In this document: positions 1 to 64,000 of the stretch, piece by piece | Position numbering within the stretch: position 1 is the stretch's first letter | How the letters are laid out: the number at the start of each line of letters is the position of its first letter | Program-made: the position numbers and the translations under genes | Origin: Eledone cirrhosa | Taxonomy: Eukaryota | Assembly (NCBI GenBank): GCA_964016885.1 | Contig: OZ024750.1 | Span: 15,686,001 to 15,750,000, forward strand | DNA: 64,000 nucleotides | Direction of reading: 5' to 3' | Notes under the pieces: generated by a model | The model's input: only the letters and a program-made list of their open reading frames with translations | Databases searched by the model: none | Told to the model about the DNA's origin: nothing

Positions 1-208
1 TTCATTTGTTTACTTAAGAAATTCTTCTATTTCCAGGAAAAGACAAAAATAAATGAGAGCAAATTCCCTATTTGAATGATTGTTATTAAAGAAGAATATA
101 GGGCAGTGGGTTGTTAGTATTGGCAGAGTGTCAGATAACATGCTTCATAGTGTTTAATTGTTGTTGTTGTTGTAATTGCTGTTCTTCTTCTTCGGTAGAC
201 GTATAGAA

Positions 209-430
209 TAATTGTTTCTATTTTTGGCATAAGGCCTACAATTTTTTGGGGGGAAGGGGAAAGTCGATTAAATCGACCCCAGTGCATGACTGGTACTTTA
301 TTTTATCGACCACCGTAAGGATGAAAGGCAAAGTTAACCTCGGCGGGATTTGAACTCAGAACATAAAGGGACGTAACTCTATGCTGCGAAGCAGGGTATC
401 CGACACTCTACCGATTCTGCCAATCCACCG
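209..430 (-). mobile_element. tRNA-derived SINE family A copy
   Basis: B-box GAGTTCAAATCC, core GAGGTTAACTTTGCCTTTCATCCTTACG and ATT-type tail; more than 15 copies in the window. Confidence 0.85.
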
Positions 431-1779
431 ATTTTATTTTTTTCAAAAAGTGCGAAATATAAATATGTTCTATCAATCGGTTCTTTATTCTATACGTCTA
501 TCTTCTTCTTCTTCTTCTTCTTCTTCTTCGTCCACTTATCGTAGGGACAGAGTCACTAAGTAAAGATATATATTTACATTAAATTATAAGTTATAAAACA
601 GTAAAAAACCAAAAGGTTATTAAACCTATGGAAACTAAAACAAAATGTTTATTTAAAAAACAAAAACTCCATCATTATCGTCGTGGATTTTATTCCTTGT
701 TTATGGAAATATATTAACAAAGCTTATCACCTTGTGGTTAAACGTTTTTCAAAGGGGAATAACTCTGTTCGGACAATTACTTTAATCTCAGAAACTTACC
801 AGCGGTCTTCTTGTCATGCATTACAAGCATGAGAAACAGGGGAAAAAAATGAAATAAGCCCCACTTATGATTCGAACCATTAACTCTTTCATTACCATAT
901 TTCTAATGAAATACACTACCTATGTGTACCAATTAATTTTTAGAATAAGCAAATATGTTTTTCATTAGTAAGCCGATATTTAGAACATTATTTCATAAAC
1001 AAATTCTATGATAGAAAGTGAAGATAAATATTTCAAAATGAGCAGTTTCGTATCATAAATCAAATTTCAAACGGTTAATATCTTCATGAAATATAATGCT
1101 GAAAATTGATTGTCAATTTAGTTTATCAATAACCAAACTGTAAAAATATTTTTCGACCCACCGGAAAGGTGAATGGTGAAGGGAGACAATTCATAAATTT
1201 CATAATGGAAGAGTTATTTTATCATTAAAAAAAAACACACACACAAAGTTGTTTACGTTTTCATTAAGCAATTACTTCTAAATAGCCTTTAGTGTCTGCT
1301 GTGGCATATTAAAGTTTATATGGTATGTTGTGTAATTCTAAAAGTGTGCTCAAACATCTCAAAATACCCAAATGATACGGACCTCGACGGTTTGGACAAA
1401 TCAACTCTAGTGTGCAGGACCCCAGATGCTGGCCGCCTCATGGTCACAGCGGACAGAATTGAGAAAGCGTTGCCTCAGAGGAGGGCGAGGGAAAAACGCG
1501 TTGGAATAGCTGTTCCAATTCTCTGAGCTCACTTCTGCGAGTGGTCAACTCTGCCCTGATAGTAGTAGGTAGGGGCGCAGGTGGTGAGGGGATCAAGAAC
1601 GCTGGAAGTCTCCACTGCTACAGATTCAACAAAAAATCCTACGGGATAGCAGCTGATACTTTAACAGCTTGTGATTTTCGGCTTGTTGGGCAACGAATCC
1701 TGAGTCTCTTACCTAATGCACCAGGTTGCCGCTAGAGAAGGTGTCACTGTAGGCTACATCACAGATGAGGGGCTTACCA

Positions 1780-1996
1780 CTGCATCAGTTGTTAGCTGCA
1801 TCCTTTAAAACCTCTACGCTTCCTGAAATTTGCCAACACTACACCTTATATCCCCCCTCCATACACACATGTATTTCATGACTCATACACTGTTCATTTT
1901 CCTGACATTTGAACATTATTCTATGTACTATACATGCACCTTTGATGAGTTGTAGTGCACCTGAGCACTGTATACAATAATTTCATTATTATTATT
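1780..1996 (+). mobile_element. CR1-type LINE 3' end with (ATT)n tail
   Basis: Same sequence as 3065-3285 and the reverse complement of 8445-8700. Confidence 0.7.
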
Positions 1997-2498
1997 TCTT
2001 GGTGTCAACATTTATGTCACGCTGTTTACGGCGTGGTTACTAACAAACTTCCGCTGCAACTGTGCCAGTGACCAAGTAATTAACAGTGCGACGAAAATGT
2101 TGACACTAAGAAATAATTGATAAATATAAATGTCAAATTAACATTTTTGTGTGTTTTTCAATGGCTAAAATAACTATTCCATGATTTAATTGCTTTAGTT
2201 TCAATACACAGTCACAGATCAAACCACTTGCCAGACTTGCCAAACTTTGTAGAAAGTAAATCTTTTATTCCTCGTTATTGTTCTTGTTGTTACGTGTATA
2301 TAATAAAATGCGATTCATTCATATTCTTATTTAGTTTCTAGAAAGCTCCATAGGTGAATAGAGCAATAGTGATTTCTAACGTAGGTACAAGCACTGTGAC
2401 AACTCGATTTTGGATTCAGAAAAGCAAAAGAAAAGGACAAATGACATTTAGATACAAATGAGAATTGTCTCCCTTAGACTACATTATTTACTAGTAAA

Positions 2499-2900
2499 TT
2501 CTTCTTCTTCTTCTTCTTCTTCTTCTTCTTCTTGTGAGGGACAGAATCATGAAGTACACCTTCTAGCAGGTCCTGTCAAGAGCAACCCTCTCCAGTTGAT
2601 CCGACTGGATCCCCAAGTGAGACCACCTGAGTTCATGGATGTTACCCAACTATTTTGCCCAGGGTCTTCTACCCCAGGGTCACTTGCCAGTTGGTTTTGC
2701 CAGTAAAATCTGCCCAGTGATTCTTTTCTGTGACATTCTAACCACATATCTGTAATATCAGAGCTGTGATCTCTCAATTTGGAGAAGTAGCAGCTCTACC
2801 TGGAGTGACTCTGATCTCTGAGCTGCGCACTCTTTTGAGTTACATTACTCCAGAGACCCTTTGGAGCAACCCCATTTCAGACACTTGTATTCGCGATCGT
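2499..2900 (-). mobile_element. RTE-type LINE 3' fragment with (GAA)n tail
   Basis: The decayed frame SQL*YYRYVVRMSQKRITGQILLAKPTGK*PWGR resembles the RTE C-terminus. A second copy lies at about 34420-34522 (+). Confidence 0.65.
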
Positions 2901-2929
2901 ATTCTTTTGGTCATTACCCAAGATTCAAG

Positions 2930-3244
2930 ATGGGGAGGAGAGTTAGAAGCAAAATTTCAAACATGGAAGAAGAACCTAGAGTTGAAAGACCTAAAACTAA
3001 ACTTAGCAAAGACGAAAGTGCTAATGAGTAGGAAAGATGACAGTGGGGTGATAGCATCGGGGAAACCTTCATGCTTCCTGAGATTCGCCAACACAATACC
3101 TGAATATCCCCCCTCCATACACACGCACACATGTATTTCATGACTCGTACACTGTTCATTTTCCTGATAGTTGTACATTATTCTATGTACTATACATGCA
3201 CATTTGATGAGTTGCAGTGCATCTGAGCACTGTACACAATAATT

Positions 3245-3284
<40 letters not shown>

Positions 3285-3400
3285 CATAATCTGGCCCTTG
3301 CTCGCCATGTCATTTGCTATGATGAACCCACTGGAAGATTGCTTCTCTGGACTTCAGATGGAAAGAGAAGAGTTGGTCAGCTGTATATCACCTTGAAATC
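2930..3400 (+). mobile_element. Patchwork of LINE fragments: RTE reverse-transcriptase piece, CR1-type tail (3065-3285), further RTE piece
   Basis: WKKNLELKDLKLNLAKTKVL and LARHVICYDEPTGRLLLW resemble RTE ORF motifs; the CR1 tail is shared with 1780-1996. Confidence 0.6.
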
Positions 3401-3897
3401 AATCATTGAAAGACAAAGGACTCAAAGGAATGGATCTGTGTGTTGCAATGGTTGACTGAGGACTCTGGAGCTTGAACTTTGTCAATGCCTCACCACCACT
3501 TCAAGACATCCTCAGACTTAAATATCAAGCACACATTTCCATATTTTTTGCCTTGGTTGAGGTAACGCTCACTCTGTCATACAACAGCCAGTGCTCCCCA
3601 AAACTTTTATTTTGAGGGCTTGTAGAAAATCTTGGCTTTGTTTGAAAAACAAAAGTAGGTTACATTCCTCCACATTATTTACCTAAATTTCTCAAGGAAG
3701 CGATCATTGTCTTTTATAATGTACCCCATCCATAATTCCATTTTGTTGAACTGGTTTATGTGAAAGAGCTTCGTATGATCTACAATGGTTGTAAAAGACA
3801 AAATCTTGTTATTGTCATTGTTGCTGTTGATTGTACTGTTTTTCTTTATATAAATTAATATTTTCAATACTATTCTTTTTAGTGTTTCCCAATGAGT

Positions 3898-3898
3898 A

Positions 3899-3936
<38 letters not shown>

Positions 3937-4036
3937 CATTGCTGCAGATGCAACTGCCACCACTTCCACAACCTCTACTACTACTACCACCACTTCCACC
4001 ACCACAACCACTTCTACTTCTACCACCACCACCACC

Positions 4037-4095
<59 letters not shown>

Positions 4096-4118
4096 TGCCC
4101 CTCCCACTATTACTACTA
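3898..4118. repeat. (TAC)n/(CAC)n compound microsatellite
   Basis: Direct reading; it explains the poly-V/Y/H/P ORFs. Confidence 0.97.
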
Positions 4119-4406
4119 CATACAAATCAGGCTGTGTACGAAATCATTACATAACACCCCAGTATAAAGCAGTATTTCACAATATGTCAAGTAGCAATGC
4201 TTCCATAAGTACTTGGCCGAATTTCTCAATACATAAGTCAGTTAAGTGCTTTGGCTTCAAACTCACTATCTTGTTTGATATTTGATTCTTTCTTCAAGTT
4301 TTTAATGGTTTGTTGTCTTTAGTTTTTAATGGGTGGTTGTCTTTATAAACAAATGTGTTTAAATCATCTGAATGTGTAGTTTGCTGTATGATATATTTTA
4401 TATCAT

Positions 4407-5110
4407 ACTAGCAAAAGAACCCATCATTGCCGGGCACACATTTTATCACTCTAAATAAATACGCCTCACTTTTCAACATGGTCGTCTTTAGATAGCCCCA
4501 GAACTCTGCTATTTTAGGGGAGAGAAAGATTTAAACTATATGTTGACATTTCGGCACTGTAAATAAAGACCCCCCTCCCCCACGCTTCACTTCTGGTAAC
4601 CCCAGAACTCTGCTACTTTAGGGAAGAGAAAGATTTAGCCCTTTAGTATTTACATTACTCTATATATACTACTATCTTTTCACAGTAAAGGCTTTACCTC
4701 ATATAATTATCACACATTATATCGAATCTATGAGATCTTGATATTATTTATTTTGAGAACAATACCTTAACATCAGTATGAGCAGCTGGTTATGGCCAGT
4801 TTATACAGCAAAAGGTGAGAGAGTTCTGGCCGGATATGCCTGGTTTAAATGCTAAAGGGTTAAACTATATGTTGACATTTCGCCACTGTAAATAAAAACC
4901 TCAACCGCTTCACTTCTCAACATGGTCATATTTAGATAGCCCCAGAACTCATCCGTTTTAGGGGAGAGAAAGATTGAAACTATATGTTGACATGCTCCAA
5001 CAGCTAAATTACCTATGTCTCAAGTTTGAACAAAATCAGATGGAAACTGTGGCAATGCATCGACTGCATCCAGACAGACAGATAGACATTTTCGTTTTAA
5101 TATATAGAGA
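4407..5110 (+). mobile_element. Non-autonomous Helitron/Helentron-like element with internal tandem units, interrupted by a TTAA MITE
   Basis: Starts ACTAGC...CCC...CGGG, ends CAGACAGACAGATAGAC...TATATAGAGAT, and has three internal units sharing CCCAGAACTC...AGAAAGAT..AAACTATATGTTGACAT. Confidence 0.55.
4635..4863. mobile_element. piggyBac-type MITE (TIR CCCTTTAGCATTTA, TTAA target)
   Basis: Terminal inverted repeats; neighbouring repeat units provide the empty site. Confidence 0.85.
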
Positions 5111-5619
5111 TTTACGTATTGTTTTTCTATTTTCATGGAAATAATTTTAAGATAAAATAAGGTCATCCTCTTGAATGAAGTGGGTAGAGAGGAGTGTGCT
5201 TTGTTGTTTAGTTATGAAAAACTGAAACAAGTTGTTTAGTAAAGTATGCTGACAAAGGTCATATGTAATGTTACTGTGAACAGTGAGGTTTGAACTCCAG
5301 ACACCTAGTTCCTTATCTACTTAGTCACCCTGTCACCTTGGGACCCTGGCACTCTGGCACCCTGTCTACATGTATTATGTGTCTAAGTTAAGATTAACGG
5401 ATGAGACTAATTTACTGTTGGTAGATGAAAGAGAAGAGAATGTTATAAAAAGAAATAATAATTAGCTTGAGGAAGAGGAAGAGACGGGAGGGGAAGAGGA
5501 GTAGGAGAGGAGAAGGAAGGGGAAAGAAGTATGAGGGGGAAGGAGATGAGAAATGAGAAATAGGGGAGGGGTGCAAAGTGCAATGCACTTGTGTGCAAAG
5601 TGTAATGTTGCATGGTAGT

Positions 5620-6480
5620 GAAACATGAGAATCTTGCTGTATCACATAAGATCTTTTCTCTGCCAACTCTTTAATCCAGGGCTTCTCCACAGTCTCCAGA
5701 ACTCCCTAGGACACATCCTGGTTCACCTTCAGGCTCTCATTAAAAATGTGAGGGAGCATGACATGTCCCTCACTGCTGATCAAGCCAAAACCCATGATGT
5801 GAACAAGAAACTTGGTTTTCATGACCCTGAGAACAACATGTGGGCTAACTGCTAATCACCTGTTATTCTGTTTGCTCTATACCTTGTTCTGACAAAAGCT
5901 TTTTAAATCTGAGAAAAACCACAACACATTTGATTCCAAGGGATGCTTCAACTTTTTCAATAGCTTCTTGGTCCTATTCATGAGGCTCTTCTTGAACTTC
6001 TGAGTGAGCAGTTATTCTGTCTGTATTTTGTAATACTAGTAATGAAGGTCTTCATTTACACAAGTCCTAAGAGTCTTCTCATCACAACCCAGTTACCTGG
6101 CAATCATGCATATCCCAATGGAAGGGACTTCCTCAATGACCTGCTGAACTTTCTGAATGAAATAAGTAACTCTCATCCTTTGTTTATTTTGATTATGAGC
6201 TTTCCTAGCAGCCACAGTGTCATCATCAAAGTCACTGTCCTCTAACTCTTTCTTCACCCTCTTGACTCTGCACGCTGAATTATTTAAGTTGTCAACAATG
6301 GCCTTGTTATTCATGCTGGCCCAAACTGCGTACACCACCACTTTACTTTTCCACTCCTCAGGACACTTGTATTCTTTAAATCTGTCAAGGTGTGTCAGTT
6401 TTTTGAAGCTTGGTACAATATCAGTTTACATTATAGCTTTCAAAGTAGTATATTATTATTTGTTTAAACAGAAGTGTTAC
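5620..6480 (-). mobile_element. Decayed Tc1/mariner-superfamily transposase
   Basis: HTH-like segment ...RVKKELEDSDF...FIQKVQQVIEEVPSIGICMIAR and catalytic-region motif KPWIKELAEKRSYVIQQDS; many stops. Confidence 0.7.
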
Positions 6481-8142
6481 TTCTGAGTCTGCACTCCAGT
6501 GCCAAGAGATTTTGAAGAGTAGATCAAGGAGAAAAGTGTTCTATGTAATGTACAGAGCTAAAATATATTATATGAATAAAATTTCAACACAAATGCATGC
6601 AACCTAAGGTTTCAAACTTTAATCAGTATCAGGCATAAGCATTCTATACTTGCTAGTTTAGTTTGGGCAAAACCAATATGGCTGAAACAAAATAAGATTT
6701 GCATTTGATTTGCTACAAGCTTATCTAACTCTGTAGGTCATTCACAAATTTGATACACTATTATGATTAGATAACAAAAATATTGCTTGAGAAACAATTA
6801 GATCAGACCAGCTTAATTTCTTCTGAAGTTTAGCTCATGAGAAACTGTTTATTTTAAATAATAGAAATACAGGTTATCTGTAATGTAGTATATAGATAGA
6901 TTGACTTTGCCATAAGTTAACCCTGACCAAGCAGACAACCTATGATCAAAACAACTCCAGTCATAACATCCTGTCATTTTAGAGCTATGTGGCCTTATTT
7001 GATCATATATGAGATGGCATATGAGGAAGATTTAGCTGCTATTTCTAGTAGATCAAGAGACCACATAGCGTTTACTGCATTGCTTATTATGTAAAATGCC
7101 AAAGTTGATAGAATGTTGAACAGGCAACTTCAATGTTAAGAGTTCAGATGTGCTACAAACATTTTGTTGTATCTCTGGGTGTGACATATGTTTTTTATTT
7201 GCATTTGTTTGTCTAAATGCTAAGAAAAGTAGAGGATATTTTGAAATGTTGCTATATGTTGCTATATGTCTGGAATGTTTTTCAATGGAAGATCTATCTA
7301 TGAAGTACTTAATGCTGTAAAAGAGAGATTAAACATCAGCCTGATGATCTCTTCTGTCTTACAAAGATATTTATTTATATAATCTAGAATAACTTGACAA
7401 TGATTGGATGAAAATAATGTTATCTATCCTGAATTGTAAATGCATGATGGGTCAATGAGACAAGGTGGTAATTGTAATGTTTTTGAAATATTACATCCTG
7501 TTAAAAGAATGAGACTCTTTCATTTTGCTGTTAGCAAACCCACATAACCTATGTCAAGTATAGTTGTAATCTTTTGAAATGGGAACTCCTTGTTTGGTTG
7601 TGTATGCTGCTGTTCACACTTCTAAGCACTTCTTACATGCATAATTGACCAGCTATTCACCCACCTATTCATTCACCTGTCTATATACATGCATACAAGC
7701 CTACTTGTCGACCTACATACCTACTTTAGTACTTCAATGCATAATTAGAAGCATATATGCATTCATAAATACATAGCTACTTAGGATGTGCATTCATTCA
7801 TATATAGCGATACACAGGTATGTTATACTCTATCTTCCTCTTTCTCTTTCAATATATCACCATTGATAGATTGGCAGAATCATTAGTGTTGCAGTATTTA
7901 GTTATGGTTCTATATGTTTTGGAGTTCAAATCCGACAGCAGTCAAATACAGATTTTCATCCTTCCAAAGGTGATAAAATAAATTACCAGTCAAATACTAG
8001 ATCAATATAATCAACTTTCTCCTCTGCTCCAAAATTGTTGGCTTCATGCCTAAATTAGGAATCATAAGCAGTATTAGTTCTGACTCTTTACATTTCTCCC
8101 CAAACACTTGGCTATATATATTATTATAATATCAACCACACT

Positions 8143-8371
8143 TTAACCCTTTAGCATTTAAACCGACCGTATCTGGCCAGAATTCTCTCAACTCTTTCTC
8201 TTCAAACTGGCAGTAACTGGCCACTCATACTGATGTTAAAGTATTGTCCTCAACTTAAATAACATCAAATTCTCATAGATTCGATATTATGTGAGATAAT
8301 TATGTAAGATAAAACCTTTACTATGAAAATATAATAGTATATATAGATTAATATAAATGCTAAAGGGTTAA
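8143..8371. mobile_element. piggyBac-type TTAA MITE
   Basis: TTAACCCTTTAGCATTTA...TAAATGCTAAAGGGTTAA. Confidence 0.9.
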
Positions 8372-8444
8372 GCTAAATAAATCTCCCAGGTTCAGTCAAT
8401 GTTTTCCTGTGTATTAACATAACTTTCAGCCTGACAGCACACAA

Positions 8445-8765
8445 TTATTATAATAATAATACTAATAATAATGAAATTATTGTGTACAGTTCTCAGGTGC
8501 ACTACAACTCATCAAAGGTGCATGTATAGTACATAGAATAATGTACAAATGTCAGCAAAATGAACAGTGTATGAGTCATGATATTCATGTGTGTGTATGT
8601 ATGGAGGGGGGACATCAGATGTAGTGTTGGCGAATTTCAGGAAGCATGGAGGTTTTAAAGGATGCAGTGTCTCGGCAGCTAACAACTGATGCAGGTAGTT
8701 TGTTCCGTGCTTCAGCAACTTTGAGCGTGATAAAATGTTTCCGAAAGTCATGGGAGCTGTGCATG
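8445..8765 (-). mobile_element. CR1-type LINE 3' end
   Basis: FRKHFITLKVAEARNKLPASVVSCRDTASFK resembles the CR1 ORF2 C-terminus; (ATT)n tail. Confidence 0.75.
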
Positions 8766-9189
8766 TTCATGGGTGTTAGAAATATGGAATTCAAAAAGGT
8801 GGTCGGGGTTGTTGTTGGCAAGATCGTTAATAACTTTGTGGGTGTTTACCAAGGAGTTGCCAGACGGTTACAACCATATACTATAAGAAGATTGAGAGTT
8901 CTAAACATTTTGGCAGAAATATTAATTAAATTGAAATGTGTGGTGTTATTGAAAAAGGTCTTAAATAGCCTCAAAAGAGAGCTATGGGTATTGATTTCCC
9001 TCTAGACTTGCAAATAAAATGACTCTCTGTACAAAACTTGATTCTTATGGCAGATATTTCACCCATTATAGCCAGTAGATTTATAACTATTGTTGCAGAT
9101 AGTATTTGCAATAATGAATCAGCTATTTTATTAACACTGATGTTGGCCTTGTGTTTAAATCAGAAAGCATTATTAACAGCAAAGAAAAC

Positions 9190-9405
9190 ATAACCCTTTA
9201 GCATTTAAACCAGCCATATCCGGCCAGAATTCTCTCACCTCTTTAGGCTGAAACCGGTCATAACCGGCTGCTCATACCAACGTTAAGGTATTGTTCTCAA
9301 AATAAATAACAACAAAATCTCATATATTTGATATTATGTGAGATAAAGCCATTTCTGTAAAAATACAATAGTAAATATATAGTAATGTGAATGCTAAAGG
9401 GTTAA
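9190..9405. mobile_element. piggyBac-type TTAA MITE
   Basis: Same TIRs and body as the other copies. Confidence 0.88.
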
Positions 9406-9575
9406 AATAGAGAAGTCATGTCATTAAAATTGACAGATAGTGAGACAACTCAATAAAATTACAAATATATTTTTTTAGGATATATCATGATACTAACATT
9501 TTCTAGCTATTGTTCAAGTTTTAAATTCCATTCCATTTCTTTTTCTCTTTACACGTATTTCATTGTTGCTGAATG

Positions 9576-10060
9576 AAGGTGCATGGCCTAGTGGTAAGGG
9601 TGTTGCACTTACAATCCTAATATCATGGGTTTGATTCTTTGACTGGGATGTGTGTGATATTCTTGAGCAAAACATTTCATTTCACATTGGAGGCACATGG
9701 CTTAGTGGTTAGAGCATTGGCCTTGCAATCAAAAGGTTGTGAGTTCAATTCTCAGACTGGGTGATGTGTTGTTTCCTTGAGCAAAACACTTTATTTCACA
9801 TTGCTCCAGTTTACTCAGCTGTAGAAATGAGATGATAGGGACTGGGGTCCCTATCACTCCACTGCAAAGTGGTCGTGGAGATGTCACGGCAAAAAAGCAC
9901 CCAGCACTCACTGTAAATGAGGTCGGTGTTAGGAGGGGCATCCAGCTGTAGAAATCAAGCCAGAATCAGTTCCCGTTCCACCCTTGCAAGCAGGGAAACG
10001 CGGACGTAAAATGATGATGATGATGATGATTGCTCCAGTCCACTCAGCTGAACATGAGTA
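9576..10060 (+). mobile_element. tRNA-derived SINE family B copy (about 9689-10030, (GAT)n tail) nested in an older SINE with a related head
   Basis: Two A/B-box heads (TGGCCTAGTGG, TGGCTTAGTGG...GAGTTCAATTC). The outer copy breaks at TTCACATTG and resumes CTCCAGTCCACTCAGCTG after the (GAT)n tail. Confidence 0.75.
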
Positions 10061-10189
10061 ATAGTCATAACTGAAGGTTGACTCTATGATGACTTCTCAG
10101 TCATTTAATGCCAATGAAACCAGGATAAAGATTGCCATGATAAACTTCAACTTGGAAAAGACTTTAACTAAAGTAGAAAAGCCTTTTAC

Positions 10190-10417
10190 TTAACCCTTTA
10201 GCATTTACATTACTCTATATTTACTATTACATTTTCATGGTAAAGGCTGTATTTCACATAATATCTCACATAATATTGACTCTATGAGATTTTGATATTG
10301 TTTATTTTGAGGATAATACTTTAACATCAGTATGAGTGGCTAGTTACAGCTGGTTTGAACAGAAAGAAGTGAGAGAATTCTGGCCGGATATGGCTGGTTT
10401 AAATGCTAAAGGGTTAA
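10190..10417. mobile_element. piggyBac-type TTAA MITE
   Basis: TIRs with TTAA at both ends. Confidence 0.9.
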
Positions 10418-11198
10418 TGGAAGATTATCGGATCAAATCTATCAAATGTCCTTTACATAGTTGGAAGAGCAGAACCATATGTTGTATAAGTTTACATAAT
10501 TGGTTGAGCTATTGTATTCTTGTTGTTTGTGTGTATAATCTTGAAGTCTTCATTTCTTCCTCCAATTGTCAACTCTAATCCAGAAACAGACATGAAGAAA
10601 CTGTCTATTCTAAAGAAGAAAACCCTCAAACTCCTAGGAATCTGCATGCATTTAGCAAGAATACTGTATATAGAAATTCTGCAAATTTTCTTTGTCTAAT
10701 CAATCAATAGTCAAGATAATAGTAACCTTACATATTTTTATTAAAAATAAACATTTAAAAATGAAAAAAAAACAAACAAACAAACAAAAATCATTGAGTT
10801 AGTTGGACATTGTACGATGATGAAGTTGATGTTGATAACACAAAACTGGTTTACAGTTAGCATGTTGTGTAGAAAACATTTACAGAAACTTCACAAAGAA
10901 TAAATTATAAATTAGTTCTTCCTAAACTTTTTACTTTTTTTAAATTCAAGCTGTTTATGAATGCGTCACTTTTAACTGTCAATAAATGCATTTTACATGG
11001 ATTTTCGGTTATTTGCAACCATTTTTTTTTCATAACCCCACTAGTAACAATAGTTGTTCTATTAATGAGGAAAAGATGAAAATTACAGGAGGTAAAGGTA
11101 TGATGCTTTATGGTAAATCATGTAGCATTACTGAAAACATTATTGGTTTCTTGTGATAGACCTAGGGTAAATCAGCCAAACTAATATTTATATATATG

Positions 11199-11379
11199 TA
11201 ACAAAGAGGGTGTGGTAAGATACCAGGTGGACCATAACCCACCAGAGTACTCAATTCTTAGGGTAGTAGAGTGGGTAATAGGAAAATAGTCAGGATCCCA
11301 ATGGCCGAGCTAGATCAATTCAGATCTAGCTGTCGAAATGGCTGGAGCTCAGCCGTTGGGGTCCTGACTCTTTTCCTAT
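11199..11379 (+). mobile_element. Unclassified hairpin-tailed repeat in TA-rich context (older copy)
   Basis: Homologous to 31254-31421. Confidence 0.75.
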
Positions 11380-11382
11380 ATA

Positions 11383-11461
<79 letters not shown>

Positions 11462-12092
11462 ATTAACTAAGGTGTCATTTAAATACAGTTGTTTCTCTGG
11501 CTCGCTGTTCCAGATTTTCACTGAGACAGACCCCAGATTCTCAGCCTTTAATGACCCCATTTTGTAAGGTGTGTGTGTATGTGTTGTGTGTGAATTGCTG
11601 GCAATTACAGCTGTGAACTTTACCTCCTAATTGTACATGTTTACTACTAAATGAACAGAACCATTAAGTGTATTAAGCCAAGTTAAGATCATAGCACTTG
11701 TAACAATATTCAGTTATATATTTGGCTGATAGGTTGAAACTCAATAAAAACACAGTTAGCTATATCTCTCATGATGGTCAACAGACATATTTTAACAATT
11801 AACAACTGAAGCCATATTCTATTCATATATAGTTGATTTGTTGCATTAAAACATAATTTCTTTACTCAACATCCAGTAATTTTCACCAGGTTTTAAAAGT
11901 AATATATTTGGAAAATTATTCTGTGTAAAGGGGGTGGTGGCATGAAATATTTGATGAACAATTTGTGATGTGTTTTTTGGGGAGGAAATATTCACAGATG
12001 AGAAAGAAAAAAGAAATATATATATATATATATATATAATACTGCCTGCTGGATAAGTGGAGTGTTATACACCCCTGATCCTTTCCCTAGCA

Positions 12093-12144
<52 letters not shown>

Positions 12145-12679
12145 TGTGTGTGAGTGAGTAAGAGAATGATAGTGAGAGTGAGGTTAAGTGAAAGTATTTT
12201 AAAAAAAATTCTAATCAGCATTAGCAGATAATGCAATTATGTAGAAAAATAGTTAAGCACAATGGCAGATTTATATAAGATGAAACTTGTCATAAAAGAC
12301 AAGTTTATGAGTGCTGCTAGTTTCAACAGTGAGGCAAACATTGAACTCTCGCCCAAAAATATCAGGGAAATAAATACATGAAAATATACAGGTGAACGTT
12401 CATTCAGGAAATAATGAAAACATTGTTAATATTGCAGATAAAAAAAAACATTTAAAGATATCACAAAATTAAAAATTTCAATATTTTATTTCAGACAAAT
12501 GAAAATTATTATCAATTATCCTTCTTACTTTCAATGTGATTTATATGAATATCATAAGTGAATGTTCAATTCCAAAATAGTAAATATATATATATATTTT
12601 TCTTTACACAAATGGTATTTCTGGTTTTCTTTCATTATTAGTGTTTTTTTAGTATATTATTTTCATTTTAATATAACAT

Positions 12680-12712
<33 letters not shown>

Positions 12713-13384
12713 GAAACACAAATTGTTTATGTGTACACTAAAATTAAGAGGATCAACTCTTGTCTGTACACAATTGTTTTTCAAATGCCCTTATTAACAA
12801 GAAAATTTCTTAACAATCCAATAAAGATGGAACTTATAAAAATGTCTATGGGCAGAAGAAATTAACTGTAGGTCTAAATCGACTGTCAGCATGAACTCTG
12901 TGTGTATATATGTATGTATATGTGTGTAACTGTTTATGCATATATGGTTATATTTTGTGCATTTGTGACATTATGTATATGAAAGTGTGTGCGTTTGCTT
13001 CAATATATAAGGTATGTTAAGGCCCAATAGCCAAATGGATAGTGTACTGGATTGACCCTTAGTGTAAGAGCCATGATTTAATACTCAACAGCAGGGATTG
13101 TACTATGTCCTTAGAAAAGACACTTAACTCAACCTGCCTCAAACTGGAAAGGAGATGGATGGTGTTATAATTGTAATGACCTAAATGGATTAAAGAACAA
13201 AGCAACAAAAATAGGGGTATATGTGTGTTTGTGTGTAGCCGACTGTTCTTTGGTTGATATCATTTAACAATAATAACAATAACTGACAAAATACTGTAAC
13301 CTTTTCTTTCTAAACTCTCAACTGTAATTTGCCCCATTCTCAGTGGAAAAATATAACAACAACAACAATAATAATAATAATAAT

Positions 13385-13835
13385 AATGGTTTCTTATATA
13401 GGCACAAGGCCAACAATTTTTGGGGGAGGGAAAAGTCAATTAAATTGACCCCAGTGCATTACTGGTACTTTATTTTATCAACCTCGTAAGGATGAAAGGC
13501 AAAGCTAACCTCGGAGGGATTTGAACTCAGAACATCCAGGGTCATAACACTATGCCACAAAGCATGTTGTCTGGTGCTCTACCGACACTGTCAATCAACT
13601 GCCCTCATAATTATAATAATTTCTAGAATAGGCACAAGGCCAGTAATTTTTTTTTTGGGGGGGGGGGAGGGGGGAAGTCGATTAAATCGACCCAGTACAT
13701 TACTGGGACTTTATTTTATCGACCCCGTAAGGATGAAAGGCAAAGTTAACCTCGGCGGGATTTGAACTAAGATCATAAAGGGCCGTAACACTATGCTGCA
13801 AAGCATGGCGTCCGACCCCCTACTGATACTGCCAA
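13385..13835 (-). mobile_element. Two tandem SINE family A copies
   Basis: Copies at about 13385-13605 and 13618-13835. Confidence 0.88.
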
Positions 13836-15411
13836 TAACAATAATGATTTATTTAGAGATTTTTAATTAATCTGGATGCAATTAAAATGCTATCTAAAGA
13901 AAACATATAAACCTTTAAATGAACTAGATATCACAGGAACAGTTTGTTATCTATATTACAAAAATAAACAAGTGGACAGTTTAAGGCAATAACAAGAAAC
14001 AATTTATAAAGATAAATGAATGCTTAATATAGTCATATGTTTCCAAGAAGAACCAATGGTTAATTAAAAAGCCCTTAATATTCAATATAGACCAATACCA
14101 GACTATGAAATTTGAATGATACTGGGACCCAATATTTGGTTAGAAATAAACAATACTAAAGAGAGAGAAGAAAAAAATGCCTCGATCCCAGCCCCCCAAA
14201 AACATTCATAATATAAAACCCTGAAGAAAAAAATTAACTCAAACTCTGGGTTGTATTTAAGGATGATGAGGATGCCTGGAATATAGATAGCTCCTTATTG
14301 CCAAATCTGGTTTTCTAATCATCAGAATTTGTCAGAACTATTAATTTATTAAGTCCTCCCAGAAATATACCAGTTTAGTTTAGCCATTGTAGAAAACCCA
14401 ACATATGAAAATATGTCAGGGACTTTGTCTTACAGTCTGATCCATATTGCTAATGGTGCTAAACCATGGTGAGTCCATTATGTTAGCCAAACGAGGGATA
14501 AAAAATACATTGGGTACAATTCTAGTCTATTGCAAGAAATTTTTTCTGGAAAATCTAATTGCTCACAGTTAGATGGGTTGAGGCAATGTGGAATTAAAGT
14601 AACCTGCTCAATGTAGCTCTTGCAACATTTTTGAACTCACATGTCAAGAGTATGCAGTCCAATACCCAATCCACTTAGTCATTTCTGATTGCCAAAGTCA
14701 ATCAGAAATTCATCAATATTGTTTTGACTAGCACAGAAGCCCTCAAACTATCAAGACAAAACAAATTTTAAAAGATTGCCAATATTTTGACACAAAAGCA
14801 TGAAACATACCAAGCTAATGTACTGAAGATTTTTCAACATGGAAAAATTGCTGAGAAAAAAATATCTCCAAATATAAGGCAGCTGTCAAGATTTACAGGA
14901 ATAGCCTATACAAAAATTTTTCAATTTAAAAAAATTAATTATGTATTATTTGGGTGTGTGCATGTAACTGTGTTTATGACTGTTTAGTTGTGTTTCTGTG
15001 TAAGCAAATGTGCGTATGATCATGTATGTATATGTGAAACTGAAAACAATTTTACTTGGGCTTCATTAAAAAAATTCCTAATTGAAAATAAAAATATATT
15101 AAACCTCAAGTACTGTTATTTTTTTCAATCACATATACACACAGTTTATACATATATATATATGCATACATATACATACATACATACATACATACATACA
15201 TACATAGATAGATGTGTGTGTGAGATATCAGTGATACTAACAATTTTCCTTGGAATATATATCTCATTATTTCTTGAGAAGGACTGGACAAATATTTGAA
15301 TAATAATTCCAAGGAGGCATTTACTCACACCTAACACCCATATATATATATATAAGTAAACATACACACAAGAATGTATATATATATATATAAGTAAACA
15401 TACACACAAGA

Positions 15412-15475
<64 letters not shown>

Positions 15476-15649
15476 ATAGTGGATTGTGTAGTTTTTTCTG
15501 TAGTGTGTGTGGTTCAGGGCAAGGTTAGAAGAGTAAGCTATAGGGGGTGGAGGGGGGAAACGAGAATGTAATAAAATACAATAAACTAGATAAAACTTGG
15601 TTAGGTCAAGGTAGAGGTGTAGAAAGATGTAGATACACCAACACATTAT

Positions 15650-15769
15650 ATATATATATATATATATATTCATTCATTTGTGTGTGAGTGTATATATACA
15701 TACACATATAAATATGCACATATATATATATACATACACATCTATATGTATAACTGGGTATTTTTGTAT

Positions 15770-15864
<95 letters not shown>

Positions 15865-15881
15865 AATATATATATAAATAT

Positions 15882-15912
<31 letters not shown>

Positions 15913-15921
15913 AATATAAAT

Positions 15922-15960
<39 letters not shown>

Positions 15961-15975
15961 AATATATAAATATAT

Positions 15976-16028
<53 letters not shown>

Positions 16029-16063
16029 AATATATATATATATAAATATATATATATATAAAT

Positions 16064-16118
<55 letters not shown>

Positions 16119-16133
16119 TATATATATATAAAT

Positions 16134-16230
<97 letters not shown>

Positions 16231-16249
16231 AATATATATATATATAAAT

Positions 16250-16280
<31 letters not shown>

Positions 16281-16281
16281 A

Positions 16282-16314
<33 letters not shown>

Positions 16315-16541
16315 GCTATAAAAACAAAGCTTGAAACCAATGGTAAGGAAGGATGCACAGTAAGTAGATTATTGAAAACTTAAAGAATAAATAAAAAGGA
16401 TGACTGACAGAAAAAAGAATTAATAAATAAAACAATACAAAAACAGTTTCTGTTATCAGAACTTTCTCAAAGACATAATCCAACAACTCTTCATTTTCAA
16501 CACGCTACAGTAAATGTGTGCGTGAGTGTATGTGTGTGTGC

Positions 16542-16610
<69 letters not shown>

Positions 16611-16712
16611 AATATTTATTTATACATATATATATGTATATATACATCTATATATATATATATATGTGTATGTGTATATATATATATATATATATACATC
16701 TATATATATGTG

Positions 16713-16768
<56 letters not shown>

Positions 16769-16982
16769 TACATGTGAATATATATATATATATATATATA
16801 CACACATCTATATATATACACATCTATATATATGTATATATATATATATACATCTATATATATATATATAAATATTCACATGTATATATATATATATATA
16901 CACACACATGTATATATATATATACACACACACATGTATATATATATATATACACACACACACACATGTATATATATATATA
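15650..16982. repeat. Very long (TA)n-based microsatellite field downstream of the HR4 stop codon
   Basis: Direct reading; it explains the poly-IY ORFs. Confidence 0.97.
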
Positions 16983-17421
16983 ACCTTCAACTGTTACACA
17001 TGCCTCATTGTATGTATACCCGTGTTTGTAAAACAATGTACATTTCTATTTTCATTCTGTTTTTTTGTCATTTTCTTTACAATTTTGAATTACTGTTATT
17101 TCTTTAATTTTCTTCTTCCTTCAGAATCTTATAGAACCCAGTTCCTTCTTCAAGGCATATTGAGGGTAAAAGAAAAAAGAAAAAAAAAAAAAAAACTGGA
17201 ACTGATGAAATGGAGTAATTTGGTGGTTTTTATTTGCTCAGTACTTTTGATAACTTGGCTTCAAAAACCAGACTGTGATTAATACCAACATTCACATGTG
17301 TGTATTGGTGTTGATGTATGGTGTGACATGTAGGAACGGAGAGATGGAACATGTAGGGGAAGAGAGTTCATAAGAAAGAACTTTCAGGAAGTGAAAAAAA
17401 AAAAAAAAAAAAAAAACTCAG

Positions 17422-17621
17422 CTATGATGTTAATAGGAAAGGAACATATATCATCTTGCTTTTCAACAAGAGTGCTGAGGCAGACTGGATCTCAGGTAGG
17501 CGCAGCAGAAGCTCACCAAACCTGTTAGGTTCATCAGAATGGTGAACTGCAATGTACTGTTGCAGAGCACATGTGTATCTGTCTTGAACTATCTCTACTT
17601 CTTTCACCGGCATTGTTTGAT
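17422..17621 (-). CDS. HR4: HR4 last coding exon: LBD C-terminus and stop codon
   Basis: ttctttcag|AT CAA ACA ATG ... TCA TAG; its phase matches the preceding exon; encodes [14 protein letters not shown]...YVPFLLTS*. Confidence 0.94.
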
Positions 17622-19316
17622 CTGAAAGAATTGAAGAAAATAGAGAAACAATAAAAATAATTTCCAAACAGAAATAGTGGAGCTCGTACAAATCAATCAA
17701 TATTAGTTTAATTTATTTACTTTAGTAGCAGGTATGATACAGTCTTTGCATGACTAAGTCATCATTATCATCATCATCATCATCATTGCTTTTACATGCA
17801 TTTTTACTATGTTTGTATGGGTTGGATGAGACTTTTTGAGGCCCTTGATAATAATAAAAATTGTTTTTACTTTTGGCACAAGGCAAGCAATTACCCCAGT
17901 GTATTACTGGTGCTTTATTTTATCGACCCTGTAAGGATGAAAGGCAAATTTAACCTTGGTGGGATTTGAACTCAGATCATAAAGGGCCGTAACTCAATGC
18001 TGCAGAGCATGGCGTCCGATGCTCTACTGATACTGCCAATCCACCGCCCTAACCACCTTTGATAATAATGGTTTCTTATACAGGCACAAGGCCAGCAATT
18101 TTTGGGGAGGGGAAAGTCGATTAAATCGACCCCAGTGCATGACTGGTACTTTATTTTATCGACCCCGTAAGGATGAAAGGAAAAGTTAACCTCAGCGGGA
18201 TTTGAACTCAAATCATAAAGGGCCGTAACTCTATGCTGCAAAGCATGGCGTCAGACCTTTTATTGATTCTGCCAATCCACCGCCCTTATAATGATAATGA
18301 TAATATCTGTTTCTACTTTTGGCACAAGGCCAGCAATTATCCCAGTGTATTACTGGTACTTTATTTTATCAACCCCCGTAAGGATGAAAGGCAAAGTTAA
18401 CCTCAGCAGGATTTGAACTCAGATCATAAAGGGACGTAACTCTATGCTGCAAAGCATGGCGTCTGACCCTCTACCGATAACTGCCAATCCACTGCCCTAC
18501 TATTGTTTATAATAATAATAATGATAATAATTTAAGCAAAACTTACTATGATTTAATAACAGCACAACTTGTAAACAGACATATTCTTGCTTTGATAAAT
18601 TCATATTGACAAAGGCAGCCATAACATGAGTTATTTTCTCGACAATCTCACCAATTTCATTGGTCAGCTCCTCCAAAGTGAAATATTTCTGAAAATTTTT
18701 ATTCAAATATTGTGCAAGTTTTGACATATTCCACCGATAAAGATCGCCAAAAGACATAGCAGTTGGTTTAGTAGTGACCAAGGCTCGGTGAGCTGTTGTA
18801 ATCAACAGTAAAAGTTCATGCCATTTTTCAGTTAGGATTTGTTGATGTATTTGTAAAGGTATTTCACTATAGAATGGCAACTGCCGAGTCCATTTAACCA
18901 GCTTGTTAACAATGCTATCGCCAATTTTGTAGAGAGTGTTTGAGACAATATCATCATTAATCAACTCATCTAATTTACAGGCATCAGCTATGTCTAAGAG
19001 ACAATCGCACTGTATAAGTTCATTGATGAGCCTCTCAAAGGGCAGCATGGGAGATGCTGGCATCAGGGATAATACCTGTGAAGGGGAAGTTGGAGAGAGC
19101 TGTGATTGGGAATGAGGAGACATTTGTGAAGGAGGGGGTTTGCTCGGGTGAGGCTGTGACCTGATTGTCTTTAAGTGCTCAGCATGATACTGTGGCATAT
19201 CATGGTTTTGTAAGGGTGGTTGCTGATGGGAAGGAGAATGATGGTGGGACCGATGATGATGTTGCTGTTGGCTTTCATTCTGTTGTTGTTGTTGTTGCTG
19301 TTGTTGTTGCTGCTGC

Positions 19317-19354
<38 letters not shown>

Positions 19355-22300
19355 CTGCTGTTGCTGATGATGATGATGCTGTTGTTGCTGATGACTGAAT
19401 GATGACACAGTGCTGTAGTGAGCAACAAGGGCTGAACGAGATGCATTAAGTACGTTTCCGGTTGAACCGATGGGTATTTTCATCTGGTCCTTAATATCAA
19501 CGGGTTCCGTCTTGATGTTCATATCTTGGTCAACACTAATCTGGGCCACTTTCTGCTTGTACAGTTTAGCAGTTTGCTTTTTTCTCTTGTGCTTCTTGTA
19601 TTTCACCTGCAAATAATTGAGATTGTTATAATTAAAATACTGTCACTGAGTTATCCTAGTAATTCTATAGAAGTGACACAATACTGTTACAAACATCAAG
19701 AGTATTTAACTCTTTAGCATTTACATTATTCTATATATACTATTACATTTTCACAGTAAAGGCTTTATCTCACATAATATCAAACTATGAGATTTTGGTA
19801 TTATTTATTTTGAGAACAATACCATAACATAAGTATGAGCAGTCAGTTACAGCTGGTGTAAATAGAAAGAGGTGAGAAAATTCTGGCAGGATACAACTCA
19901 TTTAACACTTTAGCATTTACATTTCTGTATATATACTATTGTATTTTCATAGTAAAGGTTTTATCTTACATAATATCTCACATCATATTGAATCTATAAG
20001 TAGTGTACTGTTTCAATGTCACCACACTACTACCATGATATTACCAAATTACTTTGTAAATCGATAAAGAAACTCTACCCTTTCATTTCTACAATATACA
20101 GTATGGAATTTATCCAATAAAGTAAAATAAATTCAGCAATAAAGTCTGATATCACAGACAGATTGATGAAATTGTCAATTAAAAGTACATACACACCTTA
20201 TATAAGTTATAAACAGCTCCAGAATTACGACCACCGGGCATTCTATCTTCACGGACAGCTAAAGAATTAATAAAAAATGTTTGATTAGTTATGTATAATT
20301 TCCCCAAGATATTGTTATCATAGATATTAACATTTTAATTACATATAATTTTGAATTAGCATGTAAGTGGTTGAGTATTCCACATACACATGTACCTTTG
20401 AATTTCAAGTACAATCCACCCAACAGGCTTCCAAACAGTTTCCAGTTTGTATCTACTCAATTTGACTCACAAGACTTGGGTTAACCTAAAGCTATGGAAA
20501 AAGTCACTTGCTCAAGATGACACATGGTGGAATTGAAACCAGGACCTCATAATTACAAAGCAAATGTCTCAACCATTTAGCCATGTTGAATCCATACAAT
20601 TTTACAAGTATTACAGGTCAGAGACATTCATAATTGTCAAATCGTGTACTATTTACAGTTATTATTAGTATACAAGTTCTGTTAGTGAGTATTACTGAAA
20701 CAGCAGTAATTAAGTTAAAAAAAGTTAAAGTCAGTCCCAAGTCCGGAAGTTCAAGCTGATGCTTATCCCAGTTTTATCAGCGTTAAGTGACTGAAAGCAC
20801 AGGACTTCCCCCTGGACTGGATGCCAGTCCATCACAAGGTTAACCCCAAGGTACTCATTTTCAGCTGAGTATAATAGAATTGAATCCATGACATTATGAT
20901 TATAAGTCAAACACCCTAACTACTAGGCCACACACCTTCACAGTAGTAGTTGGTATGGTATGGTCCTGTAACTCCTGAGGGAGTCATAGAGGCACCATAG
21001 TGACATATGGTGTTTCTTGGGCATTTTAAGCTAGGCAGAGCTCATCCCTCTCCAGACCTGAACACGGCAGGTTTCTTCTGGAGAAGGATAAAAAGTGAGA
21101 AAGAGATATAGAGGAAGAATTGACCACAGTACTAGACTGGTACTTTTTTTTTTATCAACCTCAAAAGGAAGAGAAAGACATAGTAGTTAAAAAGGTCCAC
21201 TACTTACCAGCCAAAACCATTCCCATTTGTAAACATTTCTTGAAACGGCAATATTGGCACCGATTACGTTGCATCTTGTTTATCTCACAGTTGCCACTAG
21301 CAACACAGGTGTAGACCCGTTTGTTCTGCACTGTGCGTTTAAAAAATCCTTTACACCTTAAAATAGAAAGCAAAAGATAAAGAGGTTATTATTTTCAAAA
21401 ATATCTTTTTCAGGGTTTTAAACATCCACCACACAAAAATAAGGACTGAAACAGTCATAACTAATTCTCTAAGAGGGAGAGAGAGTGAAGCAAAAGTGAT
21501 ATAGAATAATCAGCCATCTCCTCTGCCTTCTCCCCATCATCATCATCGTTCAATGTCTGTTTTCCCTGCTAGCAAGGATTGCACATGTTGTCATAGACTG
21601 GTCAGTACTCAAGCAGAGCCTCTGACCTCCAGGTGTTCCATGGCCCAAACATACTATCCCATACTCTACTGAGTGCATTTTATCATGTCACCAGCACTAG
21701 CACTAGGGAGGTTGTCATGTCTTTGGAATAGCTGAAGAGTCTTAACATTTACTACAATAACATTATCTTGGTTAAGATTTAAAAGAGGTTTTGTAATAGT
21801 GCAAATTAATAGTAAAAGATTGGACGAAAGAGATGATATGAAGAAAACATCATCATCAGTTTTACGTTGACTTTTCCATGCTGGCACAGATTGGGAGAAG
21901 ACTTTTTAAGGCAATGTTTTACAGCTAGATGCCATTTCTGAGACCAACCTGCTTTGTCACCTCTTACAAGATGCAGGGATACAGTGTACCTATTCTCTAA
22001 ATTGGAAAAGGAAGAATAAAAGAGACAAAGAAGAAGAAAAAAGCTAAATAAAGTGTAGAAGATGAAGAAAATTGATAAGAAGATAAAAGTCTGACTCACC
22101 GTTCACATGTAATAATACCGTAATGATGATCAGTAGCTGTCATTACAAATGGTAAAAGTGATACAGAATCATCAGACTTATAACAATTATCATAATAACT
22201 TGATCTTGGTGAATATTTGAAGTAAGTTTAGGAAACAATAAGAATGTAAATTAACAGCAAATGGTTGAACGAAAGAGAAAGGAAGGAAGAAAGAAGACAA

Positions 22301-23209
22301 AAAAAAAGAAGAATAAAAGAAAACAAAGACAAACGATAAAAAGTGAAGAAGATGAATAAAATTGAGAAGAGAAGAGATAAAAGTCTGACTCACCCTTCAC
22401 ATGTAATGATACCATAATGAAGCCCAGTAGCTCTATCATTACAAATGGCACAAATCATTGGTTCTTCACAGTCACTATCACCTTCAGGGCTCTTCATATT
22501 ATTGCCATCTCTAGGACTGATACAGACATTATCTTCAAGAGTTGATGGTAAAGAGCTAGTGAAATACATATTAGATGGTGTACATCCTTTGTTCACGTGT
22601 GACAGGATGTGACCAGTGCTGTTTGGACCAGTCCCATTGTTATGAGGAGGTGCAGGGGCATGCCGATTATGGTTGTGATGGTGGTGGTTGTGATGGTGGC
22701 GATGCCCAGTATTCTGGCCATTACTTCCATTGATGCTGTTGCTGATGTTGTTGTTGTTGCTGGTGTCACTGTTGTTGTTGTTAAAGTTGCTGTTGGTACC
22801 ATTGTTGCTGTTACCACTAGTACTCATATCAATATTACAGTTAATACGATGGTTGCCATTTGCACCAAAATTCATTATAGTATTATTGACATTATTAACT
22901 GATGCCATGTACAAGTAATTTTCTGGATTGTTCTCAGCCATACTGCTGTTGTTACTGATGTTACTAATACTGCTACAACTGCTGTTACTGTTGCTGTTGT
23001 TACTAACCAGCCATGGTTTTTTACTGTCAACCATGTTCGGCTCATATTGTTCTTTCTGACTCGGGTTAACATATGGATACCGACAGATTTGGTAAGTAGC
23101 GCCACCTTGAGGAATTATGGTCTGGTTTGTCTTTAGATTGCCAGAGGTCAATGTAAAATGTTGTTGTGGTTGAGTTGCTACTTGCTTCAGATTACATTCT
23201 GCAGCTTGT

Positions 23210-23253
<44 letters not shown>

Positions 23254-24237
23254 ATGTTGTTGTTGTATTGAAGGTTCAATAACAAAATTTATGTGTGGGA
23301 TCTCAGTAACAGCCCCGCCATTATTGCCATTGGTGGGACTGTTGAACTGTTGGTTGGTGAGCAGTGTGGGCATTGTATAAATAGTTTGTGTTGAAGAGAT
23401 CCCTGTAGGCACTGTTGTCATCATTGGTATCATATTCACAGTTGTCATATTATCTCCCCTATTCTGATCTCCAATAATTTGTGGCTGAAAGACAAATCCC
23501 GAGGGGAAACCAACATAAGCTATTCCAAAAGGCATATTCACCGGGCCATTGTTGTTAATGCTATTACTATTAATGTTAATATTATTATCATTCTCATCTT
23601 CATTATTAAAAGAGCCACTAGCTTGATTGTTGTTCATAACAAGTAATGGATGGTTCACAATAACGTTGTTCTGGTTTTGAAGACTGCCAGAACTGCAGTT
23701 CCGATTGCCAATATCTCGATTCTGGTCAGGCTGACAGTTGCCCACATGATTTTCAGGAGTATTACACTTTTTTCTATTTTGAAAATTACTATTACTATTA
23801 TTGTTAATGTTCTCGTTATTCCTATTGTTATTATTGTTGCTGTTAGTAGTGGCTTCTACTTTAACTTTCAGAGTGAATTCTTCAAATTTTTGCTTCTCGA
23901 CAGCAGGAACATTGTTGCTTTTGTCAGGCAACGGCGCTGTATTCTGTTCGAGAAATTTCGACTTGTAGGTGTCCTCACCGGTTGCCTGTACAATAGAAGG
24001 CGAGCTGGAACTCTCGTGACTGGCATCACTGAATTGATCACAGTCAGAGACATAACCAGAACTCTCGCTGCCCATGCTACGGCGACTTTCATTGCTGGCA
24101 CAAGATTCTGTGTCACATCCAACAAGATCTAAAATACGACGTCTTTTCAGTTTCAGTTCACGATAAAGACTAATACCAGAGTTTTCCAAGTTATAAAACG
24201 GTCTTTTAAAAGTGGAAGACTCTGTTGTTGCCGTCAT
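17422..24237 (-). CDS. HR4: Nuclear hormone receptor HR4-like (NR6A group), spliced CDS of 5 exons, about 1104 aa counted from the ATG at 24237; the N-terminus may extend into upstream exons
   Basis: The assembled DBD reads [97 protein letters not shown]. The C-terminus [33 protein letters not shown] and the N-terminal LKLKRRR motif are HR4-typical. All four introns are GT-AG with consistent phases (1844+149+62+1060+200=3315 nt). Confidence 0.93.
17860..18498 (-). mobile_element. Three tandem SINE family A copies in the last HR4 intron
   Basis: Copies at about 17860-18050 (short), 18066-18286 (long) and 18308-18498 (short). Confidence 0.9.
18547..19606 (-). CDS. HR4: HR4 exon: hinge with polyQ/polyH and most of the ligand-binding domain
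   Basis: tttgcag|GTG AAA TAC AAG ... AAT CAT A|GTAAGT; 1060 nt; contains the LBD signature [33 protein letters not shown]. Confidence 0.95.
19706..20000. mobile_element. TTAA MITE plus partial second copy (intronic)
   Basis: Same body; the TIR recurs at about 19902. Confidence 0.75.
20197..20258 (-). CDS. HR4: HR4 exon: C-terminal extension of the DBD
   Basis: ttctttag|CT GTC CGT GAA GAT AGA ATG CCC GGT GGT CGT ... TAT AAG|GTGTGT; 62 nt; encodes [21 protein letters not shown]. Confidence 0.95.
20718..20940 (-). mobile_element. tRNA-derived SINE (related copy at about 53890-54170)
   Basis: Head TGAAGGTGTGTGGCCTAGTAGTTAGGGTG on the minus strand; body shared with 53890-54170. Confidence 0.65.
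21208..21356 (-). CDS. HR4: HR4 exon: end of P-box and zinc finger 2
   Basis: ttttaag|G TGT AAA GGA TTT TTT AAA CGC ... GTT TTG GCT G|GTAAGT; 149 nt; encodes [17 protein letters not shown]...CLQMGMVLA. It is too short for the ORF track. Confidence 0.96.
22008..22152 (-). pseudogene. Decayed intronic duplicate of the zinc-finger-1 exon end and adjacent intron
   Basis: Matches about 22307-22448 with donors 294 bp apart. It reads ..ICND[frameshift][11 protein letters not shown] followed by an intact GTGAGTCAGACTTTTATCT. Confidence 0.9.
22394..24237 (-). CDS. HR4: HR4 exon: long Asn/Gln/His-rich N-terminal (A/B) region plus most of zinc finger 1
   Basis: Acceptor tttctttgcag|ATG at 24237. ORF 22390..24243 ends ...[22 protein letters not shown]. 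Donor GG|GTGAGT (phase 2). Confidence 0.93.
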
Positions 24238-24933
24238 CTGCAAAGAAATAAAGAAACACTATAAATATATAAATTTGTATAAACCTATCTAACCCATGTC
24301 AGGATGAAAAAGAGGGAAAATATGATGATATATATATATATATCATATGTTTTACTTCGACTTTTTCATGCTGGCATGGGGTGGACAAAACTTTTTGAGG
24401 CAATGTTTTACAGCCAGATGCCCTTCCTGACACCGACCCTTTTACTTGCTTCTTACAACATGCAGGTATACCTATTCTGAACTGGATACACACAGTGATA
24501 TAGTGCGTTTATTATGAATCAGATCTATCAAATTATCTTTAACACATACGCTCAAATGTGATTGGCTATAACAGATCAATAAGTTAACATCAATGGTTAA
24601 TTTGTTGAGTGTAACTAGAATTTAGGTAATTTTTCAATGGAATTTCTTAAAAATGATATGCAATAAACAAAATGTCAGTCAAGCACTCCTTCACAAGACA
24701 TACCATCATTGTTAACTACAAGGGATCAGTCTGAAGCATTTGAGCGAATCTGTATCTCATGTGCTCTCTAGTGCTTACAGCTCCTGTAAATCTGCAGTAT
24801 ACAAAGTCTACATTTTTTATTAGCCTGCCTGTGATACAACTACATCTCTTGTGTGACCATAAGTTACACTGGATACAACGTATGGAATTCCACCATACTC
24901 TCCTTCTTTATTTATATATATCATCATCTTCAT

Positions 24934-25151
24934 TTAACCCTTTAGCATTTACATTACTCTATATATACTATTGTATTTTCATGGTAAAGGTTTTATCTTA
25001 CATAATTATCTCAAGTAATATCTATTCTATGAGAATTTGTTATTATTTATTTTGAGACCAATACCTTAATTCAAGTATGAGCAGCTGGTTGCACAGAAAG
25101 AGGTGAGAGAATTCTGGTTGGATACAGCCGGTTTAAATGCTAAAGGGTTAA
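24934..25151. mobile_element. piggyBac-type TTAA MITE
   Basis: TIRs and TTAA at both ends. Confidence 0.9.
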
Positions 25152-25643
25152 TGTCTGTTTACCCTTCTAACAAGGATTGGACGGGCCATCAACAGTCTGG
25201 GTTAGTACAGTGGGTAGGGAGACTGCATCTCATTTACATCCCTGCACCCTACAGAGTGCTCAGAAGAGATGGTGCCCCTCCAACTTGTTTACATATGATC
25301 TTATGTACTTTATCATGACAGCAGCACTAGTCAGGTTGTTATTGTCCTTGACACAGCTAAAGAGTCCCCTCAACCAATTGTTTAGTTGGATTTCTATAGC
25401 TGGGTAAGTCTCCTATCACCAACAACTTTACAGAGTGTACCAGGTGCAAATATTGTGTAAACACCAATACTAGGCGGGTTAGCTGAAAAGTCGTCCATAG
25501 ACAGATTAAAGTGAAGTATTTGCCAGATTATGTTGAAAGGAGGGATTAAAAGATTAACTACGGTTATTTAGATTACTGGTGCAACTTTAAATGAGATCAA
25601 GAAAAAAAAAAAAAATGGAAAAGCAAAAAAGGTTTTAACTTAC

Positions 25644-25697
25644 ATTTGCAGATCGATGGGTAGAATAAGTTAAAGTTTCACAATTTCTCTCACAAAA
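25644..25697 (-). CDS. Candidate upstream 54-nt HR4 exon (FCERNCETLTYSTHRSAN)
   Basis: Long pyrimidine tract plus CAG acceptor, GTAAGT donor, 18 open codons, phase 0/0, in frame with the exon starting at 24237. Confidence 0.6.
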
Positions 25698-25903
25698 CTG
25701 TTGACATCAAAACAGGGCAGAAATATCAGGATGAGATGAAAAAGAAGAAAAAAATTAAGAAAATTAAATCAACTGAATGATTTTATAATCAAAATAAATG
25801 AAAAAAATGTTATCCTAAAATAAAATTTACATGCGAGAGAAGCTAAACTATGCCAGTATGGAAGGTTATGATAAATAATAATTGTTTCTTATGATAAATA
25901 ATA

Positions 25904-26075
25904 ATGGTTTCTGATTTAGGCACAAAGTCAACATTTTGGGACGAGGGAAAAGTCGATTACATCGACCCCAGTGCATTACCGGTATTTTATTTTATAGACC
26001 CTGTAATGATGAAAGGCAAAGCTAATTTCGGCAGGATTTGAACTCGGAACGTAAAGGGACATAACTCTATGTCGC
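25904..26075 (-). mobile_element. SINE family A copy, truncated
   Basis: Shared core sequence. Confidence 0.8.
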
Positions 26076-26595
26076 GAGTGGCAAATTCATTCAAATAAAC
26101 CAAGAGAGATAGAGAAAAAGATAGATAGAAATAACTGAGTTGAATTTGGTGGGATTTGAATTAAGAACCAAGATGAACAAAATATATCCTATAATGTATA
26201 ACTGACATCTTTTTACTTGAGACAAAGTGAAGATATCAATTTATGATTCTATTGTTTACACGTGAAAGTCATTAGAAGAATGTGTTGTGAAGATTAGGCC
26301 TTTGTAAGGCAATATCTCTTGAAGGATGAAAAGCAAAGTTGATACTGATAGGTTTAGAACTGATAACATAATGTAACGTAACTAAATAATATAATTAATG
26401 TTGTACCCTGAAATACTTGTGTCAAGAATCTTGGTTTTTAGATACATCTAAAGACAATTGTTATTATTGGGAGTCGGGGTATATTATATATAAATATATT
26501 GGAAGGCAAAAGAACTGGGAGTCAGTGCCATGGGATTGAATGATAAAGTGAAGCAACAAAATGTATTCCCTCTTGATTCCCAATTGACTTTGTCA

Positions 26596-26803
26596 TTAAC
26601 CCTTTAGCATTTGCATTACTCCTTATATGCTATTGTATTTTTGTGGTAAAGTCTTTAACTCACATAATATTGAATCCACGAGATTATTTATTTTGAGAAC
26701 AATACCTTAACACCAGCACGAGTGGCTGGTTACAGCTCGTTTGAACAGAAAAAGGTGAGAAAATTCTGGTTGGATACAGCCGGTTTAAATGCTAAAGGGT
26801 TAA
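26596..26803. mobile_element. piggyBac-type TTAA MITE
   Basis: TIRs and TTAA at both ends. Confidence 0.9.
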
Positions 26804-28557
26804 ACCTACAAGTAAGGATTAGACTTCTACTAAATTTAAGTAACCCTACTGAGTCTGAGTGGTTTCATTGCAAAATTGGCCAGTTTACACCGATTATTAC
26901 TCAAAGATGGAAGTGACCTTAGAACAATGTCAAACAGCATCATATCAATAAAACATTTAACCAATCGGCCAAAAATTTCAAATGCTGTGAAGAACTAATA
27001 GATAGGAAATATCAAAGAGTATTTTTAATTCTTGTTTAATGTCCAGTTGGAATTTCCAACCATTTTTACGTCGACCGGGTTTTTTTAGGCAATGTTTTTA
27101 CAGCCGGATGCCCTTCCCAACACCAACCTTTTTAGTTACTTCTTATCACATGCAGGGACATAGTGCCACTATTCTTAATCGGATACACAGCAATATGCAG
27201 TATGAATGCACACAAATATATTCTTTTATGATTTAGTCTGAGAAGGAGTCGTATTACATACAGCTTTTTAAAAAAAATTCTTTGATTATTGAAATAAAAA
27301 CAGCTACTGATCAGAGCGAACATGACTGAAAGAAAAACATAGCTAAGGAGGGGAATTAGTGCTGTGTGGGGTTTAAGGGCTATGTATGACAGAGAAGGGA
27401 TGGTAGGAGGAAGAAAGACAGGGGACTCAATCAGCTAGTTCAAAGGAACAGGGGCAGTTGTAGAAAAAGAGAAAAAAAAAAAAACAGGCCGATCGGCAGG
27501 CAGGTAATTGAAGGTTTATATAACAAGTGGATATTGACCTTTTTTTTTTTCTTTTAGGTATAGTCCAATATGTGTGTATAATGAAAACACCGTCCCGGTT
27601 GTATGAGCAGTGTACTCCAATATAAATCAAATTTAACTTTATAATAGGATCTGGCAGGTGTATTATTTTGTAGTCCCAAAAGTGTTGCAACCTTGGTTAT
27701 ATCGTGTGTAATATATGAAGTTAACATTTGCAGAGAATGTGCAAGTTTTAACTTAGTTAATCGTGAGTAGTAAGAGTGCAGCGTTGTCATCACGTAAATT
27801 AATACAAATAATAAATAGACTGATACAATTAACATTTGAAGTCGAATTGGAAATATTTACTACACACACACAAAAGTATTACATTTTTTTTTTCTTTGGG
27901 AGAAAAAGAAGTAAGTATGTGTGATGGAGTTAAAAGATTATGATATGATCCTAAATGAAATAAAAGAGACTGTTTAAAAAAAAATAAAACAAACGAAGCG
28001 ATTTCCAGAAATATGGAAGAAAAAGTACAATAAAAAAAAAGGTGTAGGAAGAGAAGTGTAATCTATAGACAGAAGAAAGAATGAAGACGGTAGTGAGAAG
28101 GTGAGAGGAGTTAGAGGAATAAGACAGCAATAATGAGAGAAAATTAGTGAGGAATAGTGTAAGTTGGCTGTTGAGTGAATATAAATTGATCAAGTGAAGG
28201 GGAGATATCACTCAAGATATAAACCTGTGTAATTGAGAACACGTGTCAAATCCACTCACGTGCCAAAGTACATAAGCTCTCTCTGTGAATTATCAACTTC
28301 ACAACAGAGAACTTGCTTACTTGCGACTGAAATACTAATAAAAATAATAATAATACAAAAAAAAAAAACAACAACAACGGATGAAAGACTAAATGGAAAC
28401 ACGGGTTTCTTGAATCATAAATTGTTACTTTTTCTGCATGTATGCGAGTCAGTGTGTGAGTATGTGAGTCAGTGTGTGTGTGTGTGTCAGAGAGGAGAGA
28501 GAAAGAGTGAGTGAGTGAGGGCAGGTTACCTTCTGTATGTGGTAGTAGGATGATTAC

Positions 28558-28590
28558 CTTGCATACGTGGTTGTATAATTCTACATACAT
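28558..28590 (-). CDS. Candidate first coding segment of HR4 (MYVELYNHVCK)
   Basis: ATG at 28590, 11 codons, then an AAG|GTAATC phase-0 donor compatible with the downstream exons. No homology support. Confidence 0.3.
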
Positions 28591-29103
28591 GTGTTTTGTT
28601 GCACATGTGTCTTATGAATTTATTGCTTTTTAAAATTCTCCTCACTTCTTTTTTCTTCACTCATTCTATCTCTATCTCATCTATTTGACACGTGAATCCA
28701 TGCTTTATGTGGGAGTTTGAAGTTATAACAATTCGCACGCACACACACACACACACACGCATACATATTTGTGTGTACACACACGCACACATATATATAT
28801 ATTTATATTGTAAGTCGCTTATTGCGATCAATTTGAGACAAAAACTTTTCCATAACTATTTGTGATTATAATAAACGGATTCAATTGCATATGTATGTGT
28901 GTGTATAATATATATATATATATATTATATATATAATATATTTATATATATATACGTTAACCTTGGTCTTCCTCTTCCAGTGTGTCTATGTTGATGCCCA
29001 AAGGACATACACTGGTCTGTTGGAGACGCAGGACATGGCAGCGATAATGAGGGACAGAGACCGCTGGAGAGAACTCGTCCATGGATCTCGGGAATTTTAC
29101 CCG

Positions 29104-29171
<68 letters not shown>

Positions 29172-29175
<4 letters not shown>

Positions 29176-29312
29176 GTTTCTACTTTAAGCACAAGGCCAG
29201 CAATTACCCAGTACATTACTGGTACTTTATTTTATCCACCCCGTAAGGATGAAAGGCAAAGTTAACCTCGGCGGGATTTGAACTCAGACTGTAAAGGGAC
29301 GTAACTATGCTA
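29172..29312 (-). mobile_element. SINE family A short variant, truncated
   Basis: Shared core sequence. Confidence 0.8.
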
Positions 29313-29459
29313 GAAAGTATTAATAGTTGAGAAAATCGAATAAAGTACCTTTGGAGATAAAATGTCCCTCTAGTTACCTCAGTCAGACCCATAAGTGTGT
29401 TTTCTTTTTTTTTTTTTAATGGTTTGATCTGAAATATTGGGGAGGAGATGGATACTCAC

Positions 29460-29547
29460 CAAGCGTTTCTAAGGCCCTAAGGGACACAATAAAACGTCTA
29501 GAGTGACACCCAACGACTGGCTGCACCAGTTACTGGAACTTGCTTGA
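29460..29547 (-). other. Candidate non-coding 5' exon of HR4 (or the 3' part of a longer first exon)
   Basis: Strong donor TTG|GTGAGTA at 29459. A CAG acceptor follows a (CT)n tract. There is an in-frame stop just before the donor in phase 0. Confidence 0.4.
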
Positions 29548-29566
29548 CTGATGTAGGGAAAGCATG

Positions 29567-29619
<53 letters not shown>

Positions 29620-29620
<1 letters not shown>

Positions 29621-30780
29621 TTAGTGCAGGGCTCTGGGGTGATCTCGTCGCCAAAAGAGGTGAACATTGGATGACACTGCTCCTCCCATACATTTTAATG
29701 GTGTTGTCCTCAGATTTACGGTGATATGCTTATACAGAAACTTCGCCTTGGAATTATAGCGAATTGTGTACCTTGCCCAGAATGTTCTGAAGTCACCCCC
29801 CGTCTCCGTCTCTTCCCTTCCCTAGCACAAAAGTCTGGCGACATCTCTTCCGTAGGGCGATAGAGCGAACATCGAGCACTAGAAAGTAAAATTATACAGT
29901 CTCTCTCGCTTACAGTAAGGAGCTGTATCATATCTTGGTATACATTTCAGATGAGCTGGAGAGGCATTCCACTGTCAAACTAAAGACATTGGCAACAGAG
30001 TATGGTACGACCGATAGTCTATTTAACTAACTGTAACTAAAAATATGCCCAATTGAACATTACTGATCTGGAATATTGATAAAGAGGTACTTTTTAAACC
30101 TCCCAGATACACTTTAATTCTTAGCAAAATATGCTGCATCCCCCCACCCCCCCGTCCGCCACCAATCTCCGCCAAAAAATTCACCGCTCACACGACAGAA
30201 CAACATGACTAAATTCTCGTGTCCAAGTTCACGTGACTTTTCTGCCTGTAGGGGATAAAATCGGACATTCAACCCAACCGTGTGTCTGTAGACGAAAACT
30301 TTAAAACATTTTATTTAATCTTAAATCTGTAATGGGACAGTTGAGAGAAATTTTGTTTGTTTGTGTTTGTGTACAAATTCGGAATACTGAAGTTGAAAGA
30401 TATTTCAATGTGTACTTTCGTTTAAATAAAGTTAAATATTTTAGGTCCTTCCCTTCACAAAAAATACCCCCCTCCCTCAAAAAAAGAAGCACCCGCCCCC
30501 TCTCAAATATATACATCCACCACTTGAATCAACACAAACGGACGTATGCACTCTTACGCAATCAAATTTCACGCACTATAAATCTACAGCTTTGCTCTTT
30601 TTTTTTTTCTTCTTTTTTTTTAATGAAACGTGAGACCTGTTTAGAGAGAAGACAAGCTGCGATCTTGCTAAACGTGATCCGCCTGCCAGTGTCTGAACCT
30701 AATATCATATCAGCTACAGTAGTCAGGCAGTGCTGGCGCACCAGAACTCGTGCAAAGGAACGTGACATCATTCTCTATCT
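29620..30780 (-). promoter_or_regulatory. CpG-rich putative HR4 promoter region
   Basis: Unique sequence with visibly more CpG than the gene body. It has GC-box-like C runs at 30140-30160, CCAAT at 30162, an E2F-like CCGCCAAAA at 30169 and CACGTG at 30230. Confidence 0.4.
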
Positions 30781-30882
30781 CTCTCTCTTCCTTCTTTTCT
30801 TTCTAAATTCTCTCTATATCTCTCCTTGTCTCTCTCTCTCTCTCTCTCTCTTCCTTCTTTTCTTTCTAATTTCTCTCTCTCC

Positions 30883-30915
<33 letters not shown>

Positions 30916-31045
30916 TGATGTTCCACTTCGACACACATAAATTCTCTTCTTCGTCATAGTTGTTGTTTTTTTATTGTTTCTATGTTCATCTTTAGTTCAC
31001 CCAACAGTACACTGACCCCAGATTTTAACCATTTTATTGTATACT

Positions 31046-31091
<46 letters not shown>

Positions 31092-31099
31092 ATATATAT

Positions 31100-31248
31100 A
31101 ACTGTTTCTACTTTTGGCACAAGGCCAGCAATTACCCAGTGTATTACTGGTACTTTATTTTATCGACCCCATAAGGATGAAAGGCAAAGTTAACCTCGGC
31201 GGGATTTGAACTTAGAATGGCAAGGGCCGTAACTATGCGTCAAAGCAT
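31100..31248 (-). mobile_element. SINE family A short variant, truncated
   Basis: Shared core sequence. Confidence 0.8.
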
Positions 31249-31253
31249 ATATA

Positions 31254-31416
31254 TAACGAAGGAAGTGTGGTAAGGAACCAGGTGGACCATAACGCACCAG
31301 AGTACTCAATACTTAGGGTAGTAGAGTGGGTAATAGGAACGAGTAGGACCCCGACGGCTGAGCTCAAGCCGTTTCGACGAAACGGCTTGAGCTCAGCCGT
31401 CGGGGTCCTACTCGTT

Positions 31417-31421
<5 letters not shown>
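31254..31421 (+). mobile_element. Unclassified hairpin-tailed repeat with a perfect 44-bp stem, embedded in (TA)n
   Basis: 31333-31376 is the exact reverse complement of 31378-31421; homologous to 11199-11379. Confidence 0.85.
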
Positions 31422-31455
<34 letters not shown>

Positions 31456-32237
31456 GACGCATCTTGAAATCCCCCAATAGTATTTTTAATAAAATACATA
31501 AGCAATATAGAACCACCTACACAGATTATATAACGAGTAAGCAAGAAGCCTGCACACGGTCGATCGATCTGCTAGAAAATGCAGCCAAATCGTTTTTAAT
31601 TACTATTCTATAAGATGGTGAGATACACGGAAAAGGAGAAAAGGAGACTTGGTGGTCACAGCTGGAATACCGGTCGGACGATAAACACTCGGCAGAGAGA
31701 GAGAGAGATAACTAGGACGATGGAAGTGGAAGAGGTCGCACTTCATCGTTCGATCGATTACTTGGGTGCCTTAGTAATGGCGCTCGACCTGGGACAACAC
31801 AACAACATTTAGCTATAATGTTGCTATTTTTTTTTTAAAGCTTAACATATCTGAGGAATGCTCAGACACTTGCACGTTAATCTCAGGAGCAGGTAGTTCT
31901 GTCGATCGAATCACCAGAACACCAGTTGTCGGCAGTACCGGATTTAGGACAAATGAAGTCCTGTGCTAGTTAAGTTATGAGGCCCCTTACTTGTACCCTG
32001 AAGGAGAGCCCGGTAAAACATTTCAAAAATTCATCGTAAAAAATGTTGGGGGTAGCAGTTGTCTTGGGTTAGTAACCCTTGCCACAGGATCTATCTCCTT
32101 CACAGCAAAGATAGGGATACGAAGAAATGCATTTGCGTAGGTACCTCTCACCCAATATGAATTTTGGATCACAGCGTGGTCGTTATTGTTGCGTTATATA
32201 TATAATAGGCTACACAGGTGACAAGAACTTTTTAGTG

Positions 32238-32287
<50 letters not shown>

Positions 32288-32808
32288 AATAGAATGAAAC
32301 GATATTTCATTTCTCACTCTTAGTACGACACTTACTTAAATGTAAGTATGTATGTATGTATACGTACATACATATATGTATACAGACGTACAGTAGTATG
32401 TATATATATATACATACATGCACAAATTTTGGTTATCGAGTTGAGCTCTGCTGAGGATCGAATTCCAACCGCGACCATCTCCACTGAAAGTTTTCGTGAA
32501 ATAGTCTTCAAGACTATACAGAGCATTTGTAGTTGTCCCAAATTGAAGGATGAGTATTTTAAACTTTATTTTATCATGAGTTAAGGCTCTATTGATTCTT
32601 CCCTGGATTTCACTAAATTCTGTTGGATGAGTCTATATCCTGATTCTTTTTGAGTTGAGTTTGAATTATTTTTCCCATATCTTACGTTAACTATTTTTCC
32701 CATTTTGACGCTATAGTCACTTATATATTATGGAATACTGTTGGCTTTTTGCTACAATATTTTCTATACCTTTCATTTATATATACATACATGCACACAT
32801 ATATATAT

Positions 32809-32970
32809 GCACGTATCGGTTTACCGAACATTTATTATGTGTCAGTGTTGAACAAAAAGGTGACCTGGTTGCCTAAACACCGTACGGCGTAATTCGGGCT
32901 TTGTTTGTTTACAAACAAACAAACAAACAAACCGAGCATTATAATAAATGTTCGGTAAACCGATACGTGC
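32809..32970. mobile_element. MITE-like element with about 30-bp perfect TIRs in (TA)n
   Basis: GCACGTATCGGTTTACCGAACATTTATTAT ... ATAATAAATGTTCGGTAAACCGATACGTGC. Confidence 0.8.
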
Positions 32971-33593
32971 ATATATATATATATATGTGTGCATGTATGT
33001 GTATATATACATACTACTGTACGTCTGTATACATATATGTATGTACGTATACATACATACTTACTTACATATATATATATATATATATAAAGTTTTTGTC
33101 ACCTGTATGACCTATTCGCCTCTATTTCTCTGACATAAATACCTAATATTTCATAGTTAAAACATGATATGGCTAATGGCTTAGTTTTCACTAAACACAA
33201 AGGCTCATGTTTCTATTCGCCGAGAAAGGTCAGCAGGCAATGAAACACTACTAACAAGAGAGTGGTTGCTAGATTTGGTAGTCTGTGGCGATAGGACATA
33301 TTTCAATAGGAAGAAATGTTATGTAATTAAGAATGCTTAAAAGTGAGCGTTTCGCAATTGGATTAAATACAGAGACTAATTTGTTTCATAATATTACTAA
33401 GTGCAGTTTATATAATAATTATATGTGCTTTATATTAACACATTTCATTAATAAGGGCAAACAAATTAGACTAATAAATGCGTGGTTTTGAGATGTACGG
33501 CAATTCTTTTTATAATACTTTTGGAAATAAGCACTAAGTAAGAATCGATAAATTCGACCATAGAAATGTTAGAAATATACGTGTGCGTGTAGC

Positions 33594-33795
33594 AGACCTG
33601 CCAATATCTAAAAACCCAAACTGGGAGCACCATGAAAAGTACCCTCCACAACGGGGAGAAATGAGGCAAAATGGGGAGATTTTACATAATGAAAGCTATA
33701 TACACATTTTCACAAGAGAAGACATTTCTCACCCACCTCAAAGTGGGCGGGAGATCTTCCCGTCGGACGGGGGGGAGTTGACATGTCTGGTGTGG
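33594..33795 (+). repeat. Unclassified interspersed repeat (second copy at about 36578-36750)
   Basis: AGAC(C/T)TGCCAA...TAAAAACCCAAAC...TTTACATAATGAAAGCTATA...CCCGTCGGACGGG is shared by both copies. Confidence 0.8.
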
Positions 33796-34714
33796 ACCCA
33801 TAACTCTTGAGTGATCCGTAGGAGCGCCATATTGACATATGGTGTATCTAGGGTATTTTCTTAAAACCTGACGGAGCCCATCTCCCCTCCAGGTCTGAAT
33901 ACAGCAGATTTCTTCCTGACGTTCTAACGGCTCTGCCAATTCCCCGCCTTGGCCACATAAATACACTCACTTAAAACACACACACACACACACACACAAT
34001 TATGAAAAGAAAAAAAATGAGACGATGTGTTACGTATGTGTATGTTTATAAAGAATACAACAAAAACAGGCCGAATGTATGACCCGGCTTTCTTCTAACG
34101 TCAGTAAGGCAAATATCAACTTCTTTCCAGATAAAATACACAGAAAAGATAATTTCTTTTGACTTGACCCAATTCCTTGGTAACTTTGACGTTTATATTT
34201 TTCATTAAAAGCTTTAACAGCATAAAATAAGTTTTCAATTTTGAATGAAAACCAGCTGATAGATCCAAAATATAATCCAAAAATAACCAAGCAATATGCA
34301 CTAGTTTGGCCAAGAGATACAATAAAGTTAATTGACTTCATATGGTAATAGTAATGGCTGCCATCTCTATTACTTTACTATTACATCTATCACCATTGCA
34401 TTGTCGCTCCAGGTAGAGTCGCTACTTCCCTGAATTGAGAGATCACAGTTCTGATATTACAGGCATGTGGTTAGAATGTTTCAGGAAAGAATCGCTGGAC
34501 AGATTTTACGGGTAAAACCAATTTAATCAGATATTAACATCAATTCCAGTAGGTTTTAAAACAATGCCAATCTTAATTATGACAAGTATATAACGAAACC
34601 AAAGTTTGTAATTTCAGTCCTGATTCTGTTTCAGTAGGGAAAGATAATATTAAAGCAACATACGAATTAACCTGAGGAACAGGTTAAAACGAAACAACTC
34701 TTTTATATAACAAT

Positions 34715-35125
34715 ATTAATAATAATAATAATGTTTTCTTTATTAACCACAAGGGTTTACAAAAGGATAACATTAAGGCCAACACAGAACGGTACAAATG
34801 GAGGTTTCTGCGTGTAAAAAAAAAACAGCATAAAACAAAAGCAAAGGATGTAACAAAAAGAAAGAAGAAAATTCCCTAATAAGGAGGAGACTTCCGAGGG
34901 TCACTCGCGGAGAAGGCCAACAAAAGCCACAGTCACCCTGTGTCCTAGCTCACTCTACAGGCATAGACTCAAAGCAGGCCAATTCACTCGGGCCATTCTC
35001 GCCTCTTTCAGTCACCTTTCAAGAAATTGCTTTGAAAGCAACACTTTCTTCTTCACCATGATTTTCAGGTGAAACCTGGAAAAGCCAATAAGAGCGTCAC
35101 CGAAGAAGAAAGTGTCCGTCTTCAA
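34715..35125 (-). mobile_element. L1/Tx1-like LINE 3' end
   Basis: Decayed frame KTDTFFFGDALIGFSRFHLKI...FLER*LKEARMARV, followed by AATAAA and an (ATT)n tail. Confidence 0.55.
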
Positions 35126-35810
35126 TATTATTAATAATGATGATGATTTCAAAGATAGGTATGTAAAGCGACGAATTGGCAGTCGTTAGAACATCAGATA
35201 AAATACTTTGCGATATTTCTTGAGACTCTCTGCACTCTGAATTCAAATCCCTCTTTTGTCGGAATCGTAGAGACGCTGTCGTGACATACGGCCTTTCTTG
35301 GGCACTTTAAACCTGACACAACACATTCTCTCTCTATGTACTTTTTCCATCAATTGCGAAAAGATGAAAGGCAAAATTGACCTCGACATAATTTGGACTG
35401 ATAGTGGAGAGAGCCAGAACGAACACCGTAAAGCATTCTACCCGATGTTCTAACAACTCTCCCAAGTCACCGAACTGAGAATGAGAATATATACAGACAA
35501 ACTGTTTAGAAAGAAACCTCCGGCTCCTTTACTCAGATTACAAATTTACATTTATACCGATAATTATTGGTAATCTTAGTTATGTTACAAAATATGTAAA
35601 TGACAATCTCGAAAAGCTTAGGTTTTTACGTAAAGAAATTGACACTCTTACAAGCCTTTTACAAATACAATTTATAAGCAGAGCAATAACACTAAGAAAG
35701 ATCTGTCTAAATTTCAACATGTGATAACATTTTTAGTATCAAAATTTCAACGATGGAGTTTTGTTTCTTTATTAGAAAACCGGATTCAAAAAACACATTT
35801 ATATATAATA

Positions 35811-36390
35811 ATTGCTTCTACTTTTGGCACAAGGCCAGCAATTTTGGGAGAGGGGAAAATCGGTTAAATCGACCCCAGTGCATTATTTTATCGACCCCAT
35901 AAGGATGAAAAGCAAAGCTAACCTCGGCGGGATTTGAATTCTGAATGTAAAGGACCGTATAATGAGTAGGAACGAGTTGTTAAAATATCATCATTATGTT
36001 TATTCACGTGTGACGCGCGTTTCGCGATCGTTCAGCTCAAAGTACAATCAGTATCGATCGTGTCCAACTCTGGAATCGATAGGAAACAATGAGTCTCATG
36101 AGCTATCGATTCCGGAGTAGGGCACAATCGATACTGATTGTACCTTGATCGCGAAACGTGCGTCACACGTGAATAAACATAATGATGATATTTCGACACC
36201 TTGTTCCTACTCTTGGCAGTAACGGTAGAGGTCGGACACTATGCTTTGTATCATAGTGTTACGGCCCTTTACGGTCTGAGTTCAAATCCCGCAGAGGTTA
36301 ATTTTGCCTTTCACCCTTACGGGGTCAATAAAATAAAGTACCAGTAATGCACTGGGCAATTGCTGGCCTTGTGCCAAAAGTAGAAACAAT
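35811..36390. mobile_element. Inverted SINE A pair enclosing a palindromic element of about 250 bp (35964-36212)
   Basis: SINE (-) at 35811-35958, palindrome, SINE (+) at 36213-36390. Confidence 0.85.
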
Positions 36391-36521
36391 TATATATAAA
36401 TAAGACCGTTGTGGCTCTAATCAGTCCGCAAACACTCAGCAAAGACCCTAAACCGAATGGCAACCTGTATACATGACTTTAGCCATACCAAACCGTACTC
36501 ATGTATATGTGTATGTATGTG

Positions 36522-36578
<57 letters not shown>

Positions 36579-36982
36579 GACTTGCCAAACTCTAAAAACC
36601 CAAACGGGGAGTACCATGAAAAAAAGGGCCTCCAAACGGGGAGATTTACATAATGAAAGCTATACCCATTGTCACGAGAAAAGACATCTGTCACCCATCC
36701 CAAAGTGAGTGGGAGATCGCCCCGTCGGACGGGAAGAGTTGATAGGTCTTATGTATATATATATATATATATACAAAAAAAAAAAAACCCTGGAAATAAT
36801 ACCAAATAATATTCAGGTAAAATAAGTTCCCTAAAATAGTGTTGTCATTTAATTAACTAGATCAAGGGCAGACCTTTACGAAGTTTAAAGAACAATATTG
36901 GCATTTTCATCGATCGAGGACCAATAAGAAGCCAAGTCGATCTCTGTGGGGTCAGAAGTTAGAAAATACAAGGATGAAACTA

Positions 36983-37688
36983 ATCCTAGCCCCAGCGTTT
37001 TTGCTAACACAACGACCCCACTTCCATTTTTTTTTTTCCAAATTTAATAAACTGATTAAAATATATATAAACCAACCCTAACCCCAGTGTTTTTTAACAC
37101 GACGATCCTCACCTTCCATTTTTTTCCAAATTTGATAAACTGATTAAAATATATATAAACCAACCCTAACCCCAGTGTTTTTTAACACGACGGTCCTCAC
37201 CTTCCATTTTTTTCCAAATTTGATAAACTGATTAAAATATATATAAACCAACCCTAACCCCAGTGTTTTTTAACACGACGATCCTCACCTTCCATTTTTT
37301 TCCAAATTTGATAAACTGATTAAAATATATATAAACCAACCCTAACCCCAGTGTTTTTTAACACGACGATCCTCACCTTCCATTTTTTTCCAAATTTGAT
37401 AAACTGATTAAAATATATATAAACCAACCCTAACCCCAGTGTTTTTTAACACGACGATCCTCACCTTCCATTTTTTTCCAAATTTGATAAACTGATTAAA
37501 ATATATATAAACCAACCCTAACCCCAGTGTTTTTTAACACGACGATCCTCACCTTCCATTTTTTTCCAAATTTGATAAACTGATTAAAATATATATAAAC
37601 TAACCCTAACCCCAATGTTTTTGCTAACACGATCCCACGTTCCACTTTTCCCCAAAATTTGATAAACTGATTAAAATATATATAAATT
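36983..37688. repeat. 88-bp tandem repeat, about 8 copies
   Basis: ACCAACCCTAACCCC recurs at 37071, 37159, 37247, 37335, 37423, 37511 and (variant) 37599. Confidence 0.96.
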
Positions 37689-38235
37689 AAATTCGAAACG
37701 ATTTTTGCTTTAAAGTATGTCCAAAGCTTTTCATTATTATTGTTGTTTAATATAAAATTGATTTAAAAAGAGAGACCTACCATAAAACATGCATTTTCCA
37801 TTAAATCCTTTTCACGTACGATTCAAAACAGTTCCTACACTTTCGAACTGTTCGCGAATACAAAGTATGTGAGATTAAATCCATATAATTTCACGGCCAA
37901 TTATCTACTTTCAGAATAAATATTGAAAGAAAGAAAACAATTGCTCCTCCCCTTCGACTAGTTTAGGTATGTGTGTATGAGTAAAAAAAAAAAAAAAAAG
38001 AAAGTAAGTAAAAATTAAACAATGTATTGTTTTCATATTTTTTCGTTCTTTCTCTTTTCCTCTTTCCCCTTACTCATACTCTTCCGTTTATATACATTAC
38101 ACAAGCAGCAGTACAACCACAACAGTAAAGTTTCTACCGGTAAAACAAGTAAACAAATAAACGACCCTCCCACCATCACAAAACCACCACGCAACAACAA
38201 CAACAACAACAACAACAATAACAACAATAACAACA

Positions 38236-38452
38236 ATGATTTCTAGTATAGGCACAAGGCCAGTAATTTGAGTGGAGGGGAAAGTCGATTAAATCGACTT
38301 CAGTACGTTACGGGTACTTTTAATTTATCGACCCCCGTAAGGATGAAAGTCAAAGTTAACCTCGGCGGAATTTGAACTCAGACAGTAAAGGGCCATAACT
38401 CTATGCTGCAAATCATGATATCTGATGCTCTACCGATACTGCCAACCCACCA
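38236..38452 (-). mobile_element. SINE family A copy
   Basis: Shared core sequence; adjoins (AAC)n. Confidence 0.85.
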
Positions 38453-39085
38453 AAAAAAAATAAATAATAATAATAAAATAAGAATAAAAAACAAAAAATA
38501 AAGAAAAATTTTAAATAAAAAAAAATAGTGAAATAAATAATTTATTCATTCATGAAATAGATTCCCAAATAAAAGTGATGAAAATAAAGGAAAGGTTCTT
38601 ATGTAATATTCATTTCATAGAAAGACATTGGCAAAGAATTGTTATAAATTTGAAAACACGCCCATTTGGTATTGGATAGTGCGTAGGACAAGGTCACGTG
38701 CAGTGATGTTATTTCGTAACAGTCACTAAATAGTGAAACCGAAAAACATAAGAGGGGGGGGGGTGTACTATATAAATATAAATATATACCCGCCAACCAC
38801 TCCTAGCTCCCTCACATTTCAATGCTTTTTGAATATATGTTTTTATTGTCCAAAATCCAGGACACCGATAAAAAGGCATATGCAGATTAGAAATAAAAAT
38901 AATGATAAAAAAAGATTAAAAAAAGAATCCTAAACAAAACAAGATAAGTTTTTATATCACAAAAAAAAAAAAAAAAAGCTATTAAGTATTGACATCGAAA
39001 GAGTACAAAATCCAAAATATCTGATTATTTCAATAGATTGTTGTAGAGGATAATGAGATAATGAGATAACATGTAATAAAATCAC

Positions 39086-39263
39086 GTGTCTATGTAAATA
39101 TGTATATGTGTGTAAAGATTGACCTTAAAAAACTAAAACTTCACATCAGAGATGACAAAGGACTGCCAGGGTTGGTGTCTATGTAAATATGTATGTGTGT
39201 ATGTATGTGAAGATTGACCTTAAAAAAAAACTAAAACCTCACATCAGAAATGACAAAGGACTG
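39086..39263. repeat. Tandem duplication of about 85 bp
   Basis: GTGTCTATGTAAATATGTAT...AAGATTGACCTTAAAAAA...TGACAAAGGACTG occurs twice. Confidence 0.9.
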
Positions 39264-39432
39264 GGAGAACTGGTGATGTGTTGTACAGATGAAGAAACCT
39301 GACACACCGACAGTATAAGCGTGGCCTCACTTACCCCTACCTTATCTCCCGTGTCACCCTCCCTTCAACCAGCACACCCTAGCAGGTAAGGATAGCTGCT
39401 AGGGAGTGCTGGTTGAAGGGAGGGGGACACGG

Positions 39433-39493
<61 letters not shown>

Positions 39494-40458
39494 CTAAAAT
39501 CAGTTCCATGTATGCGAATCAAGGTCCTCTGACCCGATCTCTCACAAAGGGGCCGCCCATCCTACCCATGCTATCGTGGAAAACGGATGTTAATCGGTGA
39601 TGATGATGATGATGATAATGATTCTTATCTTCAAGAATTAAAAACAACAACAAAAACAGTTTATCATTTCACAATTCATATGGATTGTTTTTGTCCAGAA
39701 ATAGTTAAGGAGGATTAGTCAATGTTTGAATTTGTTTAGAAATTCAATTGATTATTGCAAATAAGATTGACCTGCTTATTACACCAAACTATGAATGATA
39801 ATTGGATATTTAAAACTTGTGTCACGTTCTTTTTTCACATGTGACACTCCCTGCTCTTCCTTTCTTTTAAAACATAAAAAGAAAGTATTTTTTATCATTA
39901 TCTTTCTATATAGTGAGAAAGATTTTGAAACTGTTCGATAAAGAAATAAAAAAAAATACAGATATATAAGACAAACACGAGCTTGCATAAATGTGTTTGT
40001 GAAAATCAGCCCAAGAAAAAATAGGAAGTCATGAATTGCGCTCATGTTTATAATTAGTAACCAAGTTTATTGCTTTGGAATTTCATGTGTAATTTTGAAC
40101 GTGTCTTTTTAGATTTATTTATATTTCAAATATAGTCTTGGTACTCGCTGGTTTATCCCCTCTTTTCAACCTCCCAATACACAACACACATCTAAAGTTT
40201 TTTTTTTTTAAAATTGCTATTCGGAACTTAATCATAAATACACACTGAACAGGAAGAAAATCATGCACAACTCATAATAAAAAGAATCCAATTCTTTTCG
40301 CTAATTCTACCAGTTTTCATCTTTTATCAAACAAGTTATAACAATTATACATTTTCCTTTTTAATACTTTCAACACTTCTCTTGTCAAAATGTCAAATGG
40401 ATCTGGTTCAAAGAACTCATCTGTATAATACGTGCTGATGTCTCCACTATCTAATCAT

Positions 40459-40675
40459 ATTATTTAATCCACCAGTGGTGAATTGGCAGTATCGGTAGAG
40501 GGTTGGACACCATGCTTTCCAGCATAGTTACGTCCCTTTACAGTCTGAGTTCAAATCCCGCCGAGGTTAACTTTGCCTTTCATCCTTACGGGGTCGATAA
40601 AATAAAGTACCAGTAATGTACTGGGTAATTGCTGGCCTTGTGCCAAATGTAGAAACAATTATTTAATCCACCAGT
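40459..40675 (+). mobile_element. SINE family A short variant with an 18-bp target-site duplication
   Basis: ATTATTTAATCCACCAGT at 40459-40476 and 40658-40675. Confidence 0.92.
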
Positions 40676-40867
40676 ACCACAACATATATTTATACAGTTG
40701 AACTCACAAATATAGTATTTCTTATTTGATATGGATCAGTTGTTAATGTCATATGATGAAGGAGAAACATTATGGTAAAATGGATGCAATTTCAGTAACT
40801 GAATGGTCTTATCTCAAGCCAAGAATACTAAATATTCATTTAAATTTCCAATGTAAAGTTTATTTCA

Positions 40868-41060
40868 TAGTTGTTTCTACTTTTGGCACAAGGCCAGCAA
40901 TTATCCCAGTACATTACTGGTACTTTATTTTATCGACCCCTTAAGGATGAAAGGCAAAGTTAACCTCGGCGAGATTTGAACCCAGGCCGTAAAGAGCCGT
41001 AACTCTATGCTGCAAAGCATGGCGTCTGACCCTCTACCGATACTGCCAATCCATCGCCCT
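40868..41060 (-). mobile_element. SINE family A short variant
   Basis: Shared core sequence. Confidence 0.85.
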
Positions 41061-44000
41061 TTATTTAATAATTAAACTAGAACTGATGAAAATTGTGTCT
41101 ATAGGGAAACTTTTTCAGTTTCTTACAAATTAAATTGCAAGATATCTGTTAATCTTTTTTCTTTTGGTGAAAAATAAACATTTGAATCATTTTGATGTAT
41201 GTTTAGTTCTCTTGTTTCATGTATTGCCTTTCCAAGGCGTGCTTTAAACTTGTGAATATACAAATAATCTTTATTGCATAAAATCAAACATCCGTGTTCT
41301 GCTATAGATGTTGCATTATATCATTAGAAAAGGCACTTAAAATTATTTGCTCTTGTTTCCTGTAAAGTTAAACCAGCATTTGACTAGCTATCGCCCCCCC
41401 CCCCCCCCCAATGTCATGGAGGAAGTTAGAGAATCGTTGTATTGTGTCTCTCTAAAAAATATAGATTTAATTTAATTATTATATAATTAAAACCTAAAGA
41501 GGGCAACAGATTAAAGACAATCTACAAATATGAAGTTTAGATGACTGAGATCTCGAAATATACCACACATTTATAATATAGATAGGTAATATTTTTGATG
41601 AAATATGAGGTCCCTCTTGGAAACAAGACTGAATTAATTAACACCATGACAACAAAATTGTCACATTTTGGTTGCATTTGAAATCAGAGCTGTCTGTTAT
41701 TGCCATACCAGTAATAGGTGTAGATCGTTGGTTGTTTTTTCATAGTTTAGAAGGACATCAGTGATTTAACGCTTCCTTGATCTAAGTCTGGTGAATGAGG
41801 TTAAATGTAGGTGTAAGGTTTACGTTTGCTTCAGTTCGTGATTGGCTTTGGTTTTATCTGAGTGTATTTACATTCAAGTACAGACAATTTAAAGTCTCAG
41901 TTATATATATATAACCTTAGCAACCCTCCATATGCATCACATTTTTAAAGTCAGCATTGTAGACTACAAAATAATTTGTCAGTTTCTAGTTGATTGGCAC
42001 CAAATATGTATGTATATTCTGCGTAAAACATATATAAACTCACTGTTCTTCAGCCCATTGAAGATCAGTGGTAAAAAAAGATTAGATCTATGCTATTATT
42101 GTTTTATGTATAGGCAACAAAATGCATTAGTAGTGTGTCTATGGTTTAAAGCCTTAGGCAAATAGCAAGAACCCAATCTCATGCCTACATTGTCATGGAA
42201 ACTCATATCATGGTGGTCCAGAGACCAGTATCTTATTTACATGGTCATTTCATACCACTAAAGGATTTTCATATATTGATAGTAACATTACTCTGTAGAG
42301 TTACACCAACGTAGATATGCGCTCTACTGTATCATGCAAGCTCATTGCCCCAATATTTTAGTAATACTTTATTTTATTGATCCCTCAAGGATGAAAGGCA
42401 AAGTTGACTTCGGTGGGATTTGAACACAGAAAGGCATTTGTATGATATTCTAATGACTCTACAAAGTCACCATTCTCATAAATATGCATAATGACCTTTC
42501 TTGTATAATACTATTGACCGAACTGAATTTAGCCTAAGCATTAAAAATCAAATATAGGTTATATAGAGTGGTACAATCAGGTTAGTGTATTTATATATCA
42601 CGTGAATGTATTTTCTTCTTCTTCCTACAATCAAGTGCATACTAAATATAATTGTATTGTATACTACAAAGACTGGTTTGGAAGTCGTCAAACACGTGCG
42701 AACAACTTTCTTTGAAATTGAATAGCTAATTATCAAAAGTAAGATGAAAGATATATGTGTATATATATGTATATTAAAATAGATCATAGAAAAAAAAATT
42801 CTATTTAAATATAGTTAATATGAATCATTTTAAAAGTTTTTCCTTGATATAACTTTTCTTAAAGGAAAAACACTAAAACTGAAATATCTATAAATATAAC
42901 ATTTTTATTATATTAAATTGGAACGTATTTGGTCGACTTTGTTAAACTTGACCCTAGCAGGATTCGAAATCAGAATATAAGGATTTGAAAAACACCAGGA
43001 CTACTGACAGAAGAAAAAATATTGAGTATCAATATATTCTAAAATACCAAGAATTAGTGTTGTTCGAGACGTTTGGGGGAGCTGGGCCGCTGACAACGAA
43101 CTACTTGTCATTGTTGGTGACTCGCTTTATCGATGTGTCAAGTTATGCCCGTGAGGGTGCTTGGCTGTTCCAGCCTTAGCCTCACTATCACCCGCGGTAA
43201 TACTGTCAGTGTTGGCTTGCCTCAAAAATTATTAGAGAGAGGCTCCAGCGCCCCTTGCTGTAAGGGGAATTCCTCACTTTTCTCCATTTGACAATCATCG
43301 TTTTTATTTTCTTTATTTTTCGAATAAATATAATATGAATATAAAAACAAGCAAAAAAAAAAAAAAAAAGAAAGGAGGTGGGTATTTTTTACAAGATGTA
43401 AAAGGAATCGCACTTAAGAGCTTAATATGCAATCAATTCAGGAGAAATTAGAAATCAAATTTAGACAAAGCTGCGACGATAAAAAAACAAACAAAACGAT
43501 TCTAGCACAAGACAAACGATGACTTTTTGATAGCTAACTCCATTGCATAATACAAAACTAAACAATACACGCGTGGGTGTTTTATGAACACGAGTATGTA
43601 AAAGTGTGTATAAGAGACATAAGCATAGAAAAGACGGTTAATCTATGTTTGTATTAGTCAATATGAAAAAATAATTATGCGTAAAAGAATGGCTAGTATC
43701 GTTAGATTATAATATATTTTCTTTTGTTCTGAATTTATATTTCAATGTGGAATTTTTATCTAATCAAGCCTTGTATATATATGTTATTTGTGTGTATATT
43801 TTCATTCTATAAGAATTATAAACAGATTGTGAATAAAAGTATTTAGCAGCAGTCGACAGAAATACAGATAAGCAAAACAGAATTATCGCCCTTCAGCTCT
43901 AGCCTGGGAAATCACATGACCTATACTACACCAACACATTATTTGTGTTCACGTGTCGGGGAAGATCACGTGTCTGACCGATATAACAGTTTCTGCAGAG

Positions 44001-46394
44001 GCAACAGTAGCCCTATCTCCTCCTATATACCAACTTTTCAGTAAGCTCATATCATGATTTTCATCATACTAAGTATCTAACCGAGAATAATAGAAACGGA
44101 AGCATACTCGTCTACTTTCTTGTTGTTCTTGTATTTAAGCAATCTAACACTGCTAAATATAATTTAGGGCGTATGTTTTTTAGTTTGCTAACATAACTGA
44201 CTTTCTTAAGTTCACTGACACTGTAAAAATACTTACTGCTGCTACTATTTTACATTACAATTATTATGTTTATTTCTACTAACAGTTGCAATTTATTTTG
44301 CAGTAGTGCTAAACAAGATAGCTTCCACACCTCCCACAATATACGTTTTGGCATTAGGAGGTAACTAACTAGTGTGTCGAATGTTCTAAAAACTGAATAC
44401 TGGGGGGATATTTCTTCCGTCATATTTTAATGATATTTATCTATAATCTAACTATTGATATTTAACTTAAACTAGCTCAGCTAGAAATATGTTTTTCACC
44501 ATTATGATGTTGTGAAATAACTTTACATCTGCATCCTTTCTCACACTATCTCTAATTCCTTGTATACATCCATTTCATGTGCGTAGACATATACACAACT
44601 TCTCTCTTTTTATACTGATAAATAAAATTTAAAATGTCGATTTAGGTACATACTCATTTCCCTACACTATTTTGTTTGGTGTCAAAATCTGAAGGGCTAT
44701 ATACATACTTTATGAAACATTAAGGTTTTTGAACCACAAACAATCATGGAAAAAAATTACAACGGACATCACATTTTGCCTCAAATATAAAACTACTTAT
44801 AACGAGAATTAACTCTTCTCGAAGAGTTAATCCCGTTCATTACAAATAAAAATTAAATTAAACATAACAATTTCTCTTTAGCTCCCTAAATCTCCATCTT
44901 TTATGATCACGTAATAAACAAGACTCTTGTTTTCGTGACACAACCATCACATACTGTATTTTTATTTGATCATTACTATATAGTCAACTTAAGAATAACG
45001 TATTTTATTTTGATGCATTTTGGTAAAGTCTAGTCGAGCATCATAAACACCTCCCTATTCACTTTATTTACATTAGATATGTTCATTTAAATTGACGTTA
45101 TCTATTTCCTTAGATAAATCCGTTTAATATTGTAAACAGAAATCAGTATTTTTAAAAAGGAATACGGATTTGAAAAAGATTTTCAGTTTGTTAGTGCAGC
45201 ACAGCCATAGAATAAAGTTTTAAAATATTCTTTATTCTTTCTCTCTCAATGTGGAGTTAAAAATTCCGAATAGCTATACGCGATTATATTGCATTGTAAA
45301 TATATGTCGAATGGATACAGCAAATTTTTGGAGTAATTTTACATAAGATTAATAGGAAGTCAACAGCCTAAAAGAAATAACGTGGGCGGTGGTTAGATAA
45401 AGTCAAGAGAGGTAGTGGGGAATACATTGATAGCGTTGGAGAACTGCCTCGGTACTCGTGATAGATGTAATCGGATGTATAGATAGAGGAGGTAATTGAG
45501 AGAATATATGTATGCAGAAAGTTGGTCGCCCAAAATAGCAGTAAACAAAAGCAGGGGGAGATCACTGTCAGGGACATCACGTGTTGTCGAACGTGAATAA
45601 TTTTTAACCTTGACATTGAAGCAATATACACAAAAATGCATTAAGTCCGGCCCCCACTTAATTAAATTGATTTCTGCTTTGCTCGTCAGCAGAACGCTTT
45701 TAGCTGCATACGTCTGTCTTGTAGACTTTTATTTCTGGTTTACTAGCTTCTATTAAAATGACCGACTAAATTCTATTTTACCGACTGCAACTAGTTTTTA
45801 GTTATGATGCCAAACAAACTAAATATTCTCCATTCACAGTTTCCTTAGCAAATAACGATGTGTGTATGTATGTGTATATGTGCATGCATATGTTTGTATA
45901 TGTGCATGTGTGTGTGTATACATATGTATAGATGTGTGTGTATCATCATCATCATCGTTTAACGTCTATCTTCCGCGCTAGCATGGGTTTATATGTATGT
46001 ATATATATATGTATATAATCTGTATATCTGTACATAGAATAAAACAAAATACACATAAGAGAAAAGTACATATAGTAAAGGGAGTGGTAGGAATGTGTAA
46101 ATTGTGCTGAGGTAATAGGTTGTGTCTGTTAATATGAGTTGGGTTGGCCTAGATGGAGAAGCAACTGTATGAATCATATACAGTTACTCAATAACAGCAA
46201 CACATATACCTATACATATATATCTTCCTCGTAGTTTAATGTCTATCTTCCATGGGTTAGATGGGTTGTCACATTATGAGACAAGTCAGGCCAGGTGATC
46301 ACATCTTGTTCATACGGATTTGTATTTTGGTTTGGTTTCTATAGCTGGATGTTCTTTCTAATGCCAACCACGTTACTGTATGGACGGTGTTTTT

Positions 46395-46640
46395 TTTATT
46401 GTGGCACCAAAACGACCATCTATCAGAGTGGAGTAGGTACTTTTTTTATTGTGTCACCAGCACAACCACCTTAACAAGATGGACTGGGTGCTTCTTGTCG
46501 TATCACCAGCACTACCATCTTACAAGATGGACTGGGTGCTTTTTGTCATGTCACCAGCACGACCATCTTACAGGATAGACTGGTTGCCTTTTTCTCATGC
46601 CACCAGCATGACCACTTTACTGGGTTGTCTGGGTGCTTGT
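46395..46640. repeat. Degenerate tandem repeat of about 50 bp, 4-5 copies
   Basis: CACCAGCAC.ACCA.CTTACAAGATGGACTGGGTGCTT repeats. Confidence 0.8.
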
Positions 46641-47023
46641 GTTATTACAGTACCAGATCACCATTCAGAGTGGAGACTAAGTGCTTTTTGGTTGTGGCAG
46701 CAGTATTGTGAAAGAGCAAATGTGGAAATGTGTCCAGCAACCATACTAGTATACATGGGTTGGACATGATAGGTTAGGTGTATCGGGAGTGTGGAAGGTA
46801 CAGAGAACAAATATACAAGCTGGACATGGGCGAGGTGAGCAACATATTTAGTTGGTGTGTAGTGGTGGGGTGAATAGGGGAGTGGGGGGGGAGAAGATTT
46901 GTGCAAACTAGTGTCCTCTACATGTTTATTTCTTCCTGTGCACATAGGATGGCAGGTCTTCTGTAGTATAGTATAACACCAGAGATTTTGATCCCGTGTC
47001 ATCTCCTTTGAGATGTTTAATGG

Positions 47024-47065
<42 letters not shown>

Positions 47066-47215
47066 TTACATATATATGTATGTATATATACACGTACACA
47101 CACATTATATATATATATATATATGTATATACACACATACACACACATTATATATATATATATATATGTATATACACACATACACACACATATATATATA
47201 CACATACACACACAT

Positions 47216-47246
<31 letters not shown>

Positions 47247-48224
47247 TTATGTGTATATATACACATACACATTTGTATACACAGCTCTATTTTTAGGTGT
47301 GTAAACATGAGATTTGCTTTCATTTAAAAATTATAATCAATTTAATTCGATTATAATGGTCATAGTTGGTAAAGGTCAATGTGAAGGGGAAGAGATGATA
47401 TAAACTATTATACTTAATTCTATTGATAATCTCTAAATAATCACTGAAATGTACGTCACTGATAAATAGATGTAATAAATATTTTATTTGTCATTTAACC
47501 TTTTAGCATTTAAACCGGCTGTTCAAACCGACCATAACCAGCTGCTCATACTTATGTTAAGGTATTGTTCTCAAAATAAATAATATCAAAATACACCTGG
47601 TTTGATCCAATGAACTATATTGCTTCCTTATAAAATATAGAGCCTAGGATTAATTAAAAGAAAATGTTTATTTCCCATATTCAAATAAATAGATATTCCT
47701 ACACATCATGTCATATGGAATTACATATAGGATAAAGGCCTAAAAGGTATAAATGGTAGCTTATTAATTTAGTTTCATCCTTCTGTGCTCTGAATTCAAA
47801 TCACATTAGGCTTGACTTTGCCTTTCTGCTTCCTAGGGTTGATACAAGTGCTAGTCATGCAATAACTTTAATCCCTCCTTAAAAATTTGTGACCATATAA
47901 TTGAGTGAGAACTTGTGCTTTTTAAGATAAGATAAGAGCTTTAGGAACAAAATAAATTAAGTTCCATTTATTTGGTTTACTAAGCACAATTTTGTAAGGA
48001 ATGGACTAGAGGCAATTAATTGAAGCCTCTATATTGCTGTTTATTTCACAAACATCCTCCTTCCTTCTTATGAATGAAACTCACTAAACTATGGCTATAT
48101 TTAGATACTGGATTTGTGCAGCTAGTCTGCGATGCAATAAGCCAGTTATTTACAGTTGGTAAAAATATATTGATTTCTAATTCAGACAGAAGGCCAGCAA
48201 GTTTGCAGGAAGAGCAAACATTGA

Positions 48225-48439
48225 TTAACTCTCTAGCATTTAAACTGGCCATATCCAGCCAGAATTCTCTCACCTCTTTCTGTTCAAACTGGCTGTAACC
48301 AGCCTCTCATACTGATGTTAAGGTATTGTTCTTAAAATAAATAATATCAAAATCTCATAGATTCAATATTATGTGAGATAAATCTTTACCATAAAAATAC
48401 AATAGTATATATAGAGTAATGTGAATGGTGAAGGGTTAA
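48225..48439. mobile_element. piggyBac-type TTAA MITE
   Basis: Same family with slightly decayed TIRs; a partial copy also lies at about 47495-47592. Confidence 0.85.
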
Positions 48440-51400
48440 ATTAACCTCAGTATTTAACTTATACTTTATTTTATTGACTATGGAAGGATGAAAGCAAAGT
48501 TGACCACACCAGGATTTGAATTCCGAATGGAAAAGCCAGAACAATTATCATAATGACATTTTATCTAATACTCTACTAATTCTTTTCTAAATAACATATT
48601 AAAAAACAATTTGTTGCCAGTAGTCTCTGACTGAATCATGAACAGAATATCAGCAAGAACACTATAATTGATGAATATTTTGTTAATGTGGTTCCTCGAA
48701 AGACAGAACAAAGTACTTTCCAGTGGGTTCATCACTTCATGACTTAAAAATTGGTCAAGTGTCTAAGCATCAATTGGTAAATAGTGATGAATAAAAATAG
48801 CAAAAATTAACATATTAGGTTATAAAATAATTCTAATTAAAACACCATTTTATAATACAAATTGATTGTATCCTAAATATTTTCCGTTCTGCATTAAATA
48901 TCCAAATTTAGGTCAATTGTTATTGATTTCCTGTAGATGTTTTTTTATAAATTGAAAGAAAAAGTGGTAGAGAAAGACATTTGCATGTTGGATTAATTAG
49001 TTTTATCTGATTATTTCTTTTTGCAGAGTAAATTAGAATGATTGAAACAAAATAAAAAAATAAAAAAATCCCGGACTTATGTGGGCTGGTACAATGTCTT
49101 CAGAATGATGTATTTATATTGGTATATGAAGCATAGAGACCATCTGGCTATGACAAGGGAAGAAAAGACAGTTAATTATACTTTACAAAAGCCATATTGA
49201 TAAACACTAAAGAAGAGTGAGGAGAGACAGAACAGAAAAATCAATGTTGTTAATATAAGAATTCTGATCACAGTTAAGGCAATATGTTTCTCTTGGTCTC
49301 ACTACTTTTGTTTGGTTTTTGTACACTATCAAAGCTAACATAAGCAAAATTTTCAACGAAAATATATTCATATTTCAGATTATTTTGAGATACAAATTAA
49401 TTTCAAGTTGATAACTTTAACAAGTAATGTTTTATCAGTATTTTGCAATCTTCACACATGCATATGGTTTAGAATAAGTTTACTATGATGAAAAAGACAT
49501 CTATTAATATCTGAAAATTTATTAACTAAAGTTAAGCTTTTGCATAATGCCATAGCATGTTGACTCTTCGCTTATCTCTCTACACTGTTTGTTCCTAAAC
49601 AAAAAGTACTTTGTCATAATACTTTGCTGTTATATCTCATAAATATATGTATTGACTCATAACTCTTGATGGAGATATAGTGACGTATAGCATGCCTTGA
49701 GCATTTTAAATCGAGCAGAGCCTCTCTGAACACAGTTGATTCCTTCCAGAGAAGGAGAGAGAGAAGTGAGAAAGAAATATAGGGGAAGAATTGACCTTAG
49801 TACTGAACTGGTAGTTTATTTTTAAATATTTTTTTTTACCTTGAAATGATGAAAAACAAAGCTGGCCCATAGAGAACTTGAACTCAAAAGTGCAGAGAGC
49901 TGGAACGAATACTGCAGAGCATTCTAACCGATAGTTTCACTGCCTAATCAAGAAACTATTTATTAGAGTACATACATAGGTGTCAAATATTTGAACTTTT
50001 GACTGAATTTTTTAACACCCTAAAAAATTTTCCTTATTGGATAATAAATAAAATAAAACTAATAATTCTTTTCTTCTGTTTTTCTCTTACTAAGCTTATG
50101 GTGATAACTGTTAAACATACTTATAAATATCTAAGGTTATTTATAATGTCACTATGAATGAAAGTTCTCTGAATAACTCCCAACAATTTTAGTTTCAACT
50201 AACTACACAGTAAGAAGGTTCATTGCGTAAGGTGTCTAATTGTGAACAGTATTATTTTCAGTTGAAATTCTTGTATCAGCCACACAGCAAATAAGTAGCA
50301 ATGTTTATTTGTGGTATGATGAGTAGAAATTTGGTTAGCCTACTCAACAGGTAAGACTTCTCAACTTTCAATACATCTGGTGCCAAGTTAAGGATACAAA
50401 TCACTATAATTATTCCTTCCAATTCCTGGAGCTATCAGAGCATAACAGATTGTAGATTGTTGACTGTGAGCTCTAAAAATATCACATAAACTTGATAATG
50501 ATACTGTGGTGTTACTTGCTTATTTATATAAGTTCTGTATGTTGCTTTTTATTTTAAAAACATCCGTTGAGAAACCTTAAAACATAGTATTTTTTAGAAT
50601 TTGCACAGTAATTTCAATAGTATTATGTAAGGAATTTTGTTTCACTGACATCAGCAAAGTGGAAAGATTTAGTCATATAATCTATCTATAGTATGCCAAC
50701 TGTTAGGTCATATAAATTCAATTATGTATCAACTGGCTGTTAAAGATTTTAACTTAAAATTTGCACTATGCCTATGCAATTTTGATGTCTGAAAAGAAAT
50801 TTTAACCTCAAATTTGACTTCTTTACTTTACTATTGATGTTTGTTTTGTATAACAGTAAACTGAACTTTCTTTTAAGATGAACACACGAGTTGAAAAATA
50901 ACTGATTTAAAAAATTTTTTTGTAGTCTGAAGAAGTAAAGATTTTCTTTGAGATTTTAAAGAAGATATGAGCAGGGAAGGATGTCATTGTCATCATCCTA
51001 ACCAGTTTTCCCTGTGCTTTTTTGAGTAGCCACACTACTAGACTATTAGTTTTAATTTTGTTAGTGTCTTCACTTGATACTAACATGAAAGACATCTAAA
51101 ATATTAACCTTTACAATCAACCATCTGTAACAGTTCTAAAAATCTACAGAAATAAGTGGAAATAATATGATTCATCAAGATCAAGAATTAAAATATATAA
51201 ATATGGAAAGAATAAATGACAAGCAGCTTTAATTTTCCATCAATTTGCTAAGTATAGATATAGAGTTATAACTGAATTAATGGATTCAAATTTAGATGGC
51301 CTTGTTTTATTTGTGTCCTAATCAATAGAATTTCTCCATCTACATAGAAGTACAAAATATATATTTTTTTTAAATATTAGCTTATAAAATAGGGTAAAGA

Positions 51401-53271
51401 CCCTTAGAAGAAGTTGCCATCAGCTTCTATGAGGAATCTAACCCCACATATCCCTGATATTGGCTATAGCATTTCCACGCATGAGCACATCCTTTATATT
51501 AATTTGATCTTCTCAGCACTTTGTAAGAGTCCGAGAGATCGATTTTTGTGCAGTTTAAACTGCATTTGATGTTGTCTCAGTTGAATTGGTAACTTTGCAT
51601 ACTAGGAGATAATCCAGAGTTGATTCCAGTTCACAGTTCATATTAGGTTCTGTTTTGTGAAGAACGTCGTGGATGAAGAAGGCATGATTGGAGATGACAG
51701 AGGAAAAGTGCAGTCTGTCAGTCATCCTCGCTAGATCAACTAGATTGGCTTTCCAGAGAATTGGAGCCATGGTCTTTGGAGTTATGGTCTTTAAGAATTT
51801 CACCATAGCTTACATTTATCCCCTCTGACTTAGACTAGTTAATTTTAAGTTTCAGGGCTGGGATTTTGTTTTCTTTCTTCAACTGATAGCTAAATTTCAA
51901 ATCATGAAGGATTCATTCTTGTTTAAATCAAACAATGAACAAATCAAAATGATTTAGGGATTTTTTTTTCTTTTTCAACGTACAACAAATTGGGATTATG
52001 TTGTTTAGCCCATTGATGAAACAGGCGTAAGGTCAGTTATTCTAACCATGACAGTTCGTCATTTTTCCAAACTTGTATGATGAGAAGGAGATTTGCGTAT
52101 TATTTCTAACTGTTCACAATTAGAGGAGCCAAATTTATCCAAAATATGTAATGCAAACATCCGTAAAAAATATAGGTTCTTGACTTTGAATAATGTAAGT
52201 TATCTCCCTTGATAAAGTCGTTAGTGTAAACATCCGCCATCGCCAATATATTACATAATAACTTGTGGTTTAGAATGACAACTCCTTTGTCAAGCCTTAA
52301 TATATTTGGAAGAACGGAAAAATAACTCGACCACGACGTATATATATAAAATATTTTGATTGGGAAAACGTGAATTTTGTGGGAGAGGGGGTTAAATTGA
52401 TTGAATTAATCCAATAAATCACTGACATTTACTCTGCGCCATAACAATATTTGCAAATAGAAAAGAGGTATTTTAATTGTTCTGTTAATATTTTAACAGA
52501 ATTTTATTGCCAACATACAACTATACTGATAAATATTTTAACCGCATTGTAACCGATAAGTGCACCCACACACATTTCACCTAGTTATAGTGGGACCCCA
52601 ATTTAGGAATATTTGAAACCACTATGGACAGCTTTGGCTGTGATCCAGCGTAACCACAACAATTTCAAAGCATCTAATAAAATAATAATAATAAAATAAA
52701 TAACTCCTCCTCCGCAAACTGACACACACACACACGCATACGCATTCCAAGAAGTGCAGGTTTAAATTCAGCAAGTCACTGCTGCTGCACCCAAACAATA
52801 TCAAACTGTGAAACCTATAAACAAGAAAGCTATGTGGTGGTGGTAGTAGTATGATGTGTAGGGGAGGGAGAAGTAGAAGTATGAAGTGTAGTCTGGAAGG
52901 TTTCGTGTGCCAAGTAAAATGATTAATGTTTTATTTATGAGTATTTTTAGAAAAAGCAACAAAATAGAAAGAAGCACATAATAGAAGTTAACACTAAGTT
53001 GTATAGAATAGAAGTTAACAGTTAGTGGGCTAAGTTGTATAGAATAGAAGTTAACAGTTAATGGGCTAAGTTGGTGACTTGATTGAAATCAGTTCAATTC
53101 ACCTGTCACAACATCTCAGATCTTCTATAAACCTGTGTTTATTGTACTTGGATAAAGATACTGTTACCTAATTTTAGAAAGTGTATCAAATAACAATGGC
53201 TAGATCATGGCAAACCATAAAGTAGATTATATATTGATAAACCGAATCTGCAACTCAGTTTCGATTCCTGT

Positions 53272-53650
53272 ATATACAAGTGTATCCCTTTTAAAAATGT
53301 ATACACACTTTTACAGCTCATAACTCATTAAATATTTTATTTTTGTTTCAGGTGAAATGTGACTGGGCTTCATGAAAAGGAAATTTACTCTCAAGTGCTA
53401 CTGGAGTACAAGAACATAGCTAAAGTGTGAAGACATTTTTCAAAAGGAGTTTCTAACAGATCCACTCATACAACTAACCATGAGTCACATTAGAACTAGG
53501 TTTGAAACAGAAGGAATTGTTCAAAACATCCACATTCATATGTCCCATTTAGAGTTGCTGGAAACTTACTCTTAAGAAAATCTGTTCGGTAAGTGGCTGG
53601 TGAGACAGATTTAAAATAAAGAGCACATCACATTTTAAAAGAAACATATT
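53272..53650 (+). mobile_element. Possible Tc1/mariner deletion derivative
   Basis: TATACAAGTGTATCCCTTTTAAAA start and a decayed N-terminal HTH-like frame (RKFTLKCYW...V*RHFQKEF). Confidence 0.45.
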
Positions 53651-54987
53651 GGAAAGGTTTTATACTATGATTAGTCAGTATCTTTGATGAGAATGATATG
53701 AAGCAAGACAAAGTCAACAGTAGCAAGCAACCATTGACAGATACTTCCAAATACATAGTCAAGCAGTTGACCATTTTCAGCATATAAACACAAGTTTAAT
53801 ATATAGTAATGATTTGGAGTTTCCTACATTGGGGTGGGTGACTTGGAATGTAAGTAGAAAATGTGTTAATTCGGTTCAAGAATCTATAAGTTAAAGTCTG
53901 TTCTAAGCTGAAGGCTCATCAGGTTGGTGTTTATATCTGATTTCCTTGGCATTAAGCGACTAAGAGTGCAAGACTTTCCCTGGATAGAATCCCAGTTTAT
54001 CACAGGTTTAACCCCCCAGCCACTGCTGGTACTCATCTCAACTGAGTGTACTGGAACATCATGGAATAAAATGTTTTGCTCAAGAACACAACACACAGCC
54101 CAGTCCAGGAATTGAACCGACATTATAATTATATGTCAAGCATCCTGACCATTAGACCTTGTGCCTTCATGCATCCGTAAGAGTATGGATATATAAATGT
54201 GTGTATATTTAAGCCTAATATCTTATTCACTGGTACTCAGTGCGCATCATCTACATAAGCCATGAACTAATGATTTTATTAAATCTTTGTTATAGCAGTA
54301 ACCACCTGCATTAGTCCTACATGAAGTTGAGTGACAATGCATCAGTTTCTAGCTAACTTAGAATGTATTGCTTTTCAAACTGGTTATCTGCCTGTCCTAT
54401 ATCCATATGTTACATGTACTACTTATCAACGTATGAACTGCACTTTAAAACAGAGGGCACTATTTTAGAAATCTGTGTAGAGTTATCATCATTCATTGTC
54501 ATTTTTACATCTACTCTTCCATGTTGGCATGGATTAAATGGGATGGTTTGAGACAAGGTTTTACAGCTGATTGCTCTTTCTAGTGCCAACAATTTTAGTT
54601 ACTTCTTACAACACACAGGGATACGGTGTACCTATTCACACCTTGTTTCATTACCAAAGCTATGTTCCTGTGCAAAAGTATCAATAGGATGTTATAAGAT
54701 ATTTTTTCCTGAGTCAGTCATTTAACACCAAGTACCATACCAATTGGGACACAAAATCGATTGATTGATATAAATTGTCATTGCCCCCAAACCATCTAAC
54801 AAATGACTATCAATTATAACTGATTATATAGTTCTTCTTAGGTTTTATATAGTGTAATCACTGGTTTACAACTTAATGAGCAAGGAATAGTGAGAGACAG
54901 ACAGACAGGAAGCATGAGTGCTGAGATAGAACTTAAAAAACAAAATAAAACAAAAAACATTTGAACTGCTTTGATTGATTGATTACC

Positions 54988-55230
54988 TTAACCCTTTAGC
55001 ATTTAAGCCGGCCAGAATTCTCCCACCTCTTTCTGCTCATACCAATGTTATGGTATTGTTATCAAAATCTCATAGATCTGATATTATGTGTGATATTTAT
55101 GTGAGGTAAAGCCTTTACCATGAAAATATAATAGTATATATAGAGTAATGTAAATGCTTAAGAGTTAAAAGAGTAAAATAACAAAGGAACTATGACTGGT
55201 ATGTAGTAAAAGGTAATGCTAAAGGGTTAA
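54988..55230. mobile_element. TTAA MITE with an extra terminal repeat
   Basis: TIR at 54988; ends at about 55168 and again at about 55230. Confidence 0.8.
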
Positions 55231-56489
55231 ACTGGATTGTTTAACAACCTTTGAGATTATATAAATAGTCATATAAAATATAAGAACACAGTGAAGCTTG
55301 TGAGATCAAGGTGGTAGCTTTGCTTTGGTTAATGTTACAATAACATCAAACAATTTAGGTTGGGTCTACTATCCAAGTGATGAGATTTCTGGACACTGAA
55401 CATTTATAGATAACTGTAATTTCCACCAGCAGGTCGTTATCAAATTGATTGATTGGAGAAAAGTCAACTGGTAGGTCGATTTGCATCAGTAGAATAATAT
55501 AGACAGAAACAATGGCAATGAAGATATGTACTGATGTGTGTTAAAGTATGAGCACTGATAGGATTGTACTAATGGACATGATTGCGCAAGCATTGTTGTT
55601 ATATAGAATAAACACATTATCTCCTACCACCACCACCACCACAAATCAACAGACTTAGATTGTTAGATAAATGGAAAGACAAAAACATTTCTAGCCACCT
55701 AATAACATATAAAAACATATCTACATAGGTACACACATACAGAAGATAGATAACAACTATATGTCACGAGATAACAACTGCGATTAGGTATTCAAGTATA
55801 CATATACCGATATTATAAAATGGTAATTAAATTAACAGCAGGATACACACGACTGGTGTTGAACAATTTTCAATAATTATATCACATCCTTTAATGTGGT
55901 GGGATAGCAAAGACAAAATGGAGGACTAAGTATTTTTAGTTTGAATTCCATCAAGTGCGGGTTTTCTTTTTGCTTTTACTTTAATTTCCTCCAGATTGAT
56001 AAAATAAATACTACGCATATACTAATTTTAGGTCAGCTGACTAGATCCCCTACTCTGTGTCAATCTGAGATAACAATACTTATTTATATTTATCTAAGTG
56101 CAAGCAGACTTTGCAGTGTTGTTAGGTTTGTGATATTCATTCTGGCTTTTTGTGCTTTGAGTTCAAAACCTGTTGAAGTCAACTTTGCCTTTCACCTTTC
56201 ACAGGTTGGTAAAACAATGTACCACTCTAGTACTGAGGTGGATTTTTTTTGTCTATATCTTCTCTGGAAGAAATCAGCTTTGTTCCTACCTGGAGAGGTG
56301 ATGGGCTCTGCTAGGTTTCAAATACCTAAGACAAACTCTATGTCATGACACCTCCCCAGCAACTCCATCAGGAGATATGGTTCCATACATTAGATATGGA
56401 TAATAAAGCATATTTATATCCTCCTCCCCACAAAAAAAAGTAAATATTTTAAGATACAGATTCTGAGAAAATTGGTAGTGTTCTATCTA

Positions 56490-57680
56490 TCCTGACTGCC
56501 ATGTCACTCATGTGGTCTGTGAGGCTGCAACAACAACTTCCCATCTCAGTCATGCAAAGTGACAATAAATATTCGGAAAGCCATTCAAACTTCTGCAGCT
56601 GACACGCTAATGATGACAATCAACCAAACTCTAAACACAGACAGTTCACAATATTAGAACTGTCTCTTTTGTTTCACCACACTTGCAATTAAGATCTCTG
56701 TTGTCAAACAAGACGAATAAACCTCTCTTGAATCAAGGTTCAGAAGTAGCATTACTTCTGCCTGCCATCCCTCCCCAACAAGCCTCTTTGCTCTTTGCAG
56801 AAGGCAATATGAGATCTTCACAACTGTCTCAGTTCAAAACTTATTGAGAAAAATGTTTCTGCTGCAGTGCAAGTGTTGGCATCGACTGATATGGTCTTTC
56901 AAGCCACACCCAATGTCCTAACTATGCTTCATCTGAAACATATAGACACCTTGGCTGATATCAGAGCAATCCAACCCTTGATGGTAATATTCCTTTGATT
57001 CAAAGATAATGTAATTGTTGCTCTGAGATATCTCTCTCATTTTGCCTCTTTGTAATGCTGGACATGGCTAACACCCTTAACATGTCTCCTAACATACTCC
57101 TCCCTAACTGGCAACATTATTATTTCGCTTTGTTTTGTCCATTGATAACATTGCTAACCTCAACAATACAACTGAACAGTCCAGTTGAGTCTGTTGTTGA
57201 TGGCTTTCACAACACTAACCCAGATAGCTCTGCCTGACTGAGGTAATGATGACCTCACTGTCCCTGTCCTGCAGCTTGTCAATGTGACTGGGACAACTTC
57301 AAATACAATTTAGCTTGTATGATAATTGTGTCTTCCCTCAACCAATACTGTCTTGTCTGCCTTGTAACCAAACAGCATATGGTCCAATTCAGTGAGCCTT
57401 TCATTGACATACACTTCTTGAGGATGCATTCACTTGTATCAAGGTGGTCCCATGTCGGCCTTCTTGTGTTTGAACCACTTAGATTCCACCTGTGGAGTTA
57501 CTGTCAACTAATTGGGACAACACTCACAGTATAGGATGTTTTTCTCATCACTCTGCTATGAATATTACCATTAAAAGGAGCCTCGACATGGCCAGTTTTC
57601 TGTTACAACTGGAGCCTGTCAGCCTTGATCACAGAAAAGGTAGGCACTTGGAAGGGGTTAACTCCTTTCCTGTTTGAGAG
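56490..57680 (-). mobile_element. Decayed LINE (RTE-like) fragment
   Basis: GC-richer, coding-like block with many stops; the 3' end WEVVVAASQTT resembles RTE termini. The evidence is weak. Confidence 0.4.
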
Positions 57681-60333
57681 GAATAAGTCACTTTTCTAGA
57701 AAGTCATTGTAATTTATTTTTCTACGAACTTATATTAGCTTAAGTGTTTGTTACTCCTTGTCATTCCAATTTCTACATATTAAAATACTTTCATGCATAA
57801 TGTTTCTATAAACACGATAAGATTTAATAAGAGAACTATAAAGTGACAGACTTATGGAACACAATGAAATGAATACTTTGTGTGACAGCTGTCTAATTCT
57901 GATAACTAAACCCCACCTTGGTCAGCTCTAGAAAGTGGGATTTGTATTTATTTTAGAATAAATACTTCGGCTCAAAAGCAAATAGAAAAAAATGTTTTTG
58001 TTGTCATCGTTATCTACCGTAAACAAAAAGTCTATAACCAGATTCGATCCTAGAACTGAAACAGCTTCTCTTACGTCGTCAATTCCTAATATATCAATGT
58101 CTGTCAAGTTATAGCGTAGCCAGGGAGCGAGGAGGGGGATGGTCGCCCAGTGCGACACTTTTGGGTCTGTTGTATTAGCCTATATTGCTTATATAAGCTA
58201 CATAGAAATAAAAAGGGCTAAGGGTGGGGCTTGGTGGTGTTGGCAAGGAGCTGTTCCAGGTGGCACAGATTCTAACTTACACCACAGCTTTCAACGTTCT
58301 TGCAGACGTTTCGTTCACACTCTTCATGGGGTCTCAGCTGTCTACCTCTTCGCGGTCGGTTCTAGAAACTAATCTCTGTTCTCTATCAGGCGAACGACGG
58401 ATCTTTGATTTTTTCAGTTTGGCTGCTAGCAAGGGCCTTGTTTCAGGGGGGTACCAGGGGACACTTTTTCAAACGTCTATATTTTATTTTTGGTTTATTT
58501 GATATAATAATTCTTTTTAAGCTTATTTTTTATATATCTGAACTTCATTTGAATATATAAAATTTAATTAGCGTAACATTTTACTTATGTGATAGGGTCC
58601 GGGAAAGGCACCATAAGAAATTTATGCTCTTTTAAGAATCAACAAATGTTGGTTTGTCCCCCTCACATTTTAAAGACAAACGCGGCCCCTGGGCCCCTAA
58701 AGTTTATCAATTTTTTTTTAATTTGACACAAATTAATGTAGTTTTCCAAGCTGAATTGTTGGAGTTATTTCGTTTTTTCCAGAAAAATATTTTCATGGCA
58801 TTCATTAGCCTATAAATGTGTATCGTTGCACTGAATATGAAATTAATTCGAACAGAAATTGCCGCTGGCAGTTAAACCGAAAAGATCCCGAACGACAACA
58901 GTCTGAGACAGAAACAATCTCATACGCAAGAAGAAGGGACTCTTCATATATTTTACTATTTCATATTTTTCTCTTTCATTCATATATTCCGCTGACATAT
59001 AAGATCAAACTTTGTTTATTATTCTCGCCCGTGTTGCTAGTTTAATTTAAAAACAATAGCTGTGATCTCTCAAATACATTCATATGGAATGTAGGATAGC
59101 GTTATCCTACACTGGAAAGTCTGTAGCCAGGCTTTGAGGTTCACCCGAGCGATGAACCCGTACTCTCTATGTATTCGGTGTTATAACCTTATCTGAATAA
59201 TGAAGGTAGCAAGTTGTCAAATAAAGGGGCTAAAACGCTTAACAGATTTGGTAATGAATAAATGAAAGATTAAATAAGATAAGGAGAAGGGTTGGGGAGA
59301 AATAGTCGATTTTTATTTGTGAGTACGAGAGGAATGTGTCGGGTTAGGAATATGGAAGAATTAAAAAGCAGAGGGTGGTCCTGCTAGAGAATATAGATAA
59401 ATATACGTCTTAAAATGGAGAGAAGAATTTGTATTAGATTAAAAGAAGTGTGTGTGTGTGTGTGATGTAACGTTCCTCGGACAGATATGTGTGATGTAAC
59501 GTCTTCGGGTAAATATGTGTGTGAAAGAGAGAGAGAAAGTTGGAAGAAAGTGAAAGTGAGGTCTGAACTGTAAATGTATGGGACGTTAGTGGGATATACG
59601 TATAAAAAGGGAAAGGGAGAAGGGCTGTCGCTAAGTGTTATTACGTTACTTCGATAGGCGCTTACTGCACCGCTGCTGAAAGGTCTCATGTCCTTTTAGC
59701 TGACAACAGACTGCAACGAAATACCACCTTCCCTTCCCTTATCTGGCGTTTATTTCACGTTTTCAAACGCATTAAAAAAAGACAAAACAATTTTCAATTA
59801 CTGTATCAAAATGAAATTAATAGAATATAGATATATGTTGTCTTTAATTATGTATTGTAACAATATTATACTGATCACAATATTACGATCGAAAACGATG
59901 ATTATAGTTGTTTTAACGTTCATAAAGTTTAAATAATCCATATAGGTGGATTTCATTGAGGCCGTTACAATTCGATTCATTGTTATTACTGTTATGTAGT
60001 GTTGTCCTCATAGAAATCATTATTAATAATGATTTCTACTATAGGGCAGAGGAAAGTCGATTAAATCGACCCCAGTGCATTACTGGTGCTTTATTTAATC
60101 GACCAGTAATGCACGGGGAACTCGATTTAATCGACTTTCCCCTGTCCCAAAATTGCTGGCCTTGTGATTATAGTAGAAATCATTATTAATAACGAGATCG
60201 AAGATAATATTTACAAAACATACGAATTGCAACCATAACGATAGTAAGAAAACATTTTTCAGTGGATATATAATATTCAGGAGCTAAATAACATTGGATA
60301 TTTAATATTGTCAAGGGTATTTTACTTTCTTTT

Positions 60334-60387
<54 letters not shown>

Positions 60388-61671
60388 TTTTAACTGATCG
60401 AAAAACTTCAGAGTGGAATTTTAAACGGAGAAAGTTTCAACGAAAGAAAGGGAAAAAGTTACATAAGATAAGTAAAATGTAGTTGTTTATGAGTTTGTTG
60501 ATTTATATTATCCGTAAACAAACATGATCTCCAAGTGAAATAGCTTCTGTTATTGAAAATATATATGTGTATATATTTAAATAAAGAGATTTCACAACTT
60601 ACGGTTTATCCCATAACTTTTATCTTCCAAGCTTGATTTTCCAAAGTTATATTTTGAGCAGTGACCACTTCCGATATGGTATGAAAATATTTAGCTGACA
60701 TAAATGACAGCTCTAACGTTTCGTGTGTGTGTATGTGTATGTGGGTGTGTATATGTGTAGGCAAGTGCTCGTAACTTGTACATAACTCGTTAAGTTCTTT
60801 ACAAAACAATTCACTTTCAGATACTTTCTTCAATGGCATGACGTTCCGCGGCAAAAGAAATAGTTCTAAAATTATTTCGTTAAAGTTGCTTTTTCTAAGC
60901 AACGAAGCCAGTTTAAATTGGCATTTTAAAATATGGGTACTAGGTAGGATTTAATTTTGGTGAATTTTAAAGAGTGACATTTAATAATTTAATGAACAAA
61001 ATAAAACCGTGTCTGAACACGTGAGTTGTAACATTGAAAACGTGAGAGTGCGTAGTAATATGCACTTGGTTAAAAATAGTGATGCGATCGGACCATAATT
61101 GGTATTACAAAGCAGGTCAAGGTAGGATTCTTTGGTGGAAGGTTACGTGAATACATTAAGAAAAGAATGAACGATTAAATGAGTAAGTGGGTAGTATATA
61201 TATTGATAAAACAGAGAGAGAATTGAAACAGAGTGAAGGAGAAGGGATCATTAATACATATATATATATAGGTTGTGCGTAGAAAGAAAATTAACACATT
61301 ATTTACATTATCAAAAGAAGATTGTTATCGTTAAGCCGACCTCAGTAACAACGACAAAAACACCAGTATTTGTTTTTAATTTCTAAATCGAGTTTTTGTG
61401 TTTCATATTTAACCTTACGTAGTAATAATGTATTTATGTACAATTAAGAGCGATTACCTACATAAACAAAATGCCAAGCTTGCGATTTGGGGGAAGGAGA
61501 AATAATAATTTTTAGACAATACCTTATAGAAGGTTTTTTTAGTAATAGTGAAATAGTTACGATAAAGATCTCAGCCCCAAATTTACTGTTTACTTCACCG
61601 ACTACTTCCTATTGGTGTCGGTCGCTGTCGCGAGATCTCTGCTCGGAACAAGGCATAATATTCATGATTTT

Positions 61672-62068
61672 AATTGTTTTTACTTTTGGCACAAGGCCAG
61701 CAATTTCCTCAGTGCATTGCTGGTACTTTATCTTATCGACCCTGTAAGGATGAAAAACAAAGTTAACGTCGACGGGATTTGAACCCAGAACGTAAAGAGC
61801 CATAACTCTATGCTGCAAAGCATGGTGTCTGACGCTCTACCGATACTGCCAATTATTATAATGGTTTCTTATATAGGCACAAGGACAGCAATTTTGGGAG
61901 AGGGCAAAGTCGATTAAATCACCCCAGTGCGTGACTGGTGCTTTATTTTATCGACCCCGTAAGGATGAAAGGCAAAGCTAACCTCAGCGGGATTTGAGCT
62001 CAGAACGTAAAGGGCCATAACTCTATGCTACAAAGCATGGCGTCCGACGCTCTACCGATACTGCCAAT
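61672..62068 (-). mobile_element. Two tandem SINE family A copies (short then long)
   Basis: Shared core sequence. Confidence 0.88.
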
Positions 62069-62309
62069 GATTATAATACTGTCAAATTATAATTTAGTGT
62101 GCAAAAAAAGGGGCGGGGGACCACGGAAGTGAAAAAGGTCAAGTCAATTTTATTGAAAAGCAGGATTTCTACATTTTTTGACGAATCGAAATATTTGTAT
62201 TGGAAATACTACAGAGGAGAGTGCCATAAGGTATGGGTGTTTGGTCTGTTGGAAAGGAACATGGGGTGCGTTGAAAAAGTAGCCGACCTTTGGGCATAGA
62301 AAAACAACA

Positions 62310-62980
62310 ACAATTTTGTACATTTCACAAATTTCATTTAATCACCTTCAAAATACCACCCCTTTGGAGTTCTCCCAACAATTCTACCACTGTTGGTAAC
62401 ACACTTCTCCCAACAATTCGACCACTGCTGGTAACACACTTCTCCCAACAATTCGACCACTGCTGGTAACACACTTCTCCCAACAATTCTACCACTGATG
62501 GTAACACATTGCTCCCAGTAGTTCTACCACTGATGGTAACAGATTGCTCCCAGCAGTTCTACCACTGCTGGTAACACACTTCTCCCAACAATTCTACCAC
62601 TGATGGTAACACATTGCTCCCAGTAGTTCTACCACTGCTGGTAACACACTTCTCCCAACAATTCTACCACTGATGGTAACACATTGCTCCCAGCAGTTCT
62701 ACCACTGCTGGTAACACACTTCTCCCAACAATTCTACCACTGATGGTAACACATTGCTCCCAGCAGTTCTACCACTGCTGGTAACACACTTCTCCCAACA
62801 ATTCTACCACTGATGGTAACACATTGCTCCCAGTAGTTCTACCACTGCTGGTAACACACTTCTCCCAACAATTCTACCACTGATGGTAACACATTGCTCC
62901 CAGTAGTTCTACCACTGATGGTAACACATTGCTCCCAGCAGTTCTACCACTGCTGGTAACACACTTCTCCCAACAATTCT
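62310..62980 (-). repeat. Mariner transposase C-terminal remnant with a 35-bp minisatellite (about 17 units, 62372-62980)
   Basis: Unit CTCCCAACAATTCTACCACTGCTGGTAACACACTT. The minus strand reads QQW*NCWEKCVT and is followed by ...YFEGD*. Confidence 0.85.
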
Positions 62981-63318
62981 GTTCTGAGTTCAAATCCCGA
63001 CGAGGTTAGCTTTGCCTTTCATTCTTACGAGGTCGATAAAATAAAGCACCAGTAATGCACTGGGGTCAATTTAATCGACTCCCCCCCCCCCCCTCAAATT
63101 ACTGGCCTTGTGCCTATATAAGAAACCATTATTATGAATTTGAAAGGGATTGACAGTATCGGTAGAGGGTCGGACGCCATGATTTGTAGCACAGTTACGT
63201 CCCTTTACGAACTGAGTTCAAATCCTGCCTTTCATCCTTACGGGATTGATAAAATAAAGTACCAGTAATACACTGGAATAATTGGTGGCCTTGTACCAAA
63301 AAGTAGAAACAATTATTA
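62981..63318 (+). mobile_element. Two tandem SINE family A copies
   Basis: A 5'-truncated long copy followed by a short copy. Confidence 0.85.
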
Positions 63319-63637
63319 TGAATTTGATATCTCAGTCATTGATGTTATTTAACCTGAAAATTTGCCCAAATTAACATCAAGCCGCTACCTGTAGCCTCAG
63401 ATATTCAGGGCGTATTGGAAGGTCCTTGCTGGTCCCGGCAGTTATGCCTTTTGAAGTGTTCCACACACACATAACAAATTTAATATTAAAATGGCTTCTA
63501 TATTATTAGAACTGTTTCATTCGAAGGAAATCGAAACAGTTCTAGAAGCCATTTCTATATTAAATTTATTTGTTGTATACACCTACTAATGTATTGAGCA
63601 CCTTACTTACTGTAGTTACCCCCTATTGAACTCGATA

Positions 63638-63679
<42 letters not shown>

Positions 63680-63817
63680 GTAAGTATGTTTTGAAACAGT
63701 GAACAGGTTTGAAATTAGAAAATAGAATAGCTTTCACCGTATTTTTGACTAAAGGAATTTTAGCCTGATAATGGGGTTTAGAACCCTCAGATAAATGGAA
63801 AAAGATGAGTATTGACG

Positions 63818-63872
<55 letters not shown>

Positions 63873-64000
63873 ACTGTAACGTGCAGTTAGTGTAGGTTCT
63901 CTGGAGTGAGCACTCGGTGCATAGTTTCCTGTTGCTATAGAGATGTAGAACTAAGCAGAGTGTAAATATAATAATAAAAGCACGATTTGTTTTGTTATGT

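What the first reader, a model, noticed from the sequence alone, without database searches (positions are those of the whole stretch)
28240..28262. Tandem E-box pair with an 11-nt spacer, repeated independently 15.7 kb away
Seen: CACGTG-TCAAATCCACT-CACGTG at 28240-28262 and CACGTG-TCGGGGAAGAT-CACGTG at 43950-43972. Both spacers are exactly 11 nt, start with TC and end with T, yet their middles and flanks are unrelated, so they are not copies of one repeat. Known paired E-box grammars use shorter spacers (5 nt in the ChREBP/Mondo-Mlx ChoRE, about 6-7 nt in CLOCK:BMAL1 tandem sites). Inference: a possibly undescribed composite element CACGTG-TC-N8-T-CACGTG.
Basis: partly seen in the sequence, partly recalled or inferred. 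Interest (0 to 1): 0.72.

Follow-up and report, generated by a model that had tools for sequence, protein, structure and literature searches.

The report
Conserved clock-type enhancers at octopus NR6A
The two 11-base-spaced E-box pairs are real and sit in conserved non-coding islands within a dense E-box cluster upstream of an octopus orphan nuclear receptor gene (NR6A/HR4), which is likely switched on by the circadian CLOCK:BMAL factor; the 11-base gap is not a genome-wide rule.

Summary
Both pairs are present as described. They lie 4.0 and 19.7 kb upstream of the start codon of an octopod NR6A (HR4/GCNF) nuclear receptor gene. Spacer 11 is no genome-wide peak: 65 matches against 507 for spacers 8-10 and 601 for 12-14. 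The proposed TC-N8-T composite is not invariant: its first T differs in one relative. The pairs are still not noise. They belong to a 23-kb cluster with 15 CACGTG (2.6 expected); 14 of the window's 16 sites carry the CLOCK-type flanking T/A, against 21 of 68 in background. Eight other nuclear-receptor loci have 0-5 sites per 40 kb. Both pairs, and a textbook E1-E2 element (6-nt spacer) at 45578, fall in the few islands that align in related species. Pair 1 is gap-free in two relatives; for pair 2, deletions could not be located, and one relative breaks off inside it. Best reading: a CLOCK:BMAL-type enhancer array that likely makes NR6A a clock-controlled gene. Tandem E-boxes with 9-11-nt spacers are already described at mouse Per1 and Rev-erb-alpha. 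Binding and rhythmic expression are untested.

The parts
28240..28262 (.). E-box pair 1, 11-nt spacer, 4.0 kb upstream of the NR6A start codon
   Evidence: inside the only piece of 27200-28730 that aligns as an orthologue in organisms C and D
28208..28273 (.). conserved non-coding island over pair 1
   Evidence: C 66 letters, 4 differences, 0 gaps; D 28208-28327, 6 differences, all 25 gap letters are insertions listed from 28273 on
43950..43972 (.). E-box pair 2, 11-nt spacer, both boxes T-flanked, 19.7 kb upstream of the start codon
   Evidence: aligned through both boxes in C and F, alignment of G ends at 43959, D not covered
43925..44106 (.). conserved non-coding island over pair 2 (extent in organism C; F 43932-44264)
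45577..45596 (+). E1-E2-type element: T-flanked CACGTG, 6 nt, AACGTG
   Evidence: island 45556-45693 aligns in C, F and G; all gaps of C and F are located outside the element
22594..45583 (.). E-box cluster, 15 CACGTG (22594 in coding exon; 26259, 28240, 28257, 28689, 30230, 36005, 36166, 38695, 39083, 42599, 42693, 43950, 43967, 45578)
   Evidence: 36005 and 36166 lie in the arms of a repeated inverted-repeat element and should be discounted
22394..24237 (-). NR6A coding exon 1 (start codon 24237, N-terminal domain, first zinc finger); a splice-acceptor-like sequence directly before the ATG implies an upstream non-coding exon (inferred)
   Evidence: 77% identical to Octopus bimaculoides LOC106871674 from its first residue
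21208..21356 (-). NR6A coding exon 2 (second zinc finger)
20197..20258 (-). NR6A coding exon 3 (C-terminal extension of the DNA-binding domain)
   Evidence: matches P0002
18547..19606 (-). NR6A coding exon 4 (hinge, ligand-binding domain)
17422..17621 (-). NR6A coding exon 5 (end of ligand-binding domain, stop); five exons sum to 3315 nt, 1104 residues

Best explanation
The two pairs are conserved modules of an E-box cluster upstream of the octopod NR6A (HR4/GCNF) gene, likely an enhancer array bound by the CLOCK:BMAL heterodimer that would drive daily rhythmic transcription of this receptor. Shown: the cluster, its T-flank bias, the conserved islands, an E1-E2-type element, the gene, and a CLOCK gene in the genome. 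Inferred: that NR6A is the target (nearest gene), that CLOCK:BMAL is the factor (from flank and E1-E2 grammar), and that each box of an 11-nt pair binds its own heterodimer on roughly opposite DNA faces (17 bp centre to centre, about 220 degrees), adding occupancy without the direct dimer-dimer contact of 6-7-nt elements. The equal 11-nt length is then a tolerated or mildly favoured spacing, not a separate element.
For: CACGTGA is the top non-homopolymer 7-mer of 22.5-45.7 kb: 15 seen, 1.1 expected from 600 kb of background (region chosen after the fact). 14 of 16 sites are T/A-flanked against 21 of 68 (Fisher p=4.5e-5); a flanking T is the informative base of the CLK/CYC E1 model and AACGTG its partner (PMC2242825, passages). 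8 of 8 other nuclear-receptor loci have 0-5 CACGTG and 0-2 T/A-flanked per 40 kb, against 16 and 14 here; a clockwork-orange-like bHLH-Orange gene (label recalled) has 18 in 80 kb, a timeout-like gene 6 in 60 kb with none T/A-flanked. All 3 of 3 tandem elements in the two tested regions fall in islands that align in organism C, where 4% and 11% of the regions align (about 5e-4 by chance). In C, 0 of 13 readable core letters differ against 8 of 15 adjacent spacer letters (p=0.0025). No Pfam match over cut-off in 120 ORFs of 24.3-64 kb; the first recognisable host-gene exon upstream is about 100 kb from the ATG. A CLOCK PAS-B exon is in the genome (E=7e-25). D-box-like 8-mers are weakly enriched, 7 against 3.0 (p=0.03).
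Against: No binding or expression data. CACGTG(A) is shared by Met/SRC, MITF/TFE, USF, SREBP, Mlx and Hes/CWO factors (own knowledge). Cores against all non-core island letters is only borderline (0 of 13 against 39 of 187, p=0.054). 11 nt lies outside the cooperative 6-7 and 16-17 spacings; spacers of 9 and 10 behaved like single sites (PMC3043000). Of 3 single E-boxes tested, none was shown in a C island (42693 lies in an F piece, 42599 in a part F skips, 28689 uncovered). G breaks off inside pair 2. A review table lists mouse GCNF without the mark for BMAL1 binding in liver (PMC4210094, one table passage). The transcription start was not mapped.
Confidence: 0.5

Rival explanations
1. The islands are real enhancers of NR6A but are read by a non-clock bHLH factor (Met:SRC in a developmental hormone response, MITF/TFE, USF, SREBP, Mlx, or a Hes/CWO-type repressor), giving developmental or metabolic rather than daily control.
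For: All conservation and enrichment results fit equally. Insect HR4 is an ecdysone-response gene (10.1101/2022.05.14.491957, passage). The genome holds 6 Hairy-Orange loci and other bHLH-PAS exons. TCATGTG (M-box-like) 5 against 1.9, GTCACGTG 2 against 0.3, GCACGTG 3 against 0.9.
Against: Flanks are mostly one-sided (only 2 symmetric TCACGTGA of 14 sites; 0 CCACGTG), which suits an asymmetric heterodimer rather than homodimers (inference); a 6-nt E1-E2 element is conserved.
Confidence: 0.3
2. The 11-nt pair is a spacing-specific element of its own, used twice at this gene: two bHLH dimers bridged by a partner (for example a cryptochrome, as proposed for mouse Per1 E0-E1) that needs 9-11 nt.
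For: Same spacer twice: 0.1% given the cluster. Pair 1 is gap-free in C and D; spacer letters of pair 2 change while no insertion appears in C and F. A 9-11-nt window is functional at mPer1 under Mic-628 (PMC12846785). A rare functional grammar would not show in a genome-wide histogram.
Against: No peak at 11; 0 T-flanked direct repeats at spacer 11 among those listed for the first 326 Mb of contig C1; the cwo-like locus has no such pair; other 11-nt pairs mostly stand outside clusters; gaps are sparse in the islands anyway; deleted letters of C and F in island 2 could not be located; G differs in length there; TC is not invariant.
Confidence: 0.13
3. Chance in a CpG-retaining region: the pairs are neutral and picked out by scanning tens of thousands of windows.
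For: CpG observed/expected rises to 0.65-0.89 at 28-44 kb; genome-wide counts at 11 are near independence; 2 of 15 cluster sites come from a repeat.
Against: Neighbouring 60-124 kb has equally high CpG with 11 sites in 64 kb; CACGTG is the most enriched of 64 palindromic hexamers; the islands coincide with the pairs.
Confidence: 0.07

Closest known systems
CLOCK:BMAL1 / CLK:CYC E1-E2 tandem element (PMC2242825, PMC3043000)
   Same: T-flanked canonical E1; conserved; the element at 45578 has the canonical 6-nt spacer and AACGTG partner; several elements per target gene.
   Different: The two reported pairs have two canonical boxes 11 nt apart, outside the cooperative 6-7 and 16-17 spacings; described in insects and vertebrates, not found described in a cephalopod in my searches.
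Mouse Per1 E0-E1 (10 nt) and Rev-erb-alpha E4-E5 (9 nt) wide tandem E-boxes (PMC12846785)
   Same: Two E-boxes 9-11 nt apart, conserved; Rev-erb-alpha is also a nuclear receptor gene with two canonical boxes.
   Different: Optimum there is 10 nt and spacing dependence was shown only with the drug Mic-628; here 11 nt, twice, in a mollusc, untested.
E-box-rich regulatory regions of clock genes such as clockwork orange and Per1
   Same: Many E-boxes over kilobases upstream or in the first intron; the cwo-like gene of this genome shows a weaker cluster.
   Different: The target is NR6A/HR4, for which my searches found no report as a CLOCK target.
ChoRE (ChREBP/Mondo:Mlx; recalled)
   Same: Two E-boxes in tandem.
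   Different: 5-nt spacer; not met by the pairs.

Membership tests
CLOCK:BMAL E1-E2 element | Canonical CACGTG with flanking T (A on the other strand) | tested here: met
   14 of 16 sites; both boxes of pair 2, one of two of pair 1
CLOCK:BMAL E1-E2 element | Partner box at 6-7 nt, for the two reported pairs | tested here: not met
   spacer is 11; the pairs are not E1-E2 elements in the strict sense
CLOCK:BMAL E1-E2 element | Partner box AACGTG at 6-7 nt, for the element at 45578 | tested here: met
   gap-free in C and F
CLOCK:BMAL E1-E2 element | Evolutionary conservation of the boxes | tested here: met
   islands in C, D, F, G; 13 core letters readable in C, none changed; other core letters lie in unlisted margins
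CLOCK:BMAL E1-E2 element | Binding by CLOCK:BMAL and rhythmic target transcription | not testable with these tools
   needs ChIP, EMSA, time-course RNA
Per1/Rev-erb-alpha wide tandem E-box | Spacer within 9-11 nt | tested here: met
   11 nt, at the edge of the window reported in PMC12846785
Per1/Rev-erb-alpha wide tandem E-box | Within about 6 kb of the transcription start | tested here: inconclusive
   start not mapped; 4.0 and 19.7 kb from the ATG
Per1/Rev-erb-alpha wide tandem E-box | Spacing-dependent, CRY-dependent activity | not testable with these tools
   needs reporter series
Proposed composite CACGTG-TC-N8-T-CACGTG | Genome-wide excess at spacer 11 | tested here: not met
   65 against 507 (8-10) and 601 (12-14); on contig C1 odd spacers 9, 11, 13 give at least 5, 3, 4
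Proposed composite CACGTG-TC-N8-T-CACGTG | Invariant TC and T | tested here: not met
   T43956 is G in organism C; 3 of 25 other pairs fit
Proposed composite CACGTG-TC-N8-T-CACGTG | Spacer length kept in orthologues | tested here: inconclusive
   pair 1 kept in C and D; pair 2 without insertion in C and F but deletions not located, G breaks off
Transposon- or satellite-derived E-box pair | Multi-copy context | tested here: not met
   one genomic match each; no repeat hit on the pairs
NR6A (HR4/GCNF) nuclear receptor, for the adjacent gene | C4 zinc fingers plus ligand-binding domain, nearest named relatives NR6A, distinct from NR5 | tested here: met
   Pfam zf-C4 and Hormone_recep; a homologue cluster 91% identical in the LBD piece holds a cuttlefish protein named NR6AN; single copy, next nuclear receptors at 70% identity or less in exon 2. 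PDB scores alone do not separate NR6A1 from NR5A2; no tree was built

The most novel reading that the evidence does not exclude
NR6A/HR4 is a direct, strong CLOCK:BMAL target and a loop of the cephalopod circadian clock, taking a role like Rev-erb in vertebrates, and its two 11-nt pairs are a natural wide-spaced tandem E-box that holds two CLOCK:BMAL dimers bridged by a cryptochrome, the arrangement seen at mouse Per1 only under a drug.
Probability: 0.12. Interest if true: 0.75.

Novelty: new member of a known kind. Interest (0 to 1): 0.42.

Why it matters
Cephalopod clock circuitry is little mapped at the level of cis-elements. This locus has a denser clock-type E-box cluster than the genome's cwo-like gene and names an unexpected candidate, an orphan receptor known from insect moulting cascades and vertebrate germ cells. 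It gives three short, conserved elements that can be tested directly in reporters, and a natural case for asking whether 9-11-nt tandem E-boxes have a function without a drug.

Tried and rejected
Composite TC-N8-T element: rejected. Repeat origin of the pairs: rejected; a 17-nt tandem duplication within each pair is not evident by eye beyond the boxes. T-flanked direct-repeat histogram: the list was flooded by one satellite and an 8-nt-spacer repeat family; only the first 100 of 635 rows were shown. Genes near other 11-nt pairs: 25 of the 50 listed places were fetched (satellite and repeat places and the two here left out; 15 of 65 places not listed); 66 long ORFs gave transposon domains, Pellino, NAA35-like and NtA domains, no clock gene, a weak test because exons are short. 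9 of those 25 have both boxes T/A-flanked, more than independence gives, but local duplication would explain it; not pursued. period was not found with two Pfam models, so it could not serve as control; the TIMELESS hit looks like timeout (label recalled). No RNA holder listed; run X4 gave no real piece in 27200-28730, so the transcription start stays unmapped. Organism B covered 27272-28123 but not pair 1, D did not cover pair 2: holes prove nothing. Rfam: two tRNA-like hits only. Autoregulation by AGGTCA, RORE or CRE motifs: no enrichment. Literature: ten searches found no paper linking HR4/NR6A to E-boxes or CLOCK in molluscs and none with 'two E-boxes separated by 11'; the library lacks most subscription papers. 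Supplements of PMC3043000: 12 of 20 files searched for Nr6a1/GCNF, no hit; tables held as pictures or the 8 unsearched files may bear on it. One structure paper was not held. Earlier scan findings: none in four look-ups.

Full report
Observation. Both pairs are in the sequence at the stated coordinates. The window holds 16 CACGTG against 4.4 in dinucleotide shuffles, 15 of them between 22594 and 45583. Searches with 221 and 281 bases around the pairs returned only themselves, and neither pair is touched by a repeat hit.

The gene. The minus strand carries a five-exon coding sequence from 24237 to 17422 with C4 zinc fingers and a ligand-binding domain. Exon 1 is 77% identical to Octopus bimaculoides LOC106871674 from its first residue, and a related cluster holds a cuttlefish protein named NR6AN. 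It is the only copy among 28 nuclear-receptor matches in the 3.0-Gb genome. So the host is an octopod (inferred) and the gene is NR6A, the HR4/GCNF group (nomenclature: PMC7827873, table passage); no tree was built. The pairs lie 4.0 and 19.7 kb upstream of the ATG. None of 120 open frames in 24.3-64 kb passes a Pfam cut-off; among 122 frames of the next 100 kb the hits over cut-off are retroelement-associated and low-complexity ones, an EF-hand exon about 100 kb from the ATG and a coiled-coil exon beyond it. The transcription start is unknown.

Is 11 special genome-wide? No. Spacer 11 gives 65 matches, spacers 8-10 give 507, 12-14 give 601. Even spacers are inflated by CA/TG microsatellites and repeats; on contig C1 the odd spacers 9, 11 and 13 give at least 5, 3 and 4 in the listed rows. 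Independence predicts about 38 per spacer. Of 25 other non-satellite 11-nt pairs, 3 fit TC..T, and apart from two tandem arrays only one has three further T/A-flanked boxes within 5 kb, as both pairs here do. Within the locus the equal spacing is still a coincidence of 0.1% given the cluster, or about 1 in 28 given two close pairs.

The larger signal. Against 60 stretches of 10 kb (68 sites, at most 6 per stretch), 22.5-45.7 kb has 15 CACGTG for 2.6 expected and 15 CACGTGA for 1.1, the top palindromic hexamer of 64 and the top 7-mer after poly-A (the region was chosen after seeing the data). 14 of 16 sites have the T/A flank against 21 of 68. Two sites (36005, 36166) belong to a repeated inverted element. 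High CpG alone does not explain it: 60-124 kb has similar CpG and 11 sites in 64 kb. The 40 kb upstream of the second zinc-finger exon of 8 other nuclear receptors (8 chosen of 27) hold 0-5 sites and 0-2 T/A-flanked; a bHLH-Orange gene that I label clockwork orange from recall holds 18 and 7 in 80 kb, with no 11-nt pair; a timeout-like gene holds 6 and 0 in 60 kb. A CLOCK exon is present in the genome.

Conservation. Runs of relatives holding 5-8% of the exon's words were found; 5 of 7 such organisms were laid at 80% likeness on two regions. In 27200-28730 the only orthologous piece in C is 28208-28273 (4 differences, no gap) and in D 28208-28327 (6 differences; its 25 gap letters are all insertions from 28273 on). 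So pair 1 keeps its spacing in both; the differences could not be placed because the table was cut. The single box at 28689 was not covered. In 42460-45880 C aligns at 43925-44106 and 45556-45693 plus two short pieces, F at 43932-44264, 45497-45692 and others, G at 43842-43959, 44035-44163, 45519-45693 and others; D gave no cover of the boxes. In C, 25 of 29 and 14 of 19 differences are listed; I infer that the rest lie within about 31 letters of the piece ends. 5 of 11 spacer letters of pair 2 differ, including the T of the proposed TC, and none in the second box; F shares 4 of the 5. No insertion lies within the pair in C or F, but 6 deleted letters in C and about 11 in F could not be located, so the length of spacer 2 is likely, not surely, kept. 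G skips 75 letters with 65 of its own from 43959, so its second box may be lost or moved. At 45578 a T-flanked CACGTG is followed after 6 nt by AACGTG; all gaps of C and F lie outside it, 3 spacer letters differ in C and AACGTG does not. Summed for C: 0 of 13 readable core letters changed against 8 of 15 spacer letters (p=0.0025) and 39 of 187 non-core letters (p=0.054); 3 of 3 tandem elements lie in islands that cover 4% and 11% of the regions (about 5e-4). C and F share changes and are not independent.

Mechanism. The T flank and the AACGTG partner are the features of the CLK/CYC and CLOCK/BMAL1 E1-E2 model (PMC2242825, passages). In mouse, two heterodimers bind cooperatively at 6-7 bp, lose the effect at 9-10 and regain activity at 16-17 (PMC3043000, passages). 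An 11-nt spacer puts the boxes about 220 degrees apart, so I infer two independent dimers rather than direct contact. A second grammar exists: mouse Per1 E0-E1 (10 bp) and Rev-erb-alpha E4-E5 (9 bp) are needed for induction by Mic-628, with almost none below 9 or above 11 nt, and the authors propose CRY1 as scaffold (PMC12846785, section 6 and passages). The pairs sit at the edge of that window. I commit to a CLOCK:BMAL-type enhancer array for NR6A (0.5), against another bHLH factor (0.3), a dedicated 11-nt element (0.13) and chance (0.07). Against a conserved clock link, a review table shows mouse GCNF without the BMAL1-bound mark though with a liver entry in a column whose header I did not see (PMC4210094). 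PMC12105198, PMC10899604, PMC9928426 and 10.1101/2022.05.14.491957 were seen as passages only and give no E-box link for Hr4.

Verdict. What is there is a new instance of a known kind, a conserved clock-type E-box array, at a gene for which ten searches found no such report. The repeated 11-nt spacing remains an open, testable detail.

Noticed in passing
window 35971-36210: Long inverted-repeat element (about 240 bp, MITE-like) inserted in a SINE-like repeat; its arms carry the CACGTG at 36005 and 36166.
   Followed up: partly
window 22006-22152: Degenerate local duplicate of the 3' end of NR6A exon 1 with its splice donor (copy of 22303-22448), in intron 1.
   Followed up: no
G000 C1, many places: A dispersed repeat family carries two T/A-flanked CACGTG 8 nt apart (about 10 copies listed on C1), a possible mobile source of tandem E-boxes.
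   Followed up: no
G000:C10:17404095-17410826 (L098, L142): TIMELESS-domain gene with a single uninterrupted open frame of 2244 residues, 1.7 Mb from this window; looks like an intronless timeout (label recalled).
   Followed up: partly
G000:C1:234249491-234295000 (L132, L144-L151): bHLH-Orange gene resembling clockwork orange, with 14 CACGTG in about 30 kb upstream, two with an E-box-like partner at 6 nt.
   Followed up: partly
G000:C6:25135868-25151758 (L109, L118, L119, L124-L126): Cluster of at least six divergent nuclear-receptor-type zinc-finger domains, three of them in one open frame of 2931 residues: an unusual multi-DBD protein.
   Followed up: no
window 43913-43923, 38689-38700, 45334-45384: CACATG overlapping an AGGTCA half-site just before pair 2 (inside G's aligned piece); CAAGGTCA overlapping the E-box at 38695; a D-box-like 8-mer at 45339 and AACGTG at 45379 in a piece that aligns in G.
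   Followed up: partly
window 37031-37686 and 62370-62980: Minisatellites of 88 bp (7.5 copies) and 35 bp (17.5 copies).
   Followed up: no
window 20866-20937 and 9696-9759: tRNA-like Rfam hits, probably heads of tRNA-derived SINEs.
   Followed up: no
L187, L201, L207: Three other 11-nt pairs with ATCACGTG at both boxes; neither genes nor clusters found within 5 kb.
   Followed up: partly
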